NCBI GenBank assembly: GCA_964361095.1 | Contig: CAYHZA010000004.1 | Span: forward strand, 2,236-66,235 | Direction of reading: 5' to 3' | Length of the DNA: 64,000 bases | From: an uncultured Candidatus Saccharibacteria bacterium | GTDB lineage: Bacteria > Patescibacteriota > Minisyncoccia > UBA6257 > 2-01-FULL-56-20 | In this document: positions 1-64,000 of the stretch, one piece after another | How positions within the stretch are numbered: the first letter of the stretch is position 1 | Layout: each line of letters starts with the position of its first letter | Translations under genes and position numbers: made by a program | The notes under the pieces: model-generated | Databases searched by the model: none | What the model was told of the DNA's origin: nothing | The model's input: the letters and a program-made list of their open reading frames with translations, nothing else

Positions 1-339
1 ACTCGTCCTGTTGTTATTCACGAAAATAAGGGTGGCAATTTAGGAATACATCCTTTTTCCACCGCTTTGCGCGCCAACGGCTCATATAACTACGTTACTG
101 TGAATGGCGAACGCCGACTTACTCCGAGGGAGATGTTGCGCTTACAGGGTTATCCGGACACATTCAAAATGGTTGTGCCCGACACGCAGGTTAGGAAACA
201 GGCTGGCAATAGCGTAGTTATTCCAAAGATTGAAGCCGTTGCACAAGCAATGGTTCAAGCAATGAGCCAAAAACCGCAACGCAAGCCGGTTCAGTCCGAT
301 TTATTCGCAACAGAAGAAAAAATATATGCGCACAAATAA
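1..339 (+). CDS. DNA (cytosine-5)-methyltransferase, C-terminal fragment (5' end lies outside window)
   Basis: Frame 1 is open from nt 1 with no stop. The translation ...GERRLTPREMLRLQGYPDTF...QAGNSVVIP carries the C-terminal C5-MTase motifs (R-x-T-x-RE-x-x-RLQGFPD and Q-x-GNSV). Confidence 0.8.
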   Translation, partial: TRPVVIHENKGGNLGIHPFSTALRANGSYNYVTVNGERRLTPREMLRLQGYPDTFKMVVPDTQVRKQAGNSVVIPKIEAVAQAMVQAMSQKPQRKPVQSDLFATEEKIYAHK

Positions 340-1396
340 TAACTTATCAAAGAAAGCGTTGGATTTGGTAATTCGCAAATCGCGCGTTCATTTGTATAAA
401 CCAATCCAGATTGCCGAAATTTTACATCATCACAGAACAGAACGCGGTTTGGATTTAAGCGATTTGCAAGCATATCGCAATATTTCCAAGCGTTGGCGTG
501 ATGAAGTGTCTTTGCTTTTGGTTGGACGACGAAGCACCTCAAGTCAAAAGTATCAAGACAATGTTTTTGAAGCCAACGCCATGCCGCCCGAACTGCTTGC
601 AAAACTCGGCGAGATAAACAAGAAAAGCAAAGGGGTCGTTGAGGCATACATCTACAAAGCTTTAGAAGCGCGTCTCTCGTCCGTTCGAGAAGTTGAAGAT
701 TATATAAGAAAATCAACACCGGACACTTTTGATCTCAAAAAGCTAGTTTCTATTTTCCAAACTACGCCGGGTTTACGTCGTAGCGTAGATAAAATGTACG
801 AAATTTTGATTTATGCTCTTTTTACGACAATCGTCCGCGCGTTGAAAGCGCAAGTAACTTTGGAAATTGGAAATAAAGACAAAGAAATTTTGAAGGACTT
901 TGAACGATTTATAAAAATGGTTCTTGGTATTGACGCAAAACAAACACGACTTGTTTCGCCCGCAGCACTGTATCGCGTTGGCGTTACAAATGCCTCGGAT
1001 AGAGGTTTGGACATCTGGGCTAACTTTGGCCCGGCAATTCAAGTTAAACACCTTACTCTTACGCCGGAACTTATGGAGGACATCGCAGGCGACATAACTT
1101 CCGACAGAATTGTGATTGTTTGTATTGATACCGAGCGAGAAACGATTGAGGCATTGCTCAAACAAGTCGGGTGGAGCGAACGAATACAGGGCGTCATTAC
1201 CATTAACGACTTGGATGATTGGTACAAACTTTGTTTGAGCAAAAAATACAGAGCTAATCTCGACGCAAAATTATTGCAAGATGTAGGACGAGAATTTGCC
1301 GCGGAATTTCCGTCAAGCAAAGAAATCGCGCCGTTTATGGCAAAACGTGGGTATGACAAAATCGTCATGCCCCCTGATTGGCAAATTCAAATCTAA
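326..1396 (+). CDS. putative type II restriction endonuclease (uncharacterised family)
   Basis: 356-aa ORF overlapping the MTase 3' end by 14 nt and followed 8 nt later by vsr. The MTase-REase-Vsr gene order is typical of m5C restriction-modification systems. No catalytic motif was recognised by eye. Confidence 0.4.
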   Translation: MRTNNNLSKKALDLVIRKSRVHLYKPIQIAEILHHHRTERGLDLSDLQAYRNISKRWRDEVSLLLVGRRSTSSQKYQDNVFEANAMPPELLAKLGEINKKSKGVVEAYIYKALEARLSSVREVEDYIRKSTPDTFDLKKLVSIFQTTPGLRRSVDKMYEILIYALFTTIVRALKAQVTLEIGNKDKEILKDFERFIKMVLGIDAKQTRLVSPAALYRVGVTNASDRGLDIWANFGPAIQVKHLTLTPELMEDIAGDITSDRIVIVCIDTERETIEALLKQVGWSERIQGVITINDLDDWYKLCLSKKYRANLDAKLLQDVGREFAAEFPSSKEIAPFMAKRGYDKIVMPPDWQIQI

Positions 1397-1403
1397 CGTA
1401 TGT

Positions 1404-1805
1404 ATGGACACTGTTTCAAAACAAAAGCGAAGCGAAATAATGTCTCGGATAAAAAGCCGAGACAGCAAAATTGAGACACTCTTTCGCAAAGAACTTTGGA
1501 AATTAGGATTTCGTTATCGCAAAAACTCTGGCAAATATTTTGGGAAGCCGGATATTGTTTTAAAACAACACAAAACCGTCGTTTTTATTGATTCCTGTTT
1601 CTGGCATGGTTGCAAAAGACATTGTCGCATTCCGACTGTTCGTAAAAGTTACTGGACGCAGAAAATCGCACGGAATGTAACGAGGGATAAGGAGGTTACA
1701 AAGCACTATAAGAAGCGGGGGTGGAAAATTTTTAGAATTTGGGAGCACAAATTAACAATGGGAATGCCAAAAGTGCTAAAAATTGTCCAATCCGAGCTCA
1801 AGTAG
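1404..1805 (+). CDS. vsr: very short patch repair (Vsr) endonuclease
   Basis: Motif FIDSCFWHGC, the signature Vsr F-x-D-G-C-F-W-H-x-H/C region. The ATG at 1404 follows the upstream stop at 1394-1396, giving a ~133-aa product. Confidence 0.85.
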   Translation: MDTVSKQKRSEIMSRIKSRDSKIETLFRKELWKLGFRYRKNSGKYFGKPDIVLKQHKTVVFIDSCFWHGCKRHCRIPTVRKSYWTQKIARNVTRDKEVTKHYKKRGWKIFRIWEHKLTMGMPKVLKIVQSELK

Positions 1806-1861
1806 CTTATCCAAAGCGAAAAGTCCTTGACTCCACAAAGATTGTGGAGTAGTATTGAAAT

Positions 1862-2461
1862 ATGACGAAGAATCAGGAAAATCTCATACGCTTTATAGCC
1901 GACTACAGGGTTAAGTACGGTGCCTCGCCTACGCTTCAGGAAATGGTGGCAGGCATTCATGTTTCTGACCATAAATCTGTAAGCGGCATTATTTCCGCCC
2001 TTACAAAACAAGGATTTTTAGAGAAAGGCAAGCAAAAAACCAGGTCGATTCTCTTGACCGATAAGGCATTTGAGTTGCTTGGTATTCCGCTTTTCCGTCG
2101 TCAACAACTGGAAGAATTTAACTACTCCTTCCGACAAATGTCGCCTGCCAGCAGTGGCCTAATTACCTCTCCCACTCCAGATTATATAAGGCACGGCGAA
2201 CAGTCTATAAAAACTGATATAAAAACTGACGGGACAAATTTAACTAATGATTTACGAACAGTCGTAGGAAATACTGTGGCCGGTATTGCAACCAAAATAT
2301 ATGCGAATGAAGAAGCGGGAGCAATTTTTAGCTGGGCATTGCTACTGGGCGGGCTAACCTGGGCAAACACCGGCATAATCGGAAACGGAACGAGTGCCCT
2401 TATTTGGACAGCAGTCGAAGCCGTAATAATCAAATTTTTAAGTAAAAAAATAACACTATGA
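1862..2461 (+). CDS. LexA-type winged-helix DNA-binding protein without S24 peptidase domain
   Basis: The N-terminal ~75 aa (NLIRFIADYRVKYGASPTLQEMVAGIHVSDHKSVSGIISALTKQGFLEKGKQKTRSILLT) align to the LexA N-terminal DNA-binding domain. The C-terminal ~90 aa is Gly/Ala-rich and hydrophobic (WALLLGGLTWANTGIIGNG) and has no Ser-Lys peptidase motifs. The stop overlaps the next start as ATGA. Confidence 0.6.
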   Translation: MTKNQENLIRFIADYRVKYGASPTLQEMVAGIHVSDHKSVSGIISALTKQGFLEKGKQKTRSILLTDKAFELLGIPLFRRQQLEEFNYSFRQMSPASSGLITSPTPDYIRHGEQSIKTDIKTDGTNLTNDLRTVVGNTVAGIATKIYANEEAGAIFSWALLLGGLTWANTGIIGNGTSALIWTAVEAVIIKFLSKKITL

Positions 2462-3411
2462 GTCTTGGAATTAACACGACAACGCCGGAAGGAATCGTTT
2501 TAGCCGCCGACAGTCGGCAGTCATATCGTAACCAAAAAGGTATGAGCAGAATCGGCTCCGATTCTGCGTCAAAAGTTTTCAAGATAAATGACAGGGCGGG
2601 TTTGATAGTTGCGGGGCTAGCATTTTTGCCGGAAAATGGCGTCTTGAAAAACATCAGCAGGTTTGTGGAAGAATTTAAGAAAAGTATTGAGACTGAAAAA
2701 ATAACAATCCTAGAAACCGCCCAAAAATTGAAAGATTTTTTTGAAGAAAAATATCAATACAAAGACCAGCTAAAAATTCTCCCTAATCAAATAAAAGCGG
2801 ATTTGGAACGACAAGGCTGTCAAATAATAGAGATTAAAGAAGAAAGCGGTCATGTTAAGTTTAAGTTTAAGGATCCTAAGGGAATTCAAAAAGAAGGGAT
2901 AGCGGGCGTAGAGCAGTTGCAGTTTATTGTCGCCGGTTACAATCAAGATAAATCGCATCAAGTTGCGATGGTGTATATTCCTGGCAATGTTGAGCTCAAG
3001 AGAGATAGCGCAAAGCGAGGGCAAGAATATGGTGCCAGTTGGATAGGTCAGATTGATGTGGTATCAAGAATCGTTCTTGGTTTTGATGGACGTATTGGCA
3101 ATTTGCCGGCCATGCAAAAAATGGCTTCCGATATGGGTGCCCAAGAGGTTCAAAAACAATTGAGGAGTTTGGAATACGTCATTCAGTGGGGAACCATGAC
3201 TTTGCAGGACGGTATTGATTTTAGTACATTAGCAATCGGAACAACTACGGCCATTCAAAGATTTTCTGATGGTATCGCGGGCGACCCTGGCGATATGCCT
3301 GGCGTAGGTGGCTCGATTGACGTTGCCGTTATAACGCCGGAAAAGGGATTTGTATGGATTGCAAAGAAAAATTTGAAAGTTGGAGATAAAGAGGTAGATT
3401 TAGAAAAATAG
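2458..3411 (+). CDS. proteasome-beta-like Ntn-hydrolase family protein
   Basis: N-terminus GINTTTPEGIVLAADSRQS...SKVFKINDRAGLIVAG resembles the proteasome/HslV beta-subunit active-site region (Thr nucleophile, AADxR, K-x-x-x-I-x-D...AG). At 317 aa it is longer than canonical beta subunits. Confidence 0.5.
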   Translation: MSLGINTTTPEGIVLAADSRQSYRNQKGMSRIGSDSASKVFKINDRAGLIVAGLAFLPENGVLKNISRFVEEFKKSIETEKITILETAQKLKDFFEEKYQYKDQLKILPNQIKADLERQGCQIIEIKEESGHVKFKFKDPKGIQKEGIAGVEQLQFIVAGYNQDKSHQVAMVYIPGNVELKRDSAKRGQEYGASWIGQIDVVSRIVLGFDGRIGNLPAMQKMASDMGAQEVQKQLRSLEYVIQWGTMTLQDGIDFSTLAIGTTTAIQRFSDGIAGDPGDMPGVGGSIDVAVITPEKGFVWIAKKNLKVGDKEVDLEK

Positions 3412-3541
3412 CCGCCGCCAAAAATCCCGTTCGTCCGAGCGAGGGTGCGGCGGAAAAAAAGGGGGGGTGAGGGGGCAGCTTCCTTAGTTCCGCTCAAAGA
3501 ATGCTCGAGCGAAGTTGTATAATTCTACGATATTAAATAAA

Positions 3542-3570
3542 TTGACAAAAACAATGAATCAGCTACAATA
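3542..3570 (+). promoter_or_regulatory. sigma70-like promoter (TTGACA-N16-TACAAT) driving the riboswitch
   Basis: TTGACA at 3542-3547 and TACAAT at 3564-3569. Confidence 0.5.
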
Positions 3571-3589
3571 AACTTACAACTGAATAAGC

Positions 3590-3695
3590 AGTTATCAAGA
3601 GCGTGGCGAGAGCAACTGGCTCAATGACCCACCGGCAACCCTCGGAAACGAGAAGGTGCCAAATCCAGCCCCAACAGGGGAAAGATGATAGTCGT
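3590..3695 (+). ncRNA. SAM-I (S-box) riboswitch aptamer
   Basis: UUAUCAAGAG...GUGGCGAGAGCAACUGGCUCAAUGACCCACC...GGCAACC-cucgGAAAcgag-GGUGCCAAAUCCAGCcccaacagggGAAAGAUGAUAG matches the S-box consensus P1-P4, including the GNRA-capped P3 and the AAAUCC and AGAUGA elements. Confidence 0.7.
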
Positions 3696-3697
3696 TA

Positions 3698-3731
3698 CTC
3701 TTTCCTATGTTTCGGAAGGAGTTTTTTATTT
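3698..3731 (+). terminator. riboswitch expression-platform intrinsic terminator
   Basis: Stem CTCTTTCC/GGAAGGAG with an 8-nt loop, followed by TTTTTTATTTAT. Confidence 0.6.
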
Positions 3732-3748
3732 ATAGGCGAATAAATAAA

Positions 3749-4000
3749 ATGATCGAAATTTCAGAAAAAGATATAGATAAATACAAGTTCATAGGTAGCG
3801 CAGGGGGCTTCTCTTTGGGGTTTTGTGTTTACCTTGCACACAGGCACACACCGAACTTTTTTAATCGTGTAGTCGGCTATCGCATTGAAGAGCGTGGCAT
3901 CGGCGAAATGATGAGCGAAGCTGCTCGAAAAGTAGGACTTCCCAAAGAAAAGCAGAAGTATATAACCATCAGTTTCTACGAGGAGAAAACTATTAACTAA
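3749..4000 (+). CDS. hypothetical protein (riboswitch-controlled)
   Basis: ORF 3707-4000 trimmed to the first ATG after the terminator. No recognisable motifs. Confidence 0.35.
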   Translation: MIEISEKDIDKYKFIGSAGGFSLGFCVYLAHRHTPNFFNRVVGYRIEERGIGEMMSEAARKVGLPKEKQKYITISFYEEKTIN

Positions 4001-4009
4001 AACAAATTT

Positions 4010-4402
4010 ATGAACAACCACGACTTTATCAGTTTCGTGCCATATCCGCTAGAGATAAAGGAGCGGCCAGAGTTAGATGTTTTTCCGTTGAATGTTCTAT
4101 TTGCTAAACTCGGAATAAGGAACGGTAAAAATGCCATGGGTACCGCCTTATATGAGCCAAACTTGGAATCGTTTAAACGAGAGGAAAATAAATGTTCTAT
4201 AGAGTATTACAATATTCATGGGGGCAAGAGCCGGCTGGTAATTGAGTACGATATGCTGAGGAAAAGTTATCATGGCGAAAAAGTAGTAAATGGAGAATTG
4301 GCAGGGATGGCTTCCGGTCCAGAATGGAAGATGTTTTTCGTCCACTTCACGATGTTGGGATTAACTAAAGGGGAGATGTGTGAATTTGAAGATATTGGTT
4401 AA
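4010..4402 (+). CDS. hypothetical protein (riboswitch-controlled)
   Basis: 130-aa ORF 9 nt after the preceding stop, same strand, no intervening terminator. No recognisable motifs. Confidence 0.4.
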   Translation: MNNHDFISFVPYPLEIKERPELDVFPLNVLFAKLGIRNGKNAMGTALYEPNLESFKREENKCSIEYYNIHGGKSRLVIEYDMLRKSYHGEKVVNGELAGMASGPEWKMFFVHFTMLGLTKGEMCEFEDIG

Positions 4403-4447
4403 TTTTGATAATCTATTTTTATTATCCACGCCCCCATTTTTCCACCC

Positions 4448-5074
4448 ATGACCAAAAAGGAACTTTTGGAACAATTAGAAAAAGAAATAGCCGCGGATGT
4501 CTCGCTTCAGCTTCGGGAGTCAAATTTGGTTTTTGGCGAGGGGAATCCCGATTGCGATGTTTTGTTTATTGGTGAAGCCCCGGGATTTCACGAAAACCAA
4601 CTGAAGCGTCCCTTCGTCGGACGTGGCGGCCAACTGCTCGATCAATGCATCACAATGATCGGCTGGAAGCGCGAGGATGTTTACATTACAAATATTGTGA
4701 AGCGCCGCCCGCCGGAGAATCGCGACCCCTTGCCGGAGGAAATTGAATCCTATAAGCCCTACCTCACGCGGCAGATAGAAATTATCGATCCCAAGGTAAT
4801 CGTACCCCTCGGACGTTTCGCGATGAATTATTTTCTGCCGGAGGCAAAGATTTCGCGTGATCAGGGCACGGCCTTTCGCGTGGACGGGCGTCTTGTGGTG
4901 CCGGTTTTCCATCCCGCCGCCGCGCTCCGAGGAACGGGGGTCTTAAATGAGTTCAAAGAAAGCTTCAAAAAGCTTCCGAAGATTATTTCAGGAGATGGTT
5001 TGCCCAAAGAAATCGCACCGGCGTTTCCCGCATCGCGCAAGGATAATCCTCCGCCCCAGGCGAAGCTTTTTTGA
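4448..5074 (+). CDS. uracil-DNA glycosylase, family 4
   Basis: GEGNPDCDVLFIGEAPGFHENQLKRPFVGRGGQLL matches the family-4 UDG motifs (GE-G-x-x-A-x-x-M-x-V-GEAPG, PFVG-x-AG-x-LL). HPAA near the C-terminus matches the H-P-S motif region. Confidence 0.85.
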   Translation: MTKKELLEQLEKEIAADVSLQLRESNLVFGEGNPDCDVLFIGEAPGFHENQLKRPFVGRGGQLLDQCITMIGWKREDVYITNIVKRRPPENRDPLPEEIESYKPYLTRQIEIIDPKVIVPLGRFAMNYFLPEAKISRDQGTAFRVDGRLVVPVFHPAAALRGTGVLNEFKESFKKLPKIISGDGLPKEIAPAFPASRKDNPPPQAKLF

Positions 5075-5125
5075 TTCGTCTTTTTCTCCTTCGCTTCGGG
5101 GTTTTTCAGATGTATAATAGAGGGA

Positions 5126-5500
5126 ATGAATTTCGCTCCAACGTATTTGCTCGGCCGCTTCTTCTATCGAATTTACGATTTTCTGCATCATTGGTATTTT
5201 GACGGTTCTCGGGCGTTCTTCCACCGTTTTGTGGCCGTTCTCGAGGTATTTGAACGGATCTTCGCGGTAGGAATGACGGCAAGATTTTTTTTCCATCCGC
5301 TCTATGGAGATTACACCTTGGTCGGAAGAATTTTGGGTTTTATTTTCCGGTCGTGCCGCATCGCAATCGGTCTTTTTGTGTACATAATCCTTCTCGCGAT
5401 CTTTCTTTTCCTGTACGCGATTTGGCTTTCGTTCCCCGCCATCCTTGTTTTTTATGCCGTTTTGAACTTTGTTAAGCCTTCATCACTCCCCGTCTTATAG
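5126..5500 (+). CDS. hypothetical membrane protein
   Basis: 124-aa ORF with a hydrophobic C-terminal half, ending 18 nt before the Clp-like gene. It competes with an antisense ORF, so the call is weak. Confidence 0.3.
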   Translation: MNFAPTYLLGRFFYRIYDFLHHWYFDGSRAFFHRFVAVLEVFERIFAVGMTARFFFHPLYGDYTLVGRILGFIFRSCRIAIGLFVYIILLAIFLFLYAIWLSFPAILVFYAVLNFVKPSSLPVL

Positions 5501-5517
5501 ATTATGTACCTATCGCT

Positions 5518-8046
5518 ATGACGCCTAAAACATACGAACTGTACTTTGATGATCCACGTCTTCGGATGACGATTGGGGGCAGGTTTCTCGTACGGGTCGT
5601 AAGTTACGTATCTTATTTATTTATCGTTGCCGCATTTTTCACGCTCTTTTTTTCGGGGATTCGCCCGCTTCAGTCTTTAGGCGCCTTGATCGCGCTTTTT
5701 TTGATCGACTACTTCCTCCATTTCCGGGAAGCCGATAGTCATCTCACCGAGCTTCCTTCCGGGGAGGCTTTGGTGAACGCGGCGCGGTATCTTTCGCCTG
5801 CCGCTTTTTCGCACATTGAGCACGCGTACCAGAGAAGCTCGTTCTCTCGTGGAAATTTTTTTGTAGAACTCGCGGTGCAGCTTTTGGGCGTACGCGAGAT
5901 CCGTGAAGGAATCAATCGTCTTGATGTGAAGCCCACTGAGTTCAAAGAAAAGGCGGAAGAACTTCTCCGCGCTGAAGACAATCGGGAGAAGATCACCAAA
6001 GACGAACGGCGGGCGAAGGTTGCGCTTCTCGGCACGCGCGCGTTTACGCAGGCGCTTCGGAGCGAGCGTCGGTTTGTCGGGATCTCTGATGTATTCTCCG
6101 CGCTTTCGCTGGTCGGAGATCCTTTGATCGATCGGCTTTTTAATGTTTTTGCGATCGAGAGCGGGGATTTGGAGCGCGCTTTGATTTTAAGCGCAGAACG
6201 GAAGCCCTTTGGCATTTTTTTCCGGCTTCCCAGAACGATAGGAAGTTTTATTTTTGAATCGTACCGTTCCTCGCGTCACCGCGTAGTGAATCGCGCGTGG
6301 ACATCCCGCCCGACTCCCACGCTTGACCAGTTCAGCACGGACTTCACCGATCTCGCGCGTCGCGGGGAGATTGGGTTTTTAATTGGGCACAAGGCGGAAT
6401 ACGAGCGCATGACGGATGTGCTCTCGCGCGCGACGAATCCGAATGCGCTTCTCGTGGGAGAGGTGGGGGTCGGGAAAGAAACCATGATCGCTCATCTCGC
6501 GCTTGATCTTGTAAAAGACAGGGTACCTGCCGCGCTTTTTGATAAGCGGCTTGTGGGGTTGCATCTGGGAACGCTTGTTGCCGGCGCTCCGCCGGACGAG
6601 CTCCAGAAGCGGCTTACGCGGATTGTCCAAGAGATCTCGCTTGCCGGCAATGTGATTCTTTATATTCAAGATATTCACAATCTGGTTAAAACTTCGGGTT
6701 CCGCCTATCTTTCCGCCGCGGATGCTCTGATGCCCATTATTATGAACAGTGCTTTTCCCGTTGTGGGGACGACGTATCCGAGGGAGTTCAAAGAGTTTCT
6801 CGAACCGAGGACGGATGTCGCGGGAGTGTTCGAAGTCTTGAACGTCAACGAGCTTTCCGAAGGAGAGGCCGAAGAGGTACTTGCCTATGAGACGCTTCTT
6901 ATGGAGAAAAAGGCGAATGTTATCGTGAGTTTCGGAGCGATCAAGCAAGCGGTATCTCTCGCGAAAAAATATTTCCGCGCGAAGCTCTTGCCCTCGAGCG
7001 CCGAAGAACTTTTGCGGGACGCGGTAAGCGAGGCGGCGCGGCGCGGGGAGAATACCGTGAACGCGGAGAGCGTCATCCGCGTTGCCGAGACGAAGGTAAA
7101 TATTCCGCTTCATACTGCAGACGCCACCGAAGCGGACACGCTTTTGAATATGGAAGCGATCATCCATAAGCGTTTTGTGGATCAAGACGAGGCGGTAACC
7201 GCCGTTTCGAACGCGCTTAAGGAATATCGCAGTGGTCTGAGCCGTTCCGGAGGTCCCATCGCCACCTTTCTTTTTGTGGGTCCCACGGGAGTCGGAAAAA
7301 CCGAACTCTCAAAAGTTCTTGCCGAGATCCAATTCGGCTCCGAAAAAGCAATGGTTCGTTTTGACATGTCCGAATACCAAGAGAAGGAAAGCATCAACCG
7401 CTTTATCGGATCCTCGGGCGGGCAAACAACGGGCGCGTTGACCGACGCGATTACCGCGCATCCCTACGCCCTCGTTCTTCTCGATGAATTCGAAAAGGCG
7501 CATCCCGATATCCTTAATCTTTTTCTTCAGGTGTTTGATGACGGGCGCCTTACCGACAGTTTGAATCGGACGGTTGATTTTTCGAATACTATCATCGTCG
7601 CGACTTCGAACGCGCATTCCGATATTATCGTACGCGCCATCGAAGAGGGACAGGCGATCGGCGATATCGCCGAATATTTAAAAAAACGCCTGCTGGATGT
7701 TTTTAAGCCGGAACTTTTGAATCGTTTCACGAAGATCATTGTCTTTAAAAACCTCGGTCCGGCGGAACTCGTGAAGATTTCCGAACTGAACCTCCGTTCG
7801 TTCGCGGCGCTTCTTGCGAGGAAGGGCATCGTCTTTGCTTTCGAAGAAGAAGTAGTGCGGAAGATCGCTTCGTTGGGATTCGATCCGGTATTTGGCGCCC
7901 GACCGCTCCGCAGAGTTCTTGAGGAAAAAATTCGTGTTCCGCTCGCGGAAAAGATTTTGCGCAAAGAGGTACGGCGCGGGGAGGGGGTGAGGGCGGTTCT
8001 CAAGGCGGGCGAGATAGTGCTCGTGACCGAAGCGGGCGGTGTGTAG
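5518..8046 (+). CDS. Clp-family double-AAA+ ATPase (ClpA/ClpC-like) with N-terminal membrane anchor
   Basis: The D2 Walker A is FLFVGPTGVGKTEL and Walker B is LLDEFEKAH, with the C-terminal GARPLRRVLEEKI motif. D1 has GEVGVGKETMI and YIQDIHNL. The N-terminal ~70 aa are hydrophobic rather than a Clp_N domain. Confidence 0.8.
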   Translation: MTPKTYELYFDDPRLRMTIGGRFLVRVVSYVSYLFIVAAFFTLFFSGIRPLQSLGALIALFLIDYFLHFREADSHLTELPSGEALVNAARYLSPAAFSHIEHAYQRSSFSRGNFFVELAVQLLGVREIREGINRLDVKPTEFKEKAEELLRAEDNREKITKDERRAKVALLGTRAFTQALRSERRFVGISDVFSALSLVGDPLIDRLFNVFAIESGDLERALILSAERKPFGIFFRLPRTIGSFIFESYRSSRHRVVNRAWTSRPTPTLDQFSTDFTDLARRGEIGFLIGHKAEYERMTDVLSRATNPNALLVGEVGVGKETMIAHLALDLVKDRVPAALFDKRLVGLHLGTLVAGAPPDELQKRLTRIVQEISLAGNVILYIQDIHNLVKTSGSAYLSAADALMPIIMNSAFPVVGTTYPREFKEFLEPRTDVAGVFEVLNVNELSEGEAEEVLAYETLLMEKKANVIVSFGAIKQAVSLAKKYFRAKLLPSSAEELLRDAVSEAARRGENTVNAESVIRVAETKVNIPLHTADATEADTLLNMEAIIHKRFVDQDEAVTAVSNALKEYRSGLSRSGGPIATFLFVGPTGVGKTELSKVLAEIQFGSEKAMVRFDMSEYQEKESINRFIGSSGGQTTGALTDAITAHPYALVLLDEFEKAHPDILNLFLQVFDDGRLTDSLNRTVDFSNTIIVATSNAHSDIIVRAIEEGQAIGDIAEYLKKRLLDVFKPELLNRFTKIIVFKNLGPAELVKISELNLRSFAALLARKGIVFAFEEEVVRKIASLGFDPVFGARPLRRVLEEKIRVPLAEKILRKEVRRGEGVRAVLKAGEIVLVTEAGGV

Positions 8047-8061
8047 TAGAATAAGAAATAT

Positions 8062-8718
8062 ATGAAGATACGAGTCAATATCAATCTCCAGATCGGACGC
8101 GTCGTGAAGTATTTTATTTTAGTTGACCTTTTTTTGCTCGCGGGCTGGGGGCTTATCGACCCCATTTTTTCCATTTTTATCGTGGAGAATATACCCGGGG
8201 CGACCGTGGTTACCGTAGGCGCGGTGGCGGGAATGTATTGGATCCTCAAATCGGCGATCCAATTGCCTATTGCGAAATATCTCGATCGGACGCCGGGCGA
8301 AAAAGATGATTTCTACTGCCTCATCCTCGGACTTCTCGTGGTTTCCGCCTCCGCGTTCGGATTCGTCTTGGTGCGTGAGATTTGGCAGTTGTATCTCGTC
8401 CAAGCCATTAAGTCCCTTGGATTCGCTCTCTACGCCGCCTCGTGGCCCACTATCTTTTCCCGACATCTCGATAAAGAGAAGGTGTCGTTTGACTGGGCGC
8501 TCGACTCGACCGCGGTGAGTCTTTCCGCCGGAGCGAGTGGATTTTTGGGAGGCGTTATAGCGAATAGCTTCGGTTTTCCCACTGTTTTTCTCGCGGGCGC
8601 GTTCTTCTCCTTCGTTTCGGCGCTTGTTTTGCTCGCGGTTCCCGACCTGGTGCTTCCCAAGGTGAGCAAGTCCGAGTCGCTTATCAAGGATCATGGTCCG
8701 GTGAATCTCGGGAGATAA
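8062..8718 (+). CDS. hypothetical polytopic membrane protein
   Basis: 218-aa ORF with about 6 predicted hydrophobic helices. Confidence 0.5.
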   Translation: MKIRVNINLQIGRVVKYFILVDLFLLAGWGLIDPIFSIFIVENIPGATVVTVGAVAGMYWILKSAIQLPIAKYLDRTPGEKDDFYCLILGLLVVSASAFGFVLVREIWQLYLVQAIKSLGFALYAASWPTIFSRHLDKEKVSFDWALDSTAVSLSAGASGFLGGVIANSFGFPTVFLAGAFFSFVSALVLLAVPDLVLPKVSKSESLIKDHGPVNLGR

Positions 8719-8759
8719 TCTCCGCTATCCTAGAACGTGTTACAATTCCTGAAATAGTT

Positions 8760-9275
8760 ATGACGGCGCCCATCAAGGAAACAAAAGAACCCCCGAAACT
8801 TCAGCAGAAAATAAAGAAGCAAATAGTTGCGGGATTTGTCGTTTATCGTCGCACGCACGAAGGCACGAAGTTTTTGCTTTTGTATCGGCGGGGGAACTAT
8901 TGGAATTTTCCCAAGGGACATTTTGAAGAAGGAGAGCATGACCTCGATACCGCGCTTCGGGAAACCGAGGAAGAGACGGGACTTAAGCACTCGGATCTGC
9001 GCATCGTTCCGGGATTCCGCACTTTCGAGCGATTTTCTTTCCGCCGCGGCACACAAACAATTCACGACACGGTCATACTCTATCTCGCGGAAACGAAAAA
9101 TCCTCGCATTACCATTTCGCCTCGCGAACACAGCGGGTATGCTTGGTTTTTTTATCAAGACGCTCTCAAGGTTCTCGGAAATAAATACGTCGGCACGAAG
9201 CGAGTTTTGAAACAGGCATATGACTTCATTCACCACAAGGGTCCTCACGGTCGTCGCCCGAATCCCGCGCGGTAA
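8760..9275 (+). CDS. NUDIX hydrolase
   Basis: Nudix box GHFEEGEHDLDTALRETEEETGL (G-x5-E-x7-REUxEExGU). Confidence 0.8.
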   Translation: MTAPIKETKEPPKLQQKIKKQIVAGFVVYRRTHEGTKFLLLYRRGNYWNFPKGHFEEGEHDLDTALRETEEETGLKHSDLRIVPGFRTFERFSFRRGTQTIHDTVILYLAETKNPRITISPREHSGYAWFFYQDALKVLGNKYVGTKRVLKQAYDFIHHKGPHGRRPNPAR

Positions 9276-9480
9276 GACGCTCACATACAAAGAAGTTGCG
9301 CGCCGTGCGGGCAATCCCCGCGCGTACAGGGCGGTCGGCACTATTTTGAATCGCTACGATTCAAAAAAAATTAAAGTGCCGTGTCATCGTGTGGTGCGAT
9401 CCGACGGTATGATAGGCGGTTATCGTTGGGGATCGCGAAAAAAAATAAGCTTGCTTCGTAAAGAAAAAGCGATTCCTTAG
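9220..9480 (+). CDS. MGMT-family (O6-alkylguanine-DNA alkyltransferase-like) DNA-binding protein
   Basis: IPRGKTLTYKEVARRAGNPRAYRAVGTILNRYD...PCHRVV matches the methylated-DNA-protein-cysteine methyltransferase C-terminal domain, including the PCHR active-site motif. Confidence 0.75.
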   Translation: MTSFTTRVLTVVARIPRGKTLTYKEVARRAGNPRAYRAVGTILNRYDSKKIKVPCHRVVRSDGMIGGYRWGSRKKISLLRKEKAIP

Positions 9481-9824
9481 GAAATCGCTTTTTCTACAAT
9501 CTTTTTGAATATCGCCGGTTCGCGTTTCGCGAGATCGGCAAGAGTTTTTCGGTCAAGGAGTATCTTCTGTTTTTTCAAAGCCGCGATGAGCTTGCTGTAG
9601 GAAATGCCTATTTCACGGGAGGCGGCGTTGATTTGCACGTTCCACAATGTGCGGAAGACGCGTTTCTTTTCTTTCCGGCCTCGGAACTTTCGGGAAAGCG
9701 CGTGAAGAAGCGCCTCTTTCGCGGCGCGCTCCTTGGATTTTCTGCTCCAGCGAAATCCTTTCGTGAGCTTTAGGAGCTTTTCCCTCTTTTTATGGGCTAT
9801 GGTACCTCGTTTGACTCGTGGCAT
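9477..9824 (-). CDS. rplT: 50S ribosomal protein L20
   Basis: MPRVKRGTIAHKKREKLLKLTKGF...WNVQINAASREIGISYSKLIAALKK matches L20 along its whole length. Confidence 0.9.
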   Translation of the reverse strand: MPRVKRGTIAHKKREKLLKLTKGFRWSRKSKERAAKEALLHALSRKFRGRKEKKRVFRTLWNVQINAASREIGISYSKLIAALKKQKILLDRKTLADLAKREPAIFKKIVEKAIS

Positions 9825-9946
9825 GAACGTAAGTGTAAAGTTTAAAAATCAAAATGTAAAATGACAGTTCAAAAAGCTAAAAATAAAATTTTTGCGGGTT
9901 TTTCGCAAAACACCTAATTTTTTAACTTTGATATTTGATTTTTGCA

Positions 9947-10114
9947 TTAGTAGTTAATTATGGATTTCTTCGGGTGGTCAAGCGACGTATTCTTTCCTTT
10001 TCTGCGGAGTACTTTTTGTGATTTTCTGGTGCGAAAATGATTCACTCCCATCGGGCGCCGAATCATTTTCCCGTTTTTTGTTATCCTGATCCGCTTGGTA
10101 ACGCTCTTCCTCAT
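9947..10114 (-). CDS. rpmI: 50S ribosomal protein L35 (absent from the ORF track, 55 aa)
   Basis: Manual minus-strand translation gives MRKSVTKRIRITKNGKMIRRPMGVNHFRTRKSQKVLRRKGKNTSLDHPKKSIINY. The ATG overlaps the infC stop as ATGA. The infC-rpmI-rplT gene order is conserved. Confidence 0.8.
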   Translation of the reverse strand: MRKSVTKRIRITKNGKMIRRPMGVNHFRTRKSQKVLRRKGKNTSLDHPKKSIINY

Positions 10115-10629
10115 GTTGATTTTTTTACAATTTGAGTGGTAATGCCGAAGCCGCCCTGTTTCGGTTCGCTTATCATTTTATGATCGATAGTTATCATCTT
10201 TAGGAACTCATCGAGCTTATGGAATGCCCAGGGTTTGTTGTATTTCTCTCTTCCGCGGAGACGCACACGAATTTCTACCGGATGCCCTTCGTTCATGAAC
10301 TTCTCCGCCTGCTTCGCTTTGATCAGGAGATCGTTCGCGGCCGCCCGGGCGCTGATTTGTACCTGCTTTATCCCCGTTGATTTTTGCGCGAGTCGGCGTT
10401 CTTTCTTCTCCTCCTTCTCTTTCTGATAGCGGTACTTATCGTAACTCATAAGCCGCGCGACGGGGGGGTGCGCCTGCGGGGCAATTTCAATAAGGTCGGT
10501 ATGCCGCTCCTGCGCCATTGCGAAAGCTTTTTCTCGGCTTAAGACGCCGAGATTTTCTCCCTCTTCGTCAACGACGCGGAGCTCGGGCGCGGTTATCTGG
10601 TTGTTAATTCGTATCGTAGCGATGGTAAT
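10111..10629 (-). CDS. infC: translation initiation factor IF-3 with non-AUG (AUU) start
   Basis: The track ORF (from its first ATG) encodes ...LIEIAPQAHPPVARLMSYDKYRYQKEK.... Upstream in frame the reading is stop-ITIATIRINNQITAPELRVVDEEGENLGVLSREKAFA, which aligns to the IF-3 N-domain. The only in-frame candidates before the domain are ATT/ATC/ATA codons, at 10629 and 10608. Confidence 0.8.
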   Translation of the reverse strand: MTIATIRINNQITAPELRVVDEEGENLGVLSREKAFAMAQERHTDLIEIAPQAHPPVARLMSYDKYRYQKEKEEKKERRLAQKSTGIKQVQISARAAANDLLIKAKQAEKFMNEGHPVEIRVRLRGREKYNKPWAFHKLDEFLKMITIDHKMISEPKQGGFGITTQIVKKST

Positions 10630-10923
10630 CTATATGCGATACGCGCCTCGTTTTCCGTTTGCCATGTGCCTTGTGGTATGAGTACGTAATGCTATGCCGT
10701 GAGTATAACAGGAATATTGGTTTTGACAAGCCCAGACCTCTCTTGAATTAAAAAGGGACCTCGAGTTTTTGAAGTGAGATCCCTGTAGGGTGGGCGTTTG
10801 GTTCACGCCAAGTAATCGTCCGGGCAGCGCCCGTGGGGGTGTGCGGGAAAGAATACTGCCAGGCTCTGCCTTTATAATAGCACTTCAGAATTTTATGTGA
10901 AGTGGATATCCCGCACCGGCTAT

Positions 10924-11871
10924 TTACTTCTTTTTGAGCGCCGCTTGTATCATTTTATCGAGCAATACTTCAAATGAAATTCCTATCGCCGCGGCCGCTT
11001 GGGGATAAAGACTTGTTTCCGTCATTCCCGGGATCGTGTTTGTTTCGAGGACATAGATCGTTCCGTTTTCGGCGACGATCATATCCGTCCGTGACATTCC
11101 GGAGCATCCGAGCGCGTTGTGCGCGGTGAGTGCCGCATTCTCTATTGACTGAATTACTTCCTTTGCGAGGCGGGGAGGTATGATATGCTCCGATCCACCT
11201 GCCGTGTATTTTGCGTGATAGTCATAAAATTCGTGTTCTGGCGAGAGAATTTCTACAGGAGGAAGAGCAGTCGGTTTTTCTCTCTTACCCTCATCGAGTA
11301 CCCCGCAGGACACTTCAACTCCTTTTATATATTGTTGGGCAATAACTGTTGCGTCGTGTTCGAATGCGCGGATGAATGCGTCGTGGAGTCCATTTATATC
11401 TTTAAGAATACTAATTCCCACGCTTGATCCTCCTCGTGATGGTTTTATAACACAGGGGATTCCAAGCGCCGTGATGTTCGCTATGATATTTTTCTGATTC
11501 TCGACCCACTCATTTTTTTTAAAAACGATTTGCTTCGGCACATTTAGTCCGTGGAATGAAAAAAGTTCGGCGGATTTTACCTTGTCCATCGCGAGCGCGC
11601 TCGCGAGGACTCCCGAGCCCGTGTAGGGGATATCCGCTGATTCAAGAATTGCTTGCACGGTGCCGTCTTCCCCGTATGCGCCGTGCAAAGCGATAAAGGC
11701 CACGTCGGTCGCCTCGGGAATCTCCCACTTTTTATTTATGGGAATCACGAGGGGTACGGCGTCATATTTTTCTTTATTGAGATGTTTCAAAATTACCCCG
11801 CCGGTTTTTAATGACACGTCGTGCTCGGAGGAGGGGCCGCCCATGAGGACCGCGATTCGCAACTTTTTCAT
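10924..11871 (-). CDS. ddl: D-alanine--D-alanine ligase
   Basis: Full-length match to Ddl: MKKLRIAVLMGGPSSEHDVSLKTG...GGSSVGISI...ETNTIPGMTETSLYPQAA. Confidence 0.9.
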   Translation of the reverse strand: MKKLRIAVLMGGPSSEHDVSLKTGGVILKHLNKEKYDAVPLVIPINKKWEIPEATDVAFIALHGAYGEDGTVQAILESADIPYTGSGVLASALAMDKVKSAELFSFHGLNVPKQIVFKKNEWVENQKNIIANITALGIPCVIKPSRGGSSVGISILKDINGLHDAFIRAFEHDATVIAQQYIKGVEVSCGVLDEGKREKPTALPPVEILSPEHEFYDYHAKYTAGGSEHIIPPRLAKEVIQSIENAALTAHNALGCSGMSRTDMIVAENGTIYVLETNTIPGMTETSLYPQAAAAIGISFEVLLDKMIQAALKKK

Positions 11872-11972
11872 AGATATATAGTATCCCGAAGAGCGTGATT
11901 TGAAAATAAAAAAACCGCCTGTCCGTAAAGACCAGGCGGCTATGCATGTGAAGAAATCAGAGTGTTCACGGT

Positions 11973-12335
11973 TTAGTGAACCGCTTCGCCAGGGTCCTCT
12001 TCGGCGAAGAACGACTCTTTTTCTGCATGGTCCGCAGAAAAAAGATCAGTGAGAGCTTTGATTTCCCTTACTGTTTCGTTGAAGACGCTCACGGTGATCT
12101 GGGTCGGGAGATCCGCCTCGCAATTGGCGATGGGCGAATTCCTGACTTCCTCTCGGAGATGCGATCCTTCCTCCTTGGAAAGTATCCCGAGCTGTACTCC
12201 GGTCTTGATTGTGATGAATCCATCGTGCTTTGTTCCGAACTCCGGACTATGTCTTCCTTCCGAAGTGACGATCCGGCCGTGATTCTTACATTCATCACAA
12301 AGCTTCAAGTACGCCGCCCGCACGATCAATCCCAT
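11973..12335 (-). CDS. hypothetical protein
   Basis: 120-aa ORF. It has a weak resemblance to GreA-type C-terminal domains (SPIAN motif). The antisense ORF was judged less plausible. Confidence 0.35.
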   Translation of the reverse strand: MGLIVRAAYLKLCDECKNHGRIVTSEGRHSPEFGTKHDGFITIKTGVQLGILSKEEGSHLREEVRNSPIANCEADLPTQITVSVFNETVREIKALTDLFSADHAEKESFFAEEDPGEAVH

Positions 12336-12485
12336 GGTTTTCCCCCTATCGAGAATTGGTTGTCCGATGTGCTTTCGATTTTATATCACGTGGGCTATGT
12401 CCTGTCAATTATTTGTCAAATAAAAAAGGCGGGTGTCCGAAACACGCCGCCTAAGTTGTTTTAATGCCCTCGTTTTGTGGATTTT

Positions 12486-12656
12486 CTAGAGTTCCCGCAG
12501 AATTGATTTTAGGCGAGTGTCTCTTAAGAGAAGAAGCGCGCCGCACCTCCCGCATCGTTCTTCGCTATCTTCCTCACAAGAGGTGTGAGTTGGACCGTAC
12601 GGGCACTTCTCGTGCGGATCGTGGGCAATTTCAAATTCATCAACAAATTTCGCCAT
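12486..12656 (-). CDS. small 4-Cys zinc-ribbon-like protein (56 aa, below the track cutoff)
   Basis: GGAGGAG lies 5 nt upstream of the ATG. Translation is MAKFVDEFEIAHDPHEKCPYGPTHTSCEEDSEERCGRCGALLLLRDTRLKSILREL with four cysteines. Confidence 0.4.
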   Translation of the reverse strand: MAKFVDEFEIAHDPHEKCPYGPTHTSCEEDSEERCGRCGALLLLRDTRLKSILREL

Positions 12657-12724
12657 GGTCTCCTCCCTCCTTTATGTGGAAGATAGTGTGACTGGGCATA
12701 GGTGAATTGACAAGGAACAAAATG

Positions 12725-12752
12725 AAAAACCGCCCTCGAGAAGGCGGTTTTT
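12725..12752. terminator. bidirectional intrinsic terminator hairpin
   Basis: AAAAACCGCC-ctcgagaa-GGCGGTTTTT. Confidence 0.6.
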
Positions 12753-12940
12753 CTAGGTATCTTTTTTTGTACGTTAACTACCGCAACTTCTCGAGTGTGT
12801 TCAAGGTTGGGTAGCTAAAGTAGATGGCAACTGCTCTTTGCATTATGTTTTTATTGTAGCGTTTTGAACCGAGGTGTCAAATGGGGAAGGGAAATTAGAG
12901 CTTCTTAGATGGGCGGAATTTCACGTGGCGAGTCACTCCT

Positions 12941-12971
12941 ATTGCTTTTTTTCGAAAAGTGCGGTATAATT
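12941..12971 (+). promoter_or_regulatory. candidate ssrA promoter (TTGCTT-N17-TATAAT)
   Basis: TTGCTT at 12941 and TATAAT at 12966-12971, about 100 nt upstream of the tmRNA 5' GGGG. Confidence 0.45.
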
Positions 12972-13078
12972 ATCGCTTGAGAATTGAATATGGGGCTCCC
13001 AGTAACATTGCTTTGGTTATTTCGTTATAGAATAACGGAATAGAGTTACTGGGCGCAGCATGCCAAAGCAATGTTACT

Positions 13079-13398
13079 GGGGATGACCGGCTTCGATGGA
13101 AATGCGTCATGAACCGGCGAGCCGAGCGCAGTCTCGTAAATCCTGCAAAATTATTAACTGCCAACTCTAATCGAGTTACAGCTCCAGCGTTCGCTTACGC
13201 GTAACGCAGGACATCGGCTAACTTGTGTCTCTTAGGTTAAATACTGGTGTAATATAAGGAGGCTCGCCAAGCACGTTTCGCTTCGTGATGTGCTCGGCTA
13301 AAAATAGCGAAGCAAAATTCTTGATCCAATCAAGATACGCTCGTAGATAGTTCATCGATAGTATTTTCAGACGGCGGTTCAATTCCGCCCATCTCCAC
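13079..13398 (+). ncRNA. ssrA: tmRNA (SsrA)
   Basis: 5' GGGGATGACCGGCTTCGATGG compares with E. coli GGGGCTGATTCTGGATTCGACGG. The 3' end GACGGCGGTTCAATTCCGCCCATCTCCAC is a tRNA-like T-arm and acceptor. An internal tag ORF GCC AAC ... GCG TAA at 13160-13204 encodes ANSNRVTAPAFAYA*, preceded by CUCGUAAA as in E. coli. smpB lies immediately downstream on the opposite strand. Confidence 0.8.
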
Positions 13399-13400
13399 AA

Positions 13401-13440
13401 ACTAACACAAAGGCCACCCTCGCGGTGGCCTTTGTGTTAG
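13401..13440. terminator. bidirectional terminator shared by ssrA and smpB
   Basis: Perfect hairpin CTAACACAAAGGCCACC-ctcgc-GGTGGCCTTTGTGTTAG. Confidence 0.75.
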
Positions 13441-13476
13441 TGTAGAAATGCCCCGTTTTTTATATACTACAATTTT

Positions 13477-13911
13477 CTACTGCCTGCGCATCTCCCGTTC
13501 CATCGTGCGTTTTTTGAGCACTTCCCGTTTGTCGTGTTGCTTGCGGCTTTTTCCCAAGCCCAATTTTATTTTTACGAATCCGCGCTCAAGGCGCGCCTCA
13601 AGAGGAAGGAGCGTAAGCCCTTTTTCGTGGAGGCGCCCTTCGAGACTTTTTATCTCCGCCTGATGCAGGAGAAGGCGGCGCGTCCGTTTCGGGTCGTATT
13701 CGGGAGGCGCGTTTTTTGGCTGATACGCGGGAATGTCCGCGTTCAAAAGCCACGCTTCGTGATCGCGGATAATGGCATAGCTTCCGGCAAGGCTTATTCT
13801 CCCGTTCTTTACGCTTTTTACTTCGTGCCCTTGGAGCTCAATGCCCGCCTCAAAGCTTTCAAGAATTTCATAGTCGAATCGTGCGCGCCGATTCTCGGAT
13901 AACGCTTTCAT
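13477..13911 (-). CDS. smpB: SsrA-binding protein SmpB
   Basis: Full-length match: RRARFDYEILESFEAGIELQGHEVKSV...RRLLLHQAEI. Confidence 0.9.
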   Translation of the reverse strand: MKALSENRRARFDYEILESFEAGIELQGHEVKSVKNGRISLAGSYAIIRDHEAWLLNADIPAYQPKNAPPEYDPKRTRRLLLHQAEIKSLEGRLHEKGLTLLPLEARLERGFVKIKLGLGKSRKQHDKREVLKKRTMEREMRRQ

Positions 13912-13960
13912 GATACATAGTATACCTCGGCTTCGGTGATTTATCTCACTCCATAAAGCT

Positions 13961-14134
13961 GGTATACTTCTTTAAGATAACGAGTAAAAAAAAAGCAGCG
14001 GTGAGTACGGGGAGGGTGGTGCGGATAGATTGCGGGGAAAGTCTGAAGGGTTGAGTCGCTCGAGGCGCGAGAAGCCGCACTGCAATGCCCTCTCGTCGTG
14101 ATATTGAAGACCGCTGCTTACCTATAAGTATACC
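13961..14134. other. candidate structured RNA element (nested long-range helices), unassigned
   Basis: GGTATACTT (13961-13969) pairs with AAGTATACC (14126-14134). GCAGCGGT (13995-14002) pairs with ACCGCTGC (14110-14117). An inner GGGGAGGGTGGTGCGG pairs with CCGCACTGCAATGCCCTCTC, allowing G-U pairs. It sits in the divergent smpB/argS intergenic region. Confidence 0.35.
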
Positions 14135-14177
14135 AAAGCGAATAAAGAGATATTTAATTTTTCTGTGATCAACTCCT

Positions 14178-15866
14178 ATGCGTGAAAAAATAGCTCAAAT
14201 ACTGAAGAAAAGTGGCCTTTCCGATGCGGATGTAATCGTTTCCGAACGGGAAAATTTTGGGCACTACTCGACGGCGATCGCCATGCGGCTCGCAAAGACG
14301 GAGCACAAAAACCCAATTGAGCTCGCGGAAGAATTTACCCGCCGCATCCGCGAAAGGGCGCCCGCTCATTTTTTTGAAAAAGTGGAAGTGGCGCCGCCAG
14401 GGTTTATTAATTTTTGGATCAATCGCAAAGTTTTGGAGAGTGAATTTCAGAAAATATACAAAGCAAAGAACGTTTACGGAAAAAGTAGCATAGGCAAAAA
14501 TAAAAAAGTTATCGTCGAATATTCCCAGCCGAATATCGCGAAACCGCTTCACGTGGGACATCTTCGCACTACGGTACTTGGCGACGCGCTCGCGAATATG
14601 CACGAACTCGCGGGGTATAAGGTTGTTCGGTGGAATTATCTCGGTGACTGGGGAACGCAGTTCGGAAAAGTTATTGCCGCGTATAAATTATGGGGCAACC
14701 GTGAAGCGTTGCGGAAAAATCCGATCCGCGCGCTCGGGGAACTCTACGCGCGCTTTCACGGTGAAATGAAAGCGCGTCCCGAACTCGAGGAGCAAGGCAG
14801 GGAAGAGTTCAAAAAACTTGAAACCGGAGATAAAGAGAATAAAAAATTGTGGGAATGGTTCAAAAAAGAATCTGTTAAAAAACTGAATGCTCTCTACGCA
14901 ATTCTCGATATAAAATTTGACGTGTGGATCGGCGAGAGTTTTTTCGAGAAAGAACTGCGCCCTCTGGTTGCCGAATTGCTTAAGAAGAATATCGCTAAGA
15001 GAAGCGAGGGGTCTGTTATTGTGTCATTCGGAAACGACGTGCTTCCTCCCGCGCTTATTCAGAAGTCGGATGGCGCGAGCTTATATCTGACGCGTGATAT
15101 CGCGAATTTACGTTATCGTTTAAAGAAGTATAAGCCTCATAAAATTTTGTACGTGGTAGGAAACGAACAGTCGCTTCACTTTGAACAACTTTTCTCCGTG
15201 GCGCGACTTTTGCATATGACAGGTTCCGAGCTCGCGCACGTAAAATACGGATTGGTGCTCGCCGAGGGAGGTAAAAAATTCGCGAGTCGCGAGGGAAGAG
15301 CGGTATTTTTGGAAGATATGTTACGGAAATCAATTACATTGGCGGAGAAGATCGTTTCGGAAAAGAACCCCGCGCTTTCCGCGAGAGAAAAAGAGCGAGT
15401 TGCTCACGCGGTCGGCGTCGGTGCCCTGAAGTACGTAAATCTCAAGGAAAATCGACATTCGGACATAGTTTTTGACTGGGAGCGCATGCTTGATTTCTCG
15501 GGAGACAGTTCCCCTTATCTTCAATATACCTACGCGCGCCTTCAGGGAATTTTACGCAAGGCGGGCAATGTTCGATCATTAGGTGCGCCGGTTTTTGAAA
15601 GTTCCTTAGAACTTCAGATCGTGCGGAAACTCTTGGAATTTCCGGAGGTCATCAAAGAAGGAGTTCTTGGGTATGCCGTAAACGGTCTTACGGCCTATCT
15701 TTATGAACTTGCGGTGCTCGCGAATAAATTTTATGAGATTACGCCCATTATAAAGGATGAGAATCGCGCCCGCCGCGCCTCGCGCCTCGCGCTTGTCGGT
15801 ATGGTGTCCGTGGTTTTAAAGAAGGGACTTGGTCTTTTGGGCATAAAAGTAGTACCTCAAATTTAG
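14178..15866 (+). CDS. argS: arginine--tRNA ligase
   Basis: HIGH-type motif KPLHVGHLRTTVLGDALAN and overall ArgRS architecture at 562 aa. Confidence 0.9.
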   Translation: MREKIAQILKKSGLSDADVIVSERENFGHYSTAIAMRLAKTEHKNPIELAEEFTRRIRERAPAHFFEKVEVAPPGFINFWINRKVLESEFQKIYKAKNVYGKSSIGKNKKVIVEYSQPNIAKPLHVGHLRTTVLGDALANMHELAGYKVVRWNYLGDWGTQFGKVIAAYKLWGNREALRKNPIRALGELYARFHGEMKARPELEEQGREEFKKLETGDKENKKLWEWFKKESVKKLNALYAILDIKFDVWIGESFFEKELRPLVAELLKKNIAKRSEGSVIVSFGNDVLPPALIQKSDGASLYLTRDIANLRYRLKKYKPHKILYVVGNEQSLHFEQLFSVARLLHMTGSELAHVKYGLVLAEGGKKFASREGRAVFLEDMLRKSITLAEKIVSEKNPALSAREKERVAHAVGVGALKYVNLKENRHSDIVFDWERMLDFSGDSSPYLQYTYARLQGILRKAGNVRSLGAPVFESSLELQIVRKLLEFPEVIKEGVLGYAVNGLTAYLYELAVLANKFYEITPIIKDENRARRASRLALVGMVSVVLKKGLGLLGIKVVPQI

Positions 15867-15896
15867 CGTTCGCGATTCACGTTCGCGCTTAATACT

Positions 15897-18800
15897 TTGC
15901 GCCGATTGTCATCATGGCGCGTTTCTTTTATGATGAAAAGACACATGGCTTCTAAAAAAGGTGCTCGCAGAGATTTTTTCGGCGGAGAGCTCAATCTTCC
16001 CGCGCTCGAGAATAAAGTATTGGAATTCTGGCGCGACAATGCGATTTTCGAAAAAAGTCTCGCGTTGCGCAAAGGAAAAAAACGATTCGTATTCTACGAG
16101 GGCCCTCCTACGGCGAACGGCAGGCCGGGCATTCACCACGTGCTCGCGCGCGCGTTCAAGGACATTATTCTTCGCTATAAAACGATGCAGGGATTTTTCG
16201 TGCCGAGAAAAGGCGGGTGGGATACACACGGACTTCCCGTGGAACTTGAAGTCGAAAAAAAGCTCGGCCTGAAATCTAAAAAAGATATCGAGAAATTCGG
16301 CATCGCCGAGTTTAACAGGAAATGCAGAGAATCGGTCTGGCAGTACAAGGACGATTGGGAGAAATTGACCGAGCGGATGGGATTCTGGCTTGATTTCAAG
16401 GATCCCTATATCACTTACGAAACCGATTACATCGAAACGCTCTGGTGGATCATCAAAGAAGTTGCAAAGAAAAAACTTTTATATAAAGGTCACAAAGTGC
16501 TTCCTTGGTGCACGCGGTGCGGCACGTCACTTTCCTCACACGAATTGGGCCAGCCGGGCGCGTATCGTGAAGTTGTCGACAATTCGGTATACGTAAAATT
16601 CAAATTGAAACCGAATAATGCAAGGCGTGGTGTTGTGCAGCTAGGAAGCCACGAGTTTTCAAATATTAGTATTTTGTCTTGGACAACGACTCCCTGGACA
16701 TTGCCGGGAAATGTTGCGCTTGCGGTAGGGGAAAACATTCGGTATTCGGTTCGACATACAGGAAGCGAGGCATTTATTATGGCAGAAGATTCTCCATTGG
16801 GGCGTACTTTTGTTGGCAATATTGAAGAAACTGTACGCGGGAAGGATCTTGTTGGGTTAGAATACGAACCGCTTTTTGACATTCCAACTCTTCAAAACGA
16901 AAAATCTCATCGTATTTACGCCGCCGATTTTGTAACTACCAATGAAGGTACGGGTGTGGTGCATACGGCGGTGATGTACGGGGAAGACGACTATCAATTG
17001 GGCATAAAAGTGGGATTGCCCCAGCATCATACGGTCGACGAGATTGGGAAATTTACGGGCGAGGTTTCGGGTCTTGCGGGGTTGTATGTCAAAGCAAAGG
17101 AAGCGGAGGAGAAAATTTTTAAGCACCTTGATAAAAACGGAAATCTTTTTAAAATCGAACCATACAAACACGAGTACCCTCACTGCTGGCGATGTAATAC
17201 GCCGCTTCTCTACTACGCGCGGACGTCGTGGTTTGTGGCGATGACGAAAATCCGCGCCGCGCTCTTGAAGAATAATCAGGATATTAACTGGATTCCCGAA
17301 CATATAAAAACAGGCCGGTTCGGCGAGTGGTTGAGGGACATCAAGGACTGGAACTTCTCCCGCGAGCGTTATTGGGGTACGCCGCTTCCGATTTGGGAGT
17401 GCGCGAAATGCGGCACGCACGAAACAATCGGCGGCACCGAGGAGTTACACCGGCATTTGGGAGGCGCGCGGAATGAGTACTTCGTTATGCGTCACGGACA
17501 ATCGGAGACGCAGATAAAAAAGGTTATTGATTCCGGAGAAAAGCCTTACCATTTGACGACAATCGGAAGAGATCAAGTACGGCGCACGGCGTCAAAGCTT
17601 AGGGGCAAAATCGATTTGATTATTGCTTCGGACATTTTGCGTACCAAAGAAACCGCGGGAATCGTCGCGGAGGCGCTGGGGGCGAAGAAAATTATTTTTG
17701 ATCCGCGGTTGAGGGAAATCCGTGCCGGCATTTTTGCCGGATGCCACGCGGCAGAATATCATCGAGCATTCCCGACGCATCAGTCACGTTTTGAGGGCCG
17801 TCCCGAAGGCGGGGAGTCGCTCCGCGATTTGCGCGCGCGTCTGTGGGATTTTATGCGCGACATCGAAAAAAAATATTCCGGGAAAAAGATCCTTTTAATA
17901 AGTCATGAGTATCCGATCTGGATGCTTTTCCATGCGGCGGAGGGATGGAGTGAGAAAAAGGCGATCGCGGCAAAGCACGGTACGGAAGAGGATTTTATAA
18001 ACGTTGCCGAGGTGCGGAAGCTCGGGTTTAAAGCCGGACCGCGTAACGAGCTTGGGGAGTATGATTTACATCGCCCTTATATTGATGAGGTACGTTTTTC
18101 ATGCGGTAAGTGTAAAGGAGAAATGCGCCGCGTAAAAGAGTTGGCCGATGCCTGGTTTGATTCGGGTTCAATGCCGTTTGCAGAGGAGCACTATCCTTTC
18201 GGAAAACAGAAGCTTGTTTTTCCCGCCGATTATATTTCCGAAGGGATTGATCAGACGCGGGGATGGTTCTATACGCTTCTTGCCGTTGCTACACTTTTGG
18301 GCAAGGGGACTTCCTATAAGAACGTGGTGTGTTTGGGACTCATAAACGATAAGACCGGACAGAAGATGTCGAAGTCTAAGGGAAATATCGTAGACCCATG
18401 GGCGATGGCCGAAAAGCACGGGATGGACGCGGTAAGATGGTATTTTTACACCTTGAATCCTCCCGGTGAAATGAAGAATTTTGACGAGGTGGAGATCGCG
18501 AAGACATCCCGAAGATTCCACTCGATTCTCTATAACTCTTTTGTTTTTTATGAAACATATGCGGCACCGTCGGGTAAGCCGGTTGCGCGAGAGAGCAAAA
18601 ACGTGCTTGACCGATGGATTCTCACGCGATTGAACGAAACGATTTTTGAAACAAGCAAAGCACTTGATACGTACGCGATTCGTGAGGCGGCGCTTGCGAT
18701 CGAGGCATTCACCGACGATCTTTCGCGTTGGTATATTCGTCGCTCGCGGAGGCGTCTTCAAAAACCGGAGAGTACGATTGATTATGAAAATGCTTCGCGG

Positions 18801-19526
18801 ACGCTACGGCACGTACTCCTCGAAACCGCAAAGCTCGCCGCGCCGTTTTCTCCGTTTTTTGCGGAGGCCCTCTACGCGCGTTTTGAGGGTACTTCGGTCC
18901 ATTGTGTCGATTGGCCAACGACAAGTGACAAGCGACAAGTGTCCAGCGACAAGAAGTTACTTCGGGATATGGCGGAGGTACGTCGATTCGCGAGCGTCGG
19001 TCTTGCGAAGCGCGCCGAAGCGGGGATAAAGGTGCGCCAGCCGCTGGCTTCGCTGAAAATCTCGAAACAATCTCGAACGGCTAATTCTCGAATATTCGCG
19101 AATGATTCGAGATTATATGTTCGGGATTTATTAGCGATTCTCGCGGACGAGGTGAATGTGAAAGAGATAATTTTTGACTCGAAATTAAATCTGCCAACTG
19201 GCCCTGATGGTACCGTCGGGGCCGGCGGAGAAGTTGAGTTGGATACGGCAATCACACCGGAGCTTAAAGAGGAGGGAATTCTGCGCGAACTTGTGCGCGC
19301 GGTGCAGGATTTACGTCAGGCGGCGCGTTTTCGGCCGCAGGATAAGATAATGTTTATGATCGATGTGCCCATAGGATTGCGTGACATCGTTATAAAAAAC
19401 GAGATTGTGTTCAAAAAAGAAATTGGCGCAAAGCAGATCGAGTATAAGAAATCAGAGAAGTTTGACGCGGAGATAAATACAAAAATAGATAACCAAGCCA
19501 TCTGGCTTGGGGTGCGGAAGATTTAA
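15897..19526 (+). CDS. ileS: isoleucine--tRNA ligase carrying an inserted histidine-phosphatase (PGAM-fold) domain
   Basis: PPTANGRPGIHHV (HIGH), WTTTPWTLP, KMSKSKGN, C-x-x-C zinc motifs and an IleRS anticodon-binding C-terminus. The probable true start is near 15945 (MASKK...LNLP). A ~190-aa insert between the CAKCG region and DLHRPYIDEV contains the motifs VMRHGQSETQ, SDILRTKETA and LISHEYP. Confidence 0.9.
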   Translation: MRRLSSWRVSFMMKRHMASKKGARRDFFGGELNLPALENKVLEFWRDNAIFEKSLALRKGKKRFVFYEGPPTANGRPGIHHVLARAFKDIILRYKTMQGFFVPRKGGWDTHGLPVELEVEKKLGLKSKKDIEKFGIAEFNRKCRESVWQYKDDWEKLTERMGFWLDFKDPYITYETDYIETLWWIIKEVAKKKLLYKGHKVLPWCTRCGTSLSSHELGQPGAYREVVDNSVYVKFKLKPNNARRGVVQLGSHEFSNISILSWTTTPWTLPGNVALAVGENIRYSVRHTGSEAFIMAEDSPLGRTFVGNIEETVRGKDLVGLEYEPLFDIPTLQNEKSHRIYAADFVTTNEGTGVVHTAVMYGEDDYQLGIKVGLPQHHTVDEIGKFTGEVSGLAGLYVKAKEAEEKIFKHLDKNGNLFKIEPYKHEYPHCWRCNTPLLYYARTSWFVAMTKIRAALLKNNQDINWIPEHIKTGRFGEWLRDIKDWNFSRERYWGTPLPIWECAKCGTHETIGGTEELHRHLGGARNEYFVMRHGQSETQIKKVIDSGEKPYHLTTIGRDQVRRTASKLRGKIDLIIASDILRTKETAGIVAEALGAKKIIFDPRLREIRAGIFAGCHAAEYHRAFPTHQSRFEGRPEGGESLRDLRARLWDFMRDIEKKYSGKKILLISHEYPIWMLFHAAEGWSEKKAIAAKHGTEEDFINVAEVRKLGFKAGPRNELGEYDLHRPYIDEVRFSCGKCKGEMRRVKELADAWFDSGSMPFAEEHYPFGKQKLVFPADYISEGIDQTRGWFYTLLAVATLLGKGTSYKNVVCLGLINDKTGQKMSKSKGNIVDPWAMAEKHGMDAVRWYFYTLNPPGEMKNFDEVEIAKTSRRFHSILYNSFVFYETYAAPSGKPVARESKNVLDRWILTRLNETIFETSKALDTYAIREAALAIEAFTDDLSRWYIRRSRRRLQKPESTIDYENASRTLRHVLLETAKLAAPFSPFFAEALYARFEGTSVHCVDWPTTSDKRQVSSDKKLLRDMAEVRRFASVGLAKRAEAGIKVRQPLASLKISKQSRTANSRIFANDSRLYVRDLLAILADEVNVKEIIFDSKLNLPTGPDGTVGAGGEVELDTAITPELKEEGILRELVRAVQDLRQAARFRPQDKIMFMIDVPIGLRDIVIKNEIVFKKEIGAKQIEYKKSEKFDAEINTKIDNQAIWLGVRKI

Positions 19527-19641
19527 CGAGATAAAACCCCGTTAGATCCCGAAAGCTTCAATTTCCGTACCGGAAGCAAAAGAAATGTTTCTTCGTAGCT
19601 CGACAGATGCTGTACCCCCCTGGATCTAACGGGGTAAAAAA

Positions 19642-19680
19642 ATAGCGCACGATTAATTGTGCGCTATGATATTTTTGTTT
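19642..19680. terminator. bidirectional terminator (ileS / HD-domain gene)
   Basis: TAGCGCAC-gattaatt-GTGCGCTA flanked by T-runs on both strands. Confidence 0.65.
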
Positions 19681-19703
19681 TTGGCAGTTCCTCCTCTTAT
19701 GAG

Positions 19704-20912
19704 TTACCGCGATGGGTGAACTCCTTGGTGCACGTCGTCGATCTCGGGAGCCGAGCCGCCTTTCACGAATCTTTGATCGAACTCCGTTGCTTCGGGCATG
19801 TCCTTGTCTTTCTCATTGAACGGAGCCGACGAGAAACAGTCAAATTGCGGATAGGGCTTCGTGAAGACGAAGCGATGGGCCGTGTAACGTGGGATTCGGA
19901 GTGCGACCATGGGAGCGATCTTATACTCGGCTTGCGGACCACAACGTTTTCCTTCGGAGTCGACGGAGTAGGTGAGGACGACGCCTTCGGCATCTCGGAA
20001 GAGAAACACCTCTTCTTTATTCCGGTGGTAATGGTTGCCGAGTGGCTTCTCGATGCCCGATTTTCCGTCGAAGCATTGGACCGAGCCGTTTGCAAAGTCA
20101 TACTCGTAAATGTCCCGCCGGCTGTCCGAACTCACTCGTTCGAGTCGTCCTGCTTCGATACTACTCCTTGTGACTTTCCAGTAGTAATTTCCGAGCGCTT
20201 GTCGGATGTCGTCCTCGACGCGGTTCGCGTCACCAGTTGCTTCCGCTATCTCGTTGCCGAGTTCACGGATGTAGTTCACAAAAAAGAGCAGTCGGCCGTG
20301 ATTTACGAGCGCCCGTGCCTTCTCCGAGGGCAACATCCCGTACCACTCGAGAATCCGGAAGAGATCATTGTAACAACTCCGGAGCTTTCCTTCGTCGGTT
20401 GAGGAGTAGCCGAAGGGATACTGGGGATCGTAGGGAAGCAAGTCGTTTCCGCGGAAGGCGGCTGATGCCATGATTCCCAGTGGGCCCATGCGGTCGAGCT
20501 TGTCGGCAATCCGAAGCGCCGTGAGGAGCGTCGAATCGCTTGGATCGTCATCCTTCTTGGGGTGCTGGAGTACGGCGTCAACGATGCGAATCTTTGTTTC
20601 TTCTTCAAATGGACTGTCCAAGAGAAATCCGAGACAGATTGCCCCGAGGGAGATGCCCGTCCGTTGGATGCGGGTCTTGGTTTCGGGATTTCGGTCCACG
20701 TTGTGGAGCCAGACGGCTGCCACGTACTCGTCGGAGTTGAAGTTGAGGATGGTAGCGATCTTCGGTCCCATCACTTCCATTCTCTCCACGTGGGTTACGT
20801 CATGACCTCCAAGGCACGCGGGCGGCGTGTAGCGAGGACGGAGCTGATTCTTGAGATGCGCGAGGAACGTTTGTCGTGGGGTGAGCCTTGTGTTTGAAAC
20901 TGACACTGGCAA
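19704..20912 (-). CDS. HD-domain phosphohydrolase with uncharacterised ~200-aa C-terminal region
   Basis: GGHDVTHVERM, AAVWLHNVD and RIADKLDRMG give the H...HD...H...D pattern of the HD superfamily. The gene sits in a visibly more GC-rich, CG-codon-rich patch than its neighbours. Confidence 0.6.
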   Translation of the reverse strand: MPVSVSNTRLTPRQTFLAHLKNQLRPRYTPPACLGGHDVTHVERMEVMGPKIATILNFNSDEYVAAVWLHNVDRNPETKTRIQRTGISLGAICLGFLLDSPFEEETKIRIVDAVLQHPKKDDDPSDSTLLTALRIADKLDRMGPLGIMASAAFRGNDLLPYDPQYPFGYSSTDEGKLRSCYNDLFRILEWYGMLPSEKARALVNHGRLLFFVNYIRELGNEIAEATGDANRVEDDIRQALGNYYWKVTRSSIEAGRLERVSSDSRRDIYEYDFANGSVQCFDGKSGIEKPLGNHYHRNKEEVFLFRDAEGVVLTYSVDSEGKRCGPQAEYKIAPMVALRIPRYTAHRFVFTKPYPQFDCFSSAPFNEKDKDMPEATEFDQRFVKGGSAPEIDDVHQGVHPSR

Positions 20913-21021
20913 CCTCCTCTCTTATCTTACGGTTGGTTGTCAAATTGGTAAGTGGAAACTACACCAAAAACTTTACCCATTATACATCGACAAAAGTTTT
21001 TTGTCAAATTCAACCCCAGGG

Positions 21022-22062
21022 TTAGAGCGAAATCCCGATCTTCTTTTTGATTTCGCCGATTTTTCGAGCAGCAACTTTACCGGCTTTCTTGGAGCCGGAG
21101 GTCAATATAGTTTTCAAAGCGGATGATTTTCCCGCGAGAGCTTTCTTCTTTTTGCGATAGTCGGCGAAGTGGAGGATGACGAGTTCCGCGAGATCGGTTT
21201 TGAATTCGGAGTACGTTTTTCCCGTATATTTTTTCTCGAGTTTTTGCATGTTCTCGCCGCTTATCGAAGAGTAAATTTTCAAAAGATTGCTTATCGCGGG
21301 TTTTTTCTCTTCGTCGTATTTTATTTCGTTGCCGGAGTCGGTTACGGCACGTTTGATTTTCTCGCGAACAATCTCGGGCGCGTCTTCGAGAAAGAGGCAT
21401 CCCGCGGGCATGGACTTCGACATTTTTTTAGCTGGATCGTTCAGGCTCATCACGCGGGGCGTCGCGGTATGGAGCGAGTTCGGTTCCGAAAACGTTTTTC
21501 CGAATTTCGCGTTGAATTTACGCGCAAGTGTGCGCGTGAGTTCAAGGTGTTGGTCCTGGTCGTCGCCTACAGGTACGAATTTCGCATCATAGAGAAGAAT
21601 GTCGGCGGCCATGAGGACTGGATATTCGGCCAGCCCAAAATTCGATGCCTCAACAACTTCTTCGAATTTTTCTTTTGTGATTTTTTCTCTTTCGCCTGGT
21701 TTCAGGGCTTGCAATACTTTTTCTTTGAACGCTGTCATGCGGAGTAACTCGCTTACGGGCGTAAGTGTGCTCAAAATCCACTTGAGCTCCTGGAGAGGTT
21801 CAATCTGCGATTGCTGAAATATAATTGATTTTTTTGGATCAAGTCCTATGGCTAAAAAGTCAGCTGCAAGACTTATGGTGTTCGTGGTTAAGTCTTTTGC
21901 GGTAGGATTTTCTGTAAGCGCATGCAGGTCCGCAATAAAAAAATAACACTGGTATTTGCCGGAGTTCTGCAGATCAACAAAGTTTTTTAACGCGCCCAGG
22001 TAATTTCCGATATGGAGTTTTCCTGTGGGTTGTATGCCGGAGACGAGAACGGGTTTTGCCAT
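21022..22062 (-). CDS. trpS: tryptophan--tRNA ligase
   Basis: MAKPVLVSGIQPTGKLHIGNYLGA (HIGH-type motif) and KKMSKSMP (KMSKS). Confidence 0.9.
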   Translation of the reverse strand: MAKPVLVSGIQPTGKLHIGNYLGALKNFVDLQNSGKYQCYFFIADLHALTENPTAKDLTTNTISLAADFLAIGLDPKKSIIFQQSQIEPLQELKWILSTLTPVSELLRMTAFKEKVLQALKPGEREKITKEKFEEVVEASNFGLAEYPVLMAADILLYDAKFVPVGDDQDQHLELTRTLARKFNAKFGKTFSEPNSLHTATPRVMSLNDPAKKMSKSMPAGCLFLEDAPEIVREKIKRAVTDSGNEIKYDEEKKPAISNLLKIYSSISGENMQKLEKKYTGKTYSEFKTDLAELVILHFADYRKKKKALAGKSSALKTILTSGSKKAGKVAARKIGEIKKKIGISL

Positions 22063-23831
22063 TAGATCTCGATGACGACCGATAATATCATTGGTCGCCG
22101 TCGGGTTTTATTATACAGGAATTGGCCGATTTGGTCTCGGATCAAGGTTTTTAAGTAGTCGTTTTCGGGAGATCGGTTATTCGGAAGACGCGAGAAGAGT
22201 CCCCGGACGCGTTTTCTGATGTCTTCGAGGACGCCCTGATTTTCCTTAAGGTGGATAAAACCGCGGGAGATGATGTCGGGGTTTTTAAGGAGTCCGCCTT
22301 TGTTGCGATCAATGGTCATGATGATTACCACCATTCCTTCCTTCGCGAGAGTGAGCCGATCTTGGAGGACGATTTCTTTTACGTCGCCAACGCCCAGACC
22401 GTCCACCATGACATAGAAGGCGGGAACGGTTTCTTTGGTTACCAGGAGGCTATTCGGCGTAAGTTCCGCGACTTGGCCATTATCCATCATGATGACGCTG
22501 TCGCGTTTCAGCCCTGCTTCAGCGGCAAGTTTCTGATAGCTTTTTCTTTTGAAGTAATATCCGTGGATGGGTATGATGAATTTTGGCTTCACGCGTTGGA
22601 GTACCAATTTTATATCCTCAGCGTGTACGTGTCCGCTTGCGTGAATGTCGAGAAGTTTTGAGTTGTAGATTTCGTCGACTTGGCGAGCGATATTATCTTG
22701 AAGCGATTGCACGCTTCGTTCGTTGCCCGGAACGACGGATGAAGAGAAAACGACGGTGTCGGTTTGTTTTAACCGTACGACACGGTGCTCTCCGTTTACG
22801 ATGCGCATGAGTCCCGCGTTCGCTTCTCCTTGGGCGCCGGTTGTAAGAATAATAATTTTGTCGTCTCTGTGTTTATTGATATCTTCCAGCGGAATCACAT
22901 GATCTTTCCGTTCTTTGAGATAGCCCAATGACTTCGCAATTTCGAGGTTGTCCTTCATGGAGCGTCCGTTGACGGCTATTTTTCGTCCGAGTCGGTCGGC
23001 GATTTTAATAATTTCAAGAAGCCGGTCAACAAGCGATGCGAACGTCGCGATAATAATGCGACCCTTCGCATTTTTGATGAGCATTTCGAGATTTGCCTCG
23101 ACAGTTTCTTCTGATGGTACGTGACCCGCGATATCCGCGTTCGTGCTGTCCATAAACGCCGTGTGAATTCCTTTTTTACCGACGCGATCGAAGATTTCGA
23201 GATGTTGAGGCACTCCTTCTTTTGTGTAATCTATGCGGAAGTCTCCGAAGCTCGCCATGTTGCCCGCGGGCGTTTCAAGGAGAAATCCATACGCCTGAGG
23301 AATAGTGTGTTCCACTACGAAAAATTCCGCCGTGAAATTTTCCGAAATCTTCACGCGATCGCCGTCTTTTACGGTTATAAATTTAAGCTTAGGCGCGTTG
23401 GTGAACTCGGCATGCCGTTTTTCCACGATGGCCCGAGTGAATTCCGACGTGTATATAATCGGATTTCCCAGTTTTTCGATAAGATAATGAATGGCGGCGA
23501 TGTGATCGTAATGGCCGTGCGTCAAGATGATCGCTTGGATATTCTTTTTCTTTGCTTCAAGATAGGTGACGTTCGGAATAATATAGTCAACGCCGGGCGT
23601 CGACTCTTCGGGGAATTGAATGCCGACATCAACAATAACGATTTCGTTTTTGTATTCGAAAAACGAGCAATTGCGGCCGATTTCTTCAAGACCCCCTAAG
23701 GGAATAAAGCGGACGGCGTTTTCCGATCCGGTCGGTCCTACCGGGCGCGTTGTTTTTCGGACACGAGAATCCATATCGGGTGTTCGATGTGTTTTTGGCA
23801 TTTCATGCCGTGTGAATGTTTTTTTTATCAT
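22062..23831 (-). CDS. rnj: ribonuclease J (metallo-beta-lactamase RNase)
   Basis: ILTHGHYDHIAAIHYL (HxHxDH), a beta-CASP region and an RNase J C-terminal domain at 589 aa. Confidence 0.9.
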   Translation of the reverse strand: MIKKTFTRHEMPKTHRTPDMDSRVRKTTRPVGPTGSENAVRFIPLGGLEEIGRNCSFFEYKNEIVIVDVGIQFPEESTPGVDYIIPNVTYLEAKKKNIQAIILTHGHYDHIAAIHYLIEKLGNPIIYTSEFTRAIVEKRHAEFTNAPKLKFITVKDGDRVKISENFTAEFFVVEHTIPQAYGFLLETPAGNMASFGDFRIDYTKEGVPQHLEIFDRVGKKGIHTAFMDSTNADIAGHVPSEETVEANLEMLIKNAKGRIIIATFASLVDRLLEIIKIADRLGRKIAVNGRSMKDNLEIAKSLGYLKERKDHVIPLEDINKHRDDKIIILTTGAQGEANAGLMRIVNGEHRVVRLKQTDTVVFSSSVVPGNERSVQSLQDNIARQVDEIYNSKLLDIHASGHVHAEDIKLVLQRVKPKFIIPIHGYYFKRKSYQKLAAEAGLKRDSVIMMDNGQVAELTPNSLLVTKETVPAFYVMVDGLGVGDVKEIVLQDRLTLAKEGMVVIIMTIDRNKGGLLKNPDIISRGFIHLKENQGVLEDIRKRVRGLFSRLPNNRSPENDYLKTLIRDQIGQFLYNKTRRRPMILSVVIEI

Positions 23832-23949
23832 AGAGTATATTGTGCTTATTTTTTTGACGTTTTTATGTATGGTTTTTTACTTGGTGCTGAGGAGGAGAAT
23901 TTCACTACTCGCTTCGCTGCGTTTTAAAACCCATCGGTTTTAATATTTC

Positions 23950-24013
23950 CCTGCCTGACGGCCGGCAGGCGCCACGGGGAAACTCCCGTTTCCCCTGCCG
24001 GCCGTCAGGCAGG
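23950..24013. repeat. 64-bp GC-rich perfect palindrome (20-bp arms around a 24-nt spacer that itself forms a hairpin)
   Basis: CCTGCCTGACGGCCGGCAGG-cgccacggggaaactcccgtttcc-CCTGCCGGCCGTCAGGCAGG. Confidence 0.7.
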
Positions 24014-24104
24014 CCGGCCCCTTTCCCAGTTCAAATCTTCCCACGAGGTGTAGTAGTTTTATTGTTTTTCTTTTGATGTTTTTTCATCGTCATAAGTCTG
24101 TATA

Positions 24105-24191
24105 TGGTGCCGAGGGGGAGATTTGAACTCCCACGCTCTTGCGAGCACAGCGCTCTGAACGCTGCGTGTCTGCCGGTTTCACCACCTCGGC
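24105..24191 (-). tRNA. tRNA-Leu (anticodon CAG), CCA encoded
   Basis: Minus-strand sequence GCCGAGGTGGTGAAACCGGCAGACACGCAGCGTTCAGAGCGCTGTGCTCGCAAGAGCGTGGGAGTTCAAATCTCCCCCTCGGCACCA. It has a 7-bp acceptor stem, anticodon loop UUCAGAG, a long variable arm and a GTTCAAATC T-loop. Confidence 0.85.
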
Positions 24192-24250
24192 CTTTATATG
24201 GGTCATGTTCTCGAAAGATCGGCGCAAAGATTTTTTACAAATATTTTCGC

Positions 24251-25237
24251 CTATCCCGCTTTCTTCATTAAGCTTTTCAGCGTGTCGATGATCTTCGTTT
24301 CTTTAGGATCAACGCTGTTGTAGCGGGCGAGAAAATACGTGGTCCAGTCGGCAAGCATGGTCATTTCCCAAATGTTTTCGAGGCGGCTTTGTCCGGTAAG
24401 TTTTATATTAAAAGTTTTTACGCCTTGTTTTTTTGCGAGTGCTTCCGTGATGCTGAATTTTTTTTGAAGTCGTGGGTGGCGCGTGTCGTGTATAAAAAGC
24501 GCGGCGGCAGGATAGGTTAACTTATCGAAGCTTACAATTTCGTTGTGATTCATTTCCGGCAAGACATTCGCGAATGCGAGCATCTTTGCGGTTTCGTTGC
24601 ATTTTATTTTCCAAATATAGCCTGCTACTCCGTATTCTTGATCGGTGTAAATGAGAATGACTCGTTTTTGGAGTTGGTCCGCAAGCGCTTTGCCTTTTGT
24701 TTTATAGTGTTGTGGGTTGAGATGCGTAAATGATTTCGATTGGAGAATGTGTCCTGAAGAACGGAGAATTTTAATTAAGCTATAGAACATACTACCAGCT
24801 GATTGACGTGGTGTCAAGGTGTCGGGTCGGAAAGTCACTAACGGTACGTGATGTTGCCGGGCAAGTTTTTCGAGTTCTCCTCCTGTCGCAATTGCCGCAA
24901 TGCGCCGGTTCGGATCCTTCTTTTTAAAAATAGTTTTAAAGCCTGAGAGGGTTTCTTCGGTATTACCCGAAAAAGAACAAAATATGAAAAGTGTCCTTTC
25001 GATTTTTATAGGAGAAGGGGGTAGGCCATAGTCTTTCCATACTTCGATTTTCGCCCGAAGATTAAGCTCCTGCGCGGTTGTGGAGATCACGTCGCCGGCG
25101 ATGCCCGATCCTCCCATGCCGATAATCACAATACGCGCCGGTTTGAAGCGCGCGAGACGGTCGAGATCGAATCCCGAAAGCCCCTCCTCGTTTAGTTGGG
25201 TATTGAACGCTTTAATATTCTTTTCGTAATCGTCCAT
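24251..25237 (-). CDS. bifunctional phosphoglucose/phosphomannose isomerase (SIS domain)
   Basis: IVIIGMGGSGIAGD plus SIS-domain architecture. The start was chosen at the internal Met that overlaps the upstream stop. Confidence 0.75.
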   Translation of the reverse strand: MDDYEKNIKAFNTQLNEEGLSGFDLDRLARFKPARIVIIGMGGSGIAGDVISTTAQELNLRAKIEVWKDYGLPPSPIKIERTLFIFCSFSGNTEETLSGFKTIFKKKDPNRRIAAIATGGELEKLARQHHVPLVTFRPDTLTPRQSAGSMFYSLIKILRSSGHILQSKSFTHLNPQHYKTKGKALADQLQKRVILIYTDQEYGVAGYIWKIKCNETAKMLAFANVLPEMNHNEIVSFDKLTYPAAALFIHDTRHPRLQKKFSITEALAKKQGVKTFNIKLTGQSRLENIWEMTMLADWTTYFLARYNSVDPKETKIIDTLKSLMKKAG

Positions 25238-26889
25238 TATTTTAAGATTCTTCTTGTTTTTAAATACCAAAACGGGGTGGTGCGCAGATGATCCGCGGGT
25301 TCGTTAATCAGTTGACCGGGCACGCCTTTCAGATCTTTGTCGGTTATCAGAAGATAGTGCGGAGAATAAAGAAAAATAGCAGGGTAATCGCTTGCGATGA
25401 CGTCTTGGAATTCATAGAACTCTTTTTGTCTCGTTTCAAAATCAAAGTTTTGTCTGATTGTCTCAATAAGACGATCCGCTTCCTTATTACTATAAAGGCT
25501 TAAGTTGAGGCCGGGATAAAAACGTTCCGAGGAGTGCCAGAACGCGTAGGGCTCGAATCCGAGATTTAAAATATTTCCGAAGAGAAGTACCTGGTACTCT
25601 CGATTTTTAATGACCGGATCGGTGATTTGATCGAGGGGTAATTCCCGAAGCGTTGTTTGTACTCCAAGCTTTGTCCATTGGGTTTGGATAAGCCGTGCGG
25701 TTTCTTTAAGGAAAAAAACGTCCGGAACCGTTATGGATACGGCAAGTTCGACGGTTGCGCTTTTTATTTTCTTTTCGCGGATTCCGCTTGTATTGAGAAT
25801 CCACCCCTCATCGTCAAGGAGTTGATTCGCTAATACGATTGACGTTGACGCATTTTGAAGTTTTGGATTAAAGTAGGGCGAAATTGAGGGGAGGGGACCA
25901 TAAGCAACTTCCGCTTGTCCGGAAAATACTTTTTGTATGATCTCATTTTTATCTATTGCAAGGGTGAGCGCTTCACGAACCGATGCTTCTTTGAGCGCGA
26001 TATTCTGGCTTTGGTTCAAAAAGAGCGCGTAGTAATTCGGTAACGCGAACGAAGAGCTGGCGTAGGGACGTTTAATGCCATCTAAATCTTCCGGGTCAAC
26101 TCCGGGAAGACCATCAATACGCCCAAGGTTAAACGCTTGGATCAAGTCCTCTTTTTTTGAGAACAATTTTATGTTCAGGCGGTCAATGAAAGGACGCTCG
26201 CTAAAATATTTTGTGTTGGCCTTAAGGTGATAGTCCGTGATAAAGCCGTCGGATTTTATCTCGTATGATTCAAAGCGATAAGGTCCGCTCCCGATCGGTT
26301 TCAGGTTGAAATTTGAGATACGCCAGTTCGCGACGGGAATATCAAGGAACAAATGCCGAGGAAGGATATAGAGATTTTTAAGATAACCCTCGAAGAATGC
26401 ATAGGGCGTGCCTACATTGAATTGGAGTTCAAGTTCGCTTAATCGTTGCACCGCGACGCCTTGCCAATTTTCATGAAGGGGCGAAAGACTGTCAGGGTCT
26501 TGAATTTTCTGAATCGTAAAGGCGATATCATCGCTCGTGAGTTTTTGACCGTCGTGCCAAAAGAGATTTTCTTTGAGGCGGACCTTCCATGCGCGTCCTC
26601 CGTTTTCCGCTTCTATTTTTGAAGCGACGTCGCCGATATTGCTAAAGATAAGGCGTACGAGGGCCTTATCGATGTCGGTTTTCGCGATCACGGGATTAAT
26701 AAATGAAGGCTGATGGAGAAATCCTTCCGTGAAACTTCCGCCGTACCCGGGAACAACTTTTGTGCTCGTATTTACGATGGTCGCCGCAAGCAACGCGAAA
26801 CTTATCAGCGATCCAAGAGCTGCGACGAGAAAGATTGCTTGTTCGGTCCGATTCAGCGCCAAAAATATTTTTTTAAGCGTGGTGAACAT
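25237..26889 (-). CDS. ABC-transporter solute-binding protein, family 5 (orphan, N-terminal membrane anchor)
   Basis: 550 aa with an N-terminal TM helix and an SBP_bac_5-like size and composition. No permease or ATPase gene is adjacent. Confidence 0.55.
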   Translation of the reverse strand: MFTTLKKIFLALNRTEQAIFLVAALGSLISFALLAATIVNTSTKVVPGYGGSFTEGFLHQPSFINPVIAKTDIDKALVRLIFSNIGDVASKIEAENGGRAWKVRLKENLFWHDGQKLTSDDIAFTIQKIQDPDSLSPLHENWQGVAVQRLSELELQFNVGTPYAFFEGYLKNLYILPRHLFLDIPVANWRISNFNLKPIGSGPYRFESYEIKSDGFITDYHLKANTKYFSERPFIDRLNIKLFSKKEDLIQAFNLGRIDGLPGVDPEDLDGIKRPYASSSFALPNYYALFLNQSQNIALKEASVREALTLAIDKNEIIQKVFSGQAEVAYGPLPSISPYFNPKLQNASTSIVLANQLLDDEGWILNTSGIREKKIKSATVELAVSITVPDVFFLKETARLIQTQWTKLGVQTTLRELPLDQITDPVIKNREYQVLLFGNILNLGFEPYAFWHSSERFYPGLNLSLYSNKEADRLIETIRQNFDFETRQKEFYEFQDVIASDYPAIFLYSPHYLLITDKDLKGVPGQLINEPADHLRTTPFWYLKTRRILK

Positions 26890-26965
26890 ACGTACGTTGG
26901 TAAAAACTTATGAAGGAAAGAGAACTTCTTTTCGGAGCGTAGCCTTTCGCTCAAACTTTGGGTTC

Positions 26966-27178
26966 TTAGACGACGAGCTGGAAGATGGCTAATCCAACAA
27001 AGATAAGCGCGAGCACGATTGTGCCTCCGAAGATAAGCTTCTCGAGCCCCCTGCGGGTTTGATAGAATCCGCCGCTTTCGCCGCCAAAAATACCGGAAAG
27101 CCCCGCGGAGCGTTCCTGGAGTAATATCAGAATAATAAGAGCGATTGCGGTTATGATTTGGAGGATTGCGATAATCAT
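26966..27178 (-). CDS. secG: preprotein translocase subunit SecG
   Basis: 70 aa with two TM helices and a Gly-rich GIFGGESGGF linker. Confidence 0.8.
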   Translation of the reverse strand: MIIAILQIITAIALIILILLQERSAGLSGIFGGESGGFYQTRRGLEKLIFGGTIVLALIFVGLAIFQLVV

Positions 27179-27531
27179 TTACTTTTTACGATAAGATGCA
27201 CAATAAGATTTGTAATGCCGATTATGAGTGTTCCATATATCAACGTTGGAATACCTTGAATGGTAATGTTTTTTGAAAGTGTGTCAAGAATAAAGAGGAC
27301 AAGAGCGTTTACGATGACGATTCCAATGCCGAAGGTGAGGAGAATAATCGGCCCGAGCATAAGCTTTAAGATCGGGCGAATGATGAGATTCAAAAGAGCG
27401 AGGATGAACGCAAGAAGCAAGAGACGGTACCAATCTCCCTGGAGCTCGAATCCCGGAATAAACCGATTCGCGATAAAAAGGCCGAGAGCATTGCCGAGAA
27501 TACTTGCGATGATTTTTATAAAAAACTTCAT
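27175..27531 (-). CDS. YvlD/DUF360-family membrane protein
   Basis: 118 aa with 4 TM helices and NALGLFIANRFIPGF...LNLIIRPIL, similar to B. subtilis YvlD. Confidence 0.6.
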   Translation of the reverse strand: MKFFIKIIASILGNALGLFIANRFIPGFELQGDWYRLLLLAFILALLNLIIRPILKLMLGPIILLTFGIGIVIVNALVLFILDTLSKNITIQGIPTLIYGTLIIGITNLIVHLIVKSK

Positions 27532-27590
27532 CTCTCTATAACACAGTATACCACGCCAAAGATTTTGTTACTCGGTTTTTTAGATGAACG

Positions 27591-29126
27591 TTACAAAAGA
27601 TCGCGCAAAAGATTTCGCCCCGTCATTTCTTTCGGAACGGGAATTTCCATGAGGGTGAGTATCGTTGGCGCGATATCGGCGAGGATGCCGATCGGTTGTC
27701 GGATGTTGTTTTGATTGTAGAATTTTTTATTTTTAAATTCAGGAGCGATAACGTGAAAAGGAACGGGGTTTGGATCGTGCTGGGTTTCGGAGCTTCCCGT
27801 CATTGGATTCAGCAGCTCTTCGGCGTTCCCGTGGTCAGAGGTGATGACGAGTATGGTTTCCGTATTTTCAATACCTTTTATGATTCTTCCGATTTCTTTG
27901 TCGATAGCCTTTACCGCTTCTATGGTGGCATCATAGTTTCCGGTATGCGCGATGGTGTCGGGATTGGCGTAATTTGCGAGAATAAAATCGAATGACTGAT
28001 TTTCAATTGCCTGTAGGATACGGTCGGTGATTGCGGGTGCCATCATCTGCGGGTGCTCATATACCTTAGGAGTGCTTAACGAGGGGATCAACACGCGGTA
28101 TTCATTTTTAAATGGGGGTTCTTCATAGCCGTTGAAAAAGTAGGTGACATGCGCGTATTTGTAACTTTCAGCGACACGCAGTTGGGTTTTGCCCGCTTCG
28201 CTTACGACGCGTCCAAGGGGCTGCACCACCTTTTCGGGGGGATAGGCCACCGGAACCGTGAAGCGGTCCTCGTAGTGGGTCATGGTGGCAATATAAACAT
28301 TCGTAAGTTTTTTCGTTGGAAACTTGTCGAACGAAGGTACGATAAACGCTTCGGCGAGCTGTCGAATGCTGTCTTCACGAAAATTGAAAAAAAGAATTGA
28401 TTCGTTATCGCGAACAACCCCTTCTTTCATAAAGCGGACTGGCGGAAGAAATTCTTCGGTGGTGCCTTGTTTGTAGTGCGCCTCAATGATCGCCGGAAGT
28501 TCCGTGATATTTTGGGTACGTATTTCTCCTTCGTTCGTGATCGCCTCATACGCTTTTTGAGTGAGTGACCAATTTCCTTCCCGATCCATCGCATAGTAGC
28601 GACCGACGAGTGTCGCGATCTTTTCTTTCGGAATTGCCCGTAGAAATGACTCAAGGGTTTGAGGGGGACTATCTTTGCCGTCGCTGAAGAGATGGAGTTT
28701 TACGGGAACTTGTTCCTTCTCTCCCATGTTTATTAATGCCTCAAGGTGTTCCAGTGAAGCATGTACGTTTCCCTTGCTTAAAAGACCCAGAAGATTTACT
28801 GCTGACGAATTCTTTTTCGCGTGAAGGAACGCGTCTTTTATCGCTTTATTCTCAAAGAATGTGCCGTCTCGCACGGCGAGCGTGAGACGCGGAAAATATT
28901 GATAGAGAACCTTTCCCGCTCCTATGGTGAGGTGCCCTACTTCGCTGTTTCCGACTTCTCCCCAAGGAAGGCCGACGCTGATTCCGGAGGCCTGCAGGCT
29001 TGTTGCAGGGTAGTTCTCTTTAAGAAATTGGAAGTTTTCGGGTTTTACGACATAGAGGGGATTTGATTCGTCATCGCGACCTATTCCCCAGCCGTCCAAT
29101 ATCAACAAAACAAGAGTTTTTTTCAT
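27591..29126 (-). CDS. gpmI: 2,3-bisphosphoglycerate-independent phosphoglycerate mutase
   Basis: ILDGWGIG...SDHGNAEE and full-length iPGM at 511 aa. Confidence 0.9.
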   Translation of the reverse strand: MKKTLVLLILDGWGIGRDDESNPLYVVKPENFQFLKENYPATSLQASGISVGLPWGEVGNSEVGHLTIGAGKVLYQYFPRLTLAVRDGTFFENKAIKDAFLHAKKNSSAVNLLGLLSKGNVHASLEHLEALINMGEKEQVPVKLHLFSDGKDSPPQTLESFLRAIPKEKIATLVGRYYAMDREGNWSLTQKAYEAITNEGEIRTQNITELPAIIEAHYKQGTTEEFLPPVRFMKEGVVRDNESILFFNFREDSIRQLAEAFIVPSFDKFPTKKLTNVYIATMTHYEDRFTVPVAYPPEKVVQPLGRVVSEAGKTQLRVAESYKYAHVTYFFNGYEEPPFKNEYRVLIPSLSTPKVYEHPQMMAPAITDRILQAIENQSFDFILANYANPDTIAHTGNYDATIEAVKAIDKEIGRIIKGIENTETILVITSDHGNAEELLNPMTGSSETQHDPNPVPFHVIAPEFKNKKFYNQNNIRQPIGILADIAPTILTLMEIPVPKEMTGRNLLRDLL

Positions 29127-29347
29127 ATATTCTTTATTTTACGTGATTTTCCTGTATTTGACACGTTTTCCCCGTTTACTCCACGAGAAGAGGGCAAGTA
29201 TGGCAAGACGAACAGTGTCGAGCTTGAATTGACTGGATCGATTTTTTGAGCTATCATAGTAGGCGAAAGAGTCAATTAAAAACAAAGGACCACATTCCTA
29301 GAAAATTCACTTTTCTTAACTAATGAAGAATTTAGGAATCAAAAACT

Positions 29348-30871
29348 ATGGCATTTGGAATTACGTGGCTTGTAGGCGGCGCTGTTTTGGGATTTGCGCT
29401 CGGGTATTTTGCGCGCAGGTATCTTCTCGGCTCGCACGCTAGCTCGGTTGAGCAAAAAATTAAATTACAGCTTGAGGAAGCAGAGCGAAAAGCAAAAGAA
29501 ATTATTCTCGAAGGAGAGAAGAAAGGGACGGAGCTTTTGACCGAGATAACCCAGCAAGGAAAAGAACGCCAGGCTCAACTTGCTCATTTAGAAAGTCGTG
29601 TGTTGGCTCGGGAAGATGCTCTCGACAAACGATTTAACGCCGTAAGCGAAGAGGAGGCATCATTTAAAGTGAAGGTGGAAGAGGTGAAACACAAAGAAGA
29701 AGAGCTCCAGGCGGCGCGTGAGGATATAGAAGGACGGCTTGAAAAAGTAAGCGGACTTACGCGCGATGCGGCTCGTGGTGAACTTTTTCACCAGATTCGA
29801 GAAACATATCGTGAAGATTTGGCCGCAACGCTCCAAAAACTAAATCAAGAACGGCGTGATGAGATAGAAAAAAAATCAGTTGAAATTTTAGCCACGGCTC
29901 TTCAGCGGTATGCGCGTTCGCATGTTTCGGAAATGACCACGACGGCTTTTCCTCTTAACGATGAGGAGCTTAAAGGAAAGATCATAGGTCGCGAGGGACG
30001 GAACATCAGAGCGCTTGAGCGCGCGACTGGCGTTGAATTTGTAATCGACGAAACTCCCGACAGTATCGTGATTTCTTCATTCGATCCTTACCGTCGCGAA
30101 GTAGCTCGAATGGCGCTTGAAAAACTTATCAAAGATGGCCGCATTCAACCCGCAAAGATCGAAGAGAAAGTCGAAGAGGCTCGACAAGAACTCAATAAGC
30201 GTATTTATGAAGTTGGCGAAGCGGCCGCTATGGAAATAGGAGTGTATGATCTTCCTAAAGAAATCATCCAACTTCTTGGACGTCTTCATTTCCGCACAAG
30301 TTATGGGCAGAATGTTTTGACGCACTCCTTGGAAATGGCTCACCTTGCCGGAATGCTTGCCGCGGAACTTGGGTTGAACGTTGACGTTGCAAAACGCGGC
30401 GCGCTTCTTCATGACATCGGGAAAGCCATCGACCATGAGGTTGAGGGAACTCACGTTGATTTGGGGATGAAGATTTTGAAGAAATATGGCGTAAACGAAG
30501 CAGTTATCCAGGCAATGCAGTCGCATCACGAGGATTATCCCTACGCGACTTCTGAGGCATATGTGATAACCGCGGTTGACGTGCTCTCCGCCGGACGCCC
30601 GGGAGCACGCCGCGGAACGCTTGAAAACTACATTAAACGATTGGGAGACCTGGAGAAGATCGCGAAAGAATTTCCGGGAGTAAAGAACGCCTATGCCATA
30701 TCTGCCGGCCGGGAATTACGGATATTCGTTCTTCCCGAAAAGATCGATGATTTCGGAGCCCTTGAAATGGCGCGCGAAGTTGCGAATCGGATACAGTCCG
30801 AGTTAAAATATCCCGGTGAGATCAAGGTGAACGTTATTCGAGAGATGCGCGCGGTAGAGTATGCCCGGTAA
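29348..30871 (+). CDS. rny: ribonuclease Y
   Basis: N-terminal TM helix, coiled coil, KH domain (IIGREGRNIRALERATGVEF) and HD domain (HSLEMAHLAGMLAAELG...LLHDIGK). Confidence 0.9.
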   Translation: MAFGITWLVGGAVLGFALGYFARRYLLGSHASSVEQKIKLQLEEAERKAKEIILEGEKKGTELLTEITQQGKERQAQLAHLESRVLAREDALDKRFNAVSEEEASFKVKVEEVKHKEEELQAAREDIEGRLEKVSGLTRDAARGELFHQIRETYREDLAATLQKLNQERRDEIEKKSVEILATALQRYARSHVSEMTTTAFPLNDEELKGKIIGREGRNIRALERATGVEFVIDETPDSIVISSFDPYRREVARMALEKLIKDGRIQPAKIEEKVEEARQELNKRIYEVGEAAAMEIGVYDLPKEIIQLLGRLHFRTSYGQNVLTHSLEMAHLAGMLAAELGLNVDVAKRGALLHDIGKAIDHEVEGTHVDLGMKILKKYGVNEAVIQAMQSHHEDYPYATSEAYVITAVDVLSAGRPGARRGTLENYIKRLGDLEKIAKEFPGVKNAYAISAGRELRIFVLPEKIDDFGALEMAREVANRIQSELKYPGEIKVNVIREMRAVEYAR

Positions 30872-30925
30872 AAGTTTCGGCGCGCTCTAGAGATTCGATT
30901 TCGAACAATACTTTGTATAATTCCC

Positions 30926-32458
30926 ATGCTTCTTAAGCTGTCAAAATATTCTTTATACCTTCCGCTTTTGAGTGTTGTCGTCGTCGCGACTTCGACATTT
31001 TTCCCTTTTATAGGCGGCAAGTATTATTTTTTCCGCGTTACCGTTGAGCTTGCGCTCATTTTCTTTATTCTATGGTGGGCGTTTGAAGCGCGTGAAGGCG
31101 AAGTGGAACGGTTGGTGCGAGGAGTAGCTGCGCGGCCGTTGTTTCTTGCCGTATCGCTCTTTGTCCTCGTATTTTTGCTCGCCTCGGTTTTTGCTTATGA
31201 CGCGAACGGAGCATTCTGGTCAAGTTTTGAACGAGGCGAGGGCGGTTTTCAGATGCTCCATTATTATATTTTCTTCTTTCTTTTAATGGCTCTTTTTCGC
31301 GAATGGAAAGAGTGGAAAATCGCCTTTTGGGTTTCGATTGTTGCGGCGTTGCTTATGATCGCGTATGGTCTCTTTGCTTATATTCAACTTACTCCATGGG
31401 GACATGGTATTTTTTGCAATACAGTTACCCTTGATGGCACTCCGCGAGAGCGATGTGTTGGTTTTATCACGCCGTATTCTTCCGGTGATCCGGCAAAAAT
31501 TCCTGGAACTCTTTGGGGGCTTTTATCCAAAGAACGTTTTCAGGGAGCGCTTGGGAATCCGGCATATGTTGCTCCTTATCTTATGTTCATACTTTTTTAT
31601 GTCGGGTATCTTTGGATTAAGGGTTCATGGAAGAAGGAGTGGATCAAGCATTCTATTTTCGCCCTCCTCGCGCTCGTATTTTTACTTTTCTTTGTTTTAA
31701 GCCAGACGCGAGGAGCGTTTCTTGGTCTTGTTGCCGCCTTTGGAATTTTTTTGATATATTTCTCGATTTTTTCAAAAAAGTACAGGAAATATACTATTGG
31801 ATTCATTGTTTTTTGTGTGGTGATTGGGGGATTATTACTCAATCATGGTTATCGCAAAATTCTTCCCGGATCACTCGCTCGGCCTGTCGATGGGTTTTTG
31901 GAGAGTCCCTTGGGAAGTCCGCTGAATCGTTTTTTAGATCTTGGTTTTTCCGAAGCTACCGCCAGAACTCGTTTTTGGACTTGGAATTCCGCATGGCAAG
32001 GATTTAAGGATAGGCCTATCTTAGGATGGGGACCGGAAAATTTCAGTACCGTTTTTGACCGGCATTTTGATCCACGCCACTTCGTTCCCGGCCAAAATTC
32101 GGAAACATGGTTTGATCGGGCTCATAGTGTTATTTTTGACTATTTGTCCGAGACGGGGCTTCTAGGACTCTTGAGCTATCTTTCCGTTTTTGTAATTTTT
32201 TACTGGCAATTTTTCCGCAGCGTTTCTCTTCGCACCATTCGAGGGAACCATGACCGTGAGAATCATGCGCATAGACATGAAATAATACTCATGGGGCTGG
32301 TTTTCGTCATGCCGGTCGCGTATCTCGTCCAAGGACTTTTTCTTTTTGACGTTCTTCCGATTTACCTCAACCTCTTTTTCTTCCTTGCTTTCGCTGATTA
32401 TCTTTTTTCCCAACATCATAATACAGGAAGTCGAACCTTGAATTCTCATATATCATGA
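30926..32458 (+). CDS. O-antigen ligase / Wzy-like polymerase family membrane protein
   Basis: About 12 TM helices and an LSQTRGAFLGLVAAFG Wzy_C-type motif. Confidence 0.6.
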   Translation: MLLKLSKYSLYLPLLSVVVVATSTFFPFIGGKYYFFRVTVELALIFFILWWAFEAREGEVERLVRGVAARPLFLAVSLFVLVFLLASVFAYDANGAFWSSFERGEGGFQMLHYYIFFFLLMALFREWKEWKIAFWVSIVAALLMIAYGLFAYIQLTPWGHGIFCNTVTLDGTPRERCVGFITPYSSGDPAKIPGTLWGLLSKERFQGALGNPAYVAPYLMFILFYVGYLWIKGSWKKEWIKHSIFALLALVFLLFFVLSQTRGAFLGLVAAFGIFLIYFSIFSKKYRKYTIGFIVFCVVIGGLLLNHGYRKILPGSLARPVDGFLESPLGSPLNRFLDLGFSEATARTRFWTWNSAWQGFKDRPILGWGPENFSTVFDRHFDPRHFVPGQNSETWFDRAHSVIFDYLSETGLLGLLSYLSVFVIFYWQFFRSVSLRTIRGNHDRENHAHRHEIILMGLVFVMPVAYLVQGLFLFDVLPIYLNLFFFLAFADYLFSQHHNTGSRTLNSHIS

Positions 32459-33144
32459 CGCTGCGCACTATCAAACAAATTATTGCCGCAGTGCTTGTTT
32501 CGATGATTTTAGGGATTGCCTATTATGGCTCATATCTTCCCCTTAGAAAATCACAGGCGTTTATTGTCGCTCTTCGAAGTCCGGGTCCCGTTGCTACGTT
32601 TGATGATTTTAAGAAAGTTTTTTCGGTTCCGCTTGATGCTCCATCGCCGATCGGTCAAGAAGAGTTGGTGCGGAATTTCGCAAATAATATTGTGAATGTC
32701 GTAAACCAACAAGGGACCAATCCAAAACTGACCGAAGAGGCCATCCAGCACCTTGATTCGTATTTTACCCCTATTCTCGAGAGGGGACGCGGATTAAGTT
32801 TTGCCCAAAATTTATATATCCTTGGGGCGTTAAATGAACTTGCTCTTTTTAAAACGCGCGATGTAAAAAATGGCCAGATACAGTTGCGATATCTTGTTGC
32901 CGCAAAAAATTATTTTTCTCAAGGTTTTGCCCTGGGTCCGAAGAGGCCACAATTTCTTTATGGTATGTTCGATGTAACAAGGGCGGAATATGATATCCTA
33001 CGCGCTCAAGGTCAAAAACAGGAAGCTGAGGCAAAAAAACAAGAAGCAGTAAAAATTGGAAAACAGATTTTGAATCAGTGGCCTACGGACGAAAAAACGC
33101 AAAAGGCACTTACGGAATTTTTGAATCATACTTTGACTAAATAG
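32455..33144 (+). CDS. hypothetical membrane-anchored protein
   Basis: 229 aa with one N-terminal TM helix. No recognisable motifs. Confidence 0.5.
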   Translation: MTLRTIKQIIAAVLVSMILGIAYYGSYLPLRKSQAFIVALRSPGPVATFDDFKKVFSVPLDAPSPIGQEELVRNFANNIVNVVNQQGTNPKLTEEAIQHLDSYFTPILERGRGLSFAQNLYILGALNELALFKTRDVKNGQIQLRYLVAAKNYFSQGFALGPKRPQFLYGMFDVTRAEYDILRAQGQKQEAEAKKQEAVKIGKQILNQWPTDEKTQKALTEFLNHTLTK

Positions 33145-33167
33145 TCATAGCGTGGTATTAACATTGG

Positions 33168-34175
33168 ATGAAGAAAGCCCTTATTTTTGGAGTGACCGGC
33201 CAGGATGGAAGCTATCTTATGGAACTTCTTTTGGCGAAGGGGTATGAAGCTCATGGCGTGATTCGCCGAGCATCAACGTTTAATACCGGCCGAATCGATC
33301 ATCTCTATAATGACCCGCACGTGAACGATGCCGGGGCGCCGCGCATGCATCTTCACCATGGCGACTTGGCAGATGCGAGTACGATAAGAAAATTAATTTA
33401 TAAAATCGGTCCGGATGAAATATATAATCTTGGGGCACAGTCGCACGTTCGGGTTTCTTTTGATATTCCGGAATATACGGCGAATATTGTCGGATTAGGA
33501 GCGTTGCGTCTTCTTGAAGCTATTAAAGATTATGAAGAACAGATGGGGAAAAAGATTAAATTTTACCAGGCTTCGAGTTCGGAGATGTTTGGCGGGGCTC
33601 CTCCTCCCCAGAACGAGGAAACAAAATTTTATCCCCGTAGTCCTTATGGAATCGCGAAGGTTTTCGCATATAACACAACGCGAAATTATCGGGAGGCCTA
33701 TGGAATTTTTGCATCCAACGGAATTTTATTTAACCACGAGTCTGAACGGCGCGGAGAAACGTTCGTGACGCGGAAAATAACGCGCGGTATCGCTCGCATT
33801 AAGGCCGGTTTGGATAAAAAAATATACCTCGGGAATCTCGATGCTCGGCGTGATTGGGGGTATGCCCCGGAATACGTTGAGGCGATGTGGCGTATGTTGC
33901 AACAGCCCGAACCGGACGATTACGTCATCGGTACAGGGGAGTCGCACACGATCCGTGAGTTCGTAGAACTCGCGTTTCGTCATGCGGGTTTGCCGGATTG
34001 GGAAAAGTATATCGGTATTGATCCGCGTTACTATCGCCCAACCGAGGTGGAGCATTTAGTGGCCGATTGCACGAAAGCGAAAACAAAAATAGGATGGGAG
34101 CCTAAAACAAAATTCAATGACCTCGTGAAAATCATGCTCGAGGCGGATTTAAAGGCTCATGGATTTAAAAACTAA
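33168..34175 (+). CDS. gmd: GDP-mannose 4,6-dehydratase
   Basis: [46 protein letters not shown] and full-length GMD. Confidence 0.9.
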
Positions 34176-35106
34176 AAAAATTCTCGTAACCGGCGGACAT
34201 GGTTTTTTGGGTAGGCATTTAGTGCGCCGATTATCTGAGATTAATGAGGTTTCTGAATCCCAACTTTTTATTCCTGATGCTCAAGAATGTGACCTGCGAA
34301 GATGGGAAAACTGCGTTCGAGTTGTTAAGGGAATTGACGTAGTGATTCATTTAGCAGGAAAAGTGGGGGGTATCGGTTTTAACGAAGAAAAGCCTGCCGA
34401 GCTTTTTTACGACAATATTGTTATGGGTGTTCAATTGATGGAGGCGGCACGCCAAGCGAACGTCCAAAAATTTGTTGCACTTGGAACGATTTGTTCGTAT
34501 CCTAAGCTTACCCCTGCGCCCTTTAAGGAAGATGATATTTGGAACGGTTATCCCGAAGAGACAAATGCTCCCTATGGTCTTGCTAAAAAGATGCTCTTGG
34601 TGCAAGCACAGGCGTATCGTTCGCAGTATGGGTTCAACGCCATTACCATCTTTCCCGTTAATATGTATGGCCCGGAAGATAATTTTGACTTGGCAAGTTC
34701 CCATGTTATTCCGGCGATTATCCGTAAGGTTGCGGAAGCCAAGGATCAAAATCAAAAATCCATCAGCGTATGGGGAACGGGAGAGCCAACTCGTGAGTTT
34801 ATCTACGTAGAGGATGCCGCGCGGGGAATTATTTTAGCTACGGAGTCTTATGATAAACCGGAACCGGTTAATCTTGGATCGGGCGTCGAGATTTCTATTA
34901 AAAATTTGGTGCATCTTATCTGTGAACTTATGGAATTTCGCGGTGAGGTTGTATGGGACAATTTACGGCCAGACGGTCAGCCCAGGAGGCTTCTTGATGT
35001 GACGAGGGCTGAAAAAGAATTTGGTTTTCGGGCAGAAATGGATTTCAAAGAAGGTCTAAAGAAAACAATTGGATGGTGGGTCGATCAACACCTTAAAAAA
35101 CATTAA
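34159..35106 (+). CDS. fcl: GDP-L-fucose synthase
   Basis: [26 protein letters not shown] and a C-terminal ...[20 protein letters not shown] match GDP-4-keto-6-deoxymannose epimerase/reductase. Confidence 0.8.
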
Positions 35107-35124
35107 TCATTATTTATAACTATT

Positions 35125-35814
35125 ATGTCGCAGAAAGTGTATCCCGAATGGAGCCTCGTAGGATTTGCCGATGATGAATTGACGGCTCAGCAAATTAAAA
35201 AAATCATTGATACGCATGGCGTTCGCAATGTTGTTGAAACGGGAATTTTTGAGGGGAAAACAACGAATCGTTTCCGATTGATGGGAGTTAACGTCATCGG
35301 TGTTGAGATCAATCCGGAATATGCAGAGAACTCTAAGACTCTCATTGAGCGCGAAGGAGGTAACGTTGAGATAATAAAAAAATTCTGGGAGACGAACGAA
35401 AAGACACTTCTTGATTCGTCGGTCGTAAAAATCATATTAGGAAATAGCCCGGATGTTATGAAGACGGTCGCTCCCATCCTTCAGAAAAACGGTCTTACGC
35501 TTTATTTTCTCGATGCGCATTGGGGGGATTATTGGCCGATTCGCGACGAGATAGCGGTGCTCCAAAACTATGATAATCTTATTATTATAGCGGATGATTT
35601 TAAGGTGCCCGGAAAGGATTGGGGCTATGTTTCTTATAAAGGAAAGGATTTAGATTGGCATTATATTGAAGATGTTGTAAATGGTTTTAAGAAAAAATAC
35701 CGCTACTTTTATTCCCGAGAATTGAGCGAAAAGAGCGCATTGCACGGCAAGATTTATATTTTTATTGGGCCTATTGCCGATACGCTCGAGAATTTCGACG
35801 GCGAGGGCGAATAG
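35125..35814 (+). CDS. putative class I SAM-dependent (sugar O-)methyltransferase, CmcI/TylF-like
   Basis: VVETGIFEGKTT...VIGVEINPEY resembles the TylF/CmcI fold. Confidence 0.4.
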   Translation: MSQKVYPEWSLVGFADDELTAQQIKKIIDTHGVRNVVETGIFEGKTTNRFRLMGVNVIGVEINPEYAENSKTLIEREGGNVEIIKKFWETNEKTLLDSSVVKIILGNSPDVMKTVAPILQKNGLTLYFLDAHWGDYWPIRDEIAVLQNYDNLIIIADDFKVPGKDWGYVSYKGKDLDWHYIEDVVNGFKKKYRYFYSRELSEKSALHGKIYIFIGPIADTLENFDGEGE

Positions 35815-35822
35815 CGGCAATT

Positions 35823-36770
35823 ATGTTTGGCAACCATACAAAAATCTTGGTCGTAGGTGAAACTGGATTTTTGGGAAAACGCCTTGTAAAACGTCTTGCC
35901 AGAGATGGTTACACGTACGTAGTTGGGTCTTTGGATACCGGCTTGGACCTTCGGGATGCGTATGCCGTTGAGGCATTTTTTAAGAAGGAAAAACCGGAAG
36001 TCATTATGAATTGCGCCGCGTATGTGGGCGGTATTAAATTTAACGCAGAACATGAAGGAGAGATTTTTTATAACAATACGCTCTTGAACCTCAATTTGCA
36101 GGAGGCGGCTCGGAAATATGGGGTGCGCAAACTTATTAATCCGATTGCAAATTGTTCTTATCCCGATGTAGCACAGAAAGACTTTAAGGAATATGAATGG
36201 TGGGATGGACCTCTGCATCCCTCGGTGATGGTATATGGGTTTACCAAGAAGGCGACTTGGGTGAATGCATATGCCTATTTTAGGCAGTATGGCATACAAT
36301 CAACCCACCTTTTAATTCCAAATATGTATGGCCCCGAAGATCACTTTGATGAAGTGCGCTCACATGCGATGGGAGCTCTGATTATGAAAATTATCAAAGC
36401 GAAAGAAAAAGGTGAACCTCATATTGATGTATGGGGGAGCGGGAGTCCGGTGCGCGAGTGGCTCTACATTGATGATTGCGTGGATGCTTTTGTAAGGATT
36501 TTGAACATTGATACCGGTATCGAGCCGTTGAATATTGGGCAGGGAATTGGGATATCCATCAAAGAAATGGCAGAGAAGATATGTTACGTTGTCGGTTACG
36601 AAGGGAAGCTTGTGTTTGACGCTACTCGGCCCGATGGTGCCGCATATAAAGTTATGAATATCGAGAGAATGAAAAAAATTTTGAATTGGATGCCGCCTAC
36701 TTCTCTTGACCAAGGTATTCGCGAGACCGTTGCGTGGTATTACGACAACGTCGTGCATAAGGCACAATAA
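35823..36770 (+). CDS. NAD-dependent epimerase/reductase, Fcl-like paralog
   Basis: KILVVGETGFLGKRLVKRL and an extended-SDR architecture related to the gene at 34159-35106. Confidence 0.7.
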   Translation: MFGNHTKILVVGETGFLGKRLVKRLARDGYTYVVGSLDTGLDLRDAYAVEAFFKKEKPEVIMNCAAYVGGIKFNAEHEGEIFYNNTLLNLNLQEAARKYGVRKLINPIANCSYPDVAQKDFKEYEWWDGPLHPSVMVYGFTKKATWVNAYAYFRQYGIQSTHLLIPNMYGPEDHFDEVRSHAMGALIMKIIKAKEKGEPHIDVWGSGSPVREWLYIDDCVDAFVRILNIDTGIEPLNIGQGIGISIKEMAEKICYVVGYEGKLVFDATRPDGAAYKVMNIERMKKILNWMPPTSLDQGIRETVAWYYDNVVHKAQ

Positions 36771-36773
36771 ACT

Positions 36774-37607
36774 ATGATGTCCGCATTAACCCATGAGCAC
36801 ATAAGAGACCTTGAGCATACGGCAAAGAATATACGCCGCACAATTTTGGAAATTATTTTTCGTGCTAAGTCTTCGCATATCGGTTGTTCTTTGTCGGCGG
36901 CAGATATTCTTACTGCGCTTTATTTTAATGTTATGAAAATTGATCCTCGTCATCCCCAAAAAGACGATCGTGATCGTTTGGTTATGAGTAAGGGTCATGC
37001 GGTTTCGGGACTCTATGCCGCCCTTGCCGAGCGGGGATTCTTCCCCCAAGAGAAATTAAAAGAATACGGCACCGAAGGAACCAACCTTGCGAGTCACGTG
37101 GTTCGCGGTTCCGTTCCGGGTACCGAAACAAGTAATGGTTCGGGTGGGCACGGTCTTTCTTTGGGGGTCGGGATCGCATTAGCTTTGCGGAATAAAAAAA
37201 ATAACACACGAGTTTTTGTTCTTTCCGGTGACGGGGAATTACAAGAAGGTTCCGTATGGGAAGCGCTTCTTTCCGGAGCAACCCATGTTCTCGATAATCT
37301 TACGTTGATTGTGGATCGGAATCGCTTTCAAGACGGACAGGATGGCAATGGTACGGATCAGATTTTAGCGCTTGAACCTCTTGATAAGAAATTTGAAGCT
37401 TTCGGCTGGGAGACCGAGACGATAGACGGACATAGTTTTATTGAACTTATTCCCGCTCTTATGCGCCACAGTAAGCGTCCCCGAGTTATTATTGCAAATA
37501 CCATAAAAGCAAAAGGTGTCCCTTTTATGGAAGGTAGACCGGAGTGGCACGGCAAATGTCCCGACGAAGATCAATATAATCTTGCGCTTAAAGAATTGGC
37601 ACATTAA
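36774..37607 (+). CDS. transketolase, N-terminal (TPP-binding) subunit
   Basis: HIGCSLSAADILTALYF...SKGHAVSGLYAALAERGF...GSGGHGLSLGVG matches split transketolase subunit A. Confidence 0.85.
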   Translation: MMSALTHEHIRDLEHTAKNIRRTILEIIFRAKSSHIGCSLSAADILTALYFNVMKIDPRHPQKDDRDRLVMSKGHAVSGLYAALAERGFFPQEKLKEYGTEGTNLASHVVRGSVPGTETSNGSGGHGLSLGVGIALALRNKKNNTRVFVLSGDGELQEGSVWEALLSGATHVLDNLTLIVDRNRFQDGQDGNGTDQILALEPLDKKFEAFGWETETIDGHSFIELIPALMRHSKRPRVIIANTIKAKGVPFMEGRPEWHGKCPDEDQYNLALKELAH

Positions 37608-37614
37608 ACCAACC

Positions 37615-38529
37615 ATGCGATTTGAATCAATTAATACTCTTTATGAGGCAGCGTTGCGAGATGAACGGATTGTTTTTATTACGGGCGATTTCGGTCATCC
37701 AAGAACGGAAGATTTCAAAAAAAATCTTGGAGGGCGCTATATGAATGCTGGCATGTCCGAACAGCACATTATAGGCATGGCAGCCGGTCTGGCATTGGAG
37801 GGTATGAAGGTTTTTGTATATTCGATCGTTCCTTTTATTACGCTCCGATGTTTTGAACAGATTAAGGTTGACGTTTGTTATCATAATACGGACGTGACGA
37901 TTATTGGCGCCGGAGGAGGTTTTGCTTATGGTGCGGCAGGGGGCACGCATTATGCTATTGAAGATATTGCCGCATTGCGTGCATTGCCTCGCATGAAAGT
38001 CATTGTGCCTTCGAGTCCTTGGGAAACGCGTATGTTGATGCCTCAGATTATTGCCGCAGGTGGTCCTACGTATCTTCGAATCGGCAGAGGAAAAGAGATC
38101 GATTTCGGTGAAAATGAAGCGCCAACACTGGGACGATCCCAAGTTTTAAGAAAAGGTTCTGACGCTACGATTTTTTTTGCAGGTCCTATTGGCAAAGAAG
38201 CTTTAGATGCCGCGGAGATTTTAAAACAATGTGACTTAGACGTAGAAGTTATAAGTATGCATACCATTAAACCCATCGACAGAGACGCCATCGCGCTTCG
38301 AGCCGGAAATCGCCGCGCAATTTTTACACTTGAAGAGCATTCCGTGCTTGGCGGTTTAGGAAGCGCGGTTGCCGAGATACTTGCGGAATTGCCGGAACAT
38401 CCGGTTTTTCTAAGGTTTGGCGTGCAGGATACATGGCCGGTTTTGTTTGGCAGTCAAACGTATTTGAGAAATGCGATGGGCATTTCTGCGATGCATGTCG
38501 CGGAAAAAATAAAAAAAGTTTTACTATAA
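37615..38529 (+). CDS. transketolase, C-terminal (pyrimidine-binding) subunit
   Basis: MRFESINTLYEAAL...ITGDFG...YSIVPFITLRCFEQIK matches split transketolase subunit B. The ATG at 37615 follows the subunit A stop. Confidence 0.85.
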   Translation: MRFESINTLYEAALRDERIVFITGDFGHPRTEDFKKNLGGRYMNAGMSEQHIIGMAAGLALEGMKVFVYSIVPFITLRCFEQIKVDVCYHNTDVTIIGAGGGFAYGAAGGTHYAIEDIAALRALPRMKVIVPSSPWETRMLMPQIIAAGGPTYLRIGRGKEIDFGENEAPTLGRSQVLRKGSDATIFFAGPIGKEALDAAEILKQCDLDVEVISMHTIKPIDRDAIALRAGNRRAIFTLEEHSVLGGLGSAVAEILAELPEHPVFLRFGVQDTWPVLFGSQTYLRNAMGISAMHVAEKIKKVLL

Positions 38530-38532
38530 CAT

Positions 38533-39621
38533 ATGGATTCACGTGCAGTTATTAAAGATGATATAAAAGATGTTATTTCTGCTCTTGGTGCGGATGTGAA
38601 TCGTTTGAGCGGGAAAACGGTTTTGATCACCGGACCCAGTGGTCTTTTGGGAAGTTATCTCGTGGATACCATTGCCGAGCTTAATGATCGTAAAATTCTG
38701 GAATATCCATGCCGTGTTATTGGCTTAAGTCGTTCTCCCGTGACGCCTCTATCGCGATTAGGGCATCTTTTAGGAAGGACTGATATGAATTTTATCGTCC
38801 ACGATGTGGCGCAGCCGCTTCCGTTAAAAGAAAAAATAGATTTTATTATTCATGCCGCGGGCCGTTCTGCGCCAGCAATATTTCAAGCGGATCCTTTGGG
38901 AACAATTGATGTGAATATAGGAGGCATTCGGTGGCTTTTGGATTATGCCAAAGATTCGAATGTTGAAAGCGTGCTTTATATGAGCAGTGGAGAAATTTAT
39001 GGTAATCCTCCGCCCGAATTTATTCCTACGTCCGAAACATATGCAGGGAATGTTTCGCCATTATCTCCACGGGCATGCTATATCGAATCCAAACGTTTGG
39101 CTGAAACTCTTTGTCTTGTATATTGGGAACAGTTCGGAGTTCCTGCTAAGATAGCCCGTCCCTTTATCGTATACGGGCCCGGGCTTCTTGTTGAAGATCG
39201 TCGAGTGATGGCCGATTTTATGCGATTAGGAATTGAAGGTAAACCAATTACCATGCTTACGAGCGGTGAAGATACGCGGTCATATTGTTATATTGCCGAT
39301 GCCTCAGTAGTGTTTTGGAAGATCCTATTTTCGAATTACAATGGGGAGCCCTTTAACGTTGCAAGCGACATGGAAGAAGTGAGTATCAAAGAATTAGCTG
39401 AATTAATTCATAGAATTTGCGGGATTCATGCGCCGGTCGGTGTTCCAAAGATACAAAATAAAGACATCGCTTTTTTGAGTGCTTCCCCGCATAGGGTAAA
39501 ACCCGATATATCAAAAATTCGCGAACGTTTTGCTTTTAATCCCCGCATAGGACTTGCCGAGGGGATGCGACGTACTATTAATTGGAATTTGTTGCGTATG
39601 GGCAAGCCCGCGCTTTCTTAA
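38533..39621 (+). CDS. NAD-dependent nucleotide-sugar epimerase/dehydratase
   Basis: KTVLITGPSGLLGSYLVD and an extended SDR with a YxxxK region. Confidence 0.7.
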   Translation: MDSRAVIKDDIKDVISALGADVNRLSGKTVLITGPSGLLGSYLVDTIAELNDRKILEYPCRVIGLSRSPVTPLSRLGHLLGRTDMNFIVHDVAQPLPLKEKIDFIIHAAGRSAPAIFQADPLGTIDVNIGGIRWLLDYAKDSNVESVLYMSSGEIYGNPPPEFIPTSETYAGNVSPLSPRACYIESKRLAETLCLVYWEQFGVPAKIARPFIVYGPGLLVEDRRVMADFMRLGIEGKPITMLTSGEDTRSYCYIADASVVFWKILFSNYNGEPFNVASDMEEVSIKELAELIHRICGIHAPVGVPKIQNKDIAFLSASPHRVKPDISKIRERFAFNPRIGLAEGMRRTINWNLLRMGKPALS

Positions 39622-39624
39622 GGT

Positions 39625-40701
39625 ATGTCCTCAATTCAAACAATTTATATTGTTCCTGCCGGTCCTACTGAACTGCGCGGAAAAATTTTTGAGCCGAATC
39701 TTCCTATCGCGCCCATAGCCCCGTTGGGAGGTGACTTCCTTTATTTTTTTCGCGAGAAGGGAATTCAAGTAAAGACGATAGACGCATGGAATCCAGCTAT
39801 CCATAACGCCGATGATGTTGTTGTTTTTATCAATCATCCCGATGACGATATTTTGCATCGTTTTTTTTATTTTTTTAAATACATCTTGCGAGGACGGAAA
39901 CGATTTGCGATAAGCCCCAAGGAATTATCTCTGATCCGTAGGCTATTTTCCAAAAAAATTCTTTTTCAAGGAGAGCCCCCGACTAATATGCCGTATCCCT
40001 ACGTGCATCTTAAGCGCCTTGCAAAATTATATGATGTAATATTTTTGTATCACAAAATGATGGGCGTGCCTTCGAATGTGTTTTATACGATGTGGCCGCG
40101 TGATTTCAGGGAGGAGTTCGAGTCGTTCTTTGCGGTGCCGAAGGATAAGTTTTTAGTGATGATGAATAACAATGCGCGCCCGCATGCTTTTTTCGCAAAA
40201 GAACTCTACAGTGAGCGTCTCCGAGCGATAAAATTTTTCAGTTCGTCTCCCGGGTTTGATCTTTACGGTGGGCGATGGGAAAGAAAGCCATTTTTTCCAT
40301 TCTGGAGTTATCGCGCGTATGTCCAAAAATGCTGGCGCGGTTATGTGAATGGCGATAAAATCAAGACGTTCGCTTCTTATAGATTTTCTTTGGCGTTTGA
40401 GAATTCACAATATCCCGGATATGTGAGCGAAAAGATTTTTGATTCTTTCTTGGCCGGTTGTATTCCTGTGTATCTTGGGGCTCCTGACGTCACTGATTAC
40501 GTACCGGCGGACTGTTTTATTGATATGCGCGCGTTCAAGGATTACGGAGCTCTCTTAATTCATTTGCAGTCGCTTTCCGATGTCGAATGTGCGTTATATC
40601 GAGATCGTATCAAGCATTATCTTATTTCTCAAAAAAATAATATTTTTTCAAAACGGAAGTTTGCGGAAACTCTATGGGGAGCAATGATAAATTTGCCATG
40701 A
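39625..40701 (+). CDS. GT10-family alpha-1,3/4-fucosyltransferase
   Basis: YRFSLAFENSQYPGYVSEKIFDSFLAGCIPVYLGAPDV closely matches the H. pylori FucT C-terminal motif (FENS...YVTEK...IPIYWG). Confidence 0.75.
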   Translation: MSSIQTIYIVPAGPTELRGKIFEPNLPIAPIAPLGGDFLYFFREKGIQVKTIDAWNPAIHNADDVVVFINHPDDDILHRFFYFFKYILRGRKRFAISPKELSLIRRLFSKKILFQGEPPTNMPYPYVHLKRLAKLYDVIFLYHKMMGVPSNVFYTMWPRDFREEFESFFAVPKDKFLVMMNNNARPHAFFAKELYSERLRAIKFFSSSPGFDLYGGRWERKPFFPFWSYRAYVQKCWRGYVNGDKIKTFASYRFSLAFENSQYPGYVSEKIFDSFLAGCIPVYLGAPDVTDYVPADCFIDMRAFKDYGALLIHLQSLSDVECALYRDRIKHYLISQKNNIFSKRKFAETLWGAMINLP

Positions 40702-41630
40702 CGTTACTTGGAAAGAAAATTTTGGTTACCGGAGGAGAAGGTTTTCTCGGTCAGCATGTAATTAAAGAACTATTAGCACGAGGGGTTGATCGGAAAGATA
40801 TTTCGGTTCCCAGCGCTGCGTCATGCGACCTTCGCTTCTATATCAATTGCGAAAAAGCCGTCGCCAATCATAACGTGGTTTTTCATTTGGCAGCCGTAAC
40901 GGGCGGAATTGAATTCCATACTACCCATCCGGGAAATATTTTTTACGATAATTTGATGATGGGCGTGCATCTTATGGAAAGCGCGCGGCTTGCCGGAGTG
41001 GAGAAGTTTCTTACGATTGGAAGCGCTACCGAGTATCCAACTACTGCGTCTTTGCCGTATCGAGAAGAAAGTTTGTGGCAAGGGCTTCCTGACCCGGTGC
41101 ATATTCCCTATAGCATGGCGAAGCGTATGTTCATTGTGCAAGGAGCGGCATATCGCGCGCAATATGGATTTAACGCTATTCACCTTATGCCGAACAATAT
41201 GTTCGGGCCGGGTGAAAAATTTGAAAGCGGTTTTGTTATTCCTTCCATAATGAAAAAGATTTTAGATGTCAAAGCGTCGGGTGCTGACTTTATAACATCT
41301 TGGGGAACGGGAAAGGCAAAGCGGGAATTTGTCTATGTTGAAGATGCAGCGCGAGCGATTATGCTTGCCGCAGAACGATACGACAAGCCCGAGCCGGTCA
41401 ATATCGGTTCCGGGGAAGAAATATCTATAAAAGATTTAGTAACGTTGATTGCCCGCTTTATGGATTTTAAGGGAGAAATTAAATGGGATCATACGAAGCC
41501 GGATGGTCAGCTACGAAGGAATCTTGATGTTTCTCGAGCGGAAAAAGAGTTTGGTTTTCATGCTGAGGTTTCTTTTGAGGAAGGTCTAAAAAAAACTATT
41601 GATTGGCACTTAAAAACAGTGTATAAATAG
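40698..41630 (+). CDS. GDP-L-fucose synthase-like epimerase/reductase (second Fcl paralog)
   Basis: KILVTGGEGFLGQHVIKEL. The C-terminal ~120 aa are near-collinear with the 34159-35106 product (EPVNIGSGEEISIKDLV...[20 protein letters not shown]). The ATGA overlap with the upstream gene sets the start. Confidence 0.8.
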   Translation: MTLLGKKILVTGGEGFLGQHVIKELLARGVDRKDISVPSAASCDLRFYINCEKAVANHNVVFHLAAVTGGIEFHTTHPGNIFYDNLMMGVHLMESARLAGVEKFLTIGSATEYPTTASLPYREESLWQGLPDPVHIPYSMAKRMFIVQGAAYRAQYGFNAIHLMPNNMFGPGEKFESGFVIPSIMKKILDVKASGADFITSWGTGKAKREFVYVEDAARAIMLAAERYDKPEPVNIGSGEEISIKDLVTLIARFMDFKGEIKWDHTKPDGQLRRNLDVSRAEKEFGFHAEVSFEEGLKKTIDWHLKTVYK

Positions 41631-41654
41631 GTGGTTGTTTAAATCTGAATTATT

Positions 41655-42920
41655 ATGGCTATTACAAAAGTAACAGAGCGAAAAACATGTCGTGTGTGCG
41701 GCGCTGGGTCATTGACCCCCATTTTTTCCTTGGGGCTTTTGTATGTGTCTGATTTTGTGGACGGTCATGACAAGGAGCATGAGAAAATTCCTTTGGAATT
41801 GATATTGTGTAATGAACGAGACGGCGGTTGCGGGCTTTTGCAGCTTAAACATACGGTGCCCCATGAATCTATGTATCGGAACTACTGGTATCGTTCGGGA
41901 ATCAATAAAACAATGACCGATGAGCTTCAGGATATTGCCCGTACGACCGAGAAGATGGCAAATCTGAAGTCGGGCGATTACGTAATCGATATCGGAGCAA
42001 ACGACGGGACTTTGCTTCGAGGATTTACTACGCAAGGCATTCATCGTATCGGTTTTGAACCGGCGAACAATCTTGAGCAATACAATACAGTCGGTACCGA
42101 AAAAGTGTTCCATGATTTTTTTGGCGCGCGCGCCTGGAATGAATCGTATGGAAAAGCCAAGGCAAAGATTATTACGGCGATCGCGATGTTTTACGACCTC
42201 GAAGATCCAAACTCATTCGTGGCGGATATCGCCGCGTCTCTCGATGATGAAGGAATTTGCGTTATTCAACAAAGTTACTTGCCGCTTATGTTAAAGACCA
42301 ATGAGATCGGTAACATTTGCCACGAGCATCTGGAATACTATTCTTTGCTCTCGATGGAAAATCTTTTTTCGCGCCACAATTTGGAGGTGTGTGATGTGAT
42401 GATAAATGACATTAATGGCGGGAGTTTTCGTACGTACATTCGACACAAAGAGAAAGGAACCACGCTTCATCTTGAGCCGGGCGCCGCAGAGCGTCTTTCG
42501 AATATGCGTGCATCGGAAAAAACACTGGGACTTGACGATAGGCAGGTATATGAGGCATTTGTAGGTCGGGTGAATGAGATAAAAAATAAACTCATGAAAT
42601 TTTTGAATGACGAGAAAGCGAAAGGGAAAAAAATTTATGGATATGGGGCTTCTACAAAAGGCAACACGCTTCTCCAATTTTTTAATATCGGTTCGGATCT
42701 GATTACCGCGATCGCGGAACGTAATCCTGATAAATGGGGTAAAAAAACGATCGGGACGCTTATTCCTATTGTTTCCGAAGAAGAAGCGCGAGCCGCGCAG
42801 CCGGATTATTTTTTTGTTTTACCTTGGCATTTTATCGATGAATTCGTGGAACGCGAGGTTGAATTTCGAAAGCGTGGAGGTAAATTTATCGTACCATTAC
42901 CTGAGTTTAAAATAATCTAA
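41655..42920 (+). CDS. NDP-hexose C-methyltransferase (TylC3/NovU-like, zinc-ribbon + MTase)
   Basis: N-terminal CRVCGAGSL...C Zn-binding domain (Methyltransf_13-like), followed by VIDIGANDGTLL (SAM motif I) and a C-terminal Methyltransf_14-like region. Confidence 0.7.
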   Translation: MAITKVTERKTCRVCGAGSLTPIFSLGLLYVSDFVDGHDKEHEKIPLELILCNERDGGCGLLQLKHTVPHESMYRNYWYRSGINKTMTDELQDIARTTEKMANLKSGDYVIDIGANDGTLLRGFTTQGIHRIGFEPANNLEQYNTVGTEKVFHDFFGARAWNESYGKAKAKIITAIAMFYDLEDPNSFVADIAASLDDEGICVIQQSYLPLMLKTNEIGNICHEHLEYYSLLSMENLFSRHNLEVCDVMINDINGGSFRTYIRHKEKGTTLHLEPGAAERLSNMRASEKTLGLDDRQVYEAFVGRVNEIKNKLMKFLNDEKAKGKKIYGYGASTKGNTLLQFFNIGSDLITAIAERNPDKWGKKTIGTLIPIVSEEEARAAQPDYFFVLPWHFIDEFVEREVEFRKRGGKFIVPLPEFKII

Positions 42921-43681
42921 TGCCGCAAGGGTATTGGGATAACTCTTCTTTCTGGCAAAGAGTTAGGCGGGTATATCGGAGGGGGGGCTTTTTTTTCCTG
43001 ATTATCTCAATGATCAGGGCTTTTTTTCGGCCTATTCGTGTCCAGCTATTGGATTGGTACTATAGAATATTTCCCCTAGGGACTTTTTCTTTTCGTGGGC
43101 AGAGGTATGCATATCTTGCTCATAAGTACAACACTACGTGGCAGAACGAGCGAGCGGTAGAAATTCCTATTGCACATGCAATAATCAAACGCTATGCAGG
43201 GAAGCGCATTCTTGAGGTCGGTCATGTTCTCGGGCATTATCTCTCGATTCGTCATGACGTTCTCGACAAGTACGAACTGAATCCAGCGGTCATGAATGAG
43301 GATATTACAACGTTTAAACCGGGGGAAAAGTACGATTTAATCGTAAGTATTTCCACCCTGGAGCATGTTGGCTGGGATGAAGACAAGCGGGAGCCCGATA
43401 AGGTGCTTGAAGCATTCCGCAATCTTCAAGACAATTGTTTGGCCCCGGGTGGAACGCTTTTTGTGACTTTGCCTGTCGGTTGGAATCCTGTTCTCGATCA
43501 ATTTATCAAAGAGGGAGCGATTACGTTCCAGGAACGCTTTTACTTAAAAAAGACTCATAATGAGTGGCGTGAGGTATTGCCACAGGAGGGCGTGAATTCG
43601 GCATATAATAGAAGTGTCCCATCGGCCACTGCGATTTTAATAGGAGTGATCCGGCAGAAGGGCGCGTCGTTATTCCCTTAA
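42920..43681 (+). CDS. putative class I SAM-dependent methyltransferase
   Basis: ILEVGHVLG (motif I-like) and DLIVSISTLEHVGWD (motif II/III-like). Confidence 0.5.
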   Translation: MPQGYWDNSSFWQRVRRVYRRGGFFFLIISMIRAFFRPIRVQLLDWYYRIFPLGTFSFRGQRYAYLAHKYNTTWQNERAVEIPIAHAIIKRYAGKRILEVGHVLGHYLSIRHDVLDKYELNPAVMNEDITTFKPGEKYDLIVSISTLEHVGWDEDKREPDKVLEAFRNLQDNCLAPGGTLFVTLPVGWNPVLDQFIKEGAITFQERFYLKKTHNEWREVLPQEGVNSAYNRSVPSATAILIGVIRQKGASLFP

Positions 43682-43695
43682 TTTTTTATTTATAT

Positions 43696-44904
43696 ATGAA
43701 AATTGCCATCGTTTGCTTTAACTTAAAATGGCAGGCAGGCGGGGCACGCCTTATCTTTTCTTTGGCTCACGGTCTTATGGATCTTGGCCATAGAGTTTTT
43801 ATTTACACGCCGGAATTTGACGAAGGGGTATTTCCGGATTTACGCAAAGGCTTGGATATCCGCGTAGTGCCGCAGGCGCGTTCTTTCGATTGGACCGAAA
43901 ACCCCCCAAGTTTCATTGGGAAAATATTTCATAAAATCAGAGAAGAGCGATTTCACGTCGCTGTGGCGAAAAATATTGCGCTTTCGATAGATCGCGATTT
44001 TGAGGTTGTGAACCTTCATGATTTCGCTTATAAAGTAGGATTTTTCTACAAAAAAATAAATCATCGGGCGAAAATCGTATGGACCGAGAATGACCCTCCC
44101 TTCAGCCATCTTCCCAAAAAAGGGGTCATACGCAATGCGGCAAGTAGGATTTTTAATTCCATAAAAGAATATAGTGAAAGAAAATATTTGAACGCCATGG
44201 ACAGCGTGGTTGTTCTTGATTTTTATAATCGGAATTGGGCGGCACGGCGAGGGTTGCATCCCGTTGTTGTGCGGAGTGGGGTCGACTTTGAAACTTTTTA
44301 TTCCCCGGTTAAACATATTTCTGCGCATCAAAAATCCATCCGTATTTTAGGGATAGGAGCGTTGAATGTATACCGACGTTTTGAGGATATTATCGGTGCC
44401 GTGAAATTGCTTCGATCGTGGGGATATGATGCGCGAGCTCTTATTGTATGCAAGGATATTTGGCGCCAGAAGGAATATCGTGCGTATCTCGAGCAGCTTG
44501 TAGTAAAGGAAAAGCTTGATGATTGCGTCACTTTTAAATTCGAAGGCGTTTCTCATGAGGAATTAAAAATCGCGTATCGTGAGAGCGATGTTTTTGTCCT
44601 TCCTATTTACTTGCCGTCACCTCGGAATGGATATGGGTGGGGACTTTCCAATTTTGAAGCAATGGCAGCCGGTTTACCGCTTGTGATTTGTAATACCAGT
44701 ACGGCGATGGAAGTGCTAAGAGACGGCGAACACGCGCTCGCGGTTCGTCCTATGGATCCGGGCGATATCGCTCAAAAGGTAAAGATGTTAATGGATGACC
44801 CCGTGTTGTATCGTCGCATTACTGAACAGGGTCAACGTTTTGTGCGTGAACATATTTCGTGGGTGAATTATTGCAAGGAAATGGTGAATATATTTACACG
44901 ATGA
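43696..44904 (+). CDS. GT4-family glycosyltransferase
   Basis: C-terminal EAMAAGLPLV...E-x7-E signature of retaining GT-B glycosyltransferases. Confidence 0.8.
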   Translation: MKIAIVCFNLKWQAGGARLIFSLAHGLMDLGHRVFIYTPEFDEGVFPDLRKGLDIRVVPQARSFDWTENPPSFIGKIFHKIREERFHVAVAKNIALSIDRDFEVVNLHDFAYKVGFFYKKINHRAKIVWTENDPPFSHLPKKGVIRNAASRIFNSIKEYSERKYLNAMDSVVVLDFYNRNWAARRGLHPVVVRSGVDFETFYSPVKHISAHQKSIRILGIGALNVYRRFEDIIGAVKLLRSWGYDARALIVCKDIWRQKEYRAYLEQLVVKEKLDDCVTFKFEGVSHEELKIAYRESDVFVLPIYLPSPRNGYGWGLSNFEAMAAGLPLVICNTSTAMEVLRDGEHALAVRPMDPGDIAQKVKMLMDDPVLYRRITEQGQRFVREHISWVNYCKEMVNIFTR

Positions 44905-46097
44905 AGATCGCGATGGTTCATCTTAATTTGACGACCGAAAGCGGAGATCCGCGAATGTTTTTTTCTATCTGCCAGTCTCTTCGGACATTAGGTCACGAAG
45001 TTCATATTTATACCGCCGAACATAACCCAATGTGCTTCCCTGATCTTTCAAGAAATTTTCCTATCCATGTAGTTGCGCCTCCCGCGCCATTGGATACCGG
45101 GTTTGACGCACGGGGATTAATAGGTAGGGTAAAGGCAAAATTATATCGCGGTCGTTTATTGAGTAATGCAGCACGGCGGATTGGAGATGTATTGCCGCCG
45201 GATCTTGATGTGCTTGTGTGCCAAAACGATGCTTCCTATGAATTGGGGGTGGGCTATAAGAAAAAAAATCATCGCGCGCGAATTGTGTGGATTATGAATA
45301 ATGCGCCTTTCTATAGTGGTCCGAAAGGGAATGTTATTGTGAAGTTATTAAGTGCTTTTTCGGCATTATGGGAGAGACACAAAGTGGCACATTACTTGCG
45401 CGGCATTGATGTTGTTTTTGTGCACGATATTGAGCGTAAAAAAATGATTGATGCCCTTGGGGTGTCATCAATCGTTTTGCGGATTCCCGTTGATTTTGAG
45501 AGTTTCTATGTTCCCGTGAAGAAACGGCTCTCGAAAGACAAAAAAGTTACCCTTTTGGGTGTTGGCTCATTAAGTCCCATGAGAAGATTTGAGGATATTA
45601 TCCTGGCGGCGACTTTCCTCAGGAAAAAAGGATACGATGCAAGAGTGGAACTTGTTTGTAAAGATTTTTGGAAAGATACAAAGTATCGATCAGAGCTTAT
45701 TTCATTGATCCGTGATTTATATATGGATCCGTACGTACAATTTCACTTTGAGGGAGTGAGTGAGTCGGTATTGCGCGACATTCAGCGGAACAGTGATGTC
45801 TTTATTTTTCCTAACCATGTTAATATTTGGGGTATGGCTGCTCTTGAAGCCATGGCGGCGGGGTTGCCGCTTGTTGTTTCCCGCGTTACGAGCGTTGCAG
45901 AGGTTTTAAACGATGGTGAGAGTGCATTAATGTGTGAACCGGAGAATCCGGATGATATAGCTCTTAAAGTACGCGCGCTGATCGATAATCCGGCACTCTA
46001 CGAAAAAATTGGCGAGATGGGACAACATTTTGTGAAGGAAAATTTAACATGGGAGAAGTACAGCAAGGATTTTATTGGAGCGATAGAAAATAAATAA
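44901..46097 (+). CDS. GT4-family glycosyltransferase (tandem paralog)
   Basis: Collinear with the preceding gene (MKIAMVHLN..., EAMAAGLPLVVSRVTSVAEVLNDGESAL). ATGA overlap at 44901-44904. Confidence 0.8.
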   Translation: MKIAMVHLNLTTESGDPRMFFSICQSLRTLGHEVHIYTAEHNPMCFPDLSRNFPIHVVAPPAPLDTGFDARGLIGRVKAKLYRGRLLSNAARRIGDVLPPDLDVLVCQNDASYELGVGYKKKNHRARIVWIMNNAPFYSGPKGNVIVKLLSAFSALWERHKVAHYLRGIDVVFVHDIERKKMIDALGVSSIVLRIPVDFESFYVPVKKRLSKDKKVTLLGVGSLSPMRRFEDIILAATFLRKKGYDARVELVCKDFWKDTKYRSELISLIRDLYMDPYVQFHFEGVSESVLRDIQRNSDVFIFPNHVNIWGMAALEAMAAGLPLVVSRVTSVAEVLNDGESALMCEPENPDDIALKVRALIDNPALYEKIGEMGQHFVKENLTWEKYSKDFIGAIENK

Positions 46098-46121
46098 TGT
46101 GTTTTTCTCAATTTGTCGTGA

Positions 46122-47528
46122 GTGCTTAAGGCACTTCTTTTTATGGATGCACTAGGAAGATTTTTTTATCGGATGGGAGCTGGGATGTTTTTTTTGTCGG
46201 TTGTTCTTTTGGTATGGAGGCGGAATCACTATATAACGTTCGGCGTTTACATTCCTACCATTAAATTTTCGGATCTTCTTCTCCTGGGATCTTTGATCTT
46301 CGTCTGCGGGGCGCTTTTGCTCTCGCACTCTTTAAGAGATTTCCTTTTGAAAGAGTGGAAAGCATTCTCGCGGTGGGTGTTCCTTTGGGGTGCATTTATC
46401 TGTTTTTTTATTTTAGGGTCTTTTATCGGTTTTCTTGTGTTTCACGTAAATTTTTTTTCTGGGAGTATAGAGTATATTCGTCTTGGGATAGGACTTACGG
46501 AGTTTTTTCTCATCATAATTTTTGGTTTTCATAATGATCGCTATATTCGCTTGATTGCATACGCTTTTTTTTCCGCATTGTTATTGATCCCATTCCTTTT
46601 TGTCTCCATTGCAACGATTTTTGAATGGTTTGCCGTGGTATCACCCGCAAGCTATACATTGCTCGGCCTCCAGCCAAGTCCTTTGGTACTCGGCAGTTTC
46701 CTTATTATTCCCGCGACATTTCTTTTCGCCTATGTTTGCGCGGATAAAACTTTTAAAAAATATCTGGCATTGATCGGGGTTACATTTTTTGTCGCTCTTA
46801 TTATTTGGACCGGATCGCGTTCCGCTTGGATTTCGTCATTTATCGCGCTTCTTTCGATAGTTTTGGTGCATGCTCGACAACGTGCTTGGTCTTGGGTAGC
46901 ATTAATACGCGGAGGATTTTTTATTGTCTTGGTTTTTCTTTTCGGATTTTTGATATTGCCGGCGCCCGCTCGCAATACGGCGCTGGTGAGAATTTTCCCT
47001 TATTTGAAAGTTGATGTCGTCGTCGTGGATAATAATTTGGTTTTACCAAAAGAGTCTGAATTTCAGCATTATCTCCTTTCGTGGACTACGTGGGATTTTC
47101 TCCGTGTGAGTAGCCCTGTCGTTGATCTGGGTTTTCGTGAAGACAGAGGAGCGATATGGATGAAGTATGGATGGCGTTTTCTTGAAAATCCCTTGGGTGT
47201 CGGACCTCTTTATGCCTCTATTCTTCCCGAACACAATATTAGCAAACAAGGAGTAAATGCTCATAATCTCTGGCTTCAGGTGGCATTAAGCGGTGGCATT
47301 GGTGCTCTTATTGTTTTCGGCTATATTATTTTTGAGATTGGGCGACGACTTTGGAGGCTCGTGTGGCGTTATGCGGATGATGTTCTCGTCCTTGGTTTGG
47401 CGGGTGCATTTGTGGGTATGCTTGTGAATGCGATATTTATGGACACCCTTGATATTCGATGGTTTTGGATTATTTTGGGTATTATTACGGTAATATGGGA
47501 GAATAAAAAAGAAGAATTTTTCATCTAG
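46122..47528 (+). CDS. O-antigen ligase / Wzy-like polymerase family membrane protein
   Basis: About 11 TM helices, IWTGSRSAWISSFIALLSIV (Wzy_C-like) and a large periplasmic loop. Confidence 0.6.
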   Translation: MLKALLFMDALGRFFYRMGAGMFFLSVVLLVWRRNHYITFGVYIPTIKFSDLLLLGSLIFVCGALLLSHSLRDFLLKEWKAFSRWVFLWGAFICFFILGSFIGFLVFHVNFFSGSIEYIRLGIGLTEFFLIIIFGFHNDRYIRLIAYAFFSALLLIPFLFVSIATIFEWFAVVSPASYTLLGLQPSPLVLGSFLIIPATFLFAYVCADKTFKKYLALIGVTFFVALIIWTGSRSAWISSFIALLSIVLVHARQRAWSWVALIRGGFFIVLVFLFGFLILPAPARNTALVRIFPYLKVDVVVVDNNLVLPKESEFQHYLLSWTTWDFLRVSSPVVDLGFREDRGAIWMKYGWRFLENPLGVGPLYASILPEHNISKQGVNAHNLWLQVALSGGIGALIVFGYIIFEIGRRLWRLVWRYADDVLVLGLAGAFVGMLVNAIFMDTLDIRWFWIILGIITVIWENKKEEFFI

Positions 47529-47556
47529 GTAATATTTTGCGACTCCATAAAGAGCA

Positions 47557-48600
47557 ATGAGAATTATTTATAGTGGCGTTCGAAACGAGCATTATGTTCT
47601 CCAGCGCGGGAAAAGTTTTGAATATAATAATTTTTATTTGGCGCTGAAGAATATGCCCGATATTGAAGTTATCGAATATCCTTTTGATGCTATCGTGGCG
47701 CAGGGGCGACGCGTGTTTAACGATAATTTACTTGAGTTGGTGCGTAAGGAGCGGCCCGATCTTGTGTTCTGTTTTATGTATACCGATGAACTGGATCCGA
47801 GGGTGCTTATGGAAATTAAAAAATACACAAAAACAATCGCGTGGTTTGCCGATGACTATTGGAGATTTTGGAATTATTCCCGGAGGTGGGCACCTTACTT
47901 TTCTTCTGTTGTAACGACTTCGCACGAGGCATTCGAGTGGTATCATGCCGAGGGACATCGCAATGTTATATTGTCCCAATGGGCTTGTAATACCGCGCTC
48001 TATGCTCCTCGCGATGTTTCGCGTCGGGATATTGACGTAAGTTTTATAGGCCAATATAAGCCCGTGCGTGCCGCTATTATCAAAACATTGTCGCGTGCCG
48101 GTATTCGCGTTGAGGCATTCGGATTCGGTTGGCCGAATGGCAGGGTTTCGCAGGATCGGATGCTTGATATTTTCTCTCGGAGCAAAATCAATCTGAATTT
48201 GAATGTCCGACCGCACCTTTGGGAGCCGCGGATACTCGCCCGTCTTTTCCTTAAGAAATCTATTACCCGCCTTGTCCCGGATTTTCATTTTCTCGACAAC
48301 TTTTCGGCATATCGGCATGTTGTGCTCCCGCATATTCATGCGCGTCCGTTTGAGCTTGCCGGATGCGGCGCGTTCGTTATCTCGGGATATGCCGCCGGTA
48401 TCGAGAATTACTATGTACCCGACACAGAAATGGTGTTCTATCGTTCTCACGAGGAGTTGATCGAAAAAATCAATTACTATCTTTCTCACGACGAAGGACG
48501 GGAACGTATTGCCCGTGCGGGTTACGAGCGTACCCTACGGGATCACACCTACGAGCGACGTTTTGAGAAAATTTTCAACATTATTCACGCCCTAAAATGA
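47557..48600 (+). CDS. CgeB-family (DUF3880 + GT1-like) protein
   Basis: The domain pattern and size resemble spore-maturation CgeB-type glycosyltransferase-like proteins. Confidence 0.5.
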   Translation: MRIIYSGVRNEHYVLQRGKSFEYNNFYLALKNMPDIEVIEYPFDAIVAQGRRVFNDNLLELVRKERPDLVFCFMYTDELDPRVLMEIKKYTKTIAWFADDYWRFWNYSRRWAPYFSSVVTTSHEAFEWYHAEGHRNVILSQWACNTALYAPRDVSRRDIDVSFIGQYKPVRAAIIKTLSRAGIRVEAFGFGWPNGRVSQDRMLDIFSRSKINLNLNVRPHLWEPRILARLFLKKSITRLVPDFHFLDNFSAYRHVVLPHIHARPFELAGCGAFVISGYAAGIENYYVPDTEMVFYRSHEELIEKINYYLSHDEGRERIARAGYERTLRDHTYERRFEKIFNIIHALK

Positions 48601-49553
48601 AGATGCCCCTCGTATCCGTATTAATTTCTTCATACAATGCCGAAAAATATATTGAAGAAGCGATCAGTTCGGCGTTGCGGCAAACGTATCTGAATATCGA
48701 GGTTATAGTTATCGATGCCGGATCGACCGACCGTACTTCGCAACTTGTCCGAGCATTGAACGATAGGCGAATCCGCTTTATGCAGCATGCTTATGAGCCG
48801 ATTAAAGTAACCCGCAATGCGTTACTCAAGGAAGCCAAGGGAGATTTTCTGACTTTTTTAGACAGTGACGATATCTATCTTGCGGAGAAAGTAGAAGAGG
48901 AGGTTAAATTTTTAGAGCAACATTCGGAATATGCCGCGGTCTACTGTGATCTTCGGTATTTTTTCGACGGTGATCCAGAGCGGCTTTATCGGCATCGGTA
49001 CACTTTTTATTCGGGTGATATCTTCCCCCAACTCTTGGAGAAGATGTTTATTACAAATACAACACTTATGTTTCGGCGCGCGGTAGTCGAAAAAATAGGA
49101 GGGTACGATGAACGTCTTGGTATGGTTGAGGATTGGGATTATTTCTTGCGTATGGCGCATGCGGGATTTCACTTCGGTTTTTTACCGAAAGATTTGGTGC
49201 GGTATCGTTTGCGATGGGACAACCACACTCGCTTTGGCAATCAGGTTCCGATCCAGGAGTCTGCCGTAAAAATTTTTGAGAATCTCAAATTACATATGAC
49301 AAGCGACGAACGTGAACGATATGAAATTGACCGCCATATCGCGAAACGCAAGGAGCGTCTTGTTGTGGCATTACTTGCTGCAGGCAAGAAAAAGATCGCA
49401 TGGGTGTTGTTAGGGGAGTGTCGTACCGCGATGCGAACAACCCGATTGTTGCTTGTCGTATTTTTATTCGTCATTCCTTCCGTATTGTTGCGGTTTGTGA
49501 TCGAACGGGCTTGGAAATGGAAAAAGCGTAATCTTTTTGTTCCGGTTCACTAG
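48597..49553 (+). CDS. GT2-family glycosyltransferase
   Basis: LVSVLISSYNAEKYIEEAISSALRQTY...DAGSTD and DSDD (DxD). Confidence 0.8.
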   Translation: MKMPLVSVLISSYNAEKYIEEAISSALRQTYLNIEVIVIDAGSTDRTSQLVRALNDRRIRFMQHAYEPIKVTRNALLKEAKGDFLTFLDSDDIYLAEKVEEEVKFLEQHSEYAAVYCDLRYFFDGDPERLYRHRYTFYSGDIFPQLLEKMFITNTTLMFRRAVVEKIGGYDERLGMVEDWDYFLRMAHAGFHFGFLPKDLVRYRLRWDNHTRFGNQVPIQESAVKIFENLKLHMTSDERERYEIDRHIAKRKERLVVALLAAGKKKIAWVLLGECRTAMRTTRLLLVVFLFVIPSVLLRFVIERAWKWKKRNLFVPVH

Positions 49554-49623
49554 TCGTGCGTCCGAGGTTACGTTGGACACTCTATAAACCCTGTGGTATA
49601 GTGGTTTTGCTTTAATTCTCATT

Positions 49624-50532
49624 ATGAATCGTATTTTAATAACTGGTATCGCCGGATTTATTGGGAGCAATCTTGCGGATAGATTACTTAAAGAAGGGTA
49701 TTCCGTTGTGGGAATCGATAATCTATCCTATGGCGTACGGGAACAGGTGCCGTCCGGAGTTGAGTTCCATAAACTCGATATCCGTTCAAAAGAGATCTAT
49801 CCGGTTTTTGAAGGAATAGATGCGGTGTTCCATTTTGCGGCAAAGAACTGCTTACCCGATTGTCAGAAAGATCCGCTTGAAACTGCGGATATTAATGTGA
49901 CGGGAACTGTGAACGTTTTCGAGGCCGTGCGCAAAGCAGGGGTTCCGAAAATCATTTATGCCGAGTCATCGGCGATTTATGAGGATCGGGCACTCGGGTT
50001 TTACGCGATAAGCAAAATGGCGTGTAATGCTTTCGCCTCCGGCTATAGGGAGGCTTACAACGTAACAAGCATCGGACTTCGCTACTTTAATGTGTATGGT
50101 CCGCGCCAAGATTACCGGAGGACAATCCCTCCTGTGATGAGTACCTTTATCATTAAAGCGTTAAAAAACGAACCTGCGATCTTGTATGATGGTGATGAGA
50201 ACAATAAGAGAGACTTTGTTGCCGTCGACGACGTGAATGATTTCCACCTCTTGTGTCTTCGTGATGCGCGAGCCGATAATAAGGTGTTCGATATCGGGAG
50301 CGGCAGCAACTACTCGGTATTGGAGGTGTATAATGCGGTTAAGGATCTTTTGAAAAATTCGGCGGAACCCATTCGAAGAAAACGTTTACCGGATGATCCG
50401 GTGGTGCAAACACTCGCGGATATTACTCAATCGAAGGACTTAGGATGGGCGCCCAGGGTTTTACTACGAGAGGGTCTCGAACAGATGATCGCTTATATTC
50501 GCGAAGAAATGAAAAAAGGAAATATAAAATAA
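49624..50532 (+). CDS. NAD-dependent epimerase/dehydratase (UDP-sugar 4-epimerase-like)
   Basis: ILITGIAGFIGSNLADRLLKEGYSVVGIDNLSYG and YAISK (YxxxK). Confidence 0.8.
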   Translation: MNRILITGIAGFIGSNLADRLLKEGYSVVGIDNLSYGVREQVPSGVEFHKLDIRSKEIYPVFEGIDAVFHFAAKNCLPDCQKDPLETADINVTGTVNVFEAVRKAGVPKIIYAESSAIYEDRALGFYAISKMACNAFASGYREAYNVTSIGLRYFNVYGPRQDYRRTIPPVMSTFIIKALKNEPAILYDGDENNKRDFVAVDDVNDFHLLCLRDARADNKVFDIGSGSNYSVLEVYNAVKDLLKNSAEPIRRKRLPDDPVVQTLADITQSKDLGWAPRVLLREGLEQMIAYIREEMKKGNIK

Positions 50533-50536
50533 AAAC

Positions 50537-51523
50537 ATGATTCTCACGCGCGCGCCATTTCGAATTACGTTGGGAGGGGGAGGTACCGATTTACCGGCAT
50601 ATTATTCGAAGTACGGCGGTTTTATATTTGCGGCGGGTATTGATAAATATATGTTCATCAACGTGAATCGCCCCGTTGTTGACGATCTTATTCGTCTTAA
50701 ATACTCCGAGTCGGAGATGGTAGAACATAGAGATGATTTAAAGCACGCGAGCGCGCGCGAAGCGCTCCGCTTTATGGGCATTGAAAACGGTATTGAAATA
50801 AGTTCAATCGCCGACGCGCCTGCGGGAACGGGTCTCGGATCTTCGTGTTGCTACACAGTCGCACTTTTGAAAGGTTTACATGCTTTTAAGAGAGATTATG
50901 TTTCTCTCTATGATCTGGCGGGCGAGGCGTCGCACATTGAAATGGAAGTTTTAAAAAAACCTGCCGGAAAGCAGGACCAGTATATGTCGGCGTTCGGAGG
51001 GCTTACGGTTTTGGATATCGAAAAAGACGGAACAGTAAAAGTAAGAAAAGCGCGCGTTACCGATGATACGATAGACGCGCTCAACAGAAATATGTTGGTT
51101 TTTTATACGAATACCACGCGTAGTGCGGATCATATCTTAAACGATCAAGCGAGTTCAATACGGGAAGAAAAGAAAGATGTCGTGGAGAGTATGCACTATA
51201 TCAAAGATATCGGCTATAAGGTTCTTGAGGCGGTGGAAACGGGAAATCTTTCCGAGGTGGGACTCCTTTTCGATAAGCATTGGCAACATAAGAAAAACAC
51301 TTCTTCGAAGATGTCGAACGAGCGTTTTGATAAAATTTATACTATTGCGAAAGAAAACGGCGCCTTGGGAGGCAAAATTTCCGGAGCCGGAGGAGGCGGA
51401 TTTTTCACGTTTTACGTGGAAGGGGACCAGAAAAAATTTCGAGAAGCCATGAGACAATTGAATCTTCGGGAGATGAAGTATCGCTTTGATTTCGAAGGAG
51501 CAAAAGTGCTTGTTGATTTCTAA
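50537..51523 (+). CDS. hddA: GHMP kinase, D-glycero-alpha-D-manno-heptose-7-phosphate kinase-like
   Basis: MILTRAPFRITLGGGGTDLP compares with HddA MIRSRAPLR...GGGTD. GHMP motif PAGTGLGSSCC. Confidence 0.7.
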   Translation: MILTRAPFRITLGGGGTDLPAYYSKYGGFIFAAGIDKYMFINVNRPVVDDLIRLKYSESEMVEHRDDLKHASAREALRFMGIENGIEISSIADAPAGTGLGSSCCYTVALLKGLHAFKRDYVSLYDLAGEASHIEMEVLKKPAGKQDQYMSAFGGLTVLDIEKDGTVKVRKARVTDDTIDALNRNMLVFYTNTTRSADHILNDQASSIREEKKDVVESMHYIKDIGYKVLEAVETGNLSEVGLLFDKHWQHKKNTSSKMSNERFDKIYTIAKENGALGGKISGAGGGGFFTFYVEGDQKKFREAMRQLNLREMKYRFDFEGAKVLVDF

Positions 51524-51531
51524 TCTCAAAA

Positions 51532-52842
51532 ATGAATTCTTCCTATACGATCGGCGTGATTGGTCTTTGGCATCTCGGAGAGATTTACTCCGCCGGGCTT
51601 TCGGAGATTGGCCATCGGGTAATCGGTATAAGCGATGATGCTGAGTTAGTCGGCCGTTTCGCGAAAAAAATGCCACCGCTTCCCGAGCCCGGTCTTGAAA
51701 AACTTTTGGCTGATAATTTTGAGCGGGGTCGCCTGGAATATACGGTTGATATCGGACGTGTTTCCGAATGTAATGTTGTATGGCTTACGTTTGATACGCC
51801 TGTTGACGAGAATGATGATATTGATCTCTCGCCTATTTATGAAGCCGTAGACCGAATAATTCCCCATCTTCAAGAGGGAGTGCTCATGGTGGTTTCGAGC
51901 CAGATTCCCGTCGGAACTTCAACCGAAATTATGGATCGCATAAGGCGCGTCCGTCCCGAACTTACCTTTCGCTATGCCTACACTCCCGAGAATCTCCGAT
52001 TAGGGGAAGCGGTAAGGTGTTTTATGGAGCCCGTACGTATTGTCGTGGGCGCCGCGGGAGAAGAAGCATTTCTTAACATGAAGGATATTTTTACCCCTTT
52101 AAAGGCGGAAATTATTCAGATGTCTCCGGCGTCAGCCGAGATGGCAAAACATGCTTTAAACGCGTTTCTTGCTTCCTCGATTTGTTTTGCGAATGATTTA
52201 GCCGATATCGCGGAAGAAGTAGGCGCCGATATGCTCGATGTTTCGCGTGCTCTGCATTCCGATCCGCGAATCGGCCCCCGGGCGTATGTTGACGCAGGGT
52301 TAAGTTTTTCGGGGGGTACCTTAAATCGTGACATAAAAGTGCTTCGGGGTCTTGCTCAAAAATACAATATACATCCCTCGGTTATCGCGACGCTGTATGA
52401 AAAAAATGAAGCTCGGAAGAAGCTCGTGCCGGAAAAACTTGCGAAACTTCTCGGCGGACTTACCGGGAAAACGATTTCATTACTTGGACTTACGTATAAG
52501 CCCGGTACGAAAACTCTTCGGCGATCGCATGCGTTGGAAATCGCGAAAGAGCTTGTTGTTCGAGGAGCCGTTCTGCGCTTGCACGATCCGCAAGCGGAAG
52601 AAAAAGAGATCGGTATTCCGGCTGTTTTCTCGCGCGACGTCTATGAAGCATCCAGGGGAGCGCATGCCGTTGTCGTAGTAACCTCATGGCCTGAATTTAA
52701 AGAGATTGATTTTTCAAAACTGGCCGCTTCCGCGGCTCCCGGAGCGATCTTTTTCGACACGTTTAATTTTCTTTCGTCGAAAGAAAAGGCAATCGCCGAT
52801 GCGGGTTTTCGATACATAGGCATTGGAAGAGGAACCATATGA
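51532..52842 (+). CDS. nucleotide-sugar dehydrogenase (UDP-glucose/GDP-mannose dehydrogenase family)
   Basis: Three-domain UDPG_MGDP_dh architecture at 436 aa, with an N-terminal Rossmann IGVIGLWHLG. Confidence 0.65.
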   Translation: MNSSYTIGVIGLWHLGEIYSAGLSEIGHRVIGISDDAELVGRFAKKMPPLPEPGLEKLLADNFERGRLEYTVDIGRVSECNVVWLTFDTPVDENDDIDLSPIYEAVDRIIPHLQEGVLMVVSSQIPVGTSTEIMDRIRRVRPELTFRYAYTPENLRLGEAVRCFMEPVRIVVGAAGEEAFLNMKDIFTPLKAEIIQMSPASAEMAKHALNAFLASSICFANDLADIAEEVGADMLDVSRALHSDPRIGPRAYVDAGLSFSGGTLNRDIKVLRGLAQKYNIHPSVIATLYEKNEARKKLVPEKLAKLLGGLTGKTISLLGLTYKPGTKTLRRSHALEIAKELVVRGAVLRLHDPQAEEKEIGIPAVFSRDVYEASRGAHAVVVVTSWPEFKEIDFSKLAASAAPGAIFFDTFNFLSSKEKAIADAGFRYIGIGRGTI

Positions 52843-53702
52843 TACTTAAAGATAAAACAGCTCTCATAACGGGAGGAAGCAGGGGAATCGGCAAAGCGGT
52901 AGCGCGCGCGTTTTTAAGAGAAGGCGCGCGGGTTATGCTTGCCGCGTATTCATCAGAAGAAGAACTTGCCAAAACAGCTGCCGAACTTCAAGAAGAGTTT
53001 AAAAAAGATACGCCAACCGTGTATTATAGTCGATGCGATGTTTCTGATCCGATTGCCGTAAAACGGCTTATCAAGAGAACTCAAGAAGTATTTCTTTCGG
53101 AGAAAATCGACATTGTAGTGAATGCCGCCGGTATTTACGGTCCTATTGGCCTCTCTCATGAGATTAGCCTGGACGAATGGAGACGAACGTATGAAGTAAA
53201 TGTTTTTGGAACATTTATTGTCGTTCAGGAGGTTGTGCCTTGTATGATTAAAAATGGCGGAGGAAAGATTATTAATTTTTCTGGCGGCGGTGACGGGCCG
53301 CTTCCCCGTTTTAGCGCCTATAATTCTTCGAAAGTTGCCGTGGTGCGTCTTACGGAAACACTCGCGGAAGAGTTGAAACAATGGAATATAGCGGTCAATG
53401 CGATTGCGCCGGGTGCGGTCAATACTAAATTTCTTGATCAAGCGCTTGAGGCGGGAGAAGAGAAGGTCGGTAAAAAACGGTACCAGGAACTTTTGAAGCA
53501 AAAAACAGAAGGAGGAACGCCGCCCGAGAAGACGGCAGACCTCTGTGTTTTTCTTGCGTCCTCAAAATCGGACGGGCTCACGGGAAAATTTTTGAGCGCC
53601 GTATGGGATCATTGGTACGAGTGGGATGAGGCGAAAATAAAAGAAATTATGTCGACTTCGGCTTTTACGATCCGTCGTGTCGATCCTTATAGAAAAAATT
53701 AA
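52839..53702 (+). CDS. SDR-family oxidoreductase
   Basis: KTALITGGSRGIGKAVA and YNSSK (YxxxK). Confidence 0.8.
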   Translation: MILKDKTALITGGSRGIGKAVARAFLREGARVMLAAYSSEEELAKTAAELQEEFKKDTPTVYYSRCDVSDPIAVKRLIKRTQEVFLSEKIDIVVNAAGIYGPIGLSHEISLDEWRRTYEVNVFGTFIVVQEVVPCMIKNGGGKIINFSGGGDGPLPRFSAYNSSKVAVVRLTETLAEELKQWNIAVNAIAPGAVNTKFLDQALEAGEEKVGKKRYQELLKQKTEGGTPPEKTADLCVFLASSKSDGLTGKFLSAVWDHWYEWDEAKIKEIMSTSAFTIRRVDPYRKN

Positions 53703-53709
53703 CCGAATT

Positions 53710-54720
53710 ATGAAATTTTTACGCGTAGGTATCGTGGGTGCCGGTCTGATAGGGGCCAAACGCGCGGCGGCGTTGAAAAAAATCGGACGCGCAAGTCTTA
53801 TCGCGGTTGCCGATGTGGATTTTGAACGCGCGAAGAAGCTTGCGGATGAATACGGGGCAAGCGCGGTTAAAAAATGGGAGGATCTTGTATCGCGAGCGGA
53901 TCTTGATGTGATCATTGTCTCCGTGCCGAATAAATTTACGGCGCCGATCGCGATTCAAGCGTTGAAAAACGGCAAGCATGTACTGTGCGAAAAACCTTTC
54001 GGGCGGAACGCCAAAGAGGCAAAAGCAATTCTTGACGCGGGCAAAAAACACAAGCGCCTTATTAAGGTCGGGTTCAGCAATCGTTTTCATCCCGGAATCT
54101 TTCGGGCGAAGCAACTTTTTGATCAAGGTCTTATTGGAAATGCGCTTTTTATTCGCGCCCGACACGGCCATGGCGGCCGCGTTGGCATGGAAAAGGAGTG
54201 GCGGTTGCGGCGGGAAATTTCGGGCGGTGGCGAATTATTGGATCAAGGAGTACATATTATCGATCTTTGCCGCTGGTTCGGAGGTGAATTTACCGAAGTG
54301 TTCGGGTGCGCGGATACGAAATATTGGAAAACAAACGTGGATGACAACGCGTTCGCGATTATGCGCAATAAAAAAATAACCGCCGCGTTTCACGTAAGTA
54401 CCACCAATTGGGGCAACATCTTTTCTTTTGAAGTATTCGGCGAGAAAGGAGCGCTCACGGTTCACGGATTGGGAAGGCGTTACGGTACGGAAACTTTGGA
54501 AGTGGGTATAAAACAACTGCCATTCGGTGATTTAAAAACCGAAACCTATACCTATCCTCCGGATATCGACGAGAGCTGGGAAGACGAGTGGAAAAATTTC
54601 TTGGAAGCCATTTTGAACAAAAAAAAGCTTATCGGTGACGCAATGGACGGATATCGCGTGAATCGGATCGTTGACGCGATCTATCGTTCTTCGAAAACAA
54701 AGAAAACAATCAAGCTTTGA
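53710..54720 (+). CDS. Gfo/Idh/MocA-family oxidoreductase
   Basis: LRVGIVGAGLIG, EKP motif and a C-terminal alpha/beta domain. Confidence 0.8.
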   Translation: MKFLRVGIVGAGLIGAKRAAALKKIGRASLIAVADVDFERAKKLADEYGASAVKKWEDLVSRADLDVIIVSVPNKFTAPIAIQALKNGKHVLCEKPFGRNAKEAKAILDAGKKHKRLIKVGFSNRFHPGIFRAKQLFDQGLIGNALFIRARHGHGGRVGMEKEWRLRREISGGGELLDQGVHIIDLCRWFGGEFTEVFGCADTKYWKTNVDDNAFAIMRNKKITAAFHVSTTNWGNIFSFEVFGEKGALTVHGLGRRYGTETLEVGIKQLPFGDLKTETYTYPPDIDESWEDEWKNFLEAILNKKKLIGDAMDGYRVNRIVDAIYRSSKTKKTIKL

Positions 54721-54757
54721 TTTTGACATTCTTTGCTATGTCTTTTAAGCTCTAATA

Positions 54758-55474
54758 ATGAAAACCGTAGCGGACTTGCGTATTAAGATCTTTGGGGATG
54801 GCGCCGACAAGGCAAGTATGCTTGAACTTGCGAAGAAGCCTTTTATTAAGGGTTTCACGACAAATCCGACGCTTATGCAAAAAGCGGGAATTTCCGATTA
54901 TCAGGCGTTCGCGAAGGATATTCTTGCGGCGATTACCGCACTGCCGGTTTCGTTCGAGGTTTTTGCCGATACGTTTTCGGAGATGGAGCGGCAGGCACGG
55001 ATTATCGCTTCGTGGGGAAGTAATGTGTACGTAAAGATTCCTATCACGAATACCAAGCATGAATCGGCGATTCCTTTGGTTAAAAAACTCACCGCCGAGG
55101 GGATCAAGATCAATGTGACCGCGATGCTTACCTTGGAACAAGTGCGGGATGTCGCGGCGAATTTCGCTTCGGGAACACCCGGAATCGTTTCGGTTTTCGC
55201 GGGCCGTATTGCCGATACCGGCAGGGACCCGGTACCGATGATGCAAGAGGCAAAAAAAATCCTCGCGTCACAACCGAATCTGGAACTTTTATGGGCGAGC
55301 CCGCGGGAGCTTTTGAATATTTTCCAGGCGGATGATATCGGATGCGAAATTATTACGGTCACTCCCGATATTTTGAAAAAACTCGACAAAGTAGGGTACG
55401 ACCTTGACATATTGTCGCTTGATACGGTAAAAATGTTCTATGACGACGGCAAAAAAGCCGGTTATACCCTTTAA
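54758..55474 (+). CDS. tal: transaldolase (Tal/FSA family)
   Basis: IKIFGDGAD...FTTNPTLM...VYVKIP matches the short transaldolase / fructose-6-phosphate aldolase family. Confidence 0.8.
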   Translation: MKTVADLRIKIFGDGADKASMLELAKKPFIKGFTTNPTLMQKAGISDYQAFAKDILAAITALPVSFEVFADTFSEMERQARIIASWGSNVYVKIPITNTKHESAIPLVKKLTAEGIKINVTAMLTLEQVRDVAANFASGTPGIVSVFAGRIADTGRDPVPMMQEAKKILASQPNLELLWASPRELLNIFQADDIGCEIITVTPDILKKLDKVGYDLDILSLDTVKMFYDDGKKAGYTL

Positions 55475-55476
55475 CT

Positions 55477-56079
55477 ATGTATCACGATTATATCCATTCA
55501 TATCTCGCCGAGGTACAAGAGGTCGCCGCGAAGCTTGACCGCGAGGCGATCAATAAAGCAATAGGCATCCTAAAAGAAGTCCGCGACAAAAAGGGGCGGC
55601 TTTTTATTCTCGGTGTTGGCGGGAGCGCGGGGAACGCGAGCCATGCGGTCAATGATTTCAGAAAACTTGCGGGTATCGAATCGTACGCTCCTACGGACAA
55701 TGTTTCGGAACTTACCGCACGTACGAATGACGACGGCTGGGAGAGCGTGTTTGTGAGGTGGCTCGAAGGAAGCTCGGTGGGAGCGAAGGATGCCATTATG
55801 GTTTTTTCGGTTGGAGGAGGAAATGCCGAAAAAAATGTGAGCATGAATATTATTCATGCTCTGGAATATGGCAAGAAAAACGGAGCGAAGGTGATCGGCA
55901 TTGTAAGTCGCGACGGAGGACATACGAAGAAAGTAGCCGATGCCTGTATTTTGGTTCCCGTTGTAAATCCCGAGAACGTAACCGCGCATGCCGAGGCGTT
56001 TCAGGCGGTCATTTGGCACTTGATGGCTTTTCACCCCAAGTTCAAGGTGAACGAAGGGAAATGGGAATCAACGGTATAA
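55477..56079 (+). CDS. gmhA: sedoheptulose-7-phosphate isomerase (phosphoheptose isomerase)
   Basis: SIS domain with GRLFILGVGGSAGNASHAVNDF and a 200-aa length typical of GmhA. Confidence 0.8.
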   Translation: MYHDYIHSYLAEVQEVAAKLDREAINKAIGILKEVRDKKGRLFILGVGGSAGNASHAVNDFRKLAGIESYAPTDNVSELTARTNDDGWESVFVRWLEGSSVGAKDAIMVFSVGGGNAEKNVSMNIIHALEYGKKNGAKVIGIVSRDGGHTKKVADACILVPVVNPENVTAHAEAFQAVIWHLMAFHPKFKVNEGKWESTV

Positions 56080-56151
56080 ACCCCGTTACTTCCTGAGTAG
56101 AGGCGATAGGATTTTTTTAAAAAATAATTCAATGCGGCAACCCGAAGGAAT

Positions 56152-56721
56152 ATGCTACGCGTTCAAGGAAGTAACGGGGTAAAACACAAAGCGGTTTTTC
56201 TTGATCGGGACGGAACGATTCTCCGTCCGATTTTGGTACTTACGAAGCCGACTCAGGTGCGTCCATATGCTGTTGCCGCCCGTGCGATTAAGCTTTTGAA
56301 TCAATTGGGATATCTTGTCGTCGTGGTTACGAATCAGCCGATTATTGAAAAGGGGTTTATAGATGAGAGGGGTGTGAAAAAGCTCCACGCGGTGCTCCAA
56401 AAAAAACTTGCGAAGGGTGGCGCGCTGGTTCGCGCGTTTTATGTGTGCCCTCATCGTTATCCTTCAACGTGTCGGTGCCGCAAACCGAATATAGGATTAG
56501 TGCGGAGAGCGCAAAAGGAATTCAAAATAGATCTTAAAAAAAGTTTTTTTGTGGGGGATTCGACGCGTGACGTGCAAACGGGCAAAAACGCCGGCATAAA
56601 AACTATTTTGGTGCGCACGGGCGAGGGAGGGAAAGACACTCGGTTTTATAAGGCAAAAGCGGATTATGTCGCGCGCGATATTTTAGGCGCCGTAAAACTC
56701 ATAGAGAAACTTTCGGGGTAA
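56152..56721 (+). CDS. gmhB: D-glycero-D-manno-heptose-1,7-bisphosphate 7-phosphatase (HAD)
   Basis: AVFLDRDGTI (HAD motif I), ...GDSTRD and a GmhB-like Cys cluster CPHRYPSTCRCRKP. Confidence 0.8.
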   Translation: MLRVQGSNGVKHKAVFLDRDGTILRPILVLTKPTQVRPYAVAARAIKLLNQLGYLVVVVTNQPIIEKGFIDERGVKKLHAVLQKKLAKGGALVRAFYVCPHRYPSTCRCRKPNIGLVRRAQKEFKIDLKKSFFVGDSTRDVQTGKNAGIKTILVRTGEGGKDTRFYKAKADYVARDILGAVKLIEKLSG

Positions 56722-56776
56722 AAAAGTGGCCGCACAGGATAGTTGCCCGTGCGGCCATGATGAGTTGCTGTTGTTT

Positions 56777-57502
56777 CTAGACCTCCGTCTCGATTCTCGG
56801 CTTTGCGTCGCCGTAGACGCCACGGATGATCTTCGAGATCCCGTCCGCCTCGCGCTTCCAGGTGCGGGCGAAGCTCTTGGAATTCCGGAGTGTCGCGACG
56901 CGTCCGGCGTATCTCTCCGGAGCTGCTTCGAGAAGCACCTTCTCGCTCTCGAAGACATTGATGTGAAGGCTCCGATACCTCGGGTTTCTTGTGAGGTGTT
57001 TCGCGATGTAGGTCATGGTTCGTGGCATGTGGACGCCTACGGTAACTAAGCCCACACTTTCGAACTTTTCATCTCTTGCGAGCTCGAAGATGTTCAGAAG
57101 TTCGCGGCCGGTGTTCGAAGGACCCGGGAGAGATTGCTCTTGAGGCCAAGACCAAATTCCCAAGGAGAGGGACGGTCTGATATGTGCCGTGAACTTCTCA
57201 GCCATCACCGTGCTTTCGGTTGGCCCATCGACGCTCTTTAGGTAGTCCGAACGATCACCATACGCGCAGACGACCACCCCTGGTTTGTACTGGCTGTTGT
57301 ATGCGGTGCAGAGGATGATGCCGGCCTCAAGATTCATCTCGCCGCCGCCCACCATGCAGTAGGGATTTTTGTCGTCTGCGGGAACGCGGACAGGCAGATG
57401 TGCTGAGTTCTGACCACAGACTTCCAGGTCTTCGGTCAGAACCCACGGGCCGTCTTCACTCACGCGTTGGATTCCTCTTCCGAGAATTGCCAAAAGATCC
57501 AA
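56777..57502 (-). CDS. hypothetical protein (possible LOG/SLOG-like Rossmann fold)
   Basis: 241-aa ORF in a GC-rich patch on the opposite strand to the flanking heptose genes. CMVGGGEMNLEAG and LPGPSNTGRELL weakly resemble LOG-family GGG and PGG-GT-EE motifs. Confidence 0.4.
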   Translation of the reverse strand: MDLLAILGRGIQRVSEDGPWVLTEDLEVCGQNSAHLPVRVPADDKNPYCMVGGGEMNLEAGIILCTAYNSQYKPGVVVCAYGDRSDYLKSVDGPTESTVMAEKFTAHIRPSLSLGIWSWPQEQSLPGPSNTGRELLNIFELARDEKFESVGLVTVGVHMPRTMTYIAKHLTRNPRYRSLHINVFESEKVLLEAAPERYAGRVATLRNSKSFARTWKREADGISKIIRGVYGDAKPRIETEV

Positions 57503-57629
57503 GGAGCACCTCCTCTTCTTTAGGGGTTACCAAGCTTTGTTTCTCAAGAAATTCAACTTATATAATATATGAAAATCCATACTTTGTCAACTATTCCAAT
57601 TATATTTTTCCTGCTATAACTAGAGCATT

Positions 57630-58352
57630 ATGGTTACGCAGGCAGTTATCGCGGCAGGGGGATTGGGGACGCGTCTCCGGCCGCTTACGGATACGATTCC
57701 CAAAGTAATGGTTCCGATTCTCGGTAAGCCGCTTCTCGAGCATCATATTGAGCAGTTCAAAAAACACGGCGTTAAAGAATTTTTCTTTACGTTGCATTAT
57801 CTGCCGCAAGTTATTATTGATTATTTTGGCGATGGCACGAAGTGGGGAGTGAAGGTAAATTATTTCATAGAAAAAAAACTGCTTGGTACCGCGGGAGGCA
57901 TAAAAAAATTCAAAGATAAACTCGATGAAAGTTTTTTCTATACGCTCGGCGATATTTTCAGTTTAGTGGATTATTCGAATGTCTCACGGGTATTTTCCGA
58001 AAAACCGGACGCAATCGGCATGCAGAGAATCGGGAAAACGGAGAAGTTTGAGAATATCGATCTCGTTGAGGTTAATGACGAAAAATTATTTTTGAAAATT
58101 CATCCCAAGCCCAACGTTTCAAGGCCACCAAGTTCCTATCTTCTGCGCGGTTCTTTTCTTTTGAACAAAAAAATACTTTCGTACATACCCGAAGACTTGG
58201 AGTATGCGATGACGACTCAGCTTTTGCCGAACGTTATCGCGCGTGGTGAGAAATTCTATGGATATGAATGTGACGATTATTCACAGGGGATTGATACTGC
58301 CGAGAAATTAAGAGAAGTTGAGGAGTATTTAAAAAATCACCTTATAAAATAA
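57630..58352 (+). CDS. hddC: D-glycero-alpha-D-manno-heptose-1-phosphate guanylyltransferase-like sugar-phosphate nucleotidyltransferase
   Basis: AVIAAGGLGTRLRPLTDTIPKVMVPILGKPLLEHHIE matches NTP_transferase motif G-x-G-T-R-L-x-P-L-T...K-P-M at a size consistent with HddC. Confidence 0.75.
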   Translation: MVTQAVIAAGGLGTRLRPLTDTIPKVMVPILGKPLLEHHIEQFKKHGVKEFFFTLHYLPQVIIDYFGDGTKWGVKVNYFIEKKLLGTAGGIKKFKDKLDESFFYTLGDIFSLVDYSNVSRVFSEKPDAIGMQRIGKTEKFENIDLVEVNDEKLFLKIHPKPNVSRPPSSYLLRGSFLLNKKILSYIPEDLEYAMTTQLLPNVIARGEKFYGYECDDYSQGIDTAEKLREVEEYLKNHLIK

Positions 58353-58392
58353 TTCGAGGGTCGGTTCATATAATCCGACCCTCGGTTTTGCG

Positions 58393-58821
58393 TTACTTGC
58401 TCGAAATGAGCCACACGACGACCGCGGCTCCTATGAGTCCCACTGCCTTTTTTGGCGAAAGGGATTCTCCATAAAAAAGAATGCCGCCGAGCGCCGTTGT
58501 CGAAATTGCAACGACTCCGGCGATGGGCATTACGATTGATACTTCGGCCTCGCCGAGTCCTGCAACGAGTGGCTGGAAGATGATATGGCCGGCAATGTTC
58601 AGTACTCCCGCGAGGAGGGCGAATCCTCCCGTAATCGACAAAAGAAGAGCAATATTGGCTTGGTTTTTCATGAACGGCACGCAAAGCAGTCCTGAGGCAA
58701 AGCTCATGATGAAGACACGTGTGATTGGCGGGATGGCGCCACACTGTTTCATGACGAGCGGCCATGTACCCCAGAAAAGGCCGGCTACGATTGCGAGAAA
58801 AAGAGCCGATGTGTTTTTCAT
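58393..58821 (-). CDS. small DMT/EamA-like 4-TM membrane protein
   Basis: ORF 58393-58860 trimmed to MKNTSALFLAIVAGLFWGTWPL..., with four hydrophobic helices. Confidence 0.45.
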   Translation of the reverse strand: MKNTSALFLAIVAGLFWGTWPLVMKQCGAIPPITRVFIMSFASGLLCVPFMKNQANIALLLSITGGFALLAGVLNIAGHIIFQPLVAGLGEAEVSIVMPIAGVVAISTTALGGILFYGESLSPKKAVGLIGAAVVVWLISSK

Positions 58822-58903
58822 TATTTCACCTCCGTGAAGTGCGTCGTGAATGTATCTCATAAGTTTTCAATGTGCGAATGGATAATAATGTTTTTCTATT
58901 ATT

Positions 58904-59776
58904 TTGTCAAATGAAGGTTTTTTTGCTATCGTTTATGGTATGCCGTATCCAAAAGTAAGCGTTTTGATTACGACGTACGAGAGGCCCCGATTCATCGATC
59001 GCGCGATTGGAAGCGTTTTGCAACAGACATTTACCGATTGGGAGATTGTTGTTGTGGATGACAGCGCAAGTGATGCGACCAAAAAGGCGGTCGGTGATTT
59101 TTTAAAAAAAGATAATCGCATTCGGTATTTTCATCGCGAAAAGAAGGGAACGATCGCGCAAGCCTCAAATTTTGGTCTTCGGGAGGCTCGCGGAGAATAC
59201 ATCGCGATTCTTGATGATGATGATTTTTGGAGTGACGAGAGCAAGCTTGGGGAACAGGTTTCTTTTTTGGATTCGCATCGGGAGTACGTCGGGTGCGGGG
59301 GAGGTTTTGTGACGATTGATGAGCATGGGAAAGAAACGACAAAAATTTTGAAACCCGAAACAAATCACGCGATTCGCCGTCATGCGCTTATGGCAAATCC
59401 CATGGCAAACTCAACGACGCTTTTCCGCTTGAGCGCGGCGCGTCATGTCGGCTTTTACGACGAAACACTCCCGCAATTCGCCGATTGGGATTTTTGGCTG
59501 AAGATGGGATTGTCGGGAAAACTTCACAATGTCTCGAAATATTACGCCTCGTACATGATGTGGCAGGAAGGCGCTTCTTTCGCGCACCAAAAGGTAAATG
59601 CCCGCTCCGCGCTTCGTATCGTTCGACGGTATCGCGGCAAATATCCCGGATTTATTACGGCTTATATGATGGCATGCCTTTATTTTTGCTACGCGCATCT
59701 TCCGGAAGCGATTAAAAAAATCACAAACCCCATTCTTTCGCGCGCAAAGAAATTTCTTTTCGGTGTTCGGTTGTAA
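58904..59776 (+). CDS. GT2-family glycosyltransferase
   Basis: KVSVLITTYERPRFIDRAIGSVLQQTFTDWEIVVVDDSASD and DDDD (DxD). The start may instead be the internal Met near 58940. Confidence 0.8.
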   Translation: MSNEGFFAIVYGMPYPKVSVLITTYERPRFIDRAIGSVLQQTFTDWEIVVVDDSASDATKKAVGDFLKKDNRIRYFHREKKGTIAQASNFGLREARGEYIAILDDDDFWSDESKLGEQVSFLDSHREYVGCGGGFVTIDEHGKETTKILKPETNHAIRRHALMANPMANSTTLFRLSAARHVGFYDETLPQFADWDFWLKMGLSGKLHNVSKYYASYMMWQEGASFAHQKVNARSALRIVRRYRGKYPGFITAYMMACLYFCYAHLPEAIKKITNPILSRAKKFLFGVRL

Positions 59777-59790
59777 GTTATGCCGCCGAA

Positions 59791-61281
59791 CTATTGGATC
59801 GTGGAGGTTTCGCGGGGCGATTCCGGGTGTATGACCAATCTTATTTCTTCAAGTGTTGGTTCTTTGAAGCGATAGAGGAGTAGGAAGTATATGGCTACGG
59901 AGAGGCCGATATTCATAAATACATTCATTCCGGATATAAGAAAAAGCCATGATGCCGGTGCCATAAGGAGGGTTGCCCCGATGATCTTTTTGAGATGCGG
60001 AAGAATTTCGAAGTTTACGTTTTTTCTTGCAATGTGCCAAAGATAGCGGTTGCTCACGAGTTGCGCGATGAGCGTCGCGACTGCCGAACCGGCAATGCCG
60101 AATCGGGGGATAAGGAGTATATCCAAGGCGACATTCAAAAATCCTCCGATCGCGGCATTTACCACAAGGTTTCGTTGTCGGTTATACGCAAACACGACAT
60201 TGCTCAAGATGACCGCCGGAAAATCAACGAGGAGCGTGAGCATCAGAATTTGAAACGAGAGCGCGCCGGGAGCGTAACTCGCTCCAAATGTGGCAGTTAT
60301 AAATTGTCGCCCCAAGATAACACCTCCGATGGCTGTGGGGATAGCGATTGAATATGCCAGTGTTACAATCCGCTCAATAGCCCGCTTCATTTTCTCTGGA
60401 TTTTCGGTGGCGAATCTTGTAAGGCTCGGAAGAACACTCAAAGCAAGAATACCGGGGAACATATATATGACTTGAATAATCCTGTTCGCGGCGGAATAAA
60501 GGCCGACGTCTTCGGTGGTGCCGAGCCAACCGATGATGAGAATATCCGTATTGATCATTAAGATGCCGAGGAGTCCCGATACGGCGAACGGCCACGCGGC
60601 ACTCAAAATAGGCCGCATGAGTTTAAAGGAGAAGTTTGAAAATATTCCCTCCAGGTTTTTCCTCAGGGCGTAAAAAGTCGCGGCCATGCCGATACCCGTT
60701 CCGATCGCATAGGCAACGGCGAACGATTTTACCGTTGGATGAAGATAAAGGAAAAGAAAGCCCACCACGACGATACAAATATTCGTCAAAATAAAAAGCC
60801 CCGCTTCCACTTCCATCTTTTCAAGCGCTCGATTGACCGAAAAGCCGAATTGGCGCATGGCATCAAAAATCATTATCAAGGCGACAATAGGGAAAATTGC
60901 TTTTGCTTCCTCGATTGTGGTTACGTGCGGAGCTATAAAGATTACAATATAGGTTCCCAAGGAAAGAAGTGCGAGCTTCAAGAAAAATGAAGTGGATATT
61001 ATTTCCGCAAGATGTTTTTTGCCCTGGTGTTTTGATGCTTCTTTCGTGATAATCGAGCTTATGCCAAAATCGATGAAGATGGTGAGAAAAGCCGCGAGCG
61101 TGATTGCATAGGAGAACGTGCCCCATCCAATCACTCCTAAAACTCGAGCCGCATATATGATGACCGCGGCGCGAAGGAGACGTCCTCCAAAGTCGCTTAC
61201 CGTAAGCCAAAACGTATTTTTTGCGACCGTTTGGCGAGTGGTCTGATTCGTGAAAAGCAACGCCTTTAATTTTTTGAACAT
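59791..61281 (-). CDS. Wzx-like polysaccharide flippase (MOP superfamily)
   Basis: 496 aa with about 14 TM helices and an N-terminus VAKNTFWLTVSDFGGRLLRAAVIIYAARVLG typical of polysacc_synt proteins. Confidence 0.75.
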   Translation of the reverse strand: MFKKLKALLFTNQTTRQTVAKNTFWLTVSDFGGRLLRAAVIIYAARVLGVIGWGTFSYAITLAAFLTIFIDFGISSIITKEASKHQGKKHLAEIISTSFFLKLALLSLGTYIVIFIAPHVTTIEEAKAIFPIVALIMIFDAMRQFGFSVNRALEKMEVEAGLFILTNICIVVVGFLFLYLHPTVKSFAVAYAIGTGIGMAATFYALRKNLEGIFSNFSFKLMRPILSAAWPFAVSGLLGILMINTDILIIGWLGTTEDVGLYSAANRIIQVIYMFPGILALSVLPSLTRFATENPEKMKRAIERIVTLAYSIAIPTAIGGVILGRQFITATFGASYAPGALSFQILMLTLLVDFPAVILSNVVFAYNRQRNLVVNAAIGGFLNVALDILLIPRFGIAGSAVATLIAQLVSNRYLWHIARKNVNFEILPHLKKIIGATLLMAPASWLFLISGMNVFMNIGLSVAIYFLLLYRFKEPTLEEIRLVIHPESPRETSTIQ

Positions 61282-61371
61282 CTGTTTTATAGTAGTAAGA
61301 ATAATCCTTTTAGGTGTTTGAACTGCAAGCCCAGATTATCATATTTTCGGCAACGGGGCTATATTTTCAAA

Positions 61372-61833
61372 ATGACAAAAAATAAGAAAAAAATAGTGGT
61401 TACGGTAAGCGGGGGATTCGATCCCATCCACGTAGGGCATGTTCGGCTCTTTAAAAAAGCAAAAGCACTGGGAGATGTTTTGGTTGTAATTTTAAACAAT
61501 GATAACTGGCTTAAGAAGAAGAAGCACGTGATCTTTATGCCCGAGAAGGAGCGTAAAGAAGTAATCGAAGCTTTGTCGAGTGTTGACCGTGTGGTGCTTA
61601 CGAGGCACCCAAAAAATCCAAAAGACATGAGTGTGTGCCGGGAGATCCAAGAGATTAAACCCGATATTTTCGCAAATGGCGGAGACAGGCATCATCATAA
61701 TACTCCGGAGATGCCGATATGTCGGGAAATAGGATGTAGGATGGTTTTTAACGTGGGGCACGGAGGAAAGGTGCAATCAAGCTCATGGCTTTTGGAGAAA
61801 TATCTTACGGCGGTAAAAAAGACAAAACAGTGA
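61372..61833 (+). CDS. cytidylyltransferase-fold nucleotidyltransferase (RfaE domain II / HldC-like)
   Basis: VVTVSGGFDPIHVGHVRLFKKAKALGDVLVVILNNDNW...ANGGD matches the (T/H)xGH nucleotidyltransferase motif and the ADP-heptose synthase domain II layout. The ORF was trimmed to MTKNKKKIVV. Confidence 0.65.
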   Translation: MTKNKKKIVVTVSGGFDPIHVGHVRLFKKAKALGDVLVVILNNDNWLKKKKHVIFMPEKERKEVIEALSSVDRVVLTRHPKNPKDMSVCREIQEIKPDIFANGGDRHHHNTPEMPICREIGCRMVFNVGHGGKVQSSSWLLEKYLTAVKKTKQ

Positions 61834-61847
61834 CCAGAGGAGATTTT

Positions 61848-62765
61848 TTATATTGTTGCGGCTGTTCTTGAAATACCTTCTTCAAATTTTACGCTTGGAT
61901 TCCAGCCGAGTATTCTTTTTGCTCGTTGTGCGTCAAGCGAAATGCGATAAACTTCTCCTTTCCGGTAGGGCGCGTAGTTTGGTTTTCCCGTAAAACCGGT
62001 TACGTTTGCTATGGTGTCAAAAATCTTCTGGTCGCTTATGGTTTTTCCCGAGCCAATATTTACCGCGTCGTTTTTTCCGCGTTTTGTCGCAAGAAGATTC
62101 GCATGAGCGATGTCTCCTACATATACGTAATCTCGGCTTTTTGTGCCGTCGCCAAAGATCGTGGGCGTTATGCCTTTTTTCATTAGTCCGCTAAAGATCG
62201 CGACAACGCCGGCTTCTCCTTTCGGATTCTGGCGCGGTCCATAAACGTTCGCGTAGCGTAATATGAAATAATCAAAATTGTGCATTCTTCCGTAGTATCT
62301 TATGGTGTCTTCGGCGAGTTTTTTCGAGAGTCCGTACGGAGAAAGAGGGAGGATCGGCGTTGATTCATTCGCCGGTATTTTTCTTGGTTCTCCATAGAGA
62401 GCTCCGCCGGTTGAGGCGAAGATAAATTTTTTATTTTTTCCTGTTCCATAGCGGGCGAACTGCGCAAGAAGGTTCGCTGTTCCCAGAATATTTACGGTAA
62501 GCGTGGGCAGGGGATCGCGGAGCGATTTTATGATTTCTACGACTGCCGCGTGATGGTTCACGACTTCCGGCTTTTCTTTTTTGAAAATCGTTTCTATCGC
62601 GCGGGCGTTCGTGATATCCGCTTTATAAAAAACGGCTTTTGGATTCAGGTTCTTGCGAAATCCACTCGAGAGATTATCAACCACAATGATCCGATGACCT
62701 GCGTTTATATACGCGTCGACAATATGAGAGGCGATAAACCCCGCTCCTCCGGTAACGAGAATTTT
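61848..62765 (-). CDS. NAD-dependent epimerase/dehydratase (UDP-hexose 4-epimerase-like)
   Basis: MKILVTGGAGFIASHIVDAYINAGHRIIVVDNLSSG. The start was trimmed to the Met overlapping the upstream stop. Confidence 0.8.
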   Translation of the reverse strand, partial: KILVTGGAGFIASHIVDAYINAGHRIIVVDNLSSGFRKNLNPKAVFYKADITNARAIETIFKKEKPEVVNHHAAVVEIIKSLRDPLPTLTVNILGTANLLAQFARYGTGKNKKFIFASTGGALYGEPRKIPANESTPILPLSPYGLSKKLAEDTIRYYGRMHNFDYFILRYANVYGPRQNPKGEAGVVAIFSGLMKKGITPTIFGDGTKSRDYVYVGDIAHANLLATKRGKNDAVNIGSGKTISDQKIFDTIANVTGFTGKPNYAPYRKGEVYRISLDAQRAKRILGWNPSVKFEEGISRTAATI

Positions 62766-64000
62766 CATTTCTGGTTTATAAAGAATGATTTGAACGTCTT
62801 GAGAATAATAGCGCAATCGAGGATAAGCGAGCGATTTTTTAGGTAGTATATGTCGTATTGAAGCTTTTCCTGCGTGTCGTCCACCGAGGCGCCATAGCGG
62901 TAGTTTATCTGGGCCCAACCGGTGATTCCCGGCTGTATCAAATGGCGGATCTTATAGTGAGGAATTTCTTTTTCGAGTAATGCAACGAATTCCGGCCGTT
63001 CCGGACGCGGACCAACGAACGAGAGCTCTCCTTTGATTACATTAACAAGCTGGGGTAGTTCATCAAGGTGTGTATAACGGAGAAATCCGCCGATAAACGT
63101 GGTGCGGTTATCCTTTGTGTCTGCCCATTGGGGGCCATCTTTCTCGGCGTCTTCGCGCATGGTTCGGAATTTATAGAGGACAAAGGATTCGTTCCATATC
63201 CCTATCCGTGCCTGTTTGTAGATCACCGCTCCCGGTGATGTTATTTTGATGAGTATAGCAATGAGAAGTTCGAGAGGGAGTAGCACGATACCGATTACAC
63301 ACCCGGCGACAAATTCAAGTCCTCGTTTCAGGTCGTCATAAAATTTTTTCTGCCCGATTTTGTTTTCGAGAAACCATGCCTCTTCGAGATCCGCGAGGGG
63401 AAGTTTTCGGAATACCAATTCATAAAAACTGGGAAAATCGACAATTTCAACACCGGATGCCAAGAGTTCATAAAACGCCTTGGTGAGCTTCAAATTTTTC
63501 TTCAGTTCGCTGGGGATCACAATGAGATTGATATGGTGGGTTTTTACAAGTTCGTGGAGGTGCCCGCTTTCGGGATCCGCGAGCCCCTTCTTGAGCCAGA
63601 GGCGTATTTCGTAACCGATTTGGGGGTTTTTACCGAGTGTTTCGGCGATTTCATTGATTCGTGGCCCCTCGCCAAGCAGGAGGATTTTATTGAGGCCCTC
63701 GCGGAAGCTTGCGCGGATGTTAAAGTTTTGTCGCCACCATGCTTCGATTACGGTAAACACAATAAGGAAGATAAATAAATTTCTCCTTGGCGCGATGCCG
63801 AAGACGGGGATAAGATAAAAAAGGGCGATGGTAAGAAGCGCGTTTACCGCGAGGGCAAGCGCGAGCGTTTTTAAAAAATCAATATTGTTTCGAAGGCGTG
63901 GAAGATCATAAAGCCCGGCGATATAAAAAACGATGATCCAGAGTACGAATACGAAGGAAAAAGGAGCCAGGTGACCCCCGATAAACTCTTCATAAAAATT
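62765..64000 (-). CDS. polyprenyl-phosphate sugar-1-phosphate transferase (WbaP/PglC-like initiating transferase), 5' end outside window
   Basis: C-terminal bacterial sugar transferase domain (ELPQLVNVIKGELSFVGPRPERPEF...GITGWAQ). The frame stays open and hydrophobic from 63761 to the window edge (...LIPVFGIAPRRNLFIFLIVFTVIEAWW). The track M at 63760 is a GTG inside the gene. Confidence 0.8.
   Translation of the reverse strand, partial: NFYEEFIGGHLAPFSFVFVLWIIVFYIAGLYDLPRLRNNIDFLKTLALALAVNALLTIALFYLIPVFGIAPRRNLFIFLIVFTVIEAWWRQNFNIRASFREGLNKILLLGEGPRINEIAETLGKNPQIGYEIRLWLKKGLADPESGHLHELVKTHHINLIVIPSELKKNLKLTKAFYELLASGVEIVDFPSFYELVFRKLPLADLEEAWFLENKIGQKKFYDDLKRGLEFVAGCVIGIVLLPLELLIAILIKITSPGAVIYKQARIGIWNESFVLYKFRTMREDAEKDGPQWADTKDNRTTFIGGFLRYTHLDELPQLVNVIKGELSFVGPRPERPEFVALLEKEIPHYKIRHLIQPGITGWAQINYRYGASVDDTQEKLQYDIYYLKNRSLILDCAIILKTFKSFFINQK

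Follow-up and report, generated by a model that had tools for sequence, protein, structure and literature searches.

A LexA-type winged-helix protein paired with an orphan proteasome homologue of the PMI-3 family in a mobile, putatively autoregulated cassette of CPR bacteria

In an uncultured Candidatus Saccharibacteria bacterium, a proteasome-like hydrolase of the family PMI-3 is encoded directly behind a LexA-type winged-helix (wHTH) protein, and promoter, operator and both genes (1827-~3475; Table 1) move as one horizontally mobile cassette. The novelty is the pairing of the LexA-type partner with PMI-3, while the hydrolase family has already been described; the sequence-only reading of this DNA, which had not recognized the pair as a described system, thus stands for the pairing and has to be corrected for the hydrolase. 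All positions refer to the window, that is, the whole stretch of 64,000 nucleotides that was analysed. As the best explanation, held tentatively and at somewhat less than an even chance, the locus is considered a self-contained mobile autoregulated two-gene cassette in which PMI-3 would cleave its own repressor partner.

Table 1. Features of the cassette and its upstream flank (positions in the window; aa, residues of the respective protein)
Feature	Position	Strand	Description
C5 DNA methyltransferase, C-terminus	1-339	+	flank, outside cassette
HaeII-type endonuclease	326-1396	+	E 7e-126; flank, outside cassette
Vsr	1404-1805	+	E 3e-29; flank, outside cassette
DnaA-box-like 9-mer	1807-1815	+	TTATCCAAA (consensus TTATCCACA), 20 nt upstream of -35
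Sigma-70-type promoter	1827-1855	+	-35 TTGACT 1827-1832, 17-nt spacer, -10 TAGTAT 1850-1855
Putative operator	1830-1850		perfect 9+9 inverted repeat ACTCCACAA-aga-TTGTGGAGT, fills promoter spacer
Partner gene	1862-2461	+	199 aa; LexA-type wHTH at aa 1-75
Partner layout			wHTH aa 1-75; disordered linker aa 88-132; helices aa 125-146, 150-173, 176-196
Linker peptide with D-G-T segment of partner			HGEQSIKTDGTNLTNDLRTVV
KTDGTN motif	2222-2239 (aa 121-126)	+	C-terminal edge of disordered linker
PMI-3 hydrolase gene	2458-3411	+	317 aa, proteasome-beta-like Ntn hydrolase
Putative catalytic residues	Ser2 2461-2463, Asp18 2509-2511, Lys39 2572-2574, Gly53	+
Helical/beta insertion of PMI-3	~aa 57-153		after first helices
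3' cassette boundary	3412-3475		GC-rich, 7-bp inverted repeat 3412-3418 / 3447-3453

The hydrolase is a PMI-3 protein

In 2021, 22 families of orphan proteasome homologues were described without function or informative genomic context (PMC8665760). One of them, PMI-3 (Proteasome homolog with Multiple Insertions, variant 3), comprised 28 sequences, among which a genomic context suggestive of function was not found, with OGZ26396.1 as its named representative (Fuchs, Alva & Lupas, Bioinformatics 2021, PMC8665760). Over its full length (100% of the query), the hydrolase of the window shares 98% identity with OGZ26396.1 and, judged by its sequence, is a member of this described family and not of a new one. 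It agrees with published PMI-3 in its fold and, at the level of sequence, in an active site of the Ser1/Asp17/Lys33/Gly47 type, and its family has the same distribution in bacteria and Euryarchaeota (PMC8665760). Published PMI-3 is marked by long insertions behind helices H1/H2 and between H3/H4, the first of which is probably present here as well. While the protein itself is no different, what is added here are about 2,000 homologues and the repressor operon in a CPR sub-clade. As 1,994 homologues were retrieved for the hydrolase and 34 for the partner, both reading frames can be regarded as real conserved genes and not as chance ORFs.

The assignment to the proteasome-like Ntn hydrolases, previously read from the N-terminus of the protein, is upheld by profile, fold and alignment. 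Pfam Proteasome (PF00227) just passes its threshold (22.6 versus 22.4) over residues 9-55 only, and the same part of the profile is matched by nine out of ten diverse relatives. A proteasome-type Ntn alpha-beta-beta-alpha core fold is predicted by the AF2 model (pLDDT 75, pTM 0.73), which Foldseek matches to Anbu and to alpha and beta subunits of the proteasome with a probability of 1.00 and a target-normalised TM of 0.5-0.7; 376 PDB chains reach E<=1e-3. Alignment of the profile to PDB entries places K39 on Lys33 of the Thermoplasma (T. acidophilum) beta subunit and the segment GVGGxxDVAVIT on its SGGMIDVAVIT. At the level of sequence, the putative catalytic set of the Thr1/Ser1, Asp17, Lys33, Gly47 type (Gly47 for the oxyanion hole) is present, with Ser at position 2 in 79 of 80 PMI-3 sequences (Thr in the remaining one) and D18, K39 and G53 each in 80/80. 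Furthermore, the propeptide-bearing distant relatives P0215 and P0260 display a G-T junction at the exact position of M1-S2.

In the AF2 secondary structure, residues ~100-150, behind the first pair of helices, form additional helices and strands; relatives of ~270 aa lack this stretch. Between CPR bacteria and Methanobacterium, PMI-3 is 57-60% identical with 34 invariant positions. Natural fusions of an HTH domain to a PMI protein were not found among the relatives, and the N-terminal extensions of long PMI relatives are signal- or propeptide-like.

A LexA-type partner that is not a LexA

The LexA-type wHTH at the N-terminus of the partner was recognized correctly from the sequence, with the strength of the evidence residing at the family level. 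For the window partner, the match to LexA_DNA_bind (PF01726) is marginal (E 9.7e-5, 22.5 bits versus a cut-off of 23.7) and TIGR00498 covers residues 1-67 only (E 2.3e-5, 24 bits versus a cut-off of 111); orthologous partners reach E values of 1e-13 and 1e-10 with PF01726, and the N-terminal domain of the AF2 model superposes on LexA structures 3k2z, 1jhh, 1lea and 3jso with an rmsd of 1.6-1.9 A over 65-68 residues. Equally, the absence of the S24 peptidase domain noticed earlier was confirmed, as a profile search of the partner gave no match to Peptidase_S24 and a Ser-Lys dyad was not seen. Since the C-terminus is modelled as a linker and three helices instead, the partner is not a LexA. The two proteins are alike in the N-terminal winged helix and in a palindromic operator overlapping their own promoter, but differ where the partner continues into linker and hydrophobic helices and LexA into the S24 Ser-Lys peptidase with its internal Ala-Gly self-cleavage site.

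With a pLDDT below 50 across residues 88-132 of the AF2 model, the linker is presumably disordered. The last two helices are hydrophobic and borderline for membrane insertion, the maximum 19-residue Kyte-Doolittle value being 1.54 in the window partner versus 1.7-2.7 in its orthologues. Preceded in the window partner by a duplication of four residues (IKTD-IKTD), the linker holds at its C-terminal edge the motif KTDGTN, a candidate recognition or cleavage site: outside the wHTH, T122, D123, G124, T125 and N126 are the sole invariant or near-invariant positions (alignment A2), with Cys replacing the motif Gly in one orthologue. The motif is PSSM-significant only in the closer partner subfamily, L007 and L025, and in L025 the coupled upstream ORF retains it without a wHTH.

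Beyond this subfamily, distant wHTH partners possess other C-termini: L013, L015 and L032 have a soluble domain of ~250 aa, while the L026 protein ends with the wHTH. The wHTH is the only universal feature of the partners, followed by a hydrophobic hairpin, a soluble domain or none. A gapped HMM of the C-terminal module reached only L001-L005, L007 and L008, and a homology search with the motif module retrieved nothing further than the known partners and the L025 protein. A universal [DN]G[TS] motif in all partners, seen by eye, failed in an ungapped PSSM against 745 background ORFs and was discarded.

Promoter, operator and cassette ends

The sigma-70-type promoter matches the consensus at 9/12 positions, and the same layout, TTGAC...TA(t/g)(a/t)AT, recurs at orthologous loci. 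Because 6 nt separate the end of its -10 element from the ATG at 1862, the mRNA of the partner is probably leaderless or nearly so. An operator had been anticipated in the 1805-1862 spacer, and a perfect palindrome is indeed located there, in a single copy in 64 kb. At least five different palindromes are found at the same position at orthologous loci, tracking the partner type; palindromes with arms of >=9 bp occur in 10/31 partner promoters versus 14/373 control upstream regions (Fisher p 1.5e-6). That orthologous loci bear different palindromes at the same place argues for autoregulation. Further operator copies were not encountered, one only being present per locus in up to 13 kb searched, which speaks, as far as the available sequence reaches, against a regulon under a master repressor. 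The putative operator ACTCCACAA-N3-TTGTGGAGT is unlike the classical SOS boxes, which LexA binds upstream of DNA-repair genes, and operator-like sites in the 64 kb of the window are limited to the one at the promoter of the partner itself.

Upstream of the -35 element, a DnaA-box-like 9-mer with at most one mismatch is located on the + strand at a distance of 18-29 nt in 14/36 partner loci, as compared to a background of ~0.04 per 130 nt. An intrinsic terminator after 3411 was considered and is unsupported, with a folding z-score of -0.77 and no T-run.

Spread of the pair and mobility of the cassette

Translational coupling through an ATGA overlap, as read initially, holds for the window, where ctATGAgt combines the ATG of PMI-3 (2458-2460) with the TGA of the partner (2459-2461; overlap 2458-2461). 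A LexA-type wHTH gene is positioned directly upstream on the same strand at 21/79 PMI-3 loci, with gaps of -13 to +16 nt and tight translational coupling in all 21. In the reverse direction, PMI-3 lies directly downstream in 13/13 testable loci retrieved via the partner alone, so that among these no member of the partner family occurred without PMI-3. The pairing is limited to the CPR-type sub-clade, whereas PMI-3 of Methanobacteriales, Atribacterota and Caldisericota has other neighbours or none; conservation of the pair across relatives, which had been expected, therefore applies to the sub-clade and not to the other PMI-3 lineages. In Methanobacteriales, PMI-3 without partner is part of a conserved chromosomal synteny, HisF ... 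PMI-3 - Ogg, and 4/5 sampled distant PMI relatives are stand-alone genes. A Phd/YefM gene upstream of distant relatives was rejected as a pattern, being seen in only 1/5 with a 22-nt gap.

The pair is found in tiny groundwater bacteria. A link to DNA repair can be noted as a side aspect: Vsr and UDG are encoded in the window and Tag, MPG and Ogg in Methanobacterium; the synteny of repair genes with PMI-3 is real in Methanobacteriales, and around the 21 CPR loci such a link did not show up.

The borders of the mobile unit are apparent from DNA similarity, which to L081, L082, L084 and L085, all with other flanks, starts at 1826/1827, at the -35 element, and which by blastn to L001, L081 and L082 stops at 3475. 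In L086, PMI-3 is 96% identical and the partner only 45%. The location in a restriction-modification (R-M)/Vsr islet is valid in its general part, as R-M/methyltransferase genes of differing types (I, II and III) abut the cassette in ~6 independent contexts, but not in its specific part, since the HaeII/Vsr context is common to the window and L001 only. Upstream of the window, the source contig encodes the rest of the methyltransferase and an Xre-type controller protein; as the R-M system thus has its own C protein and the cassette occurs elsewhere without that R-M, the wHTH as a controller of the adjacent R-M was dropped. The islet is low in GC (40-43% over 1-4500 versus 48-54% next door). 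In L017, L014 and L019, the pair has a gene for a large serine recombinase as its immediate neighbour; in L001 and L002, such a gene lies at a distance of 2-3 kb. An AntA-family gene is near the pair in L107. Several cassettes directly adjoin housekeeping genes (tRNA synthetase, GroEL, YqeY), and the sequence available around them contains no element genes. PMI-3 was absent from the viral contigs scanned, so that carriage by phages is not supported.

Proposed mechanism and alternatives

In a first step, well supported as a prediction from sequence, the LexA-type repressor, presumably as a dimer, would bind the palindromic operator in its own promoter and thereby control both genes. Well supported at the level of sequence and fold is a second step, in which PMI-3 with its intact Ntn catalytic set and without a propeptide would use Ser2, exposed once Met1 is removed, in place of Thr1. 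Given its large insertion, a closed ring like that of the proteasome is improbable (Fuchs et al. 2021, PMC8665760), so that the enzyme would be closer to a specific peptidase than to a chamber for bulk degradation. In a third step, which we infer, PMI-3 would recognize the exposed KTDGTN in the linker of its own partner and cut there. The DNA-binding domain would thereby lose the hydrophobic C-terminal module, through which the partner would be anchored or oligomerised, and repression would be relieved in a LexA logic with the protease acting in trans. Cleavage of the repressor by PMI-3 is plausible because the conserved motif sits in a disordered linker, and the motif kept in L025 without a wHTH and the overlap of start and stop codons also count in its favour; against it count the restriction of a statistically detectable KTDGTN to the closer subfamily, the other C-termini of distant partners, the Cys in place of the motif Gly in one orthologue and the borderline character of the window tail as a membrane anchor. 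That PMI-3 is a sequence-specific Ser-nucleophile peptidase, or a Connectase-like transpeptidase, with the co-encoded repressor as dedicated substrate cut at KTDGTN in a mobile switch often beside R-M genes, might be the case, but is rather doubtful.

The active-site region of PMI-3 is equally invariant in the partnerless Methanobacteriales, Atribacterota and Caldisericota, which suggests a substrate common to all PMI-3 lineages rather than a CPR-specific repressor. Substrates shared with these lineages are part of an alternative account, possible although on balance improbable, of the wHTH as a plain local regulator that represses the operon on a signal sensed by its variable C-terminus and has no proteolytic relation to PMI-3. 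Consistent with it, the wHTH is the sole universal partner feature in front of varying C-termini, and the strongly conserved PMI-3 stands without partner in the synteny of Methanobacteriales; a mere regulator would, however, not account for a partner family never away from PMI-3 (13/13), for the tight coupling in 21/21 loci and for a motif that is conserved in an otherwise variable disordered linker and kept in L025 even without DNA-binding domain. Less probable, and unlikely overall, is a toxin-antitoxin or abortive-infection-like function, with PMI-3 as a harmful effector peptidase and a partner that represses the operon and neutralises the enzyme, KTDGTN serving for example as a pseudo-substrate, until the partner is lost on stress or infection and PMI-3 is freed. 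The architecture is that of type II toxin-antitoxin operons (DNA-binding first gene, stop/start overlap, operator within the promoter), the partner can be exchanged while the second gene is conserved (L086), transfer is wide, with insertion often beside large serine recombinases or R-M/methyltransferase genes (types I, II and III), and a Phd/YefM-family antitoxin gene precedes one distant PMI relative. Yet most sampled distant relatives (4/5) stand alone, and PMI-3 on its own in stable archaeal chromosomal synteny is unexpected for a toxin; neither protein matched a PADLOC model, PMI-3 is absent from the scanned viral contigs, and the long partner with its hydrophobic tail is unlike typical antitoxins.

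Very unlikely is an immunity switch of an integrated element, for which immR-immA-int of ICEBs1 is the model and in which the wHTH would be the master repressor and PMI-3 the anti-repressor of excision or transfer genes such as the serine recombinase. Such a switch would fit the recombinases directly beside the pair (L017, L014, L019) or 2-3 kb away (L001, L002), the low GC of the islet and the AntA-family gene in L107; it fits poorly with an operator that is present only once at each locus (up to 13 kb searched) and only once in the 64 kb of the window, with cassettes adjoining tRNA synthetase, GroEL or YqeY genes without element genes in view and with viral contigs on which PMI-3 has no match. 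Cleavage of the repressor by PMI-3 within an autoregulated cassette remains the preferred reading.

Relation to known systems

In ImmR/ImmA (ICEBs1), DdrO/IrrE, CapH/CapP and BlaI/BlaR1, the gene of a repressor is located beside the gene of the protease that inactivates it; immR and immA form one autoregulated operon with the repressor first. The proteases ImmA, IrrE, CapP and BlaR1 belong to the Zn metallopeptidases (COG2856 or BlaR1 sensor domain); their repressors mostly have an Xre-type HTH, BlaI being a winged-helix repressor. The window pair resembles ImmR/ImmA in the order of repressor and protease and in the predicted autoregulated operon behind a promoter-embedded palindrome, but differs in combining a proteasome-family Ntn hydrolase with a LexA-type wHTH and is not a member of this group. 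The natural target motif of Connectase is situated between the soluble domain and the C-terminal membrane anchor of MtrA, and KTDGTN occupies the same position in the partner. Like PMI-3, Connectase belongs to the proteasome family, and in its published description it is an archaeal, monomeric enzyme that acts sequence-specifically and not as a degradation chamber (PMC7980362). It represents, however, a different subfamily with the insertion at a different site from PMI-3 (PMC8665760), is a ligase/transpeptidase without a known transcription-factor partner and occurs, as far as known, in methanogens only.

Type II toxin-antitoxin operons of the Phd/YefM type are alike in layout, autoregulation (predicted for the window pair), a fast-evolving swappable first gene and island or mobile contexts; PMI-3 differs in that several lineages keep it stably on the chromosome as a gene of its own. 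In PADLOC, neither protein matches known toxin, antitoxin or defence families, and PHROGs gave weak matches only, to families of unknown function.

Implications

The locus provides the first genomic clue to the role of the orphan PMI-3, namely a dedicated LexA-type partner, probably autoregulated, whose exposed linker carries a conserved motif. If the proposed cleavage is true, inactivation by a partner protease of the ImmR/ImmA, CapH/CapP and BlaI/BlaR1 kind would extend to a wholly different protease fold. It would equally be the first function assigned to any of the 22 orphan proteasome homologues and the first case of a prokaryotic proteasome-family enzyme governing a transcription factor by site-specific cleavage, possibly as a new stress- or defence-triggered switch. 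Furthermore, a new sequence-specific peptidase or ligase tool might arise from it, as Connectase became one. Even without cleavage, the conserved operon with its co-varying operators constitutes a well-defined regulator-operator pair in CPR bacteria, of which, to our knowledge, very few are known.

The hydrolase and its LexA-type partner

The two open reading frames recognised in the sequence-only reading are present just as it set them out, with the stop codon of the first overlapping the start codon of the second (ATGA), and the methyltransferase, endonuclease and Vsr genes behind which it had placed them were found upstream of the pair. The nearest NCBI homologue of the 317-aa protein (P0003 = OGZ26396.1, 98% identity) is the named representative of PMI-3, variant 3 of the 'Proteasome homolog with Multiple Insertions' (Fuchs, Alva & Lupas 2021, PMC8665760), and by homology the protein is assigned to this family, which has been described already though it is uncharacterised. 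The proposed Ntn-hydrolase nature is borne out by the AF2 model (pLDDT 75), for which Foldseek gives a probability of 1.00 against proteasome alpha/beta subunits and Anbu, and by a barely significant match to Pfam Proteasome (22.6 bits versus a cut-off of 22.4, residues 9-55); nine of ten diverse relatives match this N-terminal section of the profile, too. In the family-profile alignment, K39 corresponds to Lys33 and GVGGxxDVAVIT to SGGMIDVAVIT of the Thermoplasma beta subunit. Asp18, Lys39 and Gly53 are invariant over 80 PMI-3 sequences, and residue 2 is Ser in 79 of them and Thr in one. Since the Gly-Thr junction of distant relatives with a propeptide falls exactly at the Met1-Ser2 position, with an Asp 16 residues further on in each, Ser2 is considered the equivalent of Thr1 and would be exposed simply by removal of the Met.

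PMI-3 has proved far larger than the set of 28 sequences available in 2021 (PMC8665760): one search returned 1,994 matches, and 805 clusters were obtained at 50% identity. Between CPR bacteria and Methanobacterium, PMI-3 proteins are 57-60% identical, an unusually high conservation for such a spread, and members occur also in Atribacterota, Caldisericota and Omnitrophota. PMI-3 was sought on viral contigs and not found, and had no match among PADLOC models.

Equally, the description of the 199-aa protein as LexA-type winged helix-turn-helix (wHTH) protein without an S24 domain holds. The window protein matches PF01726 marginally (22.5 bits versus a cut-off of 23.7), its orthologues with E-values of 1e-13 and 1e-10, and the N-terminal domain of the AF2 model superposes on LexA structures at 1.6-1.9 Å; no S24 domain was found by profile search. 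The protein is thereby predicted to be a LexA-type repressor lacking the peptidase. Behind the wHTH (aa 1-75), the model has a linker of low confidence (aa 88-132), then three helices. The second and third of these are hydrophobic and score as transmembrane in orthologues (Kyte-Doolittle 1.7-2.7) and as borderline in the window protein (1.54). The sole conserved element beyond the wHTH across the partner family is KTDGTN (aa 121-126), located at the edge of the predicted disordered linker. Right before it, the window protein carries a four-residue tandem duplication (IKTD-IKTD) present in 0/17 aligned relatives.

Features of the cassette and its surroundings (L-numbers are compared loci)
Feature	Locus	Position	Strand	Remark
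C5 DNA methyltransferase, C-terminus	window	1-339		upstream of pair
HaeII-type endonuclease	window	326-1396		upstream of pair
Vsr	window	1404-1805		upstream of pair
DnaA-box-like 9-mer	window	1807-1815	+	TTATCCAAA
Promoter hexamer	window	1827-1832		TTGACT
Putative operator, perfect 9+9 palindrome	window	1830-1850		ACTCCACAA-aga-TTGTGGAGT
Promoter hexamer	window	1850-1855		TAGTAT
Partner ORF, 199 aa	window	1862-2461	+	ORF call
IKTD-IKTD (aa 117-124)	window	2210-2233		
PMI-3 ORF, 317 aa	window	2458-3411	+	ORF call
Near-consensus promoter	window	3542-3569		TTGACA-16-TACAAT; precedes SAM-I riboswitch
SAM-I riboswitch	window	3589-3691		71 bits; downstream of pair
Small ORF, 97 aa	window	3707-4000		after SAM-I riboswitch
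Small ORF, 130 aa	window	4010-4402		after SAM-I riboswitch
UDG-family gene	window	4448-5074		downstream of pair
tmRNA gene, full length	window	13079-13400		139 bits
Palindrome	L002, L086, L092			ACTCCACCA..TGGTGGAGT
Palindromes	L007, L090			ACCGTTACT..AGTAACGGT and ACCGCCACT...AGTGGCGGT
Palindrome	L015			ACCTTAC....GTAAGGT
Palindrome	L032			TTTACTACA....TGTAGTAAA
Palindrome	L061			TTACTTGAA.......TTCAAGTAA

Conservation of the pairing

Gene-neighbourhood conservation, the absence of which would have weakened the proposal according to the sequence-only reading, was found from both sides. Of 79 PMI-3 loci taken from genomes that represent species, 21 show a LexA-type wHTH gene right in front of PMI-3 and in its orientation, at a distance of -13 to +16 nt. 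In the opposite search, which set out from the partner and covered metagenome contigs, PMI-3 lies immediately downstream at 13/13 testable loci, two further contigs ending too early. The pairing is conserved, but restricted to one sub-clade, as the PMI-3 proteins of all 21 paired loci are of the CPR type and at least approximately 60% identical to the query.

Other lineages have other neighbours. In two lineages, independently, PMI-3 is coupled to a protein with TPR repeats. That of Atribacterota (L036, L042, L046, L048, L059, L071) has 392-397 aa, with two TM helices at the N-terminus besides the repeats, and is encoded 27 nt upstream; in a 47%-identity relative (L102, 3786-4517), a TPR protein is encoded 17 nt downstream. 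In Caldisericota a membrane protein is encoded upstream and a DUF364 protein downstream. Methanobacteriales (including L105, 1873-3756, and L106, 4001-6003) have the conserved synteny HisF ... PMI-3 - Ogg, in which the gene for an Ogg-type 8-oxoguanine glycosylase directly follows PMI-3, even down to 32-40% PMI-3 identity. In Methanobacterium (L040, L049 and others, approximately 3700-8050), Tag and MPG glycosylases and an unknown protein of 176 aa are, in addition, encoded upstream of PMI-3. In the window, Vsr precedes the pair and a UDG-family gene follows it. A Phd/YefM-family antitoxin gene (E 3e-14) precedes the 273-aa PMI-type proteasome homologue P0192 by 22 nt (L096, 1986-3140), and four other distant PMI relatives sampled are stand-alone genes. 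At L010 (2737-3333) a canonical full-length LexA (wHTH and S24), 263 nt upstream of PMI-3, replaces the usual partner. Adjoining and divergent from the cassette of L027 (1118-3019, minus strand), a 632-aa ORF combines LexA_DNA_bind, Peptidase_S24 and an N6/N4 DNA methyltransferase, either as an odd fusion or as two genes merged by the ORF call.

Promoter and putative operator

The palindromic operator suspected in the 1805-1862 spacer has a counterpart in a perfect palindrome that fills the space between the promoter hexamers and occurs once within the 64-kb window. In orthologous loci this spot, right after TTGAC, is likewise taken by a palindrome, with a sequence that differs and tracks the partner type. 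Palindromes whose arms measure at least 9 bp were found in 10/31 partner promoters versus 14/373 control regions upstream of other genes at these loci (p 1.5e-6), loci which are related, but with at least five palindrome types independent. The cassette is predicted to be autoregulated by its LexA-type repressor. Its mRNA is probably leaderless, as the -10 ends 6-8 nt ahead of the start codon in many loci. Furthermore, a DnaA-box-like 9-mer (TTATCCACA) lies 18-29 nt upstream of the -35 on the plus strand in 14/36 partner loci (expectation approximately 0.04 per region), including the window, L007, L028, L081, L086, L090 and L094, and is kept even in surroundings that have nothing else in common; such a box could make expression dependent on DnaA or on replication status.

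Mobility of the cassette and its surroundings

Promoter, operator and both genes appear to constitute a mobile cassette. Between the window and four loci with unrelated flanks (L081, L082, L084, L085), DNA similarity extends from 1826/1827, the -35, to 3409-3475; among cassette loci, the HaeII and Vsr genes are common to the window and L001 only. L086 shares solely 2431-3424 of the window, and its near-identical PMI-3 (96%) alongside a 45%-identical partner with a matching L002-type operator identifies it as a recombination mosaic, with the breakpoint at the partner gene end. What immediately precedes the cassette differs between loci: R-M or methyltransferase genes (types I, II, III and N6/N4) in approximately six independent contexts, at other loci a serine recombinase, GIY-YIG or PIF1 gene, and elsewhere plain housekeeping genes (tRNA synthetase, GroEL, YqeY). 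DNA methyltransferases and large serine recombinases are the commonest families among 115 neighbouring ORFs of the 21 paired loci.

The source contig (72 kb, groundwater metagenome) encodes before the window start the remainder of the methyltransferase and, directly ahead of this gene and overlapping its start, a 70-aa Xre-type HTH protein (L109, 1449-1661). R-M controller (C) proteins are usually encoded at this place, so the HaeII-type system comes with a regulator of its own. GC content is 40-43% over the leftmost part of the window (1 to ~4500) versus 48-54% in the adjoining ClpB region (4500-9000), a step which suggests that R-M/Vsr genes, cassette and riboswitch ORFs together are an acquired islet. 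The two small ORFs behind the SAM-I riboswitch have no match in Pfam, PADLOC or PHROGs, an unusual cargo for such a riboswitch.

Is the repressor the substrate?

The proposed split of LexA/S24 logic over two polypeptides can be phrased as LexA logic in trans, whereby PMI-3 would cut its co-encoded repressor, with KTDGTN as the candidate site; we hold this cleavage tentatively, at somewhat less than even confidence. The conservation and linker-edge position of KTDGTN speak for it. Equally, a 124-aa ORF without wHTH, coupled to PMI-3 on its upstream side with a gap of 1 nt (L025, 3806-4180), bears GIKTDGTNIYIES, a strong match to the partner linker motif with a score reached by 0/745 background ORFs, and the G-T of the motif resembles, as a resemblance only, the Gly-Thr autoprocessing junction of propeptide-bearing relatives. 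The gene upstream of this 124-aa ORF looks NrdR-like by eye.

On the other hand, the motif is undetectable in more distant partners, the C-termini of which differ or are absent, the motif Gly is replaced by Cys in one orthologue, and the catalytic region of PMI-3 is equally invariant in lineages without the partner. That the LexA-type protein is a plain local regulator is somewhat unlikely; a TA/Abi-like module is a weaker candidate, and a switch for mobile-element immunity appears improbable.

The sequence-only reading did not recognise the pairing as described, which stands for the pairing and not for the hydrolase, a published family whose genomic context was reported in 2021 to give no hint of a function (PMC8665760) and on which we found no literature after Fuchs et al. 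2021. The hydrolase family was known already; what is new is its conserved and probably autoregulated coupling to a LexA-type repressor.

What the first reader, a model, noticed from the sequence alone, without database searches (positions are those of the whole stretch)
3542..4402. SAM-I riboswitch controlling two uncharacterised small proteins
A promoter (TTGACA-N16-TACAAT) is followed by an aptamer with the S-box hallmarks. It has the P1 UAUCA/UGAUA pairing, a K-turn-containing P2, a GNRA-capped P3 (cucgGAAAcgag) and the AAAUCC and AGAUGA elements. A terminator hairpin with a T-tract (3698-3731) follows. The first genes downstream are two ORFs (84 and 130 aa) with no recognisable similarity to methionine/SAM biosynthesis or transport proteins, and then a uracil-DNA glycosylase. 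SAM riboswitches almost always front met/SAM genes. Unannotated cargo is therefore a candidate for a new SAM-related function, for example a SAM-utilising enzyme, a SAM-binding regulator or a salvage step. A SAM-I element in this type of reduced genome is also notable.
Basis: partly seen in the sequence, partly recalled or inferred. Interest (0 to 1): 0.6.

Follow-up and report, generated by a model that had tools for sequence, protein, structure and literature searches.

The report
SAM riboswitch driving mobile two-protein cassette
A genuine SAM-sensing RNA switch in an ultrasmall groundwater bacterium controls two small proteins of unknown function instead of methionine genes, and the whole 0.9-kb unit sits beside restriction-modification and other phage-defence genes in many related genomes.

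Summary
Window 3589-3691 (+) is a full-length SAM-I aptamer (Rfam RF00162, 71.1 bits against a gathering score of 44.4). A near-consensus promoter precedes it (3542-3569). A terminator (3697-3722 plus a T-run) follows it and competes with an antiterminator built from the aptamer's 3' side, which is the classic SAM-OFF design.

ORF1 (3749-4000, 83 aa) and ORF2 (4010-4402, 130 aa) are real, conserved genes. Neither matches anything in Pfam, NCBIfam, PHROGs, PADLOC or PDB. ORF2 folds confidently (pLDDT 92.6) with no structural neighbour in the two libraries I could search.

The riboswitch-to-cargo link is conserved. In 20 of 24 distinct related loci, a SAM-I aptamer directly precedes ORF1, ORF2 or both, in either gene order. 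Covariation is strong (17 pairs with compensatory changes), and one locus uses a translational platform instead of a terminator.

Homology between loci starts at the promoter and ends about 20 nt after ORF2, so this is a discrete cassette of about 870 bp. In 11 of 13 loci with enough flanking sequence, it lies within 10 kb of restriction-modification or other defence genes, including in this window.

Biochemical function remains unknown. My best inference is a response to low SAM that is tied to defence or mobile islands, not to methionine or SAM biosynthesis.

The parts
3542..3569 (+). Sigma-70-type promoter, TTGACA-16 nt-TACAAT
   Evidence: It matches 11 of 12 consensus positions. The -10 box and the leader downstream of it are conserved in related loci.
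3589..3691 (+). SAM-I (S-box) riboswitch aptamer with P1-P4 and the P2-loop/J3-4 pseudoknot
   Evidence: RF00162 at 71.1 bits against a gathering score of 44.4, full length. In 20 distinct homologous aptamers, 91.9% of cells are paired and 17 of 34 pairs show double changes. No shuffle out of 500 reaches these values, and slid controls give 40-52% pairing. The pseudoknot CUGG/CCAG has one compensatory G-C to A-U change, in L023.
3673..3711 (+). Predicted antiterminator: the P4-3'/P1-3' segment (GGGGAAAGAUGAU) pairs with the 5' arm of the terminator (CUCUUUCC)
   Evidence: Folding 3672-3735 gives this helix at -13.2 kcal/mol. It is mutually exclusive with both P1/P4 and the terminator. This rests on energetics only and is not significant against shuffles (z = -1.5).
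3697..3728 (+). Intrinsic terminator: 9-bp stem, 8-nt loop, then U6
   Evidence: Found in the terminator scan. Folded alone: -11.9 kcal/mol, z = -3.6. Equivalent terminators are present in most related loci.
3749..4000 (+). ORF1, an 83-aa soluble protein from an unnamed conserved family
   Evidence: 67 clusters at 90% identity, none with a Pfam domain. 17 columns are invariant, including a G-x-A-x-G-x-S-x-G-x-C-x-Y motif plus His and Arg. Differences from homologues fall at codon positions 1/2/3 as 130/69/301. No hits in Pfam, PADLOC, PHROGs, NCBIfam or PDB. The hydropathy maximum is 1.1, so no membrane helix is expected. The structure model is poor (pLDDT 62).
4010..4402 (+). ORF2, a 130-aa soluble, mostly beta protein from an unnamed conserved domain family
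   Evidence: 286 representatives at 50% identity with E <= 1e-3. 21 columns are invariant, including ALYEP, W..FF.HF..LGL..GE.C. The AlphaFold2 model has pLDDT 92.6 and pTM 0.86. Foldseek finds no match at E <= 1e-3 in PDB or BFVD, and no top-50 match exceeds TMq 0.39. Codon-position differences are 287/180/505. No family hits.
3557..4425 (+). Extent of the conserved cassette (-10 box through about 20 nt past the ORF2 stop)
   Evidence: blastn against 22 loci shows every alignment starting at 3544-3592 and ending at or before 4441. No flanking sequence is shared.
1..1805 (+). Context, not part of the cassette: C-terminus of a C5 DNA methylase (1-339), HaeII restriction endonuclease (326-1396) and Vsr mismatch endonuclease (1407-1805)
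   Evidence: PF00145 at 1.6e-15. PF09554 at 6.9e-126 and PF03852 at 9.7e-29. Positions 1-4450 run at about 0.37-0.46 GC, against about 0.50-0.59 downstream.

Best explanation
Shown:
- The RNA at 3589-3691 is a bona fide SAM-I riboswitch working as a transcriptional OFF switch.
- With SAM bound, P1/P4 hold the sequence GGGGAAAGAUGAU, the terminator at 3697-3722 forms, and transcription from the promoter at 3542 stops.
- When SAM is scarce, that sequence pairs with the terminator's 5' arm, and RNA polymerase reads into ORF1 and ORF2.
- Promoter, riboswitch, ORF1 and ORF2 form a self-contained cassette of about 870 bp, found in many unrelated genomic positions in Paceibacterota-like (CPR) bacteria.

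Inferred:
- ORF1 and ORF2 are two soluble proteins that work together. They co-occur in either gene order, and each can also stand alone behind the same riboswitch.
- They are produced only when SAM runs low.
- The cassette lies almost always inside restriction-modification/defence or mobile-element islands, and it has no similarity to any Met/SAM enzyme or transporter.
- Its most likely role is therefore an accessory response that links low SAM to methylation-based genome defence. It could be a back-up or abortive response when SAM is depleted, for example by phage SAM-degrading enzymes. It could instead protect against the cell's own restriction enzymes when methylation fails.
- Met/SAM supply is the less likely role.
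- The biochemical activity of the two proteins is unknown.
For: Riboswitch:
- RF00162 at 71.1 bits.
- Covariation across 20 distinct aptamers.
- Promoter and terminator, and alternative antiterminator/terminator folds.
- An independent platform type in L025, where the ATG lies 3 nt after the aptamer.

Conserved linkage:
- The aptamer sits directly upstream of ORF1 and/or ORF2 in 20 of 24 distinct loci.
- Gene order is reversed in L025.
- ORF2 stands alone behind the riboswitch in L020, L023, L039 and L041. ORF1 is present without ORF2 in L001 and L026.

Real genes: third-position bias and conserved families.

Cassette limits.

Not canonical cargo: no Pfam, NCBIfam, PHROGs, PADLOC or PDB hits.

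Context:
- Restriction-modification or other defence genes lie within 10 kb in 11 of 13 loci with about 5 kb or more of flank.
- In the other 59.5 kb of this window, only three PADLOC families match, one ORF each, among 53 ORFs. No restriction-modification family appears among the 25 most frequent of 90 matched Pfam families.
- A distant ORF1 homologue without a riboswitch (L045) also sits in a defence island.
- ORF2-domain fusions include TPR (three times), a polymorphic-toxin-type DSP phosphatase, and CpXC.
Against: - No biochemical or phenotypic evidence exists.
- The defence link is guilt by association only. It comes from a modest number of metagenome contigs, several from the same aquifer, with no formal enrichment statistic against a matched background.
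- CPR genomes are rich in restriction-modification systems, and mobile DNA of any function accumulates in the same hot spots.
- Neither protein matches any PADLOC model, and no homologue was found in phage collections.
- The neighbouring systems are heterogeneous (types I, II, III and IV), so no specific partner enzyme is indicated.
- Two well-flanked loci show no defence genes: L015 lies next to tmRNA, FtsH and RecG, and L041 lies next to a transposase.
- SAM riboswitches overwhelmingly control sulfur/SAM metabolism, so a metabolic role has a high prior.
- The antiterminator is supported only by energetics (z = -1.5).
Confidence: 0.5

Rival explanations
1. The cargo has a metabolic role. ORF1/ORF2 would be a new SAM/methionine-homeostasis function for a Met/SAM-auxotrophic symbiont, for example a binding or scavenging protein, a small enzyme pair acting on SAM by-products, or a factor that spares SAM. 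The position next to defence genes would be incidental.
For: - Known SAM-I regulons are almost all sulfur/Met/SAM genes (established knowledge of the S-box regulon).
- The conservation pattern looks enzyme-like or ligand-binding. Invariant Cys, His, Tyr, Arg and a Gly-rich loop occur in ORF1. Invariant Glu, Lys, Trp and Cys occur in ORF2.
- The weak top Foldseek hits for ORF2 are lipocalin-like ligand-binding barrels, none significant.
- Both proteins are soluble.
Against: - No similarity to any Met/SAM enzyme, transporter or binding protein in four profile libraries and PDB.
- The cassette is mobile and patchy, not a fixed core gene.
- No neighbouring Met/SAM gene appears in any of the contexts examined.
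- The location is repeatedly in a defence island, even for a homologue without a riboswitch.
Confidence: 0.28
2. The cassette is a selfish or addiction-type module. It would be a small toxin/antitoxin-like pair, or another element that maintains itself, which has captured a SAM riboswitch and spreads among island hot spots without benefiting host defence or metabolism.
For: - It is a discrete cassette of about 870 bp with its own promoter, found in unrelated contexts.
- It sits next to transposases, integrases or recombinases in several loci, and some copies are disrupted by IS elements.
- It has a two-small-gene architecture.
- A HicB/HicA-like pair lies directly downstream in L026, identified by my reading of the sequences and a weak PHROG hit.
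Against: - Either gene occurs alone behind the riboswitch, which an obligate toxin-antitoxin pair would not tolerate.
- There is no match to any known TA family.
- No terminal repeats or recombination sites were identified at the cassette ends. Only blastn limits were examined.
- Both proteins are under strong purifying selection across loci.
Confidence: 0.12
3. The feature is not functional: the aptamer is a decaying relic, or the ORFs are not real genes.
For: One non-canonical pair and one G-U pair in the window's P1. No obvious Shine-Dalgarno sequence before either ORF.
Against: - The hit is full length and 27 bits above threshold.
- Compensatory changes occur in all helices.
- Promoter and terminator are intact.
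- Both ORFs show codon-position bias and have dozens to hundreds of homologues.
- The ORF2 model is confident.
Confidence: 0.03

Closest known systems
SAM-I / S-box riboswitch (Rfam RF00162), as in the Bacillus subtilis yitJ/metI and Thermoanaerobacter tengcongensis metF leaders
   Same: Same four-helix aptamer with a K-turn-type P2, the P2-loop/J3-4 pseudoknot, conserved core nucleotides, and terminator/antiterminator OFF logic.
   Different: The cargo is not a Met/Cys/SAM gene but two unnamed small-protein families. The riboswitch travels with its cargo as a mobile cassette. The host is a CPR/Paceibacterota-like bacterium. One relative (L025) has switched to a translational platform.
Candidate defence genes identified by 'defence island' neighbourhood (the guilt-by-association approach of Makarova 2011 and Doron 2018, cited from my own knowledge)
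   Same: Small uncharacterised genes repeatedly found next to restriction-modification, AIPR, Schlafen-AlbA_2, GmrSD and Mrr genes in variable regions.
   Different: No PADLOC model matches. No phenotype is known. Control by a metabolite riboswitch is, as far as I could find, not described for such genes (searches found nothing comparable for SAM).
c-di-GMP-riboswitch-associated type I toxin-antitoxin modules next to CRISPR arrays in Clostridioides difficile (PMC5961336; abstract and search listing only)
   Same: A riboswitch in a defence-island neighbourhood, associated with very small proteins.
   Different: A different ligand and RNA class. Those are membrane toxins with antisense RNA antitoxins. 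Here both proteins are soluble, and no antisense RNA is evident.
Phage SAM-degrading enzymes (T3 SAMase, Svi3-3 SAM lyase) as counter-defence against SAM-dependent restriction-modification and BREX (PMC7877911; bioRxiv 10.1101/2023.02.27.530186; abstracts)
   Same: They supply the biological rationale: infection can lower SAM, which is exactly the signal that would switch this cassette on next to methylation-based defence systems.
   Different: Those are phage proteins. Nothing here is homologous to them, since the PDB fold search gave no such hit. No CPR phage SAMase was examined.
Restriction alleviation in type I restriction-modification systems (PMC11109961; abstract)
   Same: The concept that cells need a safeguard against their own restriction enzymes when unmethylated sites appear. 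Low SAM would create that situation.
   Different: The known mechanism is ClpXP proteolysis of the restriction subunit. No similarity or test connects ORF1/ORF2 to it. ORF2 is only mildly acidic (pI 5.6), unlike DNA-mimic anti-restriction proteins.

Membership tests
SAM-I riboswitch (RF00162) | Covariance-model score at or above Rfam's gathering threshold, with a full-length match | tested here: met
   71.1 bits against 44.4, model positions 1-108 of 108. 20 further loci score 52.6-69.9 bits.
SAM-I riboswitch (RF00162) | Four-way junction P1-P4 supported by compensatory base changes | tested here: met
   On 20 distinct sequences, double changes occur in P1 (3 pairs), P2 (4 pairs over two segments), P3 (8 pairs) and P4 (2 pairs). 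91.9% of cells are paired, against 40-52% when partners are slid, and no shuffle out of 500 reaches the observed values. Caveat: the alignment was fitted to the model, and the sequences are related.
SAM-I riboswitch (RF00162) | Pseudoknot between the P2 loop and J3/4 | tested here: met
   CUGG (3616-3619) pairs with CCAG (3665-3668). RNAalifold recovers the pairing, and L023 shows one G-C to A-U double change.
SAM-I riboswitch (RF00162) | Conserved ligand-pocket and K-turn nucleotides (AGAG in J1/2, GCAACC/GGUGC in P3, GA/UGA in P2, AGAU at P1) | tested here: met
   All the upper-case consensus positions are matched in the cmscan alignment. 42 columns are invariant across 16 homologues.
SAM-I riboswitch (RF00162) | Expression platform in which the aptamer's 3' strand competes with a terminator or a ribosome-binding site | tested here: met
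   Terminator at 3697-3722 plus U6. An alternative antiterminator uses 3678-3690. L025 is a translational variant.
SAM-I riboswitch (RF00162) | Selective binding of SAM over SAH | not testable with these tools
   Needs in-line probing, ITC or a transcription assay.
Canonical S-box regulon | The downstream gene belongs to Met/Cys/SAM biosynthesis, salvage or transport | tested here: not met
   ORF1 and ORF2 have no hit in Pfam, NCBIfam, PHROGs, PADLOC or PDB sequences.
Anti-phage defence system | Preferential location next to known defence genes | tested here: inconclusive
   11 of 13 well-flanked loci have restriction-modification or defence genes within 10 kb. The rest of this window shows almost none. 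No formal genome-wide statistic was possible.
Anti-phage defence system | Homology to a described defence protein family | tested here: not met
   No PADLOC hit at E <= 0.1 for ORF1, ORF2 or the accessory small ORFs.
Anti-phage defence system | Protection from phage on expression | not testable with these tools
   Needs an experiment.
Type II toxin-antitoxin pair | Obligate two-gene unit with recognisable toxin and antitoxin folds | tested here: not met
   Either gene occurs alone behind the riboswitch. No TA family matches.

The most novel reading that the evidence does not exclude
The SAM-I riboswitch would act as an infection or danger sensor, not as a metabolic feedback device. A fall in SAM could come from phage SAM-degrading or MetK-inhibiting counter-defence proteins. 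In a SAM-auxotrophic episymbiont it could also come from loss of supply that leaves new DNA unmethylated. Either way, the fall derepresses a mobile two-protein module in the defence island. That module then either provides second-line or abortive immunity, or restrains the cell's own restriction enzymes. This would be the first metabolite riboswitch shown to gate an immune or autoimmunity-control function, and it would assign roles to two new protein families, one of them with an unmatched fold.
Probability: 0.22. Interest if true: 0.88.

Novelty: new variant of a known kind. Interest (0 to 1): 0.62.

Why it matters
SAM-I is among the best-understood riboswitch classes, and its regulon is considered essentially closed around sulfur and SAM metabolism. 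Here the same sensor is hard-wired to two protein families that have no name. One of them has no detectable structural relative in the libraries I could search. The sensor and its cargo move together as a cassette through restriction-modification/defence islands of CPR bacteria.

This gives a directly testable handle on three things:
- what ultrasmall, SAM-dependent symbionts do when SAM runs out;
- whether SAM level is used as a signal in genome defence, given that phages are known to destroy SAM to escape restriction;
- the function of a family with about 290 clusters of 'hypothetical' proteins.

If the cargo turns out to be metabolic after all, it would still be a new SAM-related activity.

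Tried and rejected
- **Profile searches.** I searched ORF1, ORF2 and the accessory small ORFs against Pfam, PADLOC, PHROGs and NCBIfam, and found nothing.
- **PDB sequence profiles.** Only chance-level hits, E >= 0.09.
- **Fold search, ORF2 model.** The best PDB hits were lipocalin-like barrels (Tp0751, phenolic acid decarboxylase, FABP) at TM 0.3-0.34 and E > 0.1. BFVD gave TM <= 0.39. I rejected all of these as non-significant.
- **Fold search, ORF1 model.** Meaningless, because the model is poor (pLDDT 62).
- **Phage origin.** No ORF1 relatives in IMG/VR and no tblastn hits in 50,697 phage records. A SAM-I pattern scan of viral contigs found only an unrelated Firmicutes-type leader before a permease.
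- **Membrane-toxin idea for ORF1.** Rejected, because hydropathy is too low.
- **DNA-mimic anti-restriction idea for ORF2.** Not supported, at pI 5.6.
- **The 169-aa gene before the distant ORF1 homologue in L045.** It is not an ORF2 relative (hhalign probability 0.4%), and no riboswitch is present there.
- **The 97-aa reading of ORF1 from ATG 3707.** Rejected, because its first 14 codons are not conserved and overlap the terminator.
- **Literature.** Six searches found no description of a SAM riboswitch in CPR, or of one linked to restriction-modification or defence.
- **First attempt to seed locus retrieval with the ORF2 alignment.** It failed because no sufficiently conserved peptide stretch was available.
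Full report
**1. The observation**

An Rfam scan of the whole 64-kb window gives two hits above threshold. One is a tmRNA at 13079-13400. The other is the SAM-I (S-box) aptamer RF00162 at 3589-3691 on the + strand, at 71.1 bits against a gathering score of 44.4 (E = 1.3e-14). It covers all 108 model positions.

- A promoter-like site, TTGACA-16 nt-TACAAT, lies at 3542-3569 and matches 11 of 12 consensus positions.
- A terminator-like hairpin at 3697-3722 is followed by TTTTTT.
- ORF1 runs 3749-4000 (83 aa) and ORF2 runs 4010-4402 (130 aa).
- A family-4 uracil-DNA glycosylase follows at 4448-5074.

**2. The switch mechanism**

Folding 3692-3735 alone gives the terminator at -11.9 kcal/mol (z = -3.6). 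Folding 3672-3735 gives an alternative helix at -13.2 kcal/mol. In that helix, GGGGAAAGAUGAU pairs with CUCUUUCC. The first sequence is the 3' strand of P4, J4/1 and the 3' strand of P1. The second is the 5' arm of the terminator.

The two structures exclude each other, and the second is possible only when P1/P4 are not formed. This is the standard S-box logic: SAM bound means terminator and OFF, and SAM scarce means antiterminator and ON. The antiterminator rests on energetics only (z = -1.5). It has not been shown by experiment.

**3. Conservation of the RNA**

I retrieved loci encoding relatives of ORF1 or ORF2 from genome and metagenome collections.

- RF00162 scores above threshold directly upstream of the ORF1/ORF2 relative in 20 of 24 distinct loci. 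A model built from these aptamers found the remaining members.
- The four exceptions are:
  - a copy truncated at its 5' end by an inserted element (L019);
  - a truncated ORF2 beside an IS200 transposase (L029);
  - one close relative without a leader (L016);
  - the most distant ORF1 relative (L045, 43% identity).
- On 20 distinct aptamers, 91.9% of cells form standard pairs. When partners are slid by 1-3 columns, this falls to 40-52%.
- 17 of 34 pairs show changes on both sides, spread over P1, P2, P3 and P4. No shuffle out of 500 reaches the observed values.
- The P2-loop/J3-4 pseudoknot (CUGG/CCAG) carries one compensatory change.
- Caveats: the sequences are related, and the alignment was fitted to the structure.
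- Platforms differ between loci. Most have a terminator. In L025 the start codon lies 3 nt after the aptamer, so the GGGAAAGA at the 3' end of the aptamer would double as the ribosome-binding region. Independent platforms on the same aptamer-cargo pair argue for real regulation.

**4. The cargo genes are real**

- ORF1 has 67 clusters at 90% identity, all 47-151 aa, none with a Pfam domain. Its alignment has 17 invariant columns.
- A profile of ORF2 finds 286 representatives at 50% identity with E <= 1e-3, and 72 with E <= 1e-30. Its alignment has 21 invariant columns.
- Differences between the window and nine homologues fall at codon positions 1/2/3 as 130/69/301 for ORF1 and 287/180/505 for ORF2. 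This is the signature of purifying selection on proteins.
- Both proteins are predicted soluble, with maximum 19-residue hydropathy of 1.1 and 0.8.
- ORF2 gives a confident AlphaFold2 model: pLDDT 92.6, pTM 0.86, a meander of antiparallel strands with two helices.
- Foldseek finds no match with E <= 1e-3 in PDB or BFVD, and no top-50 match exceeds TMq 0.39.
- The ORF1 model is poor (pLDDT 62).
- Neither protein, nor the extra small ORFs found in some operons, matches Pfam, NCBIfam, PHROGs, PADLOC or PDB sequences.

**5. Architecture of the unit**

- blastn of window 2401-6000 against 22 loci shows similarity starting at 3544-3592. That is the -10 box and leader. It ends at or before 4441, no more than about 40 nt past the ORF2 stop. 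No flank is shared.
- The window's GC content rises at the same point, from about 0.37-0.46 (positions 1-4450) to about 0.50-0.59.
- Promoter, riboswitch, ORF1 and ORF2 therefore form a discrete cassette of about 870 bp. The uracil-DNA glycosylase is a resident neighbour, not cargo.
- Variants behind the same riboswitch:
  - ORF1-ORF2, the most common form;
  - ORF2-ORF1 (L025);
  - ORF2 alone (L020, L023, L039, L041);
  - ORF1 without ORF2 (L001/L011, L026);
  - an extra 93-aa gene before ORF1 (L009/L012);
  - an 82-aa gene between the two ORFs (L002);
  - a 139-aa gene before ORF2 (L036).
- Co-occurrence in both orders suggests the two proteins work together. Solo occurrences argue against an obligate toxin-antitoxin pair.

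**6. Genomic context**

In the window, the cassette sits in a low-GC block, in this order:
- the C-terminus of a C5 DNA methylase (1-339, PF00145);
- a HaeII restriction endonuclease;
- a Vsr endonuclease;
- a protein with a LexA-type DNA-binding domain;
- a proteasome/Ntn-like protein.

| Locus | Neighbouring genes |
|---|---|
| L020 | two C5 methylases, BpuJI-like endonuclease, Vsr, Schlafen-AlbA_2, AIPR |
| L023 | C5 methylase, BsaWI endonuclease, Vsr |
| L026 | type I HsdM/HsdS, RhuM, Fic |
| L036 | N4/N6 methylase and a type III Res-like endonuclease |
| L039 | N4/N6 methylase and MutH |
| L040 | UvrD helicase and Mrr_cat |
| L001/L011 | GmrSD upstream; Schlafen-AlbA_2/HATPase_c_4 protein downstream (hits a PADLOC pAgo-associated model) |
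| L029 | N4/N6 methylase, HicA |
| L045 (no riboswitch) | N4/N6 methylase, PLD-SNF2 helicase, Eco57I-type methylase, HNH |

- That makes 11 of 13 loci with roughly 5 kb or more of flank.
- The exceptions are L015, next to tmRNA, FtsH and RecG, and L041, next to a DDE transposase.
- Recombinases, integrases, transposases and a polyvalent-protein domain also recur.
- As a crude background, I scanned the other 53 ORFs of this window (59.5 kb). They are housekeeping genes plus a polysaccharide-synthesis cluster. Only three PADLOC families match at 1e-10, one ORF each. No restriction-modification family appears among the 25 most frequent of the 90 Pfam families matched.
- This is suggestive, not a statistic. 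Several contigs come from one aquifer, and CPR genomes are rich in restriction-modification systems.

**7. Domain fusions of ORF2 relatives**

I scanned 20 of the longer family members.
- Three carry TPR repeats.
- One carries an N-terminal dual-specificity phosphatase of the type catalogued in polymorphic-toxin/conflict systems (PF22785, PF22784).
- One carries CpXC.

The phosphatase fusion sits among ECF sigma, Ser/Thr kinase and AAA/WD40 genes, which I take to mean a non-CPR genome. These fusions fit a protein-interaction or conflict-system module, but they do not define an activity.

**8. Interpretation**

*Shown:* a bona fide SAM-I OFF switch, a conserved link to two new protein families, the cassette nature of the unit, and its recurrent island context.

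*Inferred:* the two proteins are made when SAM is low and act together. Their role relates to the methylation-dependent defence neighbourhood and not to SAM supply.

Two concrete versions of the inferred role:
- (a) Low SAM as an infection signal. Phage SAM lyases are known counter-defences against restriction-modification and BREX (PMC7877911; bioRxiv 10.1101/2023.02.27.530186; abstracts seen).
- (b) Low SAM as a danger to self. A restriction-rich, SAM-dependent symbiont would need a safeguard against self-restriction, in the sense of restriction alleviation (PMC11109961; abstract).

The main rival is a new metabolic or SAM-homeostasis function with incidental location. A selfish module is less likely, and a non-functional relic is essentially excluded.

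My rough weights are:
- defence/island-linked low-SAM response: 0.5, of which the specific 'sensor of SAM depletion for immunity or autoimmunity control' reading is about 0.22;
- metabolic: 0.28;
- selfish: 0.12;
- artefact: 0.03.

**9. Comparison with what is known**

As an RNA, this is a regular member of RF00162, and every sequence- and structure-level criterion I could test is met. Its regulon is atypical.

Six full-text searches found nothing describing SAM riboswitches in CPR/Patescibacteria, or SAM riboswitches linked to restriction-modification or defence islands. The nearest analogue found was c-di-GMP riboswitches near type I toxin-antitoxin modules beside CRISPR arrays in C. difficile (PMC5961336). 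The library lacks most subscription-journal papers, so absence there is weak evidence.

I rate this a new variant of a known kind: a known sensor with new, conserved, mobile cargo in a new biological setting.

**10. Limits**

- Taxonomic labels of short contigs are unreliable. Two carry non-Paceibacterota bin names.

Noticed in passing
L020 2514-2634 (-) and 11559-11679 (-): Two copies of the LOOT RNA motif (RF03000, 87.8 and 93.6 bits) bracket a block of about 9 kb. The block holds AIPR, Schlafen-AlbA_2, Vsr, two C5 methylases, a restriction enzyme, the SAM riboswitch-ORF2 unit and three small ORFs. LOOT copies may mark island boundaries or repeats of a mobile element.
   Followed up: no
window 1862-3411 (+): This is an overlapping gene pair inside the low-GC island. 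The first is a 199-aa protein with a LexA-type DNA-binding N-terminus (PF01726 at 22.5 bits; TIGR00498 at 2.3e-5). The second is a 317-aa protein with a weak proteasome/Ntn-hydrolase N-terminus (PF00227 at 22.6 bits; archaeal proteasome beta at 3.8e-5). The combination is unusual, of unknown role, and absent from the other loci.
   Followed up: partly
window 13079-13400 (+); L015 3304-3728 (-): A tmRNA gene (139 bits) lies about 9 kb from the cassette in the window. In L015 a tmRNA lies directly after the cassette. Islands near tmRNA are classic integration hot spots.
   Followed up: no
L025 9868-9971: The aptamer ends 3 nt before the ATG of the ORF2 homologue and has no terminator. This implies translational control in this locus, whereas most relatives use transcription termination.
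   Followed up: partly
L025 10732-12018; L039 7600-8373; L026 17384-18334; L029 12440-13354: Trypsin_2-type serine proteases recur downstream of, or near, the cassette in four independent loci. Two of them are on the same strand, one or two genes after ORF2.
   Followed up: partly
L026 10119-10704: Here ORF1 is followed by a 115-aa and a 77-aa pair that look like HicB/HicA. The evidence is a weak PHROG HicB-like hit (E = 0.049) and a GSH...HP motif on my reading of the sequence.
   Followed up: no
L019 1340-1410; L029 5529-6523: Two cassette copies are disrupted by mobile elements. ORF1 is truncated at its 5' end next to an HTH/transposase-like gene. ORF2 is truncated to 90 aa beside an IS200 Y1 transposase.
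   Followed up: partly
L039 6637-6838: The SAM-I aptamer in this locus spans 202 nt, so it carries a large insertion. The gene caller read through it, giving a spurious 182-aa ORF2 product (P0015). L010 likewise has an insertion of about 30 nt in P4.
   Followed up: no
window about 29000-56000: This region is a large cluster of NAD-dependent epimerases/dehydratases, glycosyltransferases and O-antigen-ligase-like genes (8 Epimerase hits and 7 GDP_Man_Dehyd hits). It includes two matches to 'GT4 in conflict systems' (PF20706).
   Followed up: no
L044 8807-8911 (IMG/VR contig): A contig labelled viral carries a SAM-I aptamer (56 bits with my model) directly before a 459-aa multi-pass permease. 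This is an ordinary Firmicutes-style arrangement, unrelated to the cassette.
   Followed up: partly

Follow-up and report, generated by a model that had tools for sequence, protein, structure and literature searches.

A type-2 isoleucyl-tRNA synthetase from Patescibacteria with a histidine-phosphatase domain nested in its CP3 zinc knuckle

The only ileS copy in the window, the whole 64-kb stretch of DNA analyzed here, encodes a type-2 isoleucyl-tRNA synthetase (IleRS) that contains a nested domain of the histidine phosphatase superfamily, branch 1 (PF00300). Based on the evidence presented below, we consider it probable that a branch-1 histidine phosphatase has been moved into the zinc-knuckle loop of CP3 as a dedicated partner of the synthetase. 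In the nested form, the phosphatase would be held at 1:1 stoichiometry on the IleRS surface, and the HIGH-type, KMSKS, and editing motifs would be left undisturbed. The initial annotation of this locus knew of no synthetase fused to a PGAM-type phosphatase, and likewise our literature search found no paper on an IleRS of this kind. The stand-alone orthologs encoded in an argS-His_Phos-ileS operon are also new in this analysis.

The host synthetase and its nested domain

The features of the window referred to in the text are as follows (+, forward strand).

14178..15866, +: argS, upstream of ileS (Pfam Arg_tRNA_synt_N, tRNA-synt_1d, and DALR_1)
15897..19526, +: ileS, type-2 IleRS with nested His_Phos domain, 1209-aa ORF from TTG 15897
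16128..16139, +: class-I signature, non-canonical G-I-H-H instead of HxGH (aa 78-81)
16680..16712, +: Thr-rich motif of the CP1 editing domain, WTTTPWTLPGN, intact (aa 262-272)
17394..17414, +: first half of the CP3 zinc knuckle, W-E-C502-A-K-C505-G (aa 500-506), aligned to C461/C464 of the Thermus thermophilus enzyme (Tth)
17451..18056, +: insert (aa 519-720), in which the histidine-phosphatase domain (~aa 526-710) is flanked by a short N-linker and a 12-aa return linker
17481..17966, +: Pfam His_Phos_1 (PF00300) match (aa 529-690)
17490..17498, +: RHG motif, R532-H533-G534, with H533 as the predicted phospho-accepting nucleophile
17640..17642, +: R582, second phosphate-binding Arg
17814..17816, +: E640, predicted general acid/base
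17904..17906, +: H670, second catalytic His (SHEYP)
18063..18119, +: resumption of the host, DLHRPYID (aa 723-730), then the second half of the knuckle, S-C736-G-K-C739-K-G, aligned to Tth 487-504
18363..18377, +: KMSKS motif, intact (aa 823-827)
27591-29126: iPGM gene of the same genome

The 1209-aa protein matched the IleRS equivalog model TIGR00392 with 858.6 bits (cut-off 621.4), and its true start is probably not TTG 15897 but one of the in-frame ATG codons at 15930, 15933, or 15945. Its best solved relatives were the T. thermophilus IleRS (1ILE, E=4e-238) and the P. megaterium IleRS2, the latter being also retrieved by Foldseek (8c9d, E about 1e-88 to 5e-88), and the AF2 model of aa 17-1209 had a pLDDT of 90.3 and a pTM of 0.86. 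The host has in common with these IleRS2 structures (1ILE; P. megaterium 8C8U-8C9D) the KMSKS motif, the CP1 editing motifs, the C-terminal DUF5915, and a CP3 knuckle as in Tth, and judging from its sequence it is a bona fide type-2 IleRS. The Thr-rich editing motif was (nearly) invariant among 121 orthologs, and the K/M/K columns of KMSKS were invariant. One difference of the host from these IleRS2 structures is the GXHH variant of the class-I signature, which occurred as GIHH in 99 of the 121 orthologs; in IleRS2, G/AXHH is known to be functional and is the form linked to mupirocin hyper-resistance (PMC10485003). A tie between this variant and the insert was rejected, as both motif forms were found with and without the insert.

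Within the zinc knuckle, which is placed in CP3 after PMC7191050, C502 and C505 were present in all 121 orthologs, yet absent from ~14 insert-bearing species, and H725, P727, D730, C736, and C739 were invariant in the 121 orthologs. The integrity of the motifs together with a host dN/dS of 0.05-0.22 suggests that aminoacylation is retained despite the insert.

The alignment to 1ILE breaks at Tth 477/487, leaving aa ~519-720 of the query as extra sequence. The net insert amounts to ~200 aa, and the insert-less relatives are 948-1010 aa long, bearing out the earlier remark that the ORF exceeds the canonical length by about 200 aa. The long gap that had been noticed between WxCxxCG and D(P/L)HRPY(V/I)D is likewise real, although it had been put at ~190 residues; the spacing of these host motifs is 216 residues here and 215-235 aa in the carriers, as opposed to 23-28 aa in insert-less IleRS. 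The insert does lie in the region 17440-18090 assigned to it before, but codon 515 starts at 17439 (the frame read from 17440 contains 7 stops), and the net insert spans 17451-18056. In its return linker, P715, R716, and G720 were conserved.

The HMM search that had been proposed as a check identified PF00300 at aa 529-690, with a tRNA-synt_1 segment of the host on either side; the score was 113.7 bits (cut-off 21.7) and the E-value 1.1e-32, far outside what chance would give. The insert has the alpha/beta PGM-like fold. It is therefore a member of branch 1 of the histidine phosphatase superfamily (PF00300). The three signatures read from the sequence at the outset were found in place, namely VMRHGQSE (aa 530-537, nt 17484-17507), SDILRTKETA (aa 578-587, nt 17628-17657), and LISHEYP (aa 667-673, nt 17895-17915). 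The claim that the catalytic residues are intact and the domain is no decayed relic was also upheld: R532, H533, R582, E640, and H670 were each present in 121/121 orthologs, and G534 in 115/121. The RHG motif was kept in all 68 species representatives and in all copies of the multi-copy variants, one E-to-D exchange was the sole substitution of E640 across the 68 species, and the catalytic residues persisted even in species that had lost all four host zinc cysteines. The dN/dS of the insert (0.05-0.24) was the same as that of the host, with a mean identity of 45% for the insert and 50% for the host. From these data, the insert appears to be a complete and catalytically competent phosphatase. 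By analogy with the superfamily, R532, R582, and H670 would hold a phosphomonoester, H533 would attack it to form a phospho-histidine intermediate, and E640 would protonate the leaving group before water frees the phosphate.

That the module is instead a decayed enzyme, retained to fill space in the structure or to offer a surface for tRNA binding, is highly improbable. Such a role could be read from the basic nature of the embedded domains (median pI 8.8, as against 5.6-6.0 for some acidic stand-alone relatives) and from the loss of E640 and R648 in one copy of a three-copy protein. However, R532, H533, R582, E640, and H670 are invariant over ~190 sequences, some with an identity as low as 36%, and outlast the host zinc ligands in conservation, and the host proteins are equally basic (pI 9.0). 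With 8.8 for the insert and 9.0 for the host, the pI was uninformative as a sign of RNA binding and was dropped.

Although the insert has the PGAM fold, its sequence argues that it is not to be filed as a PGAM enzyme. True dPGM was rejected, as the scores were far under the cut-offs (dPGM_arch, 75.8 vs 225; GpmB, 51.8 vs 261; PRK01295, 36.4 vs 316), and so was a CobC or PspA equivalog (ribazole_cobC, 64.5 vs 162.9; PspA, 48.4 vs 350); none of the NCBIfam equivalog cut-offs for small branch-1 phosphatases was reached. Since the genome encodes its own iPGM, the insert is unneeded for glycolysis, and moonlighting as a glycolytic PGM was rejected on both grounds. The domain could still be a housekeeping metabolic phosphatase or mutase (PGM-, PspA-, or CobC-like) that hitch-hikes on an essential, constitutive gene, as its weak similarity to the dPGM_arch, CobC, GpmB, and PspA models and the tendency of reduced genomes to fuse genes would allow. 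We regard this as quite unlikely, because every equivalog score is far under its cut-off, an iPGM gene is present in the window, and the near-universal argS-His_Phos-ileS order, the three IleRS insertion sites, and the tRNA-only hosts described below would be left unexplained.

Distribution, stand-alone orthologs, and further fusions

PF00133 and PF00300 occurred together in all of the best 120 homologs, on contigs of up to 913 kb, and the insert was found in 68 of the 80 GTDB loci, equal to 68 species representatives of Patescibacteria (Paceibacteria/Minisyncoccia), so that the ortholog survey suggested earlier gave a positive answer. A metagenome scan with an alignment of 11 sequences as query added 29 further loci with this architecture. 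Chimeric assembly had been named as a possible refutation, and this test failed to refute the nested form. An assembly artifact or an intein-like mobile insertion might be suspected from the unusual length and the slightly raised local GC (0.51-0.54), but its probability is practically negligible: hundreds of independent assemblies and the 68 species representatives show the same architecture, a Pfam search at E<0.01 found neither a Hint splicing nor a homing-endonuclease domain anywhere along the 1209 aa, and the insert is under purifying selection equal to that on the host. The proteins have been public for years under generic IleRS names, now as 'class I tRNA ligase family protein'. Short matches (P0006, P0018, and P0010) were considered as split genes; this reading was rejected, as they look like frameshifted or truncated fragments.

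In the NJ tree of the host, which carries no support values, insert-less IleRS (e.g., Kaiserbacteria L073, whose ileS leaves no space for a separate phosphatase gene) were placed among insert-bearing clades, which tentatively suggests that the module can be lost. The same tree without support values would tentatively point to secondary loss of the insert and two independent losses of the zinc knuckle. In an NJ tree of 148 domain copies, the stand-alone and embedded domains were interleaved; this tree is without resolution, and the insertion events are not countable from it.

The stand-alone orthologs are ~190 aa long and are encoded in the gene order argS-His_Phos-ileS (e.g., L086-L088), in which the stop codon of one gene often overlaps the start codon of the next. 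Among the 46 testable stand-alone loci, ileS lay <=200 nt downstream in 42 and argS <=200 nt upstream in 40, while at the 80 GTDB ileS loci (L001-L080) argS was directly upstream of ileS in 41. The stand-alone and embedded domains share motif blocks and have matching ends ('N.YF.LRHG ... GE.R.L'), and none of 173 loci contained both forms. The occurrence of a separate phosphatase gene between argS and ileS in sister lineages thus argues for a dedicated partner of the synthetase. At one Marsarchaeota locus the His_Phos gene adjoins ileS divergently. A Woesearchaeota genome has three copies of the clade in a cluster with no synthetase nearby, and this array indicates that the link between phosphatase and synthetase is not universal.

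The same clade was also found at two further IleRS insertion sites, one preceding FPADY and the other preceding the anticodon domain, and as tandem copies in IleRS. The catalytic residues are intact in nearly all copies of these re-used modules, with E640 and R648 being absent from the one copy of a three-copy protein mentioned above. P0292, one example of this re-use, was recovered from 6 assemblies of up to 1.06 Mb. The 93 fused proteins among 146 representatives comprised 90 IleRS, 1 ValRS, 1 ArgRS, and 1 TsaC. Fusions to the C-terminus of ArgRS were represented by P0202/L083/L084 and L109. The TsaC-His_Phos fusion formed 4 clusters on 7 contigs and adjoined the genes for the CCA-adding enzyme (cca), TGT (tgt), Q-salvage, and TruD (truD). 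The ValRS with four copies is tentative, coming from a single contig of 2x coverage on which the ORF ends within copy 4.

Candidate substrates of the nested phosphatase

All the Patescibacteria contexts are tRNA-centered (IleRS, ArgRS, possibly ValRS, and TsaC beside cca/tgt/truD), and we therefore think that the substrate is a phosphorylated species encountered during tRNA charging. Given the genomic context, a tRNA-linked role is to be favored over the moonlighting metabolic role that had been listed among the options. As our leading but tentative guess, the domain may dephosphorylate the 2'/3' terminus at the acceptor end of the tRNA, giving the free A76 2'-OH for the class-I enzyme. The broader reading, in which the module would be a 2'/3'-terminal phosphomonoesterase for tRNA quality control or repair that makes the A76 end chargeable again, and would have become an integral domain or subunit of class-Ia synthetases (IleRS and ArgRS) and of the t6A enzyme TsaC in the ultra-small Patescibacteria, is a possibility that we hold to be doubtful. 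The closest relatives, PspA, GpgP, PhoE, CobC, and the riboflavin-pathway phosphatase, act on small molecules, which stands against the tRNA-end guess, and the literature search found no His_Phos member acting on RNA ends. In at least one TsaC-fusion lineage, the CCA-adding enzyme contains an HD domain, and the healing of 3' ends could already be covered by this enzyme.

The main alternative substrate is a nucleotide or pyrophosphate by-product, the domain then hydrolyzing PPi, AMP, or another NMP to pull or clean up the activation reaction. IleRS, ArgRS, ValRS, and TsaC all turn ATP into an acyl-adenylate and PPi, the close structural relatives are small-molecule phosphatases, several of them acting on ribosyl/ribityl-5'-phosphates (CobC and the riboflavin-pathway enzyme), and the free-standing arrays of one archaeon work without a nearby synthetase, all of which would suit this reading. 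On the other hand, a freely diffusing small molecule gains little kinetically from tethering, E537 and E671 beside the pocket disfavor a polyanion such as PPi, and destruction of AMP would be wasteful for nucleotide-salvaging organisms, so that we judge it rather unlikely. To our knowledge, there is also no pyrophosphatase in branch 1.

A protein phosphatase in cis, dephosphorylating the synthetase or a translation factor and for instance reversing inhibition by a toxin kinase, is unlikely as well, given that no kinase or phosphosite is known for the IleRS or ArgRS of these organisms, that the domain resembles the PspA/PhoE/CobC type more than it does SixA or PGAM5, and that the TsaC fusion offers no obvious fit. 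The tRNA-end guess has to be set beside the known RNA end-healing enzymes, i.e., the phosphatase of T4/Clostridium Pnkp, the 2H proteins ThpR/LigT, and the HD domain of CCA-adding enzymes, which remove or open 2',3'-terminal phosphates to produce usable RNA or tRNA ends. The resemblance is one of functional analogy only, their folds and chemistry being unrelated to those of the insert, and membership in these folds (Pnkp HAD or metallophosphoesterase, 2H, and HD) was rejected because the fold is His_Phos. The patescibacterial TsaC proteins of other lineages carry a 2H cyclic phosphodiesterase, joined to TsaC exactly where the His_Phos domain is.

Relation to known systems and significance

PspA/PSP1 (4IJ5), GpgP (6S2Q), PhoE (1H2E), CobC (6E4B), and the riboflavin-pathway HFP (9MMH) are 21-24% identical to the insert. 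In contrast to these free-standing enzymes for small metabolites, members of the insert's clade are associated with enzymes that charge or modify tRNA, whether by nesting, by fusion, or through a shared operon. The top NCBIfam match of the insert was the Rv2228c-type RNase H/acid phosphatase (NF005567; 90.6 bits, far under the cut-off of 326 bits), in which a CobC-like His_Phos domain is likewise fused to a nucleic-acid enzyme, although there the domain is terminal rather than nested and the partner is RNase H. The His_Phos domain of tau55/Tfc7 in TFIIIC (2YN0, 6YJ6) is eukaryotic, forms part of a transcription factor, and is much more distant. Regarding the host, NCBIfam NF040702 (ileS_w_GNAT) provides a precedent for an IleRS with an extra catalytic domain, but it has a GNAT domain and belongs to another enzyme subfamily, and the present protein scored 318 bits against its cut-off of 1999. 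No IleRS with a solved structure or a published description is known to carry a domain within CP3, where ~200 aa here replace a ~10-residue loop.

Few enzymes have been studied as thoroughly as the aminoacyl-tRNA synthetases, whose CP1 editing, CP2, and CP3 insertions are textbook knowledge. In the present case, CP3 houses a second enzyme that is unrelated to the synthetase and apparently active, and whose conservation extends over a major class of the Candidate Phyla Radiation. The operon partner, the multi-site and multi-copy insertions, and the fusions to ArgRS and TsaC imply a phosphatase reaction in tRNA charging or maturation, a step that is undescribed. If this reaction were tRNA-end repair, it would provide the first RNA substrate for the histidine-phosphatase superfamily and a third catalytic activity of aminoacyl-tRNA synthetases besides synthesis and editing. 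The pair of a stand-alone phosphatase and an insert-less synthetase, set against the nested form, offers natural split and fused versions of one system. The finding also has a consequence for annotation, as the carriers go by no more specific name than 'class I tRNA ligase family protein', and it is relevant to the question of how symbionts with minimal genomes maintain a small but functional tRNA pool.

The histidine-phosphatase domain within IleRS

The 1209-aa ORF was identified as a type-2 IleRS, which would be expected to aminoacylate tRNA, by its match to NCBIfam TIGR00392 (858.6 bits, cut-off 621.4), its best solved relatives being the T. thermophilus (Tth) enzyme 1ILE (E=4e-238) and P. 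megaterium IleRS2. Pfam placed His_Phos_1 (PF00300) at aa 529-690 (E=1.1e-32) between two tRNA-synt_1 segments, in line with the fold that the initial annotation had read from three phosphatase motifs, all of which were found along with the flanking WECAKCG and DLHRPYID. The alignment with 1ILE breaks at Tth 477 and restarts at 487, leaving residues ~519-720 as extra, and WECAKCG and DLHRPYID are 215-235 residues apart in carriers versus 23-28 in insert-less IleRS. The insert is thus present as claimed, but the limits first drawn (17440-18090) were one base off frame and slightly too wide.

Window features:
326-1396, + strand, HaeII-type restriction endonuclease (Pfam RE_HaeII, 420 bits), left end
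4448-5074, + strand, UDG-superfamily glycosylase, left end
13079-13398, + strand, tmRNA gene upstream of argS, tag peptide ANSNRVTAPAFAYA
15897-19526, + strand, ileS ORF from the ORF listing; start codon probably an ATG at 15930-15945
17451-18056, + strand, insert proper, from alignment and spacing of host motifs
24105-24191, - strand, tRNA-Leu(CAG), between the RNase J and PGI genes
29348-30871, + strand, RNase Y, followed by the surface polysaccharide cluster

The host retains KMSKS, the CP1 editing motif and a C-terminal DUF5915, and its class-I signature is GIHH instead of HxGH (16128-16139), as in 99 of 121 orthologs; GXHH and HYGH each occurred both with and without the insert. The G/AXHH swap is the form giving IleRS2 millimolar mupirocin resistance (PMC10485003).

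Two Cys pairs, C502/C505 and C736/C739, bracket the insert and match the second zinc site of Tth IleRS, located in CP3, a structurally variable connective peptide with CP2 on one side and the second Rossmann-fold half on the other (PMC7191050). A study of yeast IleRS-tRNA mentions CP3 as a structural element only, and describes few contacts of the acceptor stem with the catalytic domain (PMC11685878). All four cysteines were missing in ~14 insert-bearing species (GTDB representatives; loci L044, L048, L050, L051, L054, L055, L058, L060-L063 and L066-L068) with the phosphatase domain intact, indicating that the guest active site is better conserved than the interrupted host motif. This loss fell in two separate groups of insert-bearing IleRS.

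AF2 modeled the whole protein with confident junctions on both sides (pLDDT 90.3, pTM 0.86), and the insert alone with pLDDT 93.2. The catalytic residues (R532, H533, R582, E640 and H670) were, together with R648, invariant in 121 full-length orthologs, and the 68 insert-bearing GTDB loci kept theirs apart from one E-to-D and one G-to-A change; a non-catalytic module appeared very unlikely. By analogy with the superfamily, H533 would form the phospho-enzyme, R532, R582 and H670 would hold the phosphate, and E640 would serve as acid/base. Close pairs gave dN/dS values (Nei-Gojobori) of 0.05-0.24 in the insert versus 0.05-0.22 in the host, with mean pairwise identities of 45% and 50%, respectively.

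PF00133 and PF00300 co-occurred in 120/120 best full-length homologs (54-63% identical, 1140-1271 aa, contigs <=913 kb) from Paceibacterota, Parcubacteria, Liptonbacteria and Minisyncoccia, and the insert was present in 68/80 loci on GTDB contigs (one genome per species), the carriers including Liptonbacteria, Jorgensenbacteria, Niyogibacteria, Giovannonibacteria, Yanofskybacteria, Sungbacteria and Paceibacter. The misassembly considered initially was not borne out by this shared architecture, and an artefact is hardly credible. As judged from sequence, these results showed that the histidine-phosphatase domain is intact and that purifying selection on it is strong; every testable feature of the superfamily was found, and catalysis is predicted. 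The insert scored under the equivalog cut-offs for dPGM, CobC and PspA, and Pfam gave no Hint or homing-endonuclease match that would denote an intein.

The argS-phosphatase-ileS operon and other hosts

Searched exhaustively, the insert by itself had 920 relatives at E<=1e-10; the best 146 of these included 51 stand-alone proteins, ~190 aa long, that match it at 39-47% identity and share its motif blocks and termini. One of them (P0192) stops 2 nt upstream of an insert-less 972-aa IleRS with an unbroken CP3 zinc knuckle, a layout identical in P0193. Scanning metagenomes with the stand-alone profile gave 80 loci, of which 50 were stand-alone, 29 lay inside IleRS and one was an ArgRS fusion. Among the stand-alone loci with enough flank, 42/46 had a same-strand ileS starting <=200 nt downstream and 40/46 an argS ending <=200 nt upstream, stop and start codons often overlapping; in insert-bearing genomes argS directly adjoins ileS (14178-15866 and from 15897 in the window). 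Of 173 loci, 104 contained the embedded or fused form alone and 61 a short copy alone; the two never coincided, a complementary distribution expected from functional equivalence. The central new finding, drawn from these comparisons, is that the putative phosphatase insert is the fused counterpart of a gene found elsewhere in an operon.

The order argS - ileS - (variable) - trpS(-) - RNase J(-) was conserved across Paceibacteria (window 14178-23831; L001-L068), with trpS and rnj downstream in 32 loci, and with argS upstream in 41 of L001-L080. The variable position in the window holds a 402-aa ORF (19704-20912, - strand) with an HD-like pattern (HDVTH...HNVDR), no Pfam match even at E<0.05, a GC of 0.55-0.58 versus ~0.46-0.50 around it, and homologs at the same place in three related loci only (L002, L030, L053); the gene may have been gained recently. 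In one lineage argS and the stand-alone phosphatase are separated by a conserved ORF of 51 aa, hydrophobic in its C-terminal half (L081 2818-2973, L082 448-603), and no ileS follows the phosphatase.

Further copies occurred in the HYPF...FPADY loop of IleRS (P0223), at the boundary of the stem-contact fold and anticodon-binding domain (P0279, P0292, P0223; P0292 in six assemblies, up to 1.06 Mb) and as tandem arrays inside CP3 (P0229, P0301), with the catalytic set intact in all but one of these domains. C-terminal fusion to ArgRS arose in two independent cases (P0202, equal to L083/L084, and L109), as expected from stop-codon loss between argS and the phosphatase gene, and the ArgRS copy lay nearest to stand-alone genes in a poorly resolved tree of domain copies. 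A ValRS with four copies was found on one 2x-coverage contig only.

TsaC/Sua5, the threonylcarbamoyl-AMP synthase of tRNA t6A, carried the domain in four clusters (52-65% identical, seven contigs), next to genes for the CCA-adding enzyme, tRNA-guanine transglycosylase, queuosine salvage and TruD. A 261-aa protein overlapping the stop codon of this fusion (L171 3292-4077, also L085 2144-2929) had as its sole domain match a faint, sub-threshold PD-(D/E)XK nuclease. Patescibacterial TsaC/Sua5 is a domain-fusion hub (P0324-P0436; P0423, P0427, P0432), its commonest partner being an MGMT/Ogt DNA-binding domain and the others TruB, 2H cyclic phosphodiesterase/LigT-like, methylpurine glycosylase, NUDIX, GNAT and His_Phos; the TruB, MGMT, NUDIX and 2H partners belong to other lineages. 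Members of this phosphatase clade also occur in archaea: a Marsarchaeota contig bears one copy divergently adjoining an insert-less ileS (L077 3811-4419), and a Woesearchaeota genome a two-domain protein and a third copy in a row (L174-L177 6001-7862).

Candidate activities and implications

Our leading, still tentative proposal is that the domain strips the tRNA acceptor end of a terminal 2'/3'-phosphate, because its hosts are tRNA enzymes, class-I enzymes require the A76 2'-OH, several surface sites and copies are tolerated, which fits a flexible, far-reaching substrate like the CCA end, and in sister lineages TsaC bears a 2H cyclic phosphodiesterase at the equivalent place. It speaks against this proposal that the close relatives all have small-molecule substrates, and the literature yielded no His_Phos enzyme known to act on RNA ends; hydrolysis of a by-product of the PPi/AMP type is a somewhat less probable reading. 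Also against tRNA-end repair, the module can be lost, insert-less IleRS falling among carriers in an NJ tree without support values, and the three Woesearchaeota copies have no synthetase nearby. A protein phosphatase acting in cis is unlikely, and a hitch-hiking metabolic enzyme slightly more so; the window encodes an iPGM (iPGM_N + Metalloenzyme; 27591-29126, - strand) 8 kb from ileS, so glycolysis would proceed without need of a PGAM-fold insert.

The window also encodes PGI (24251-25270, - strand) and a transaldolase (54758-55474, + strand), as well as a very long, partly annotated surface polysaccharide cluster (~30926-63760) with O-antigen ligase-like, GDP-mannose dehydratase, several epimerase, glycosyltransferase, flippase and sugar transferase genes.

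The initial annotation knew of no synthetase-phosphatase fusion, and we likewise found no description of a phosphatase-bearing IleRS in the literature, recent IleRS and CPR papers included, even if the sequences have been openly available for a long time, labelled with generic names. Comparable cases are an IleRS that carries a GNAT domain, Rv2228c, in which RNase H is fused to CobC, and TFIIIC with the phosphatase domain of its tau55, but in none of these is the partner nested in a synthetase. The gene arrangements showed that the predicted phosphatase is genetically locked to IleRS, and also to ArgRS and TsaC, as a neighbour gene or nested domain, and its substrate may accordingly be sought, on context, as part of tRNA charging or maturation.
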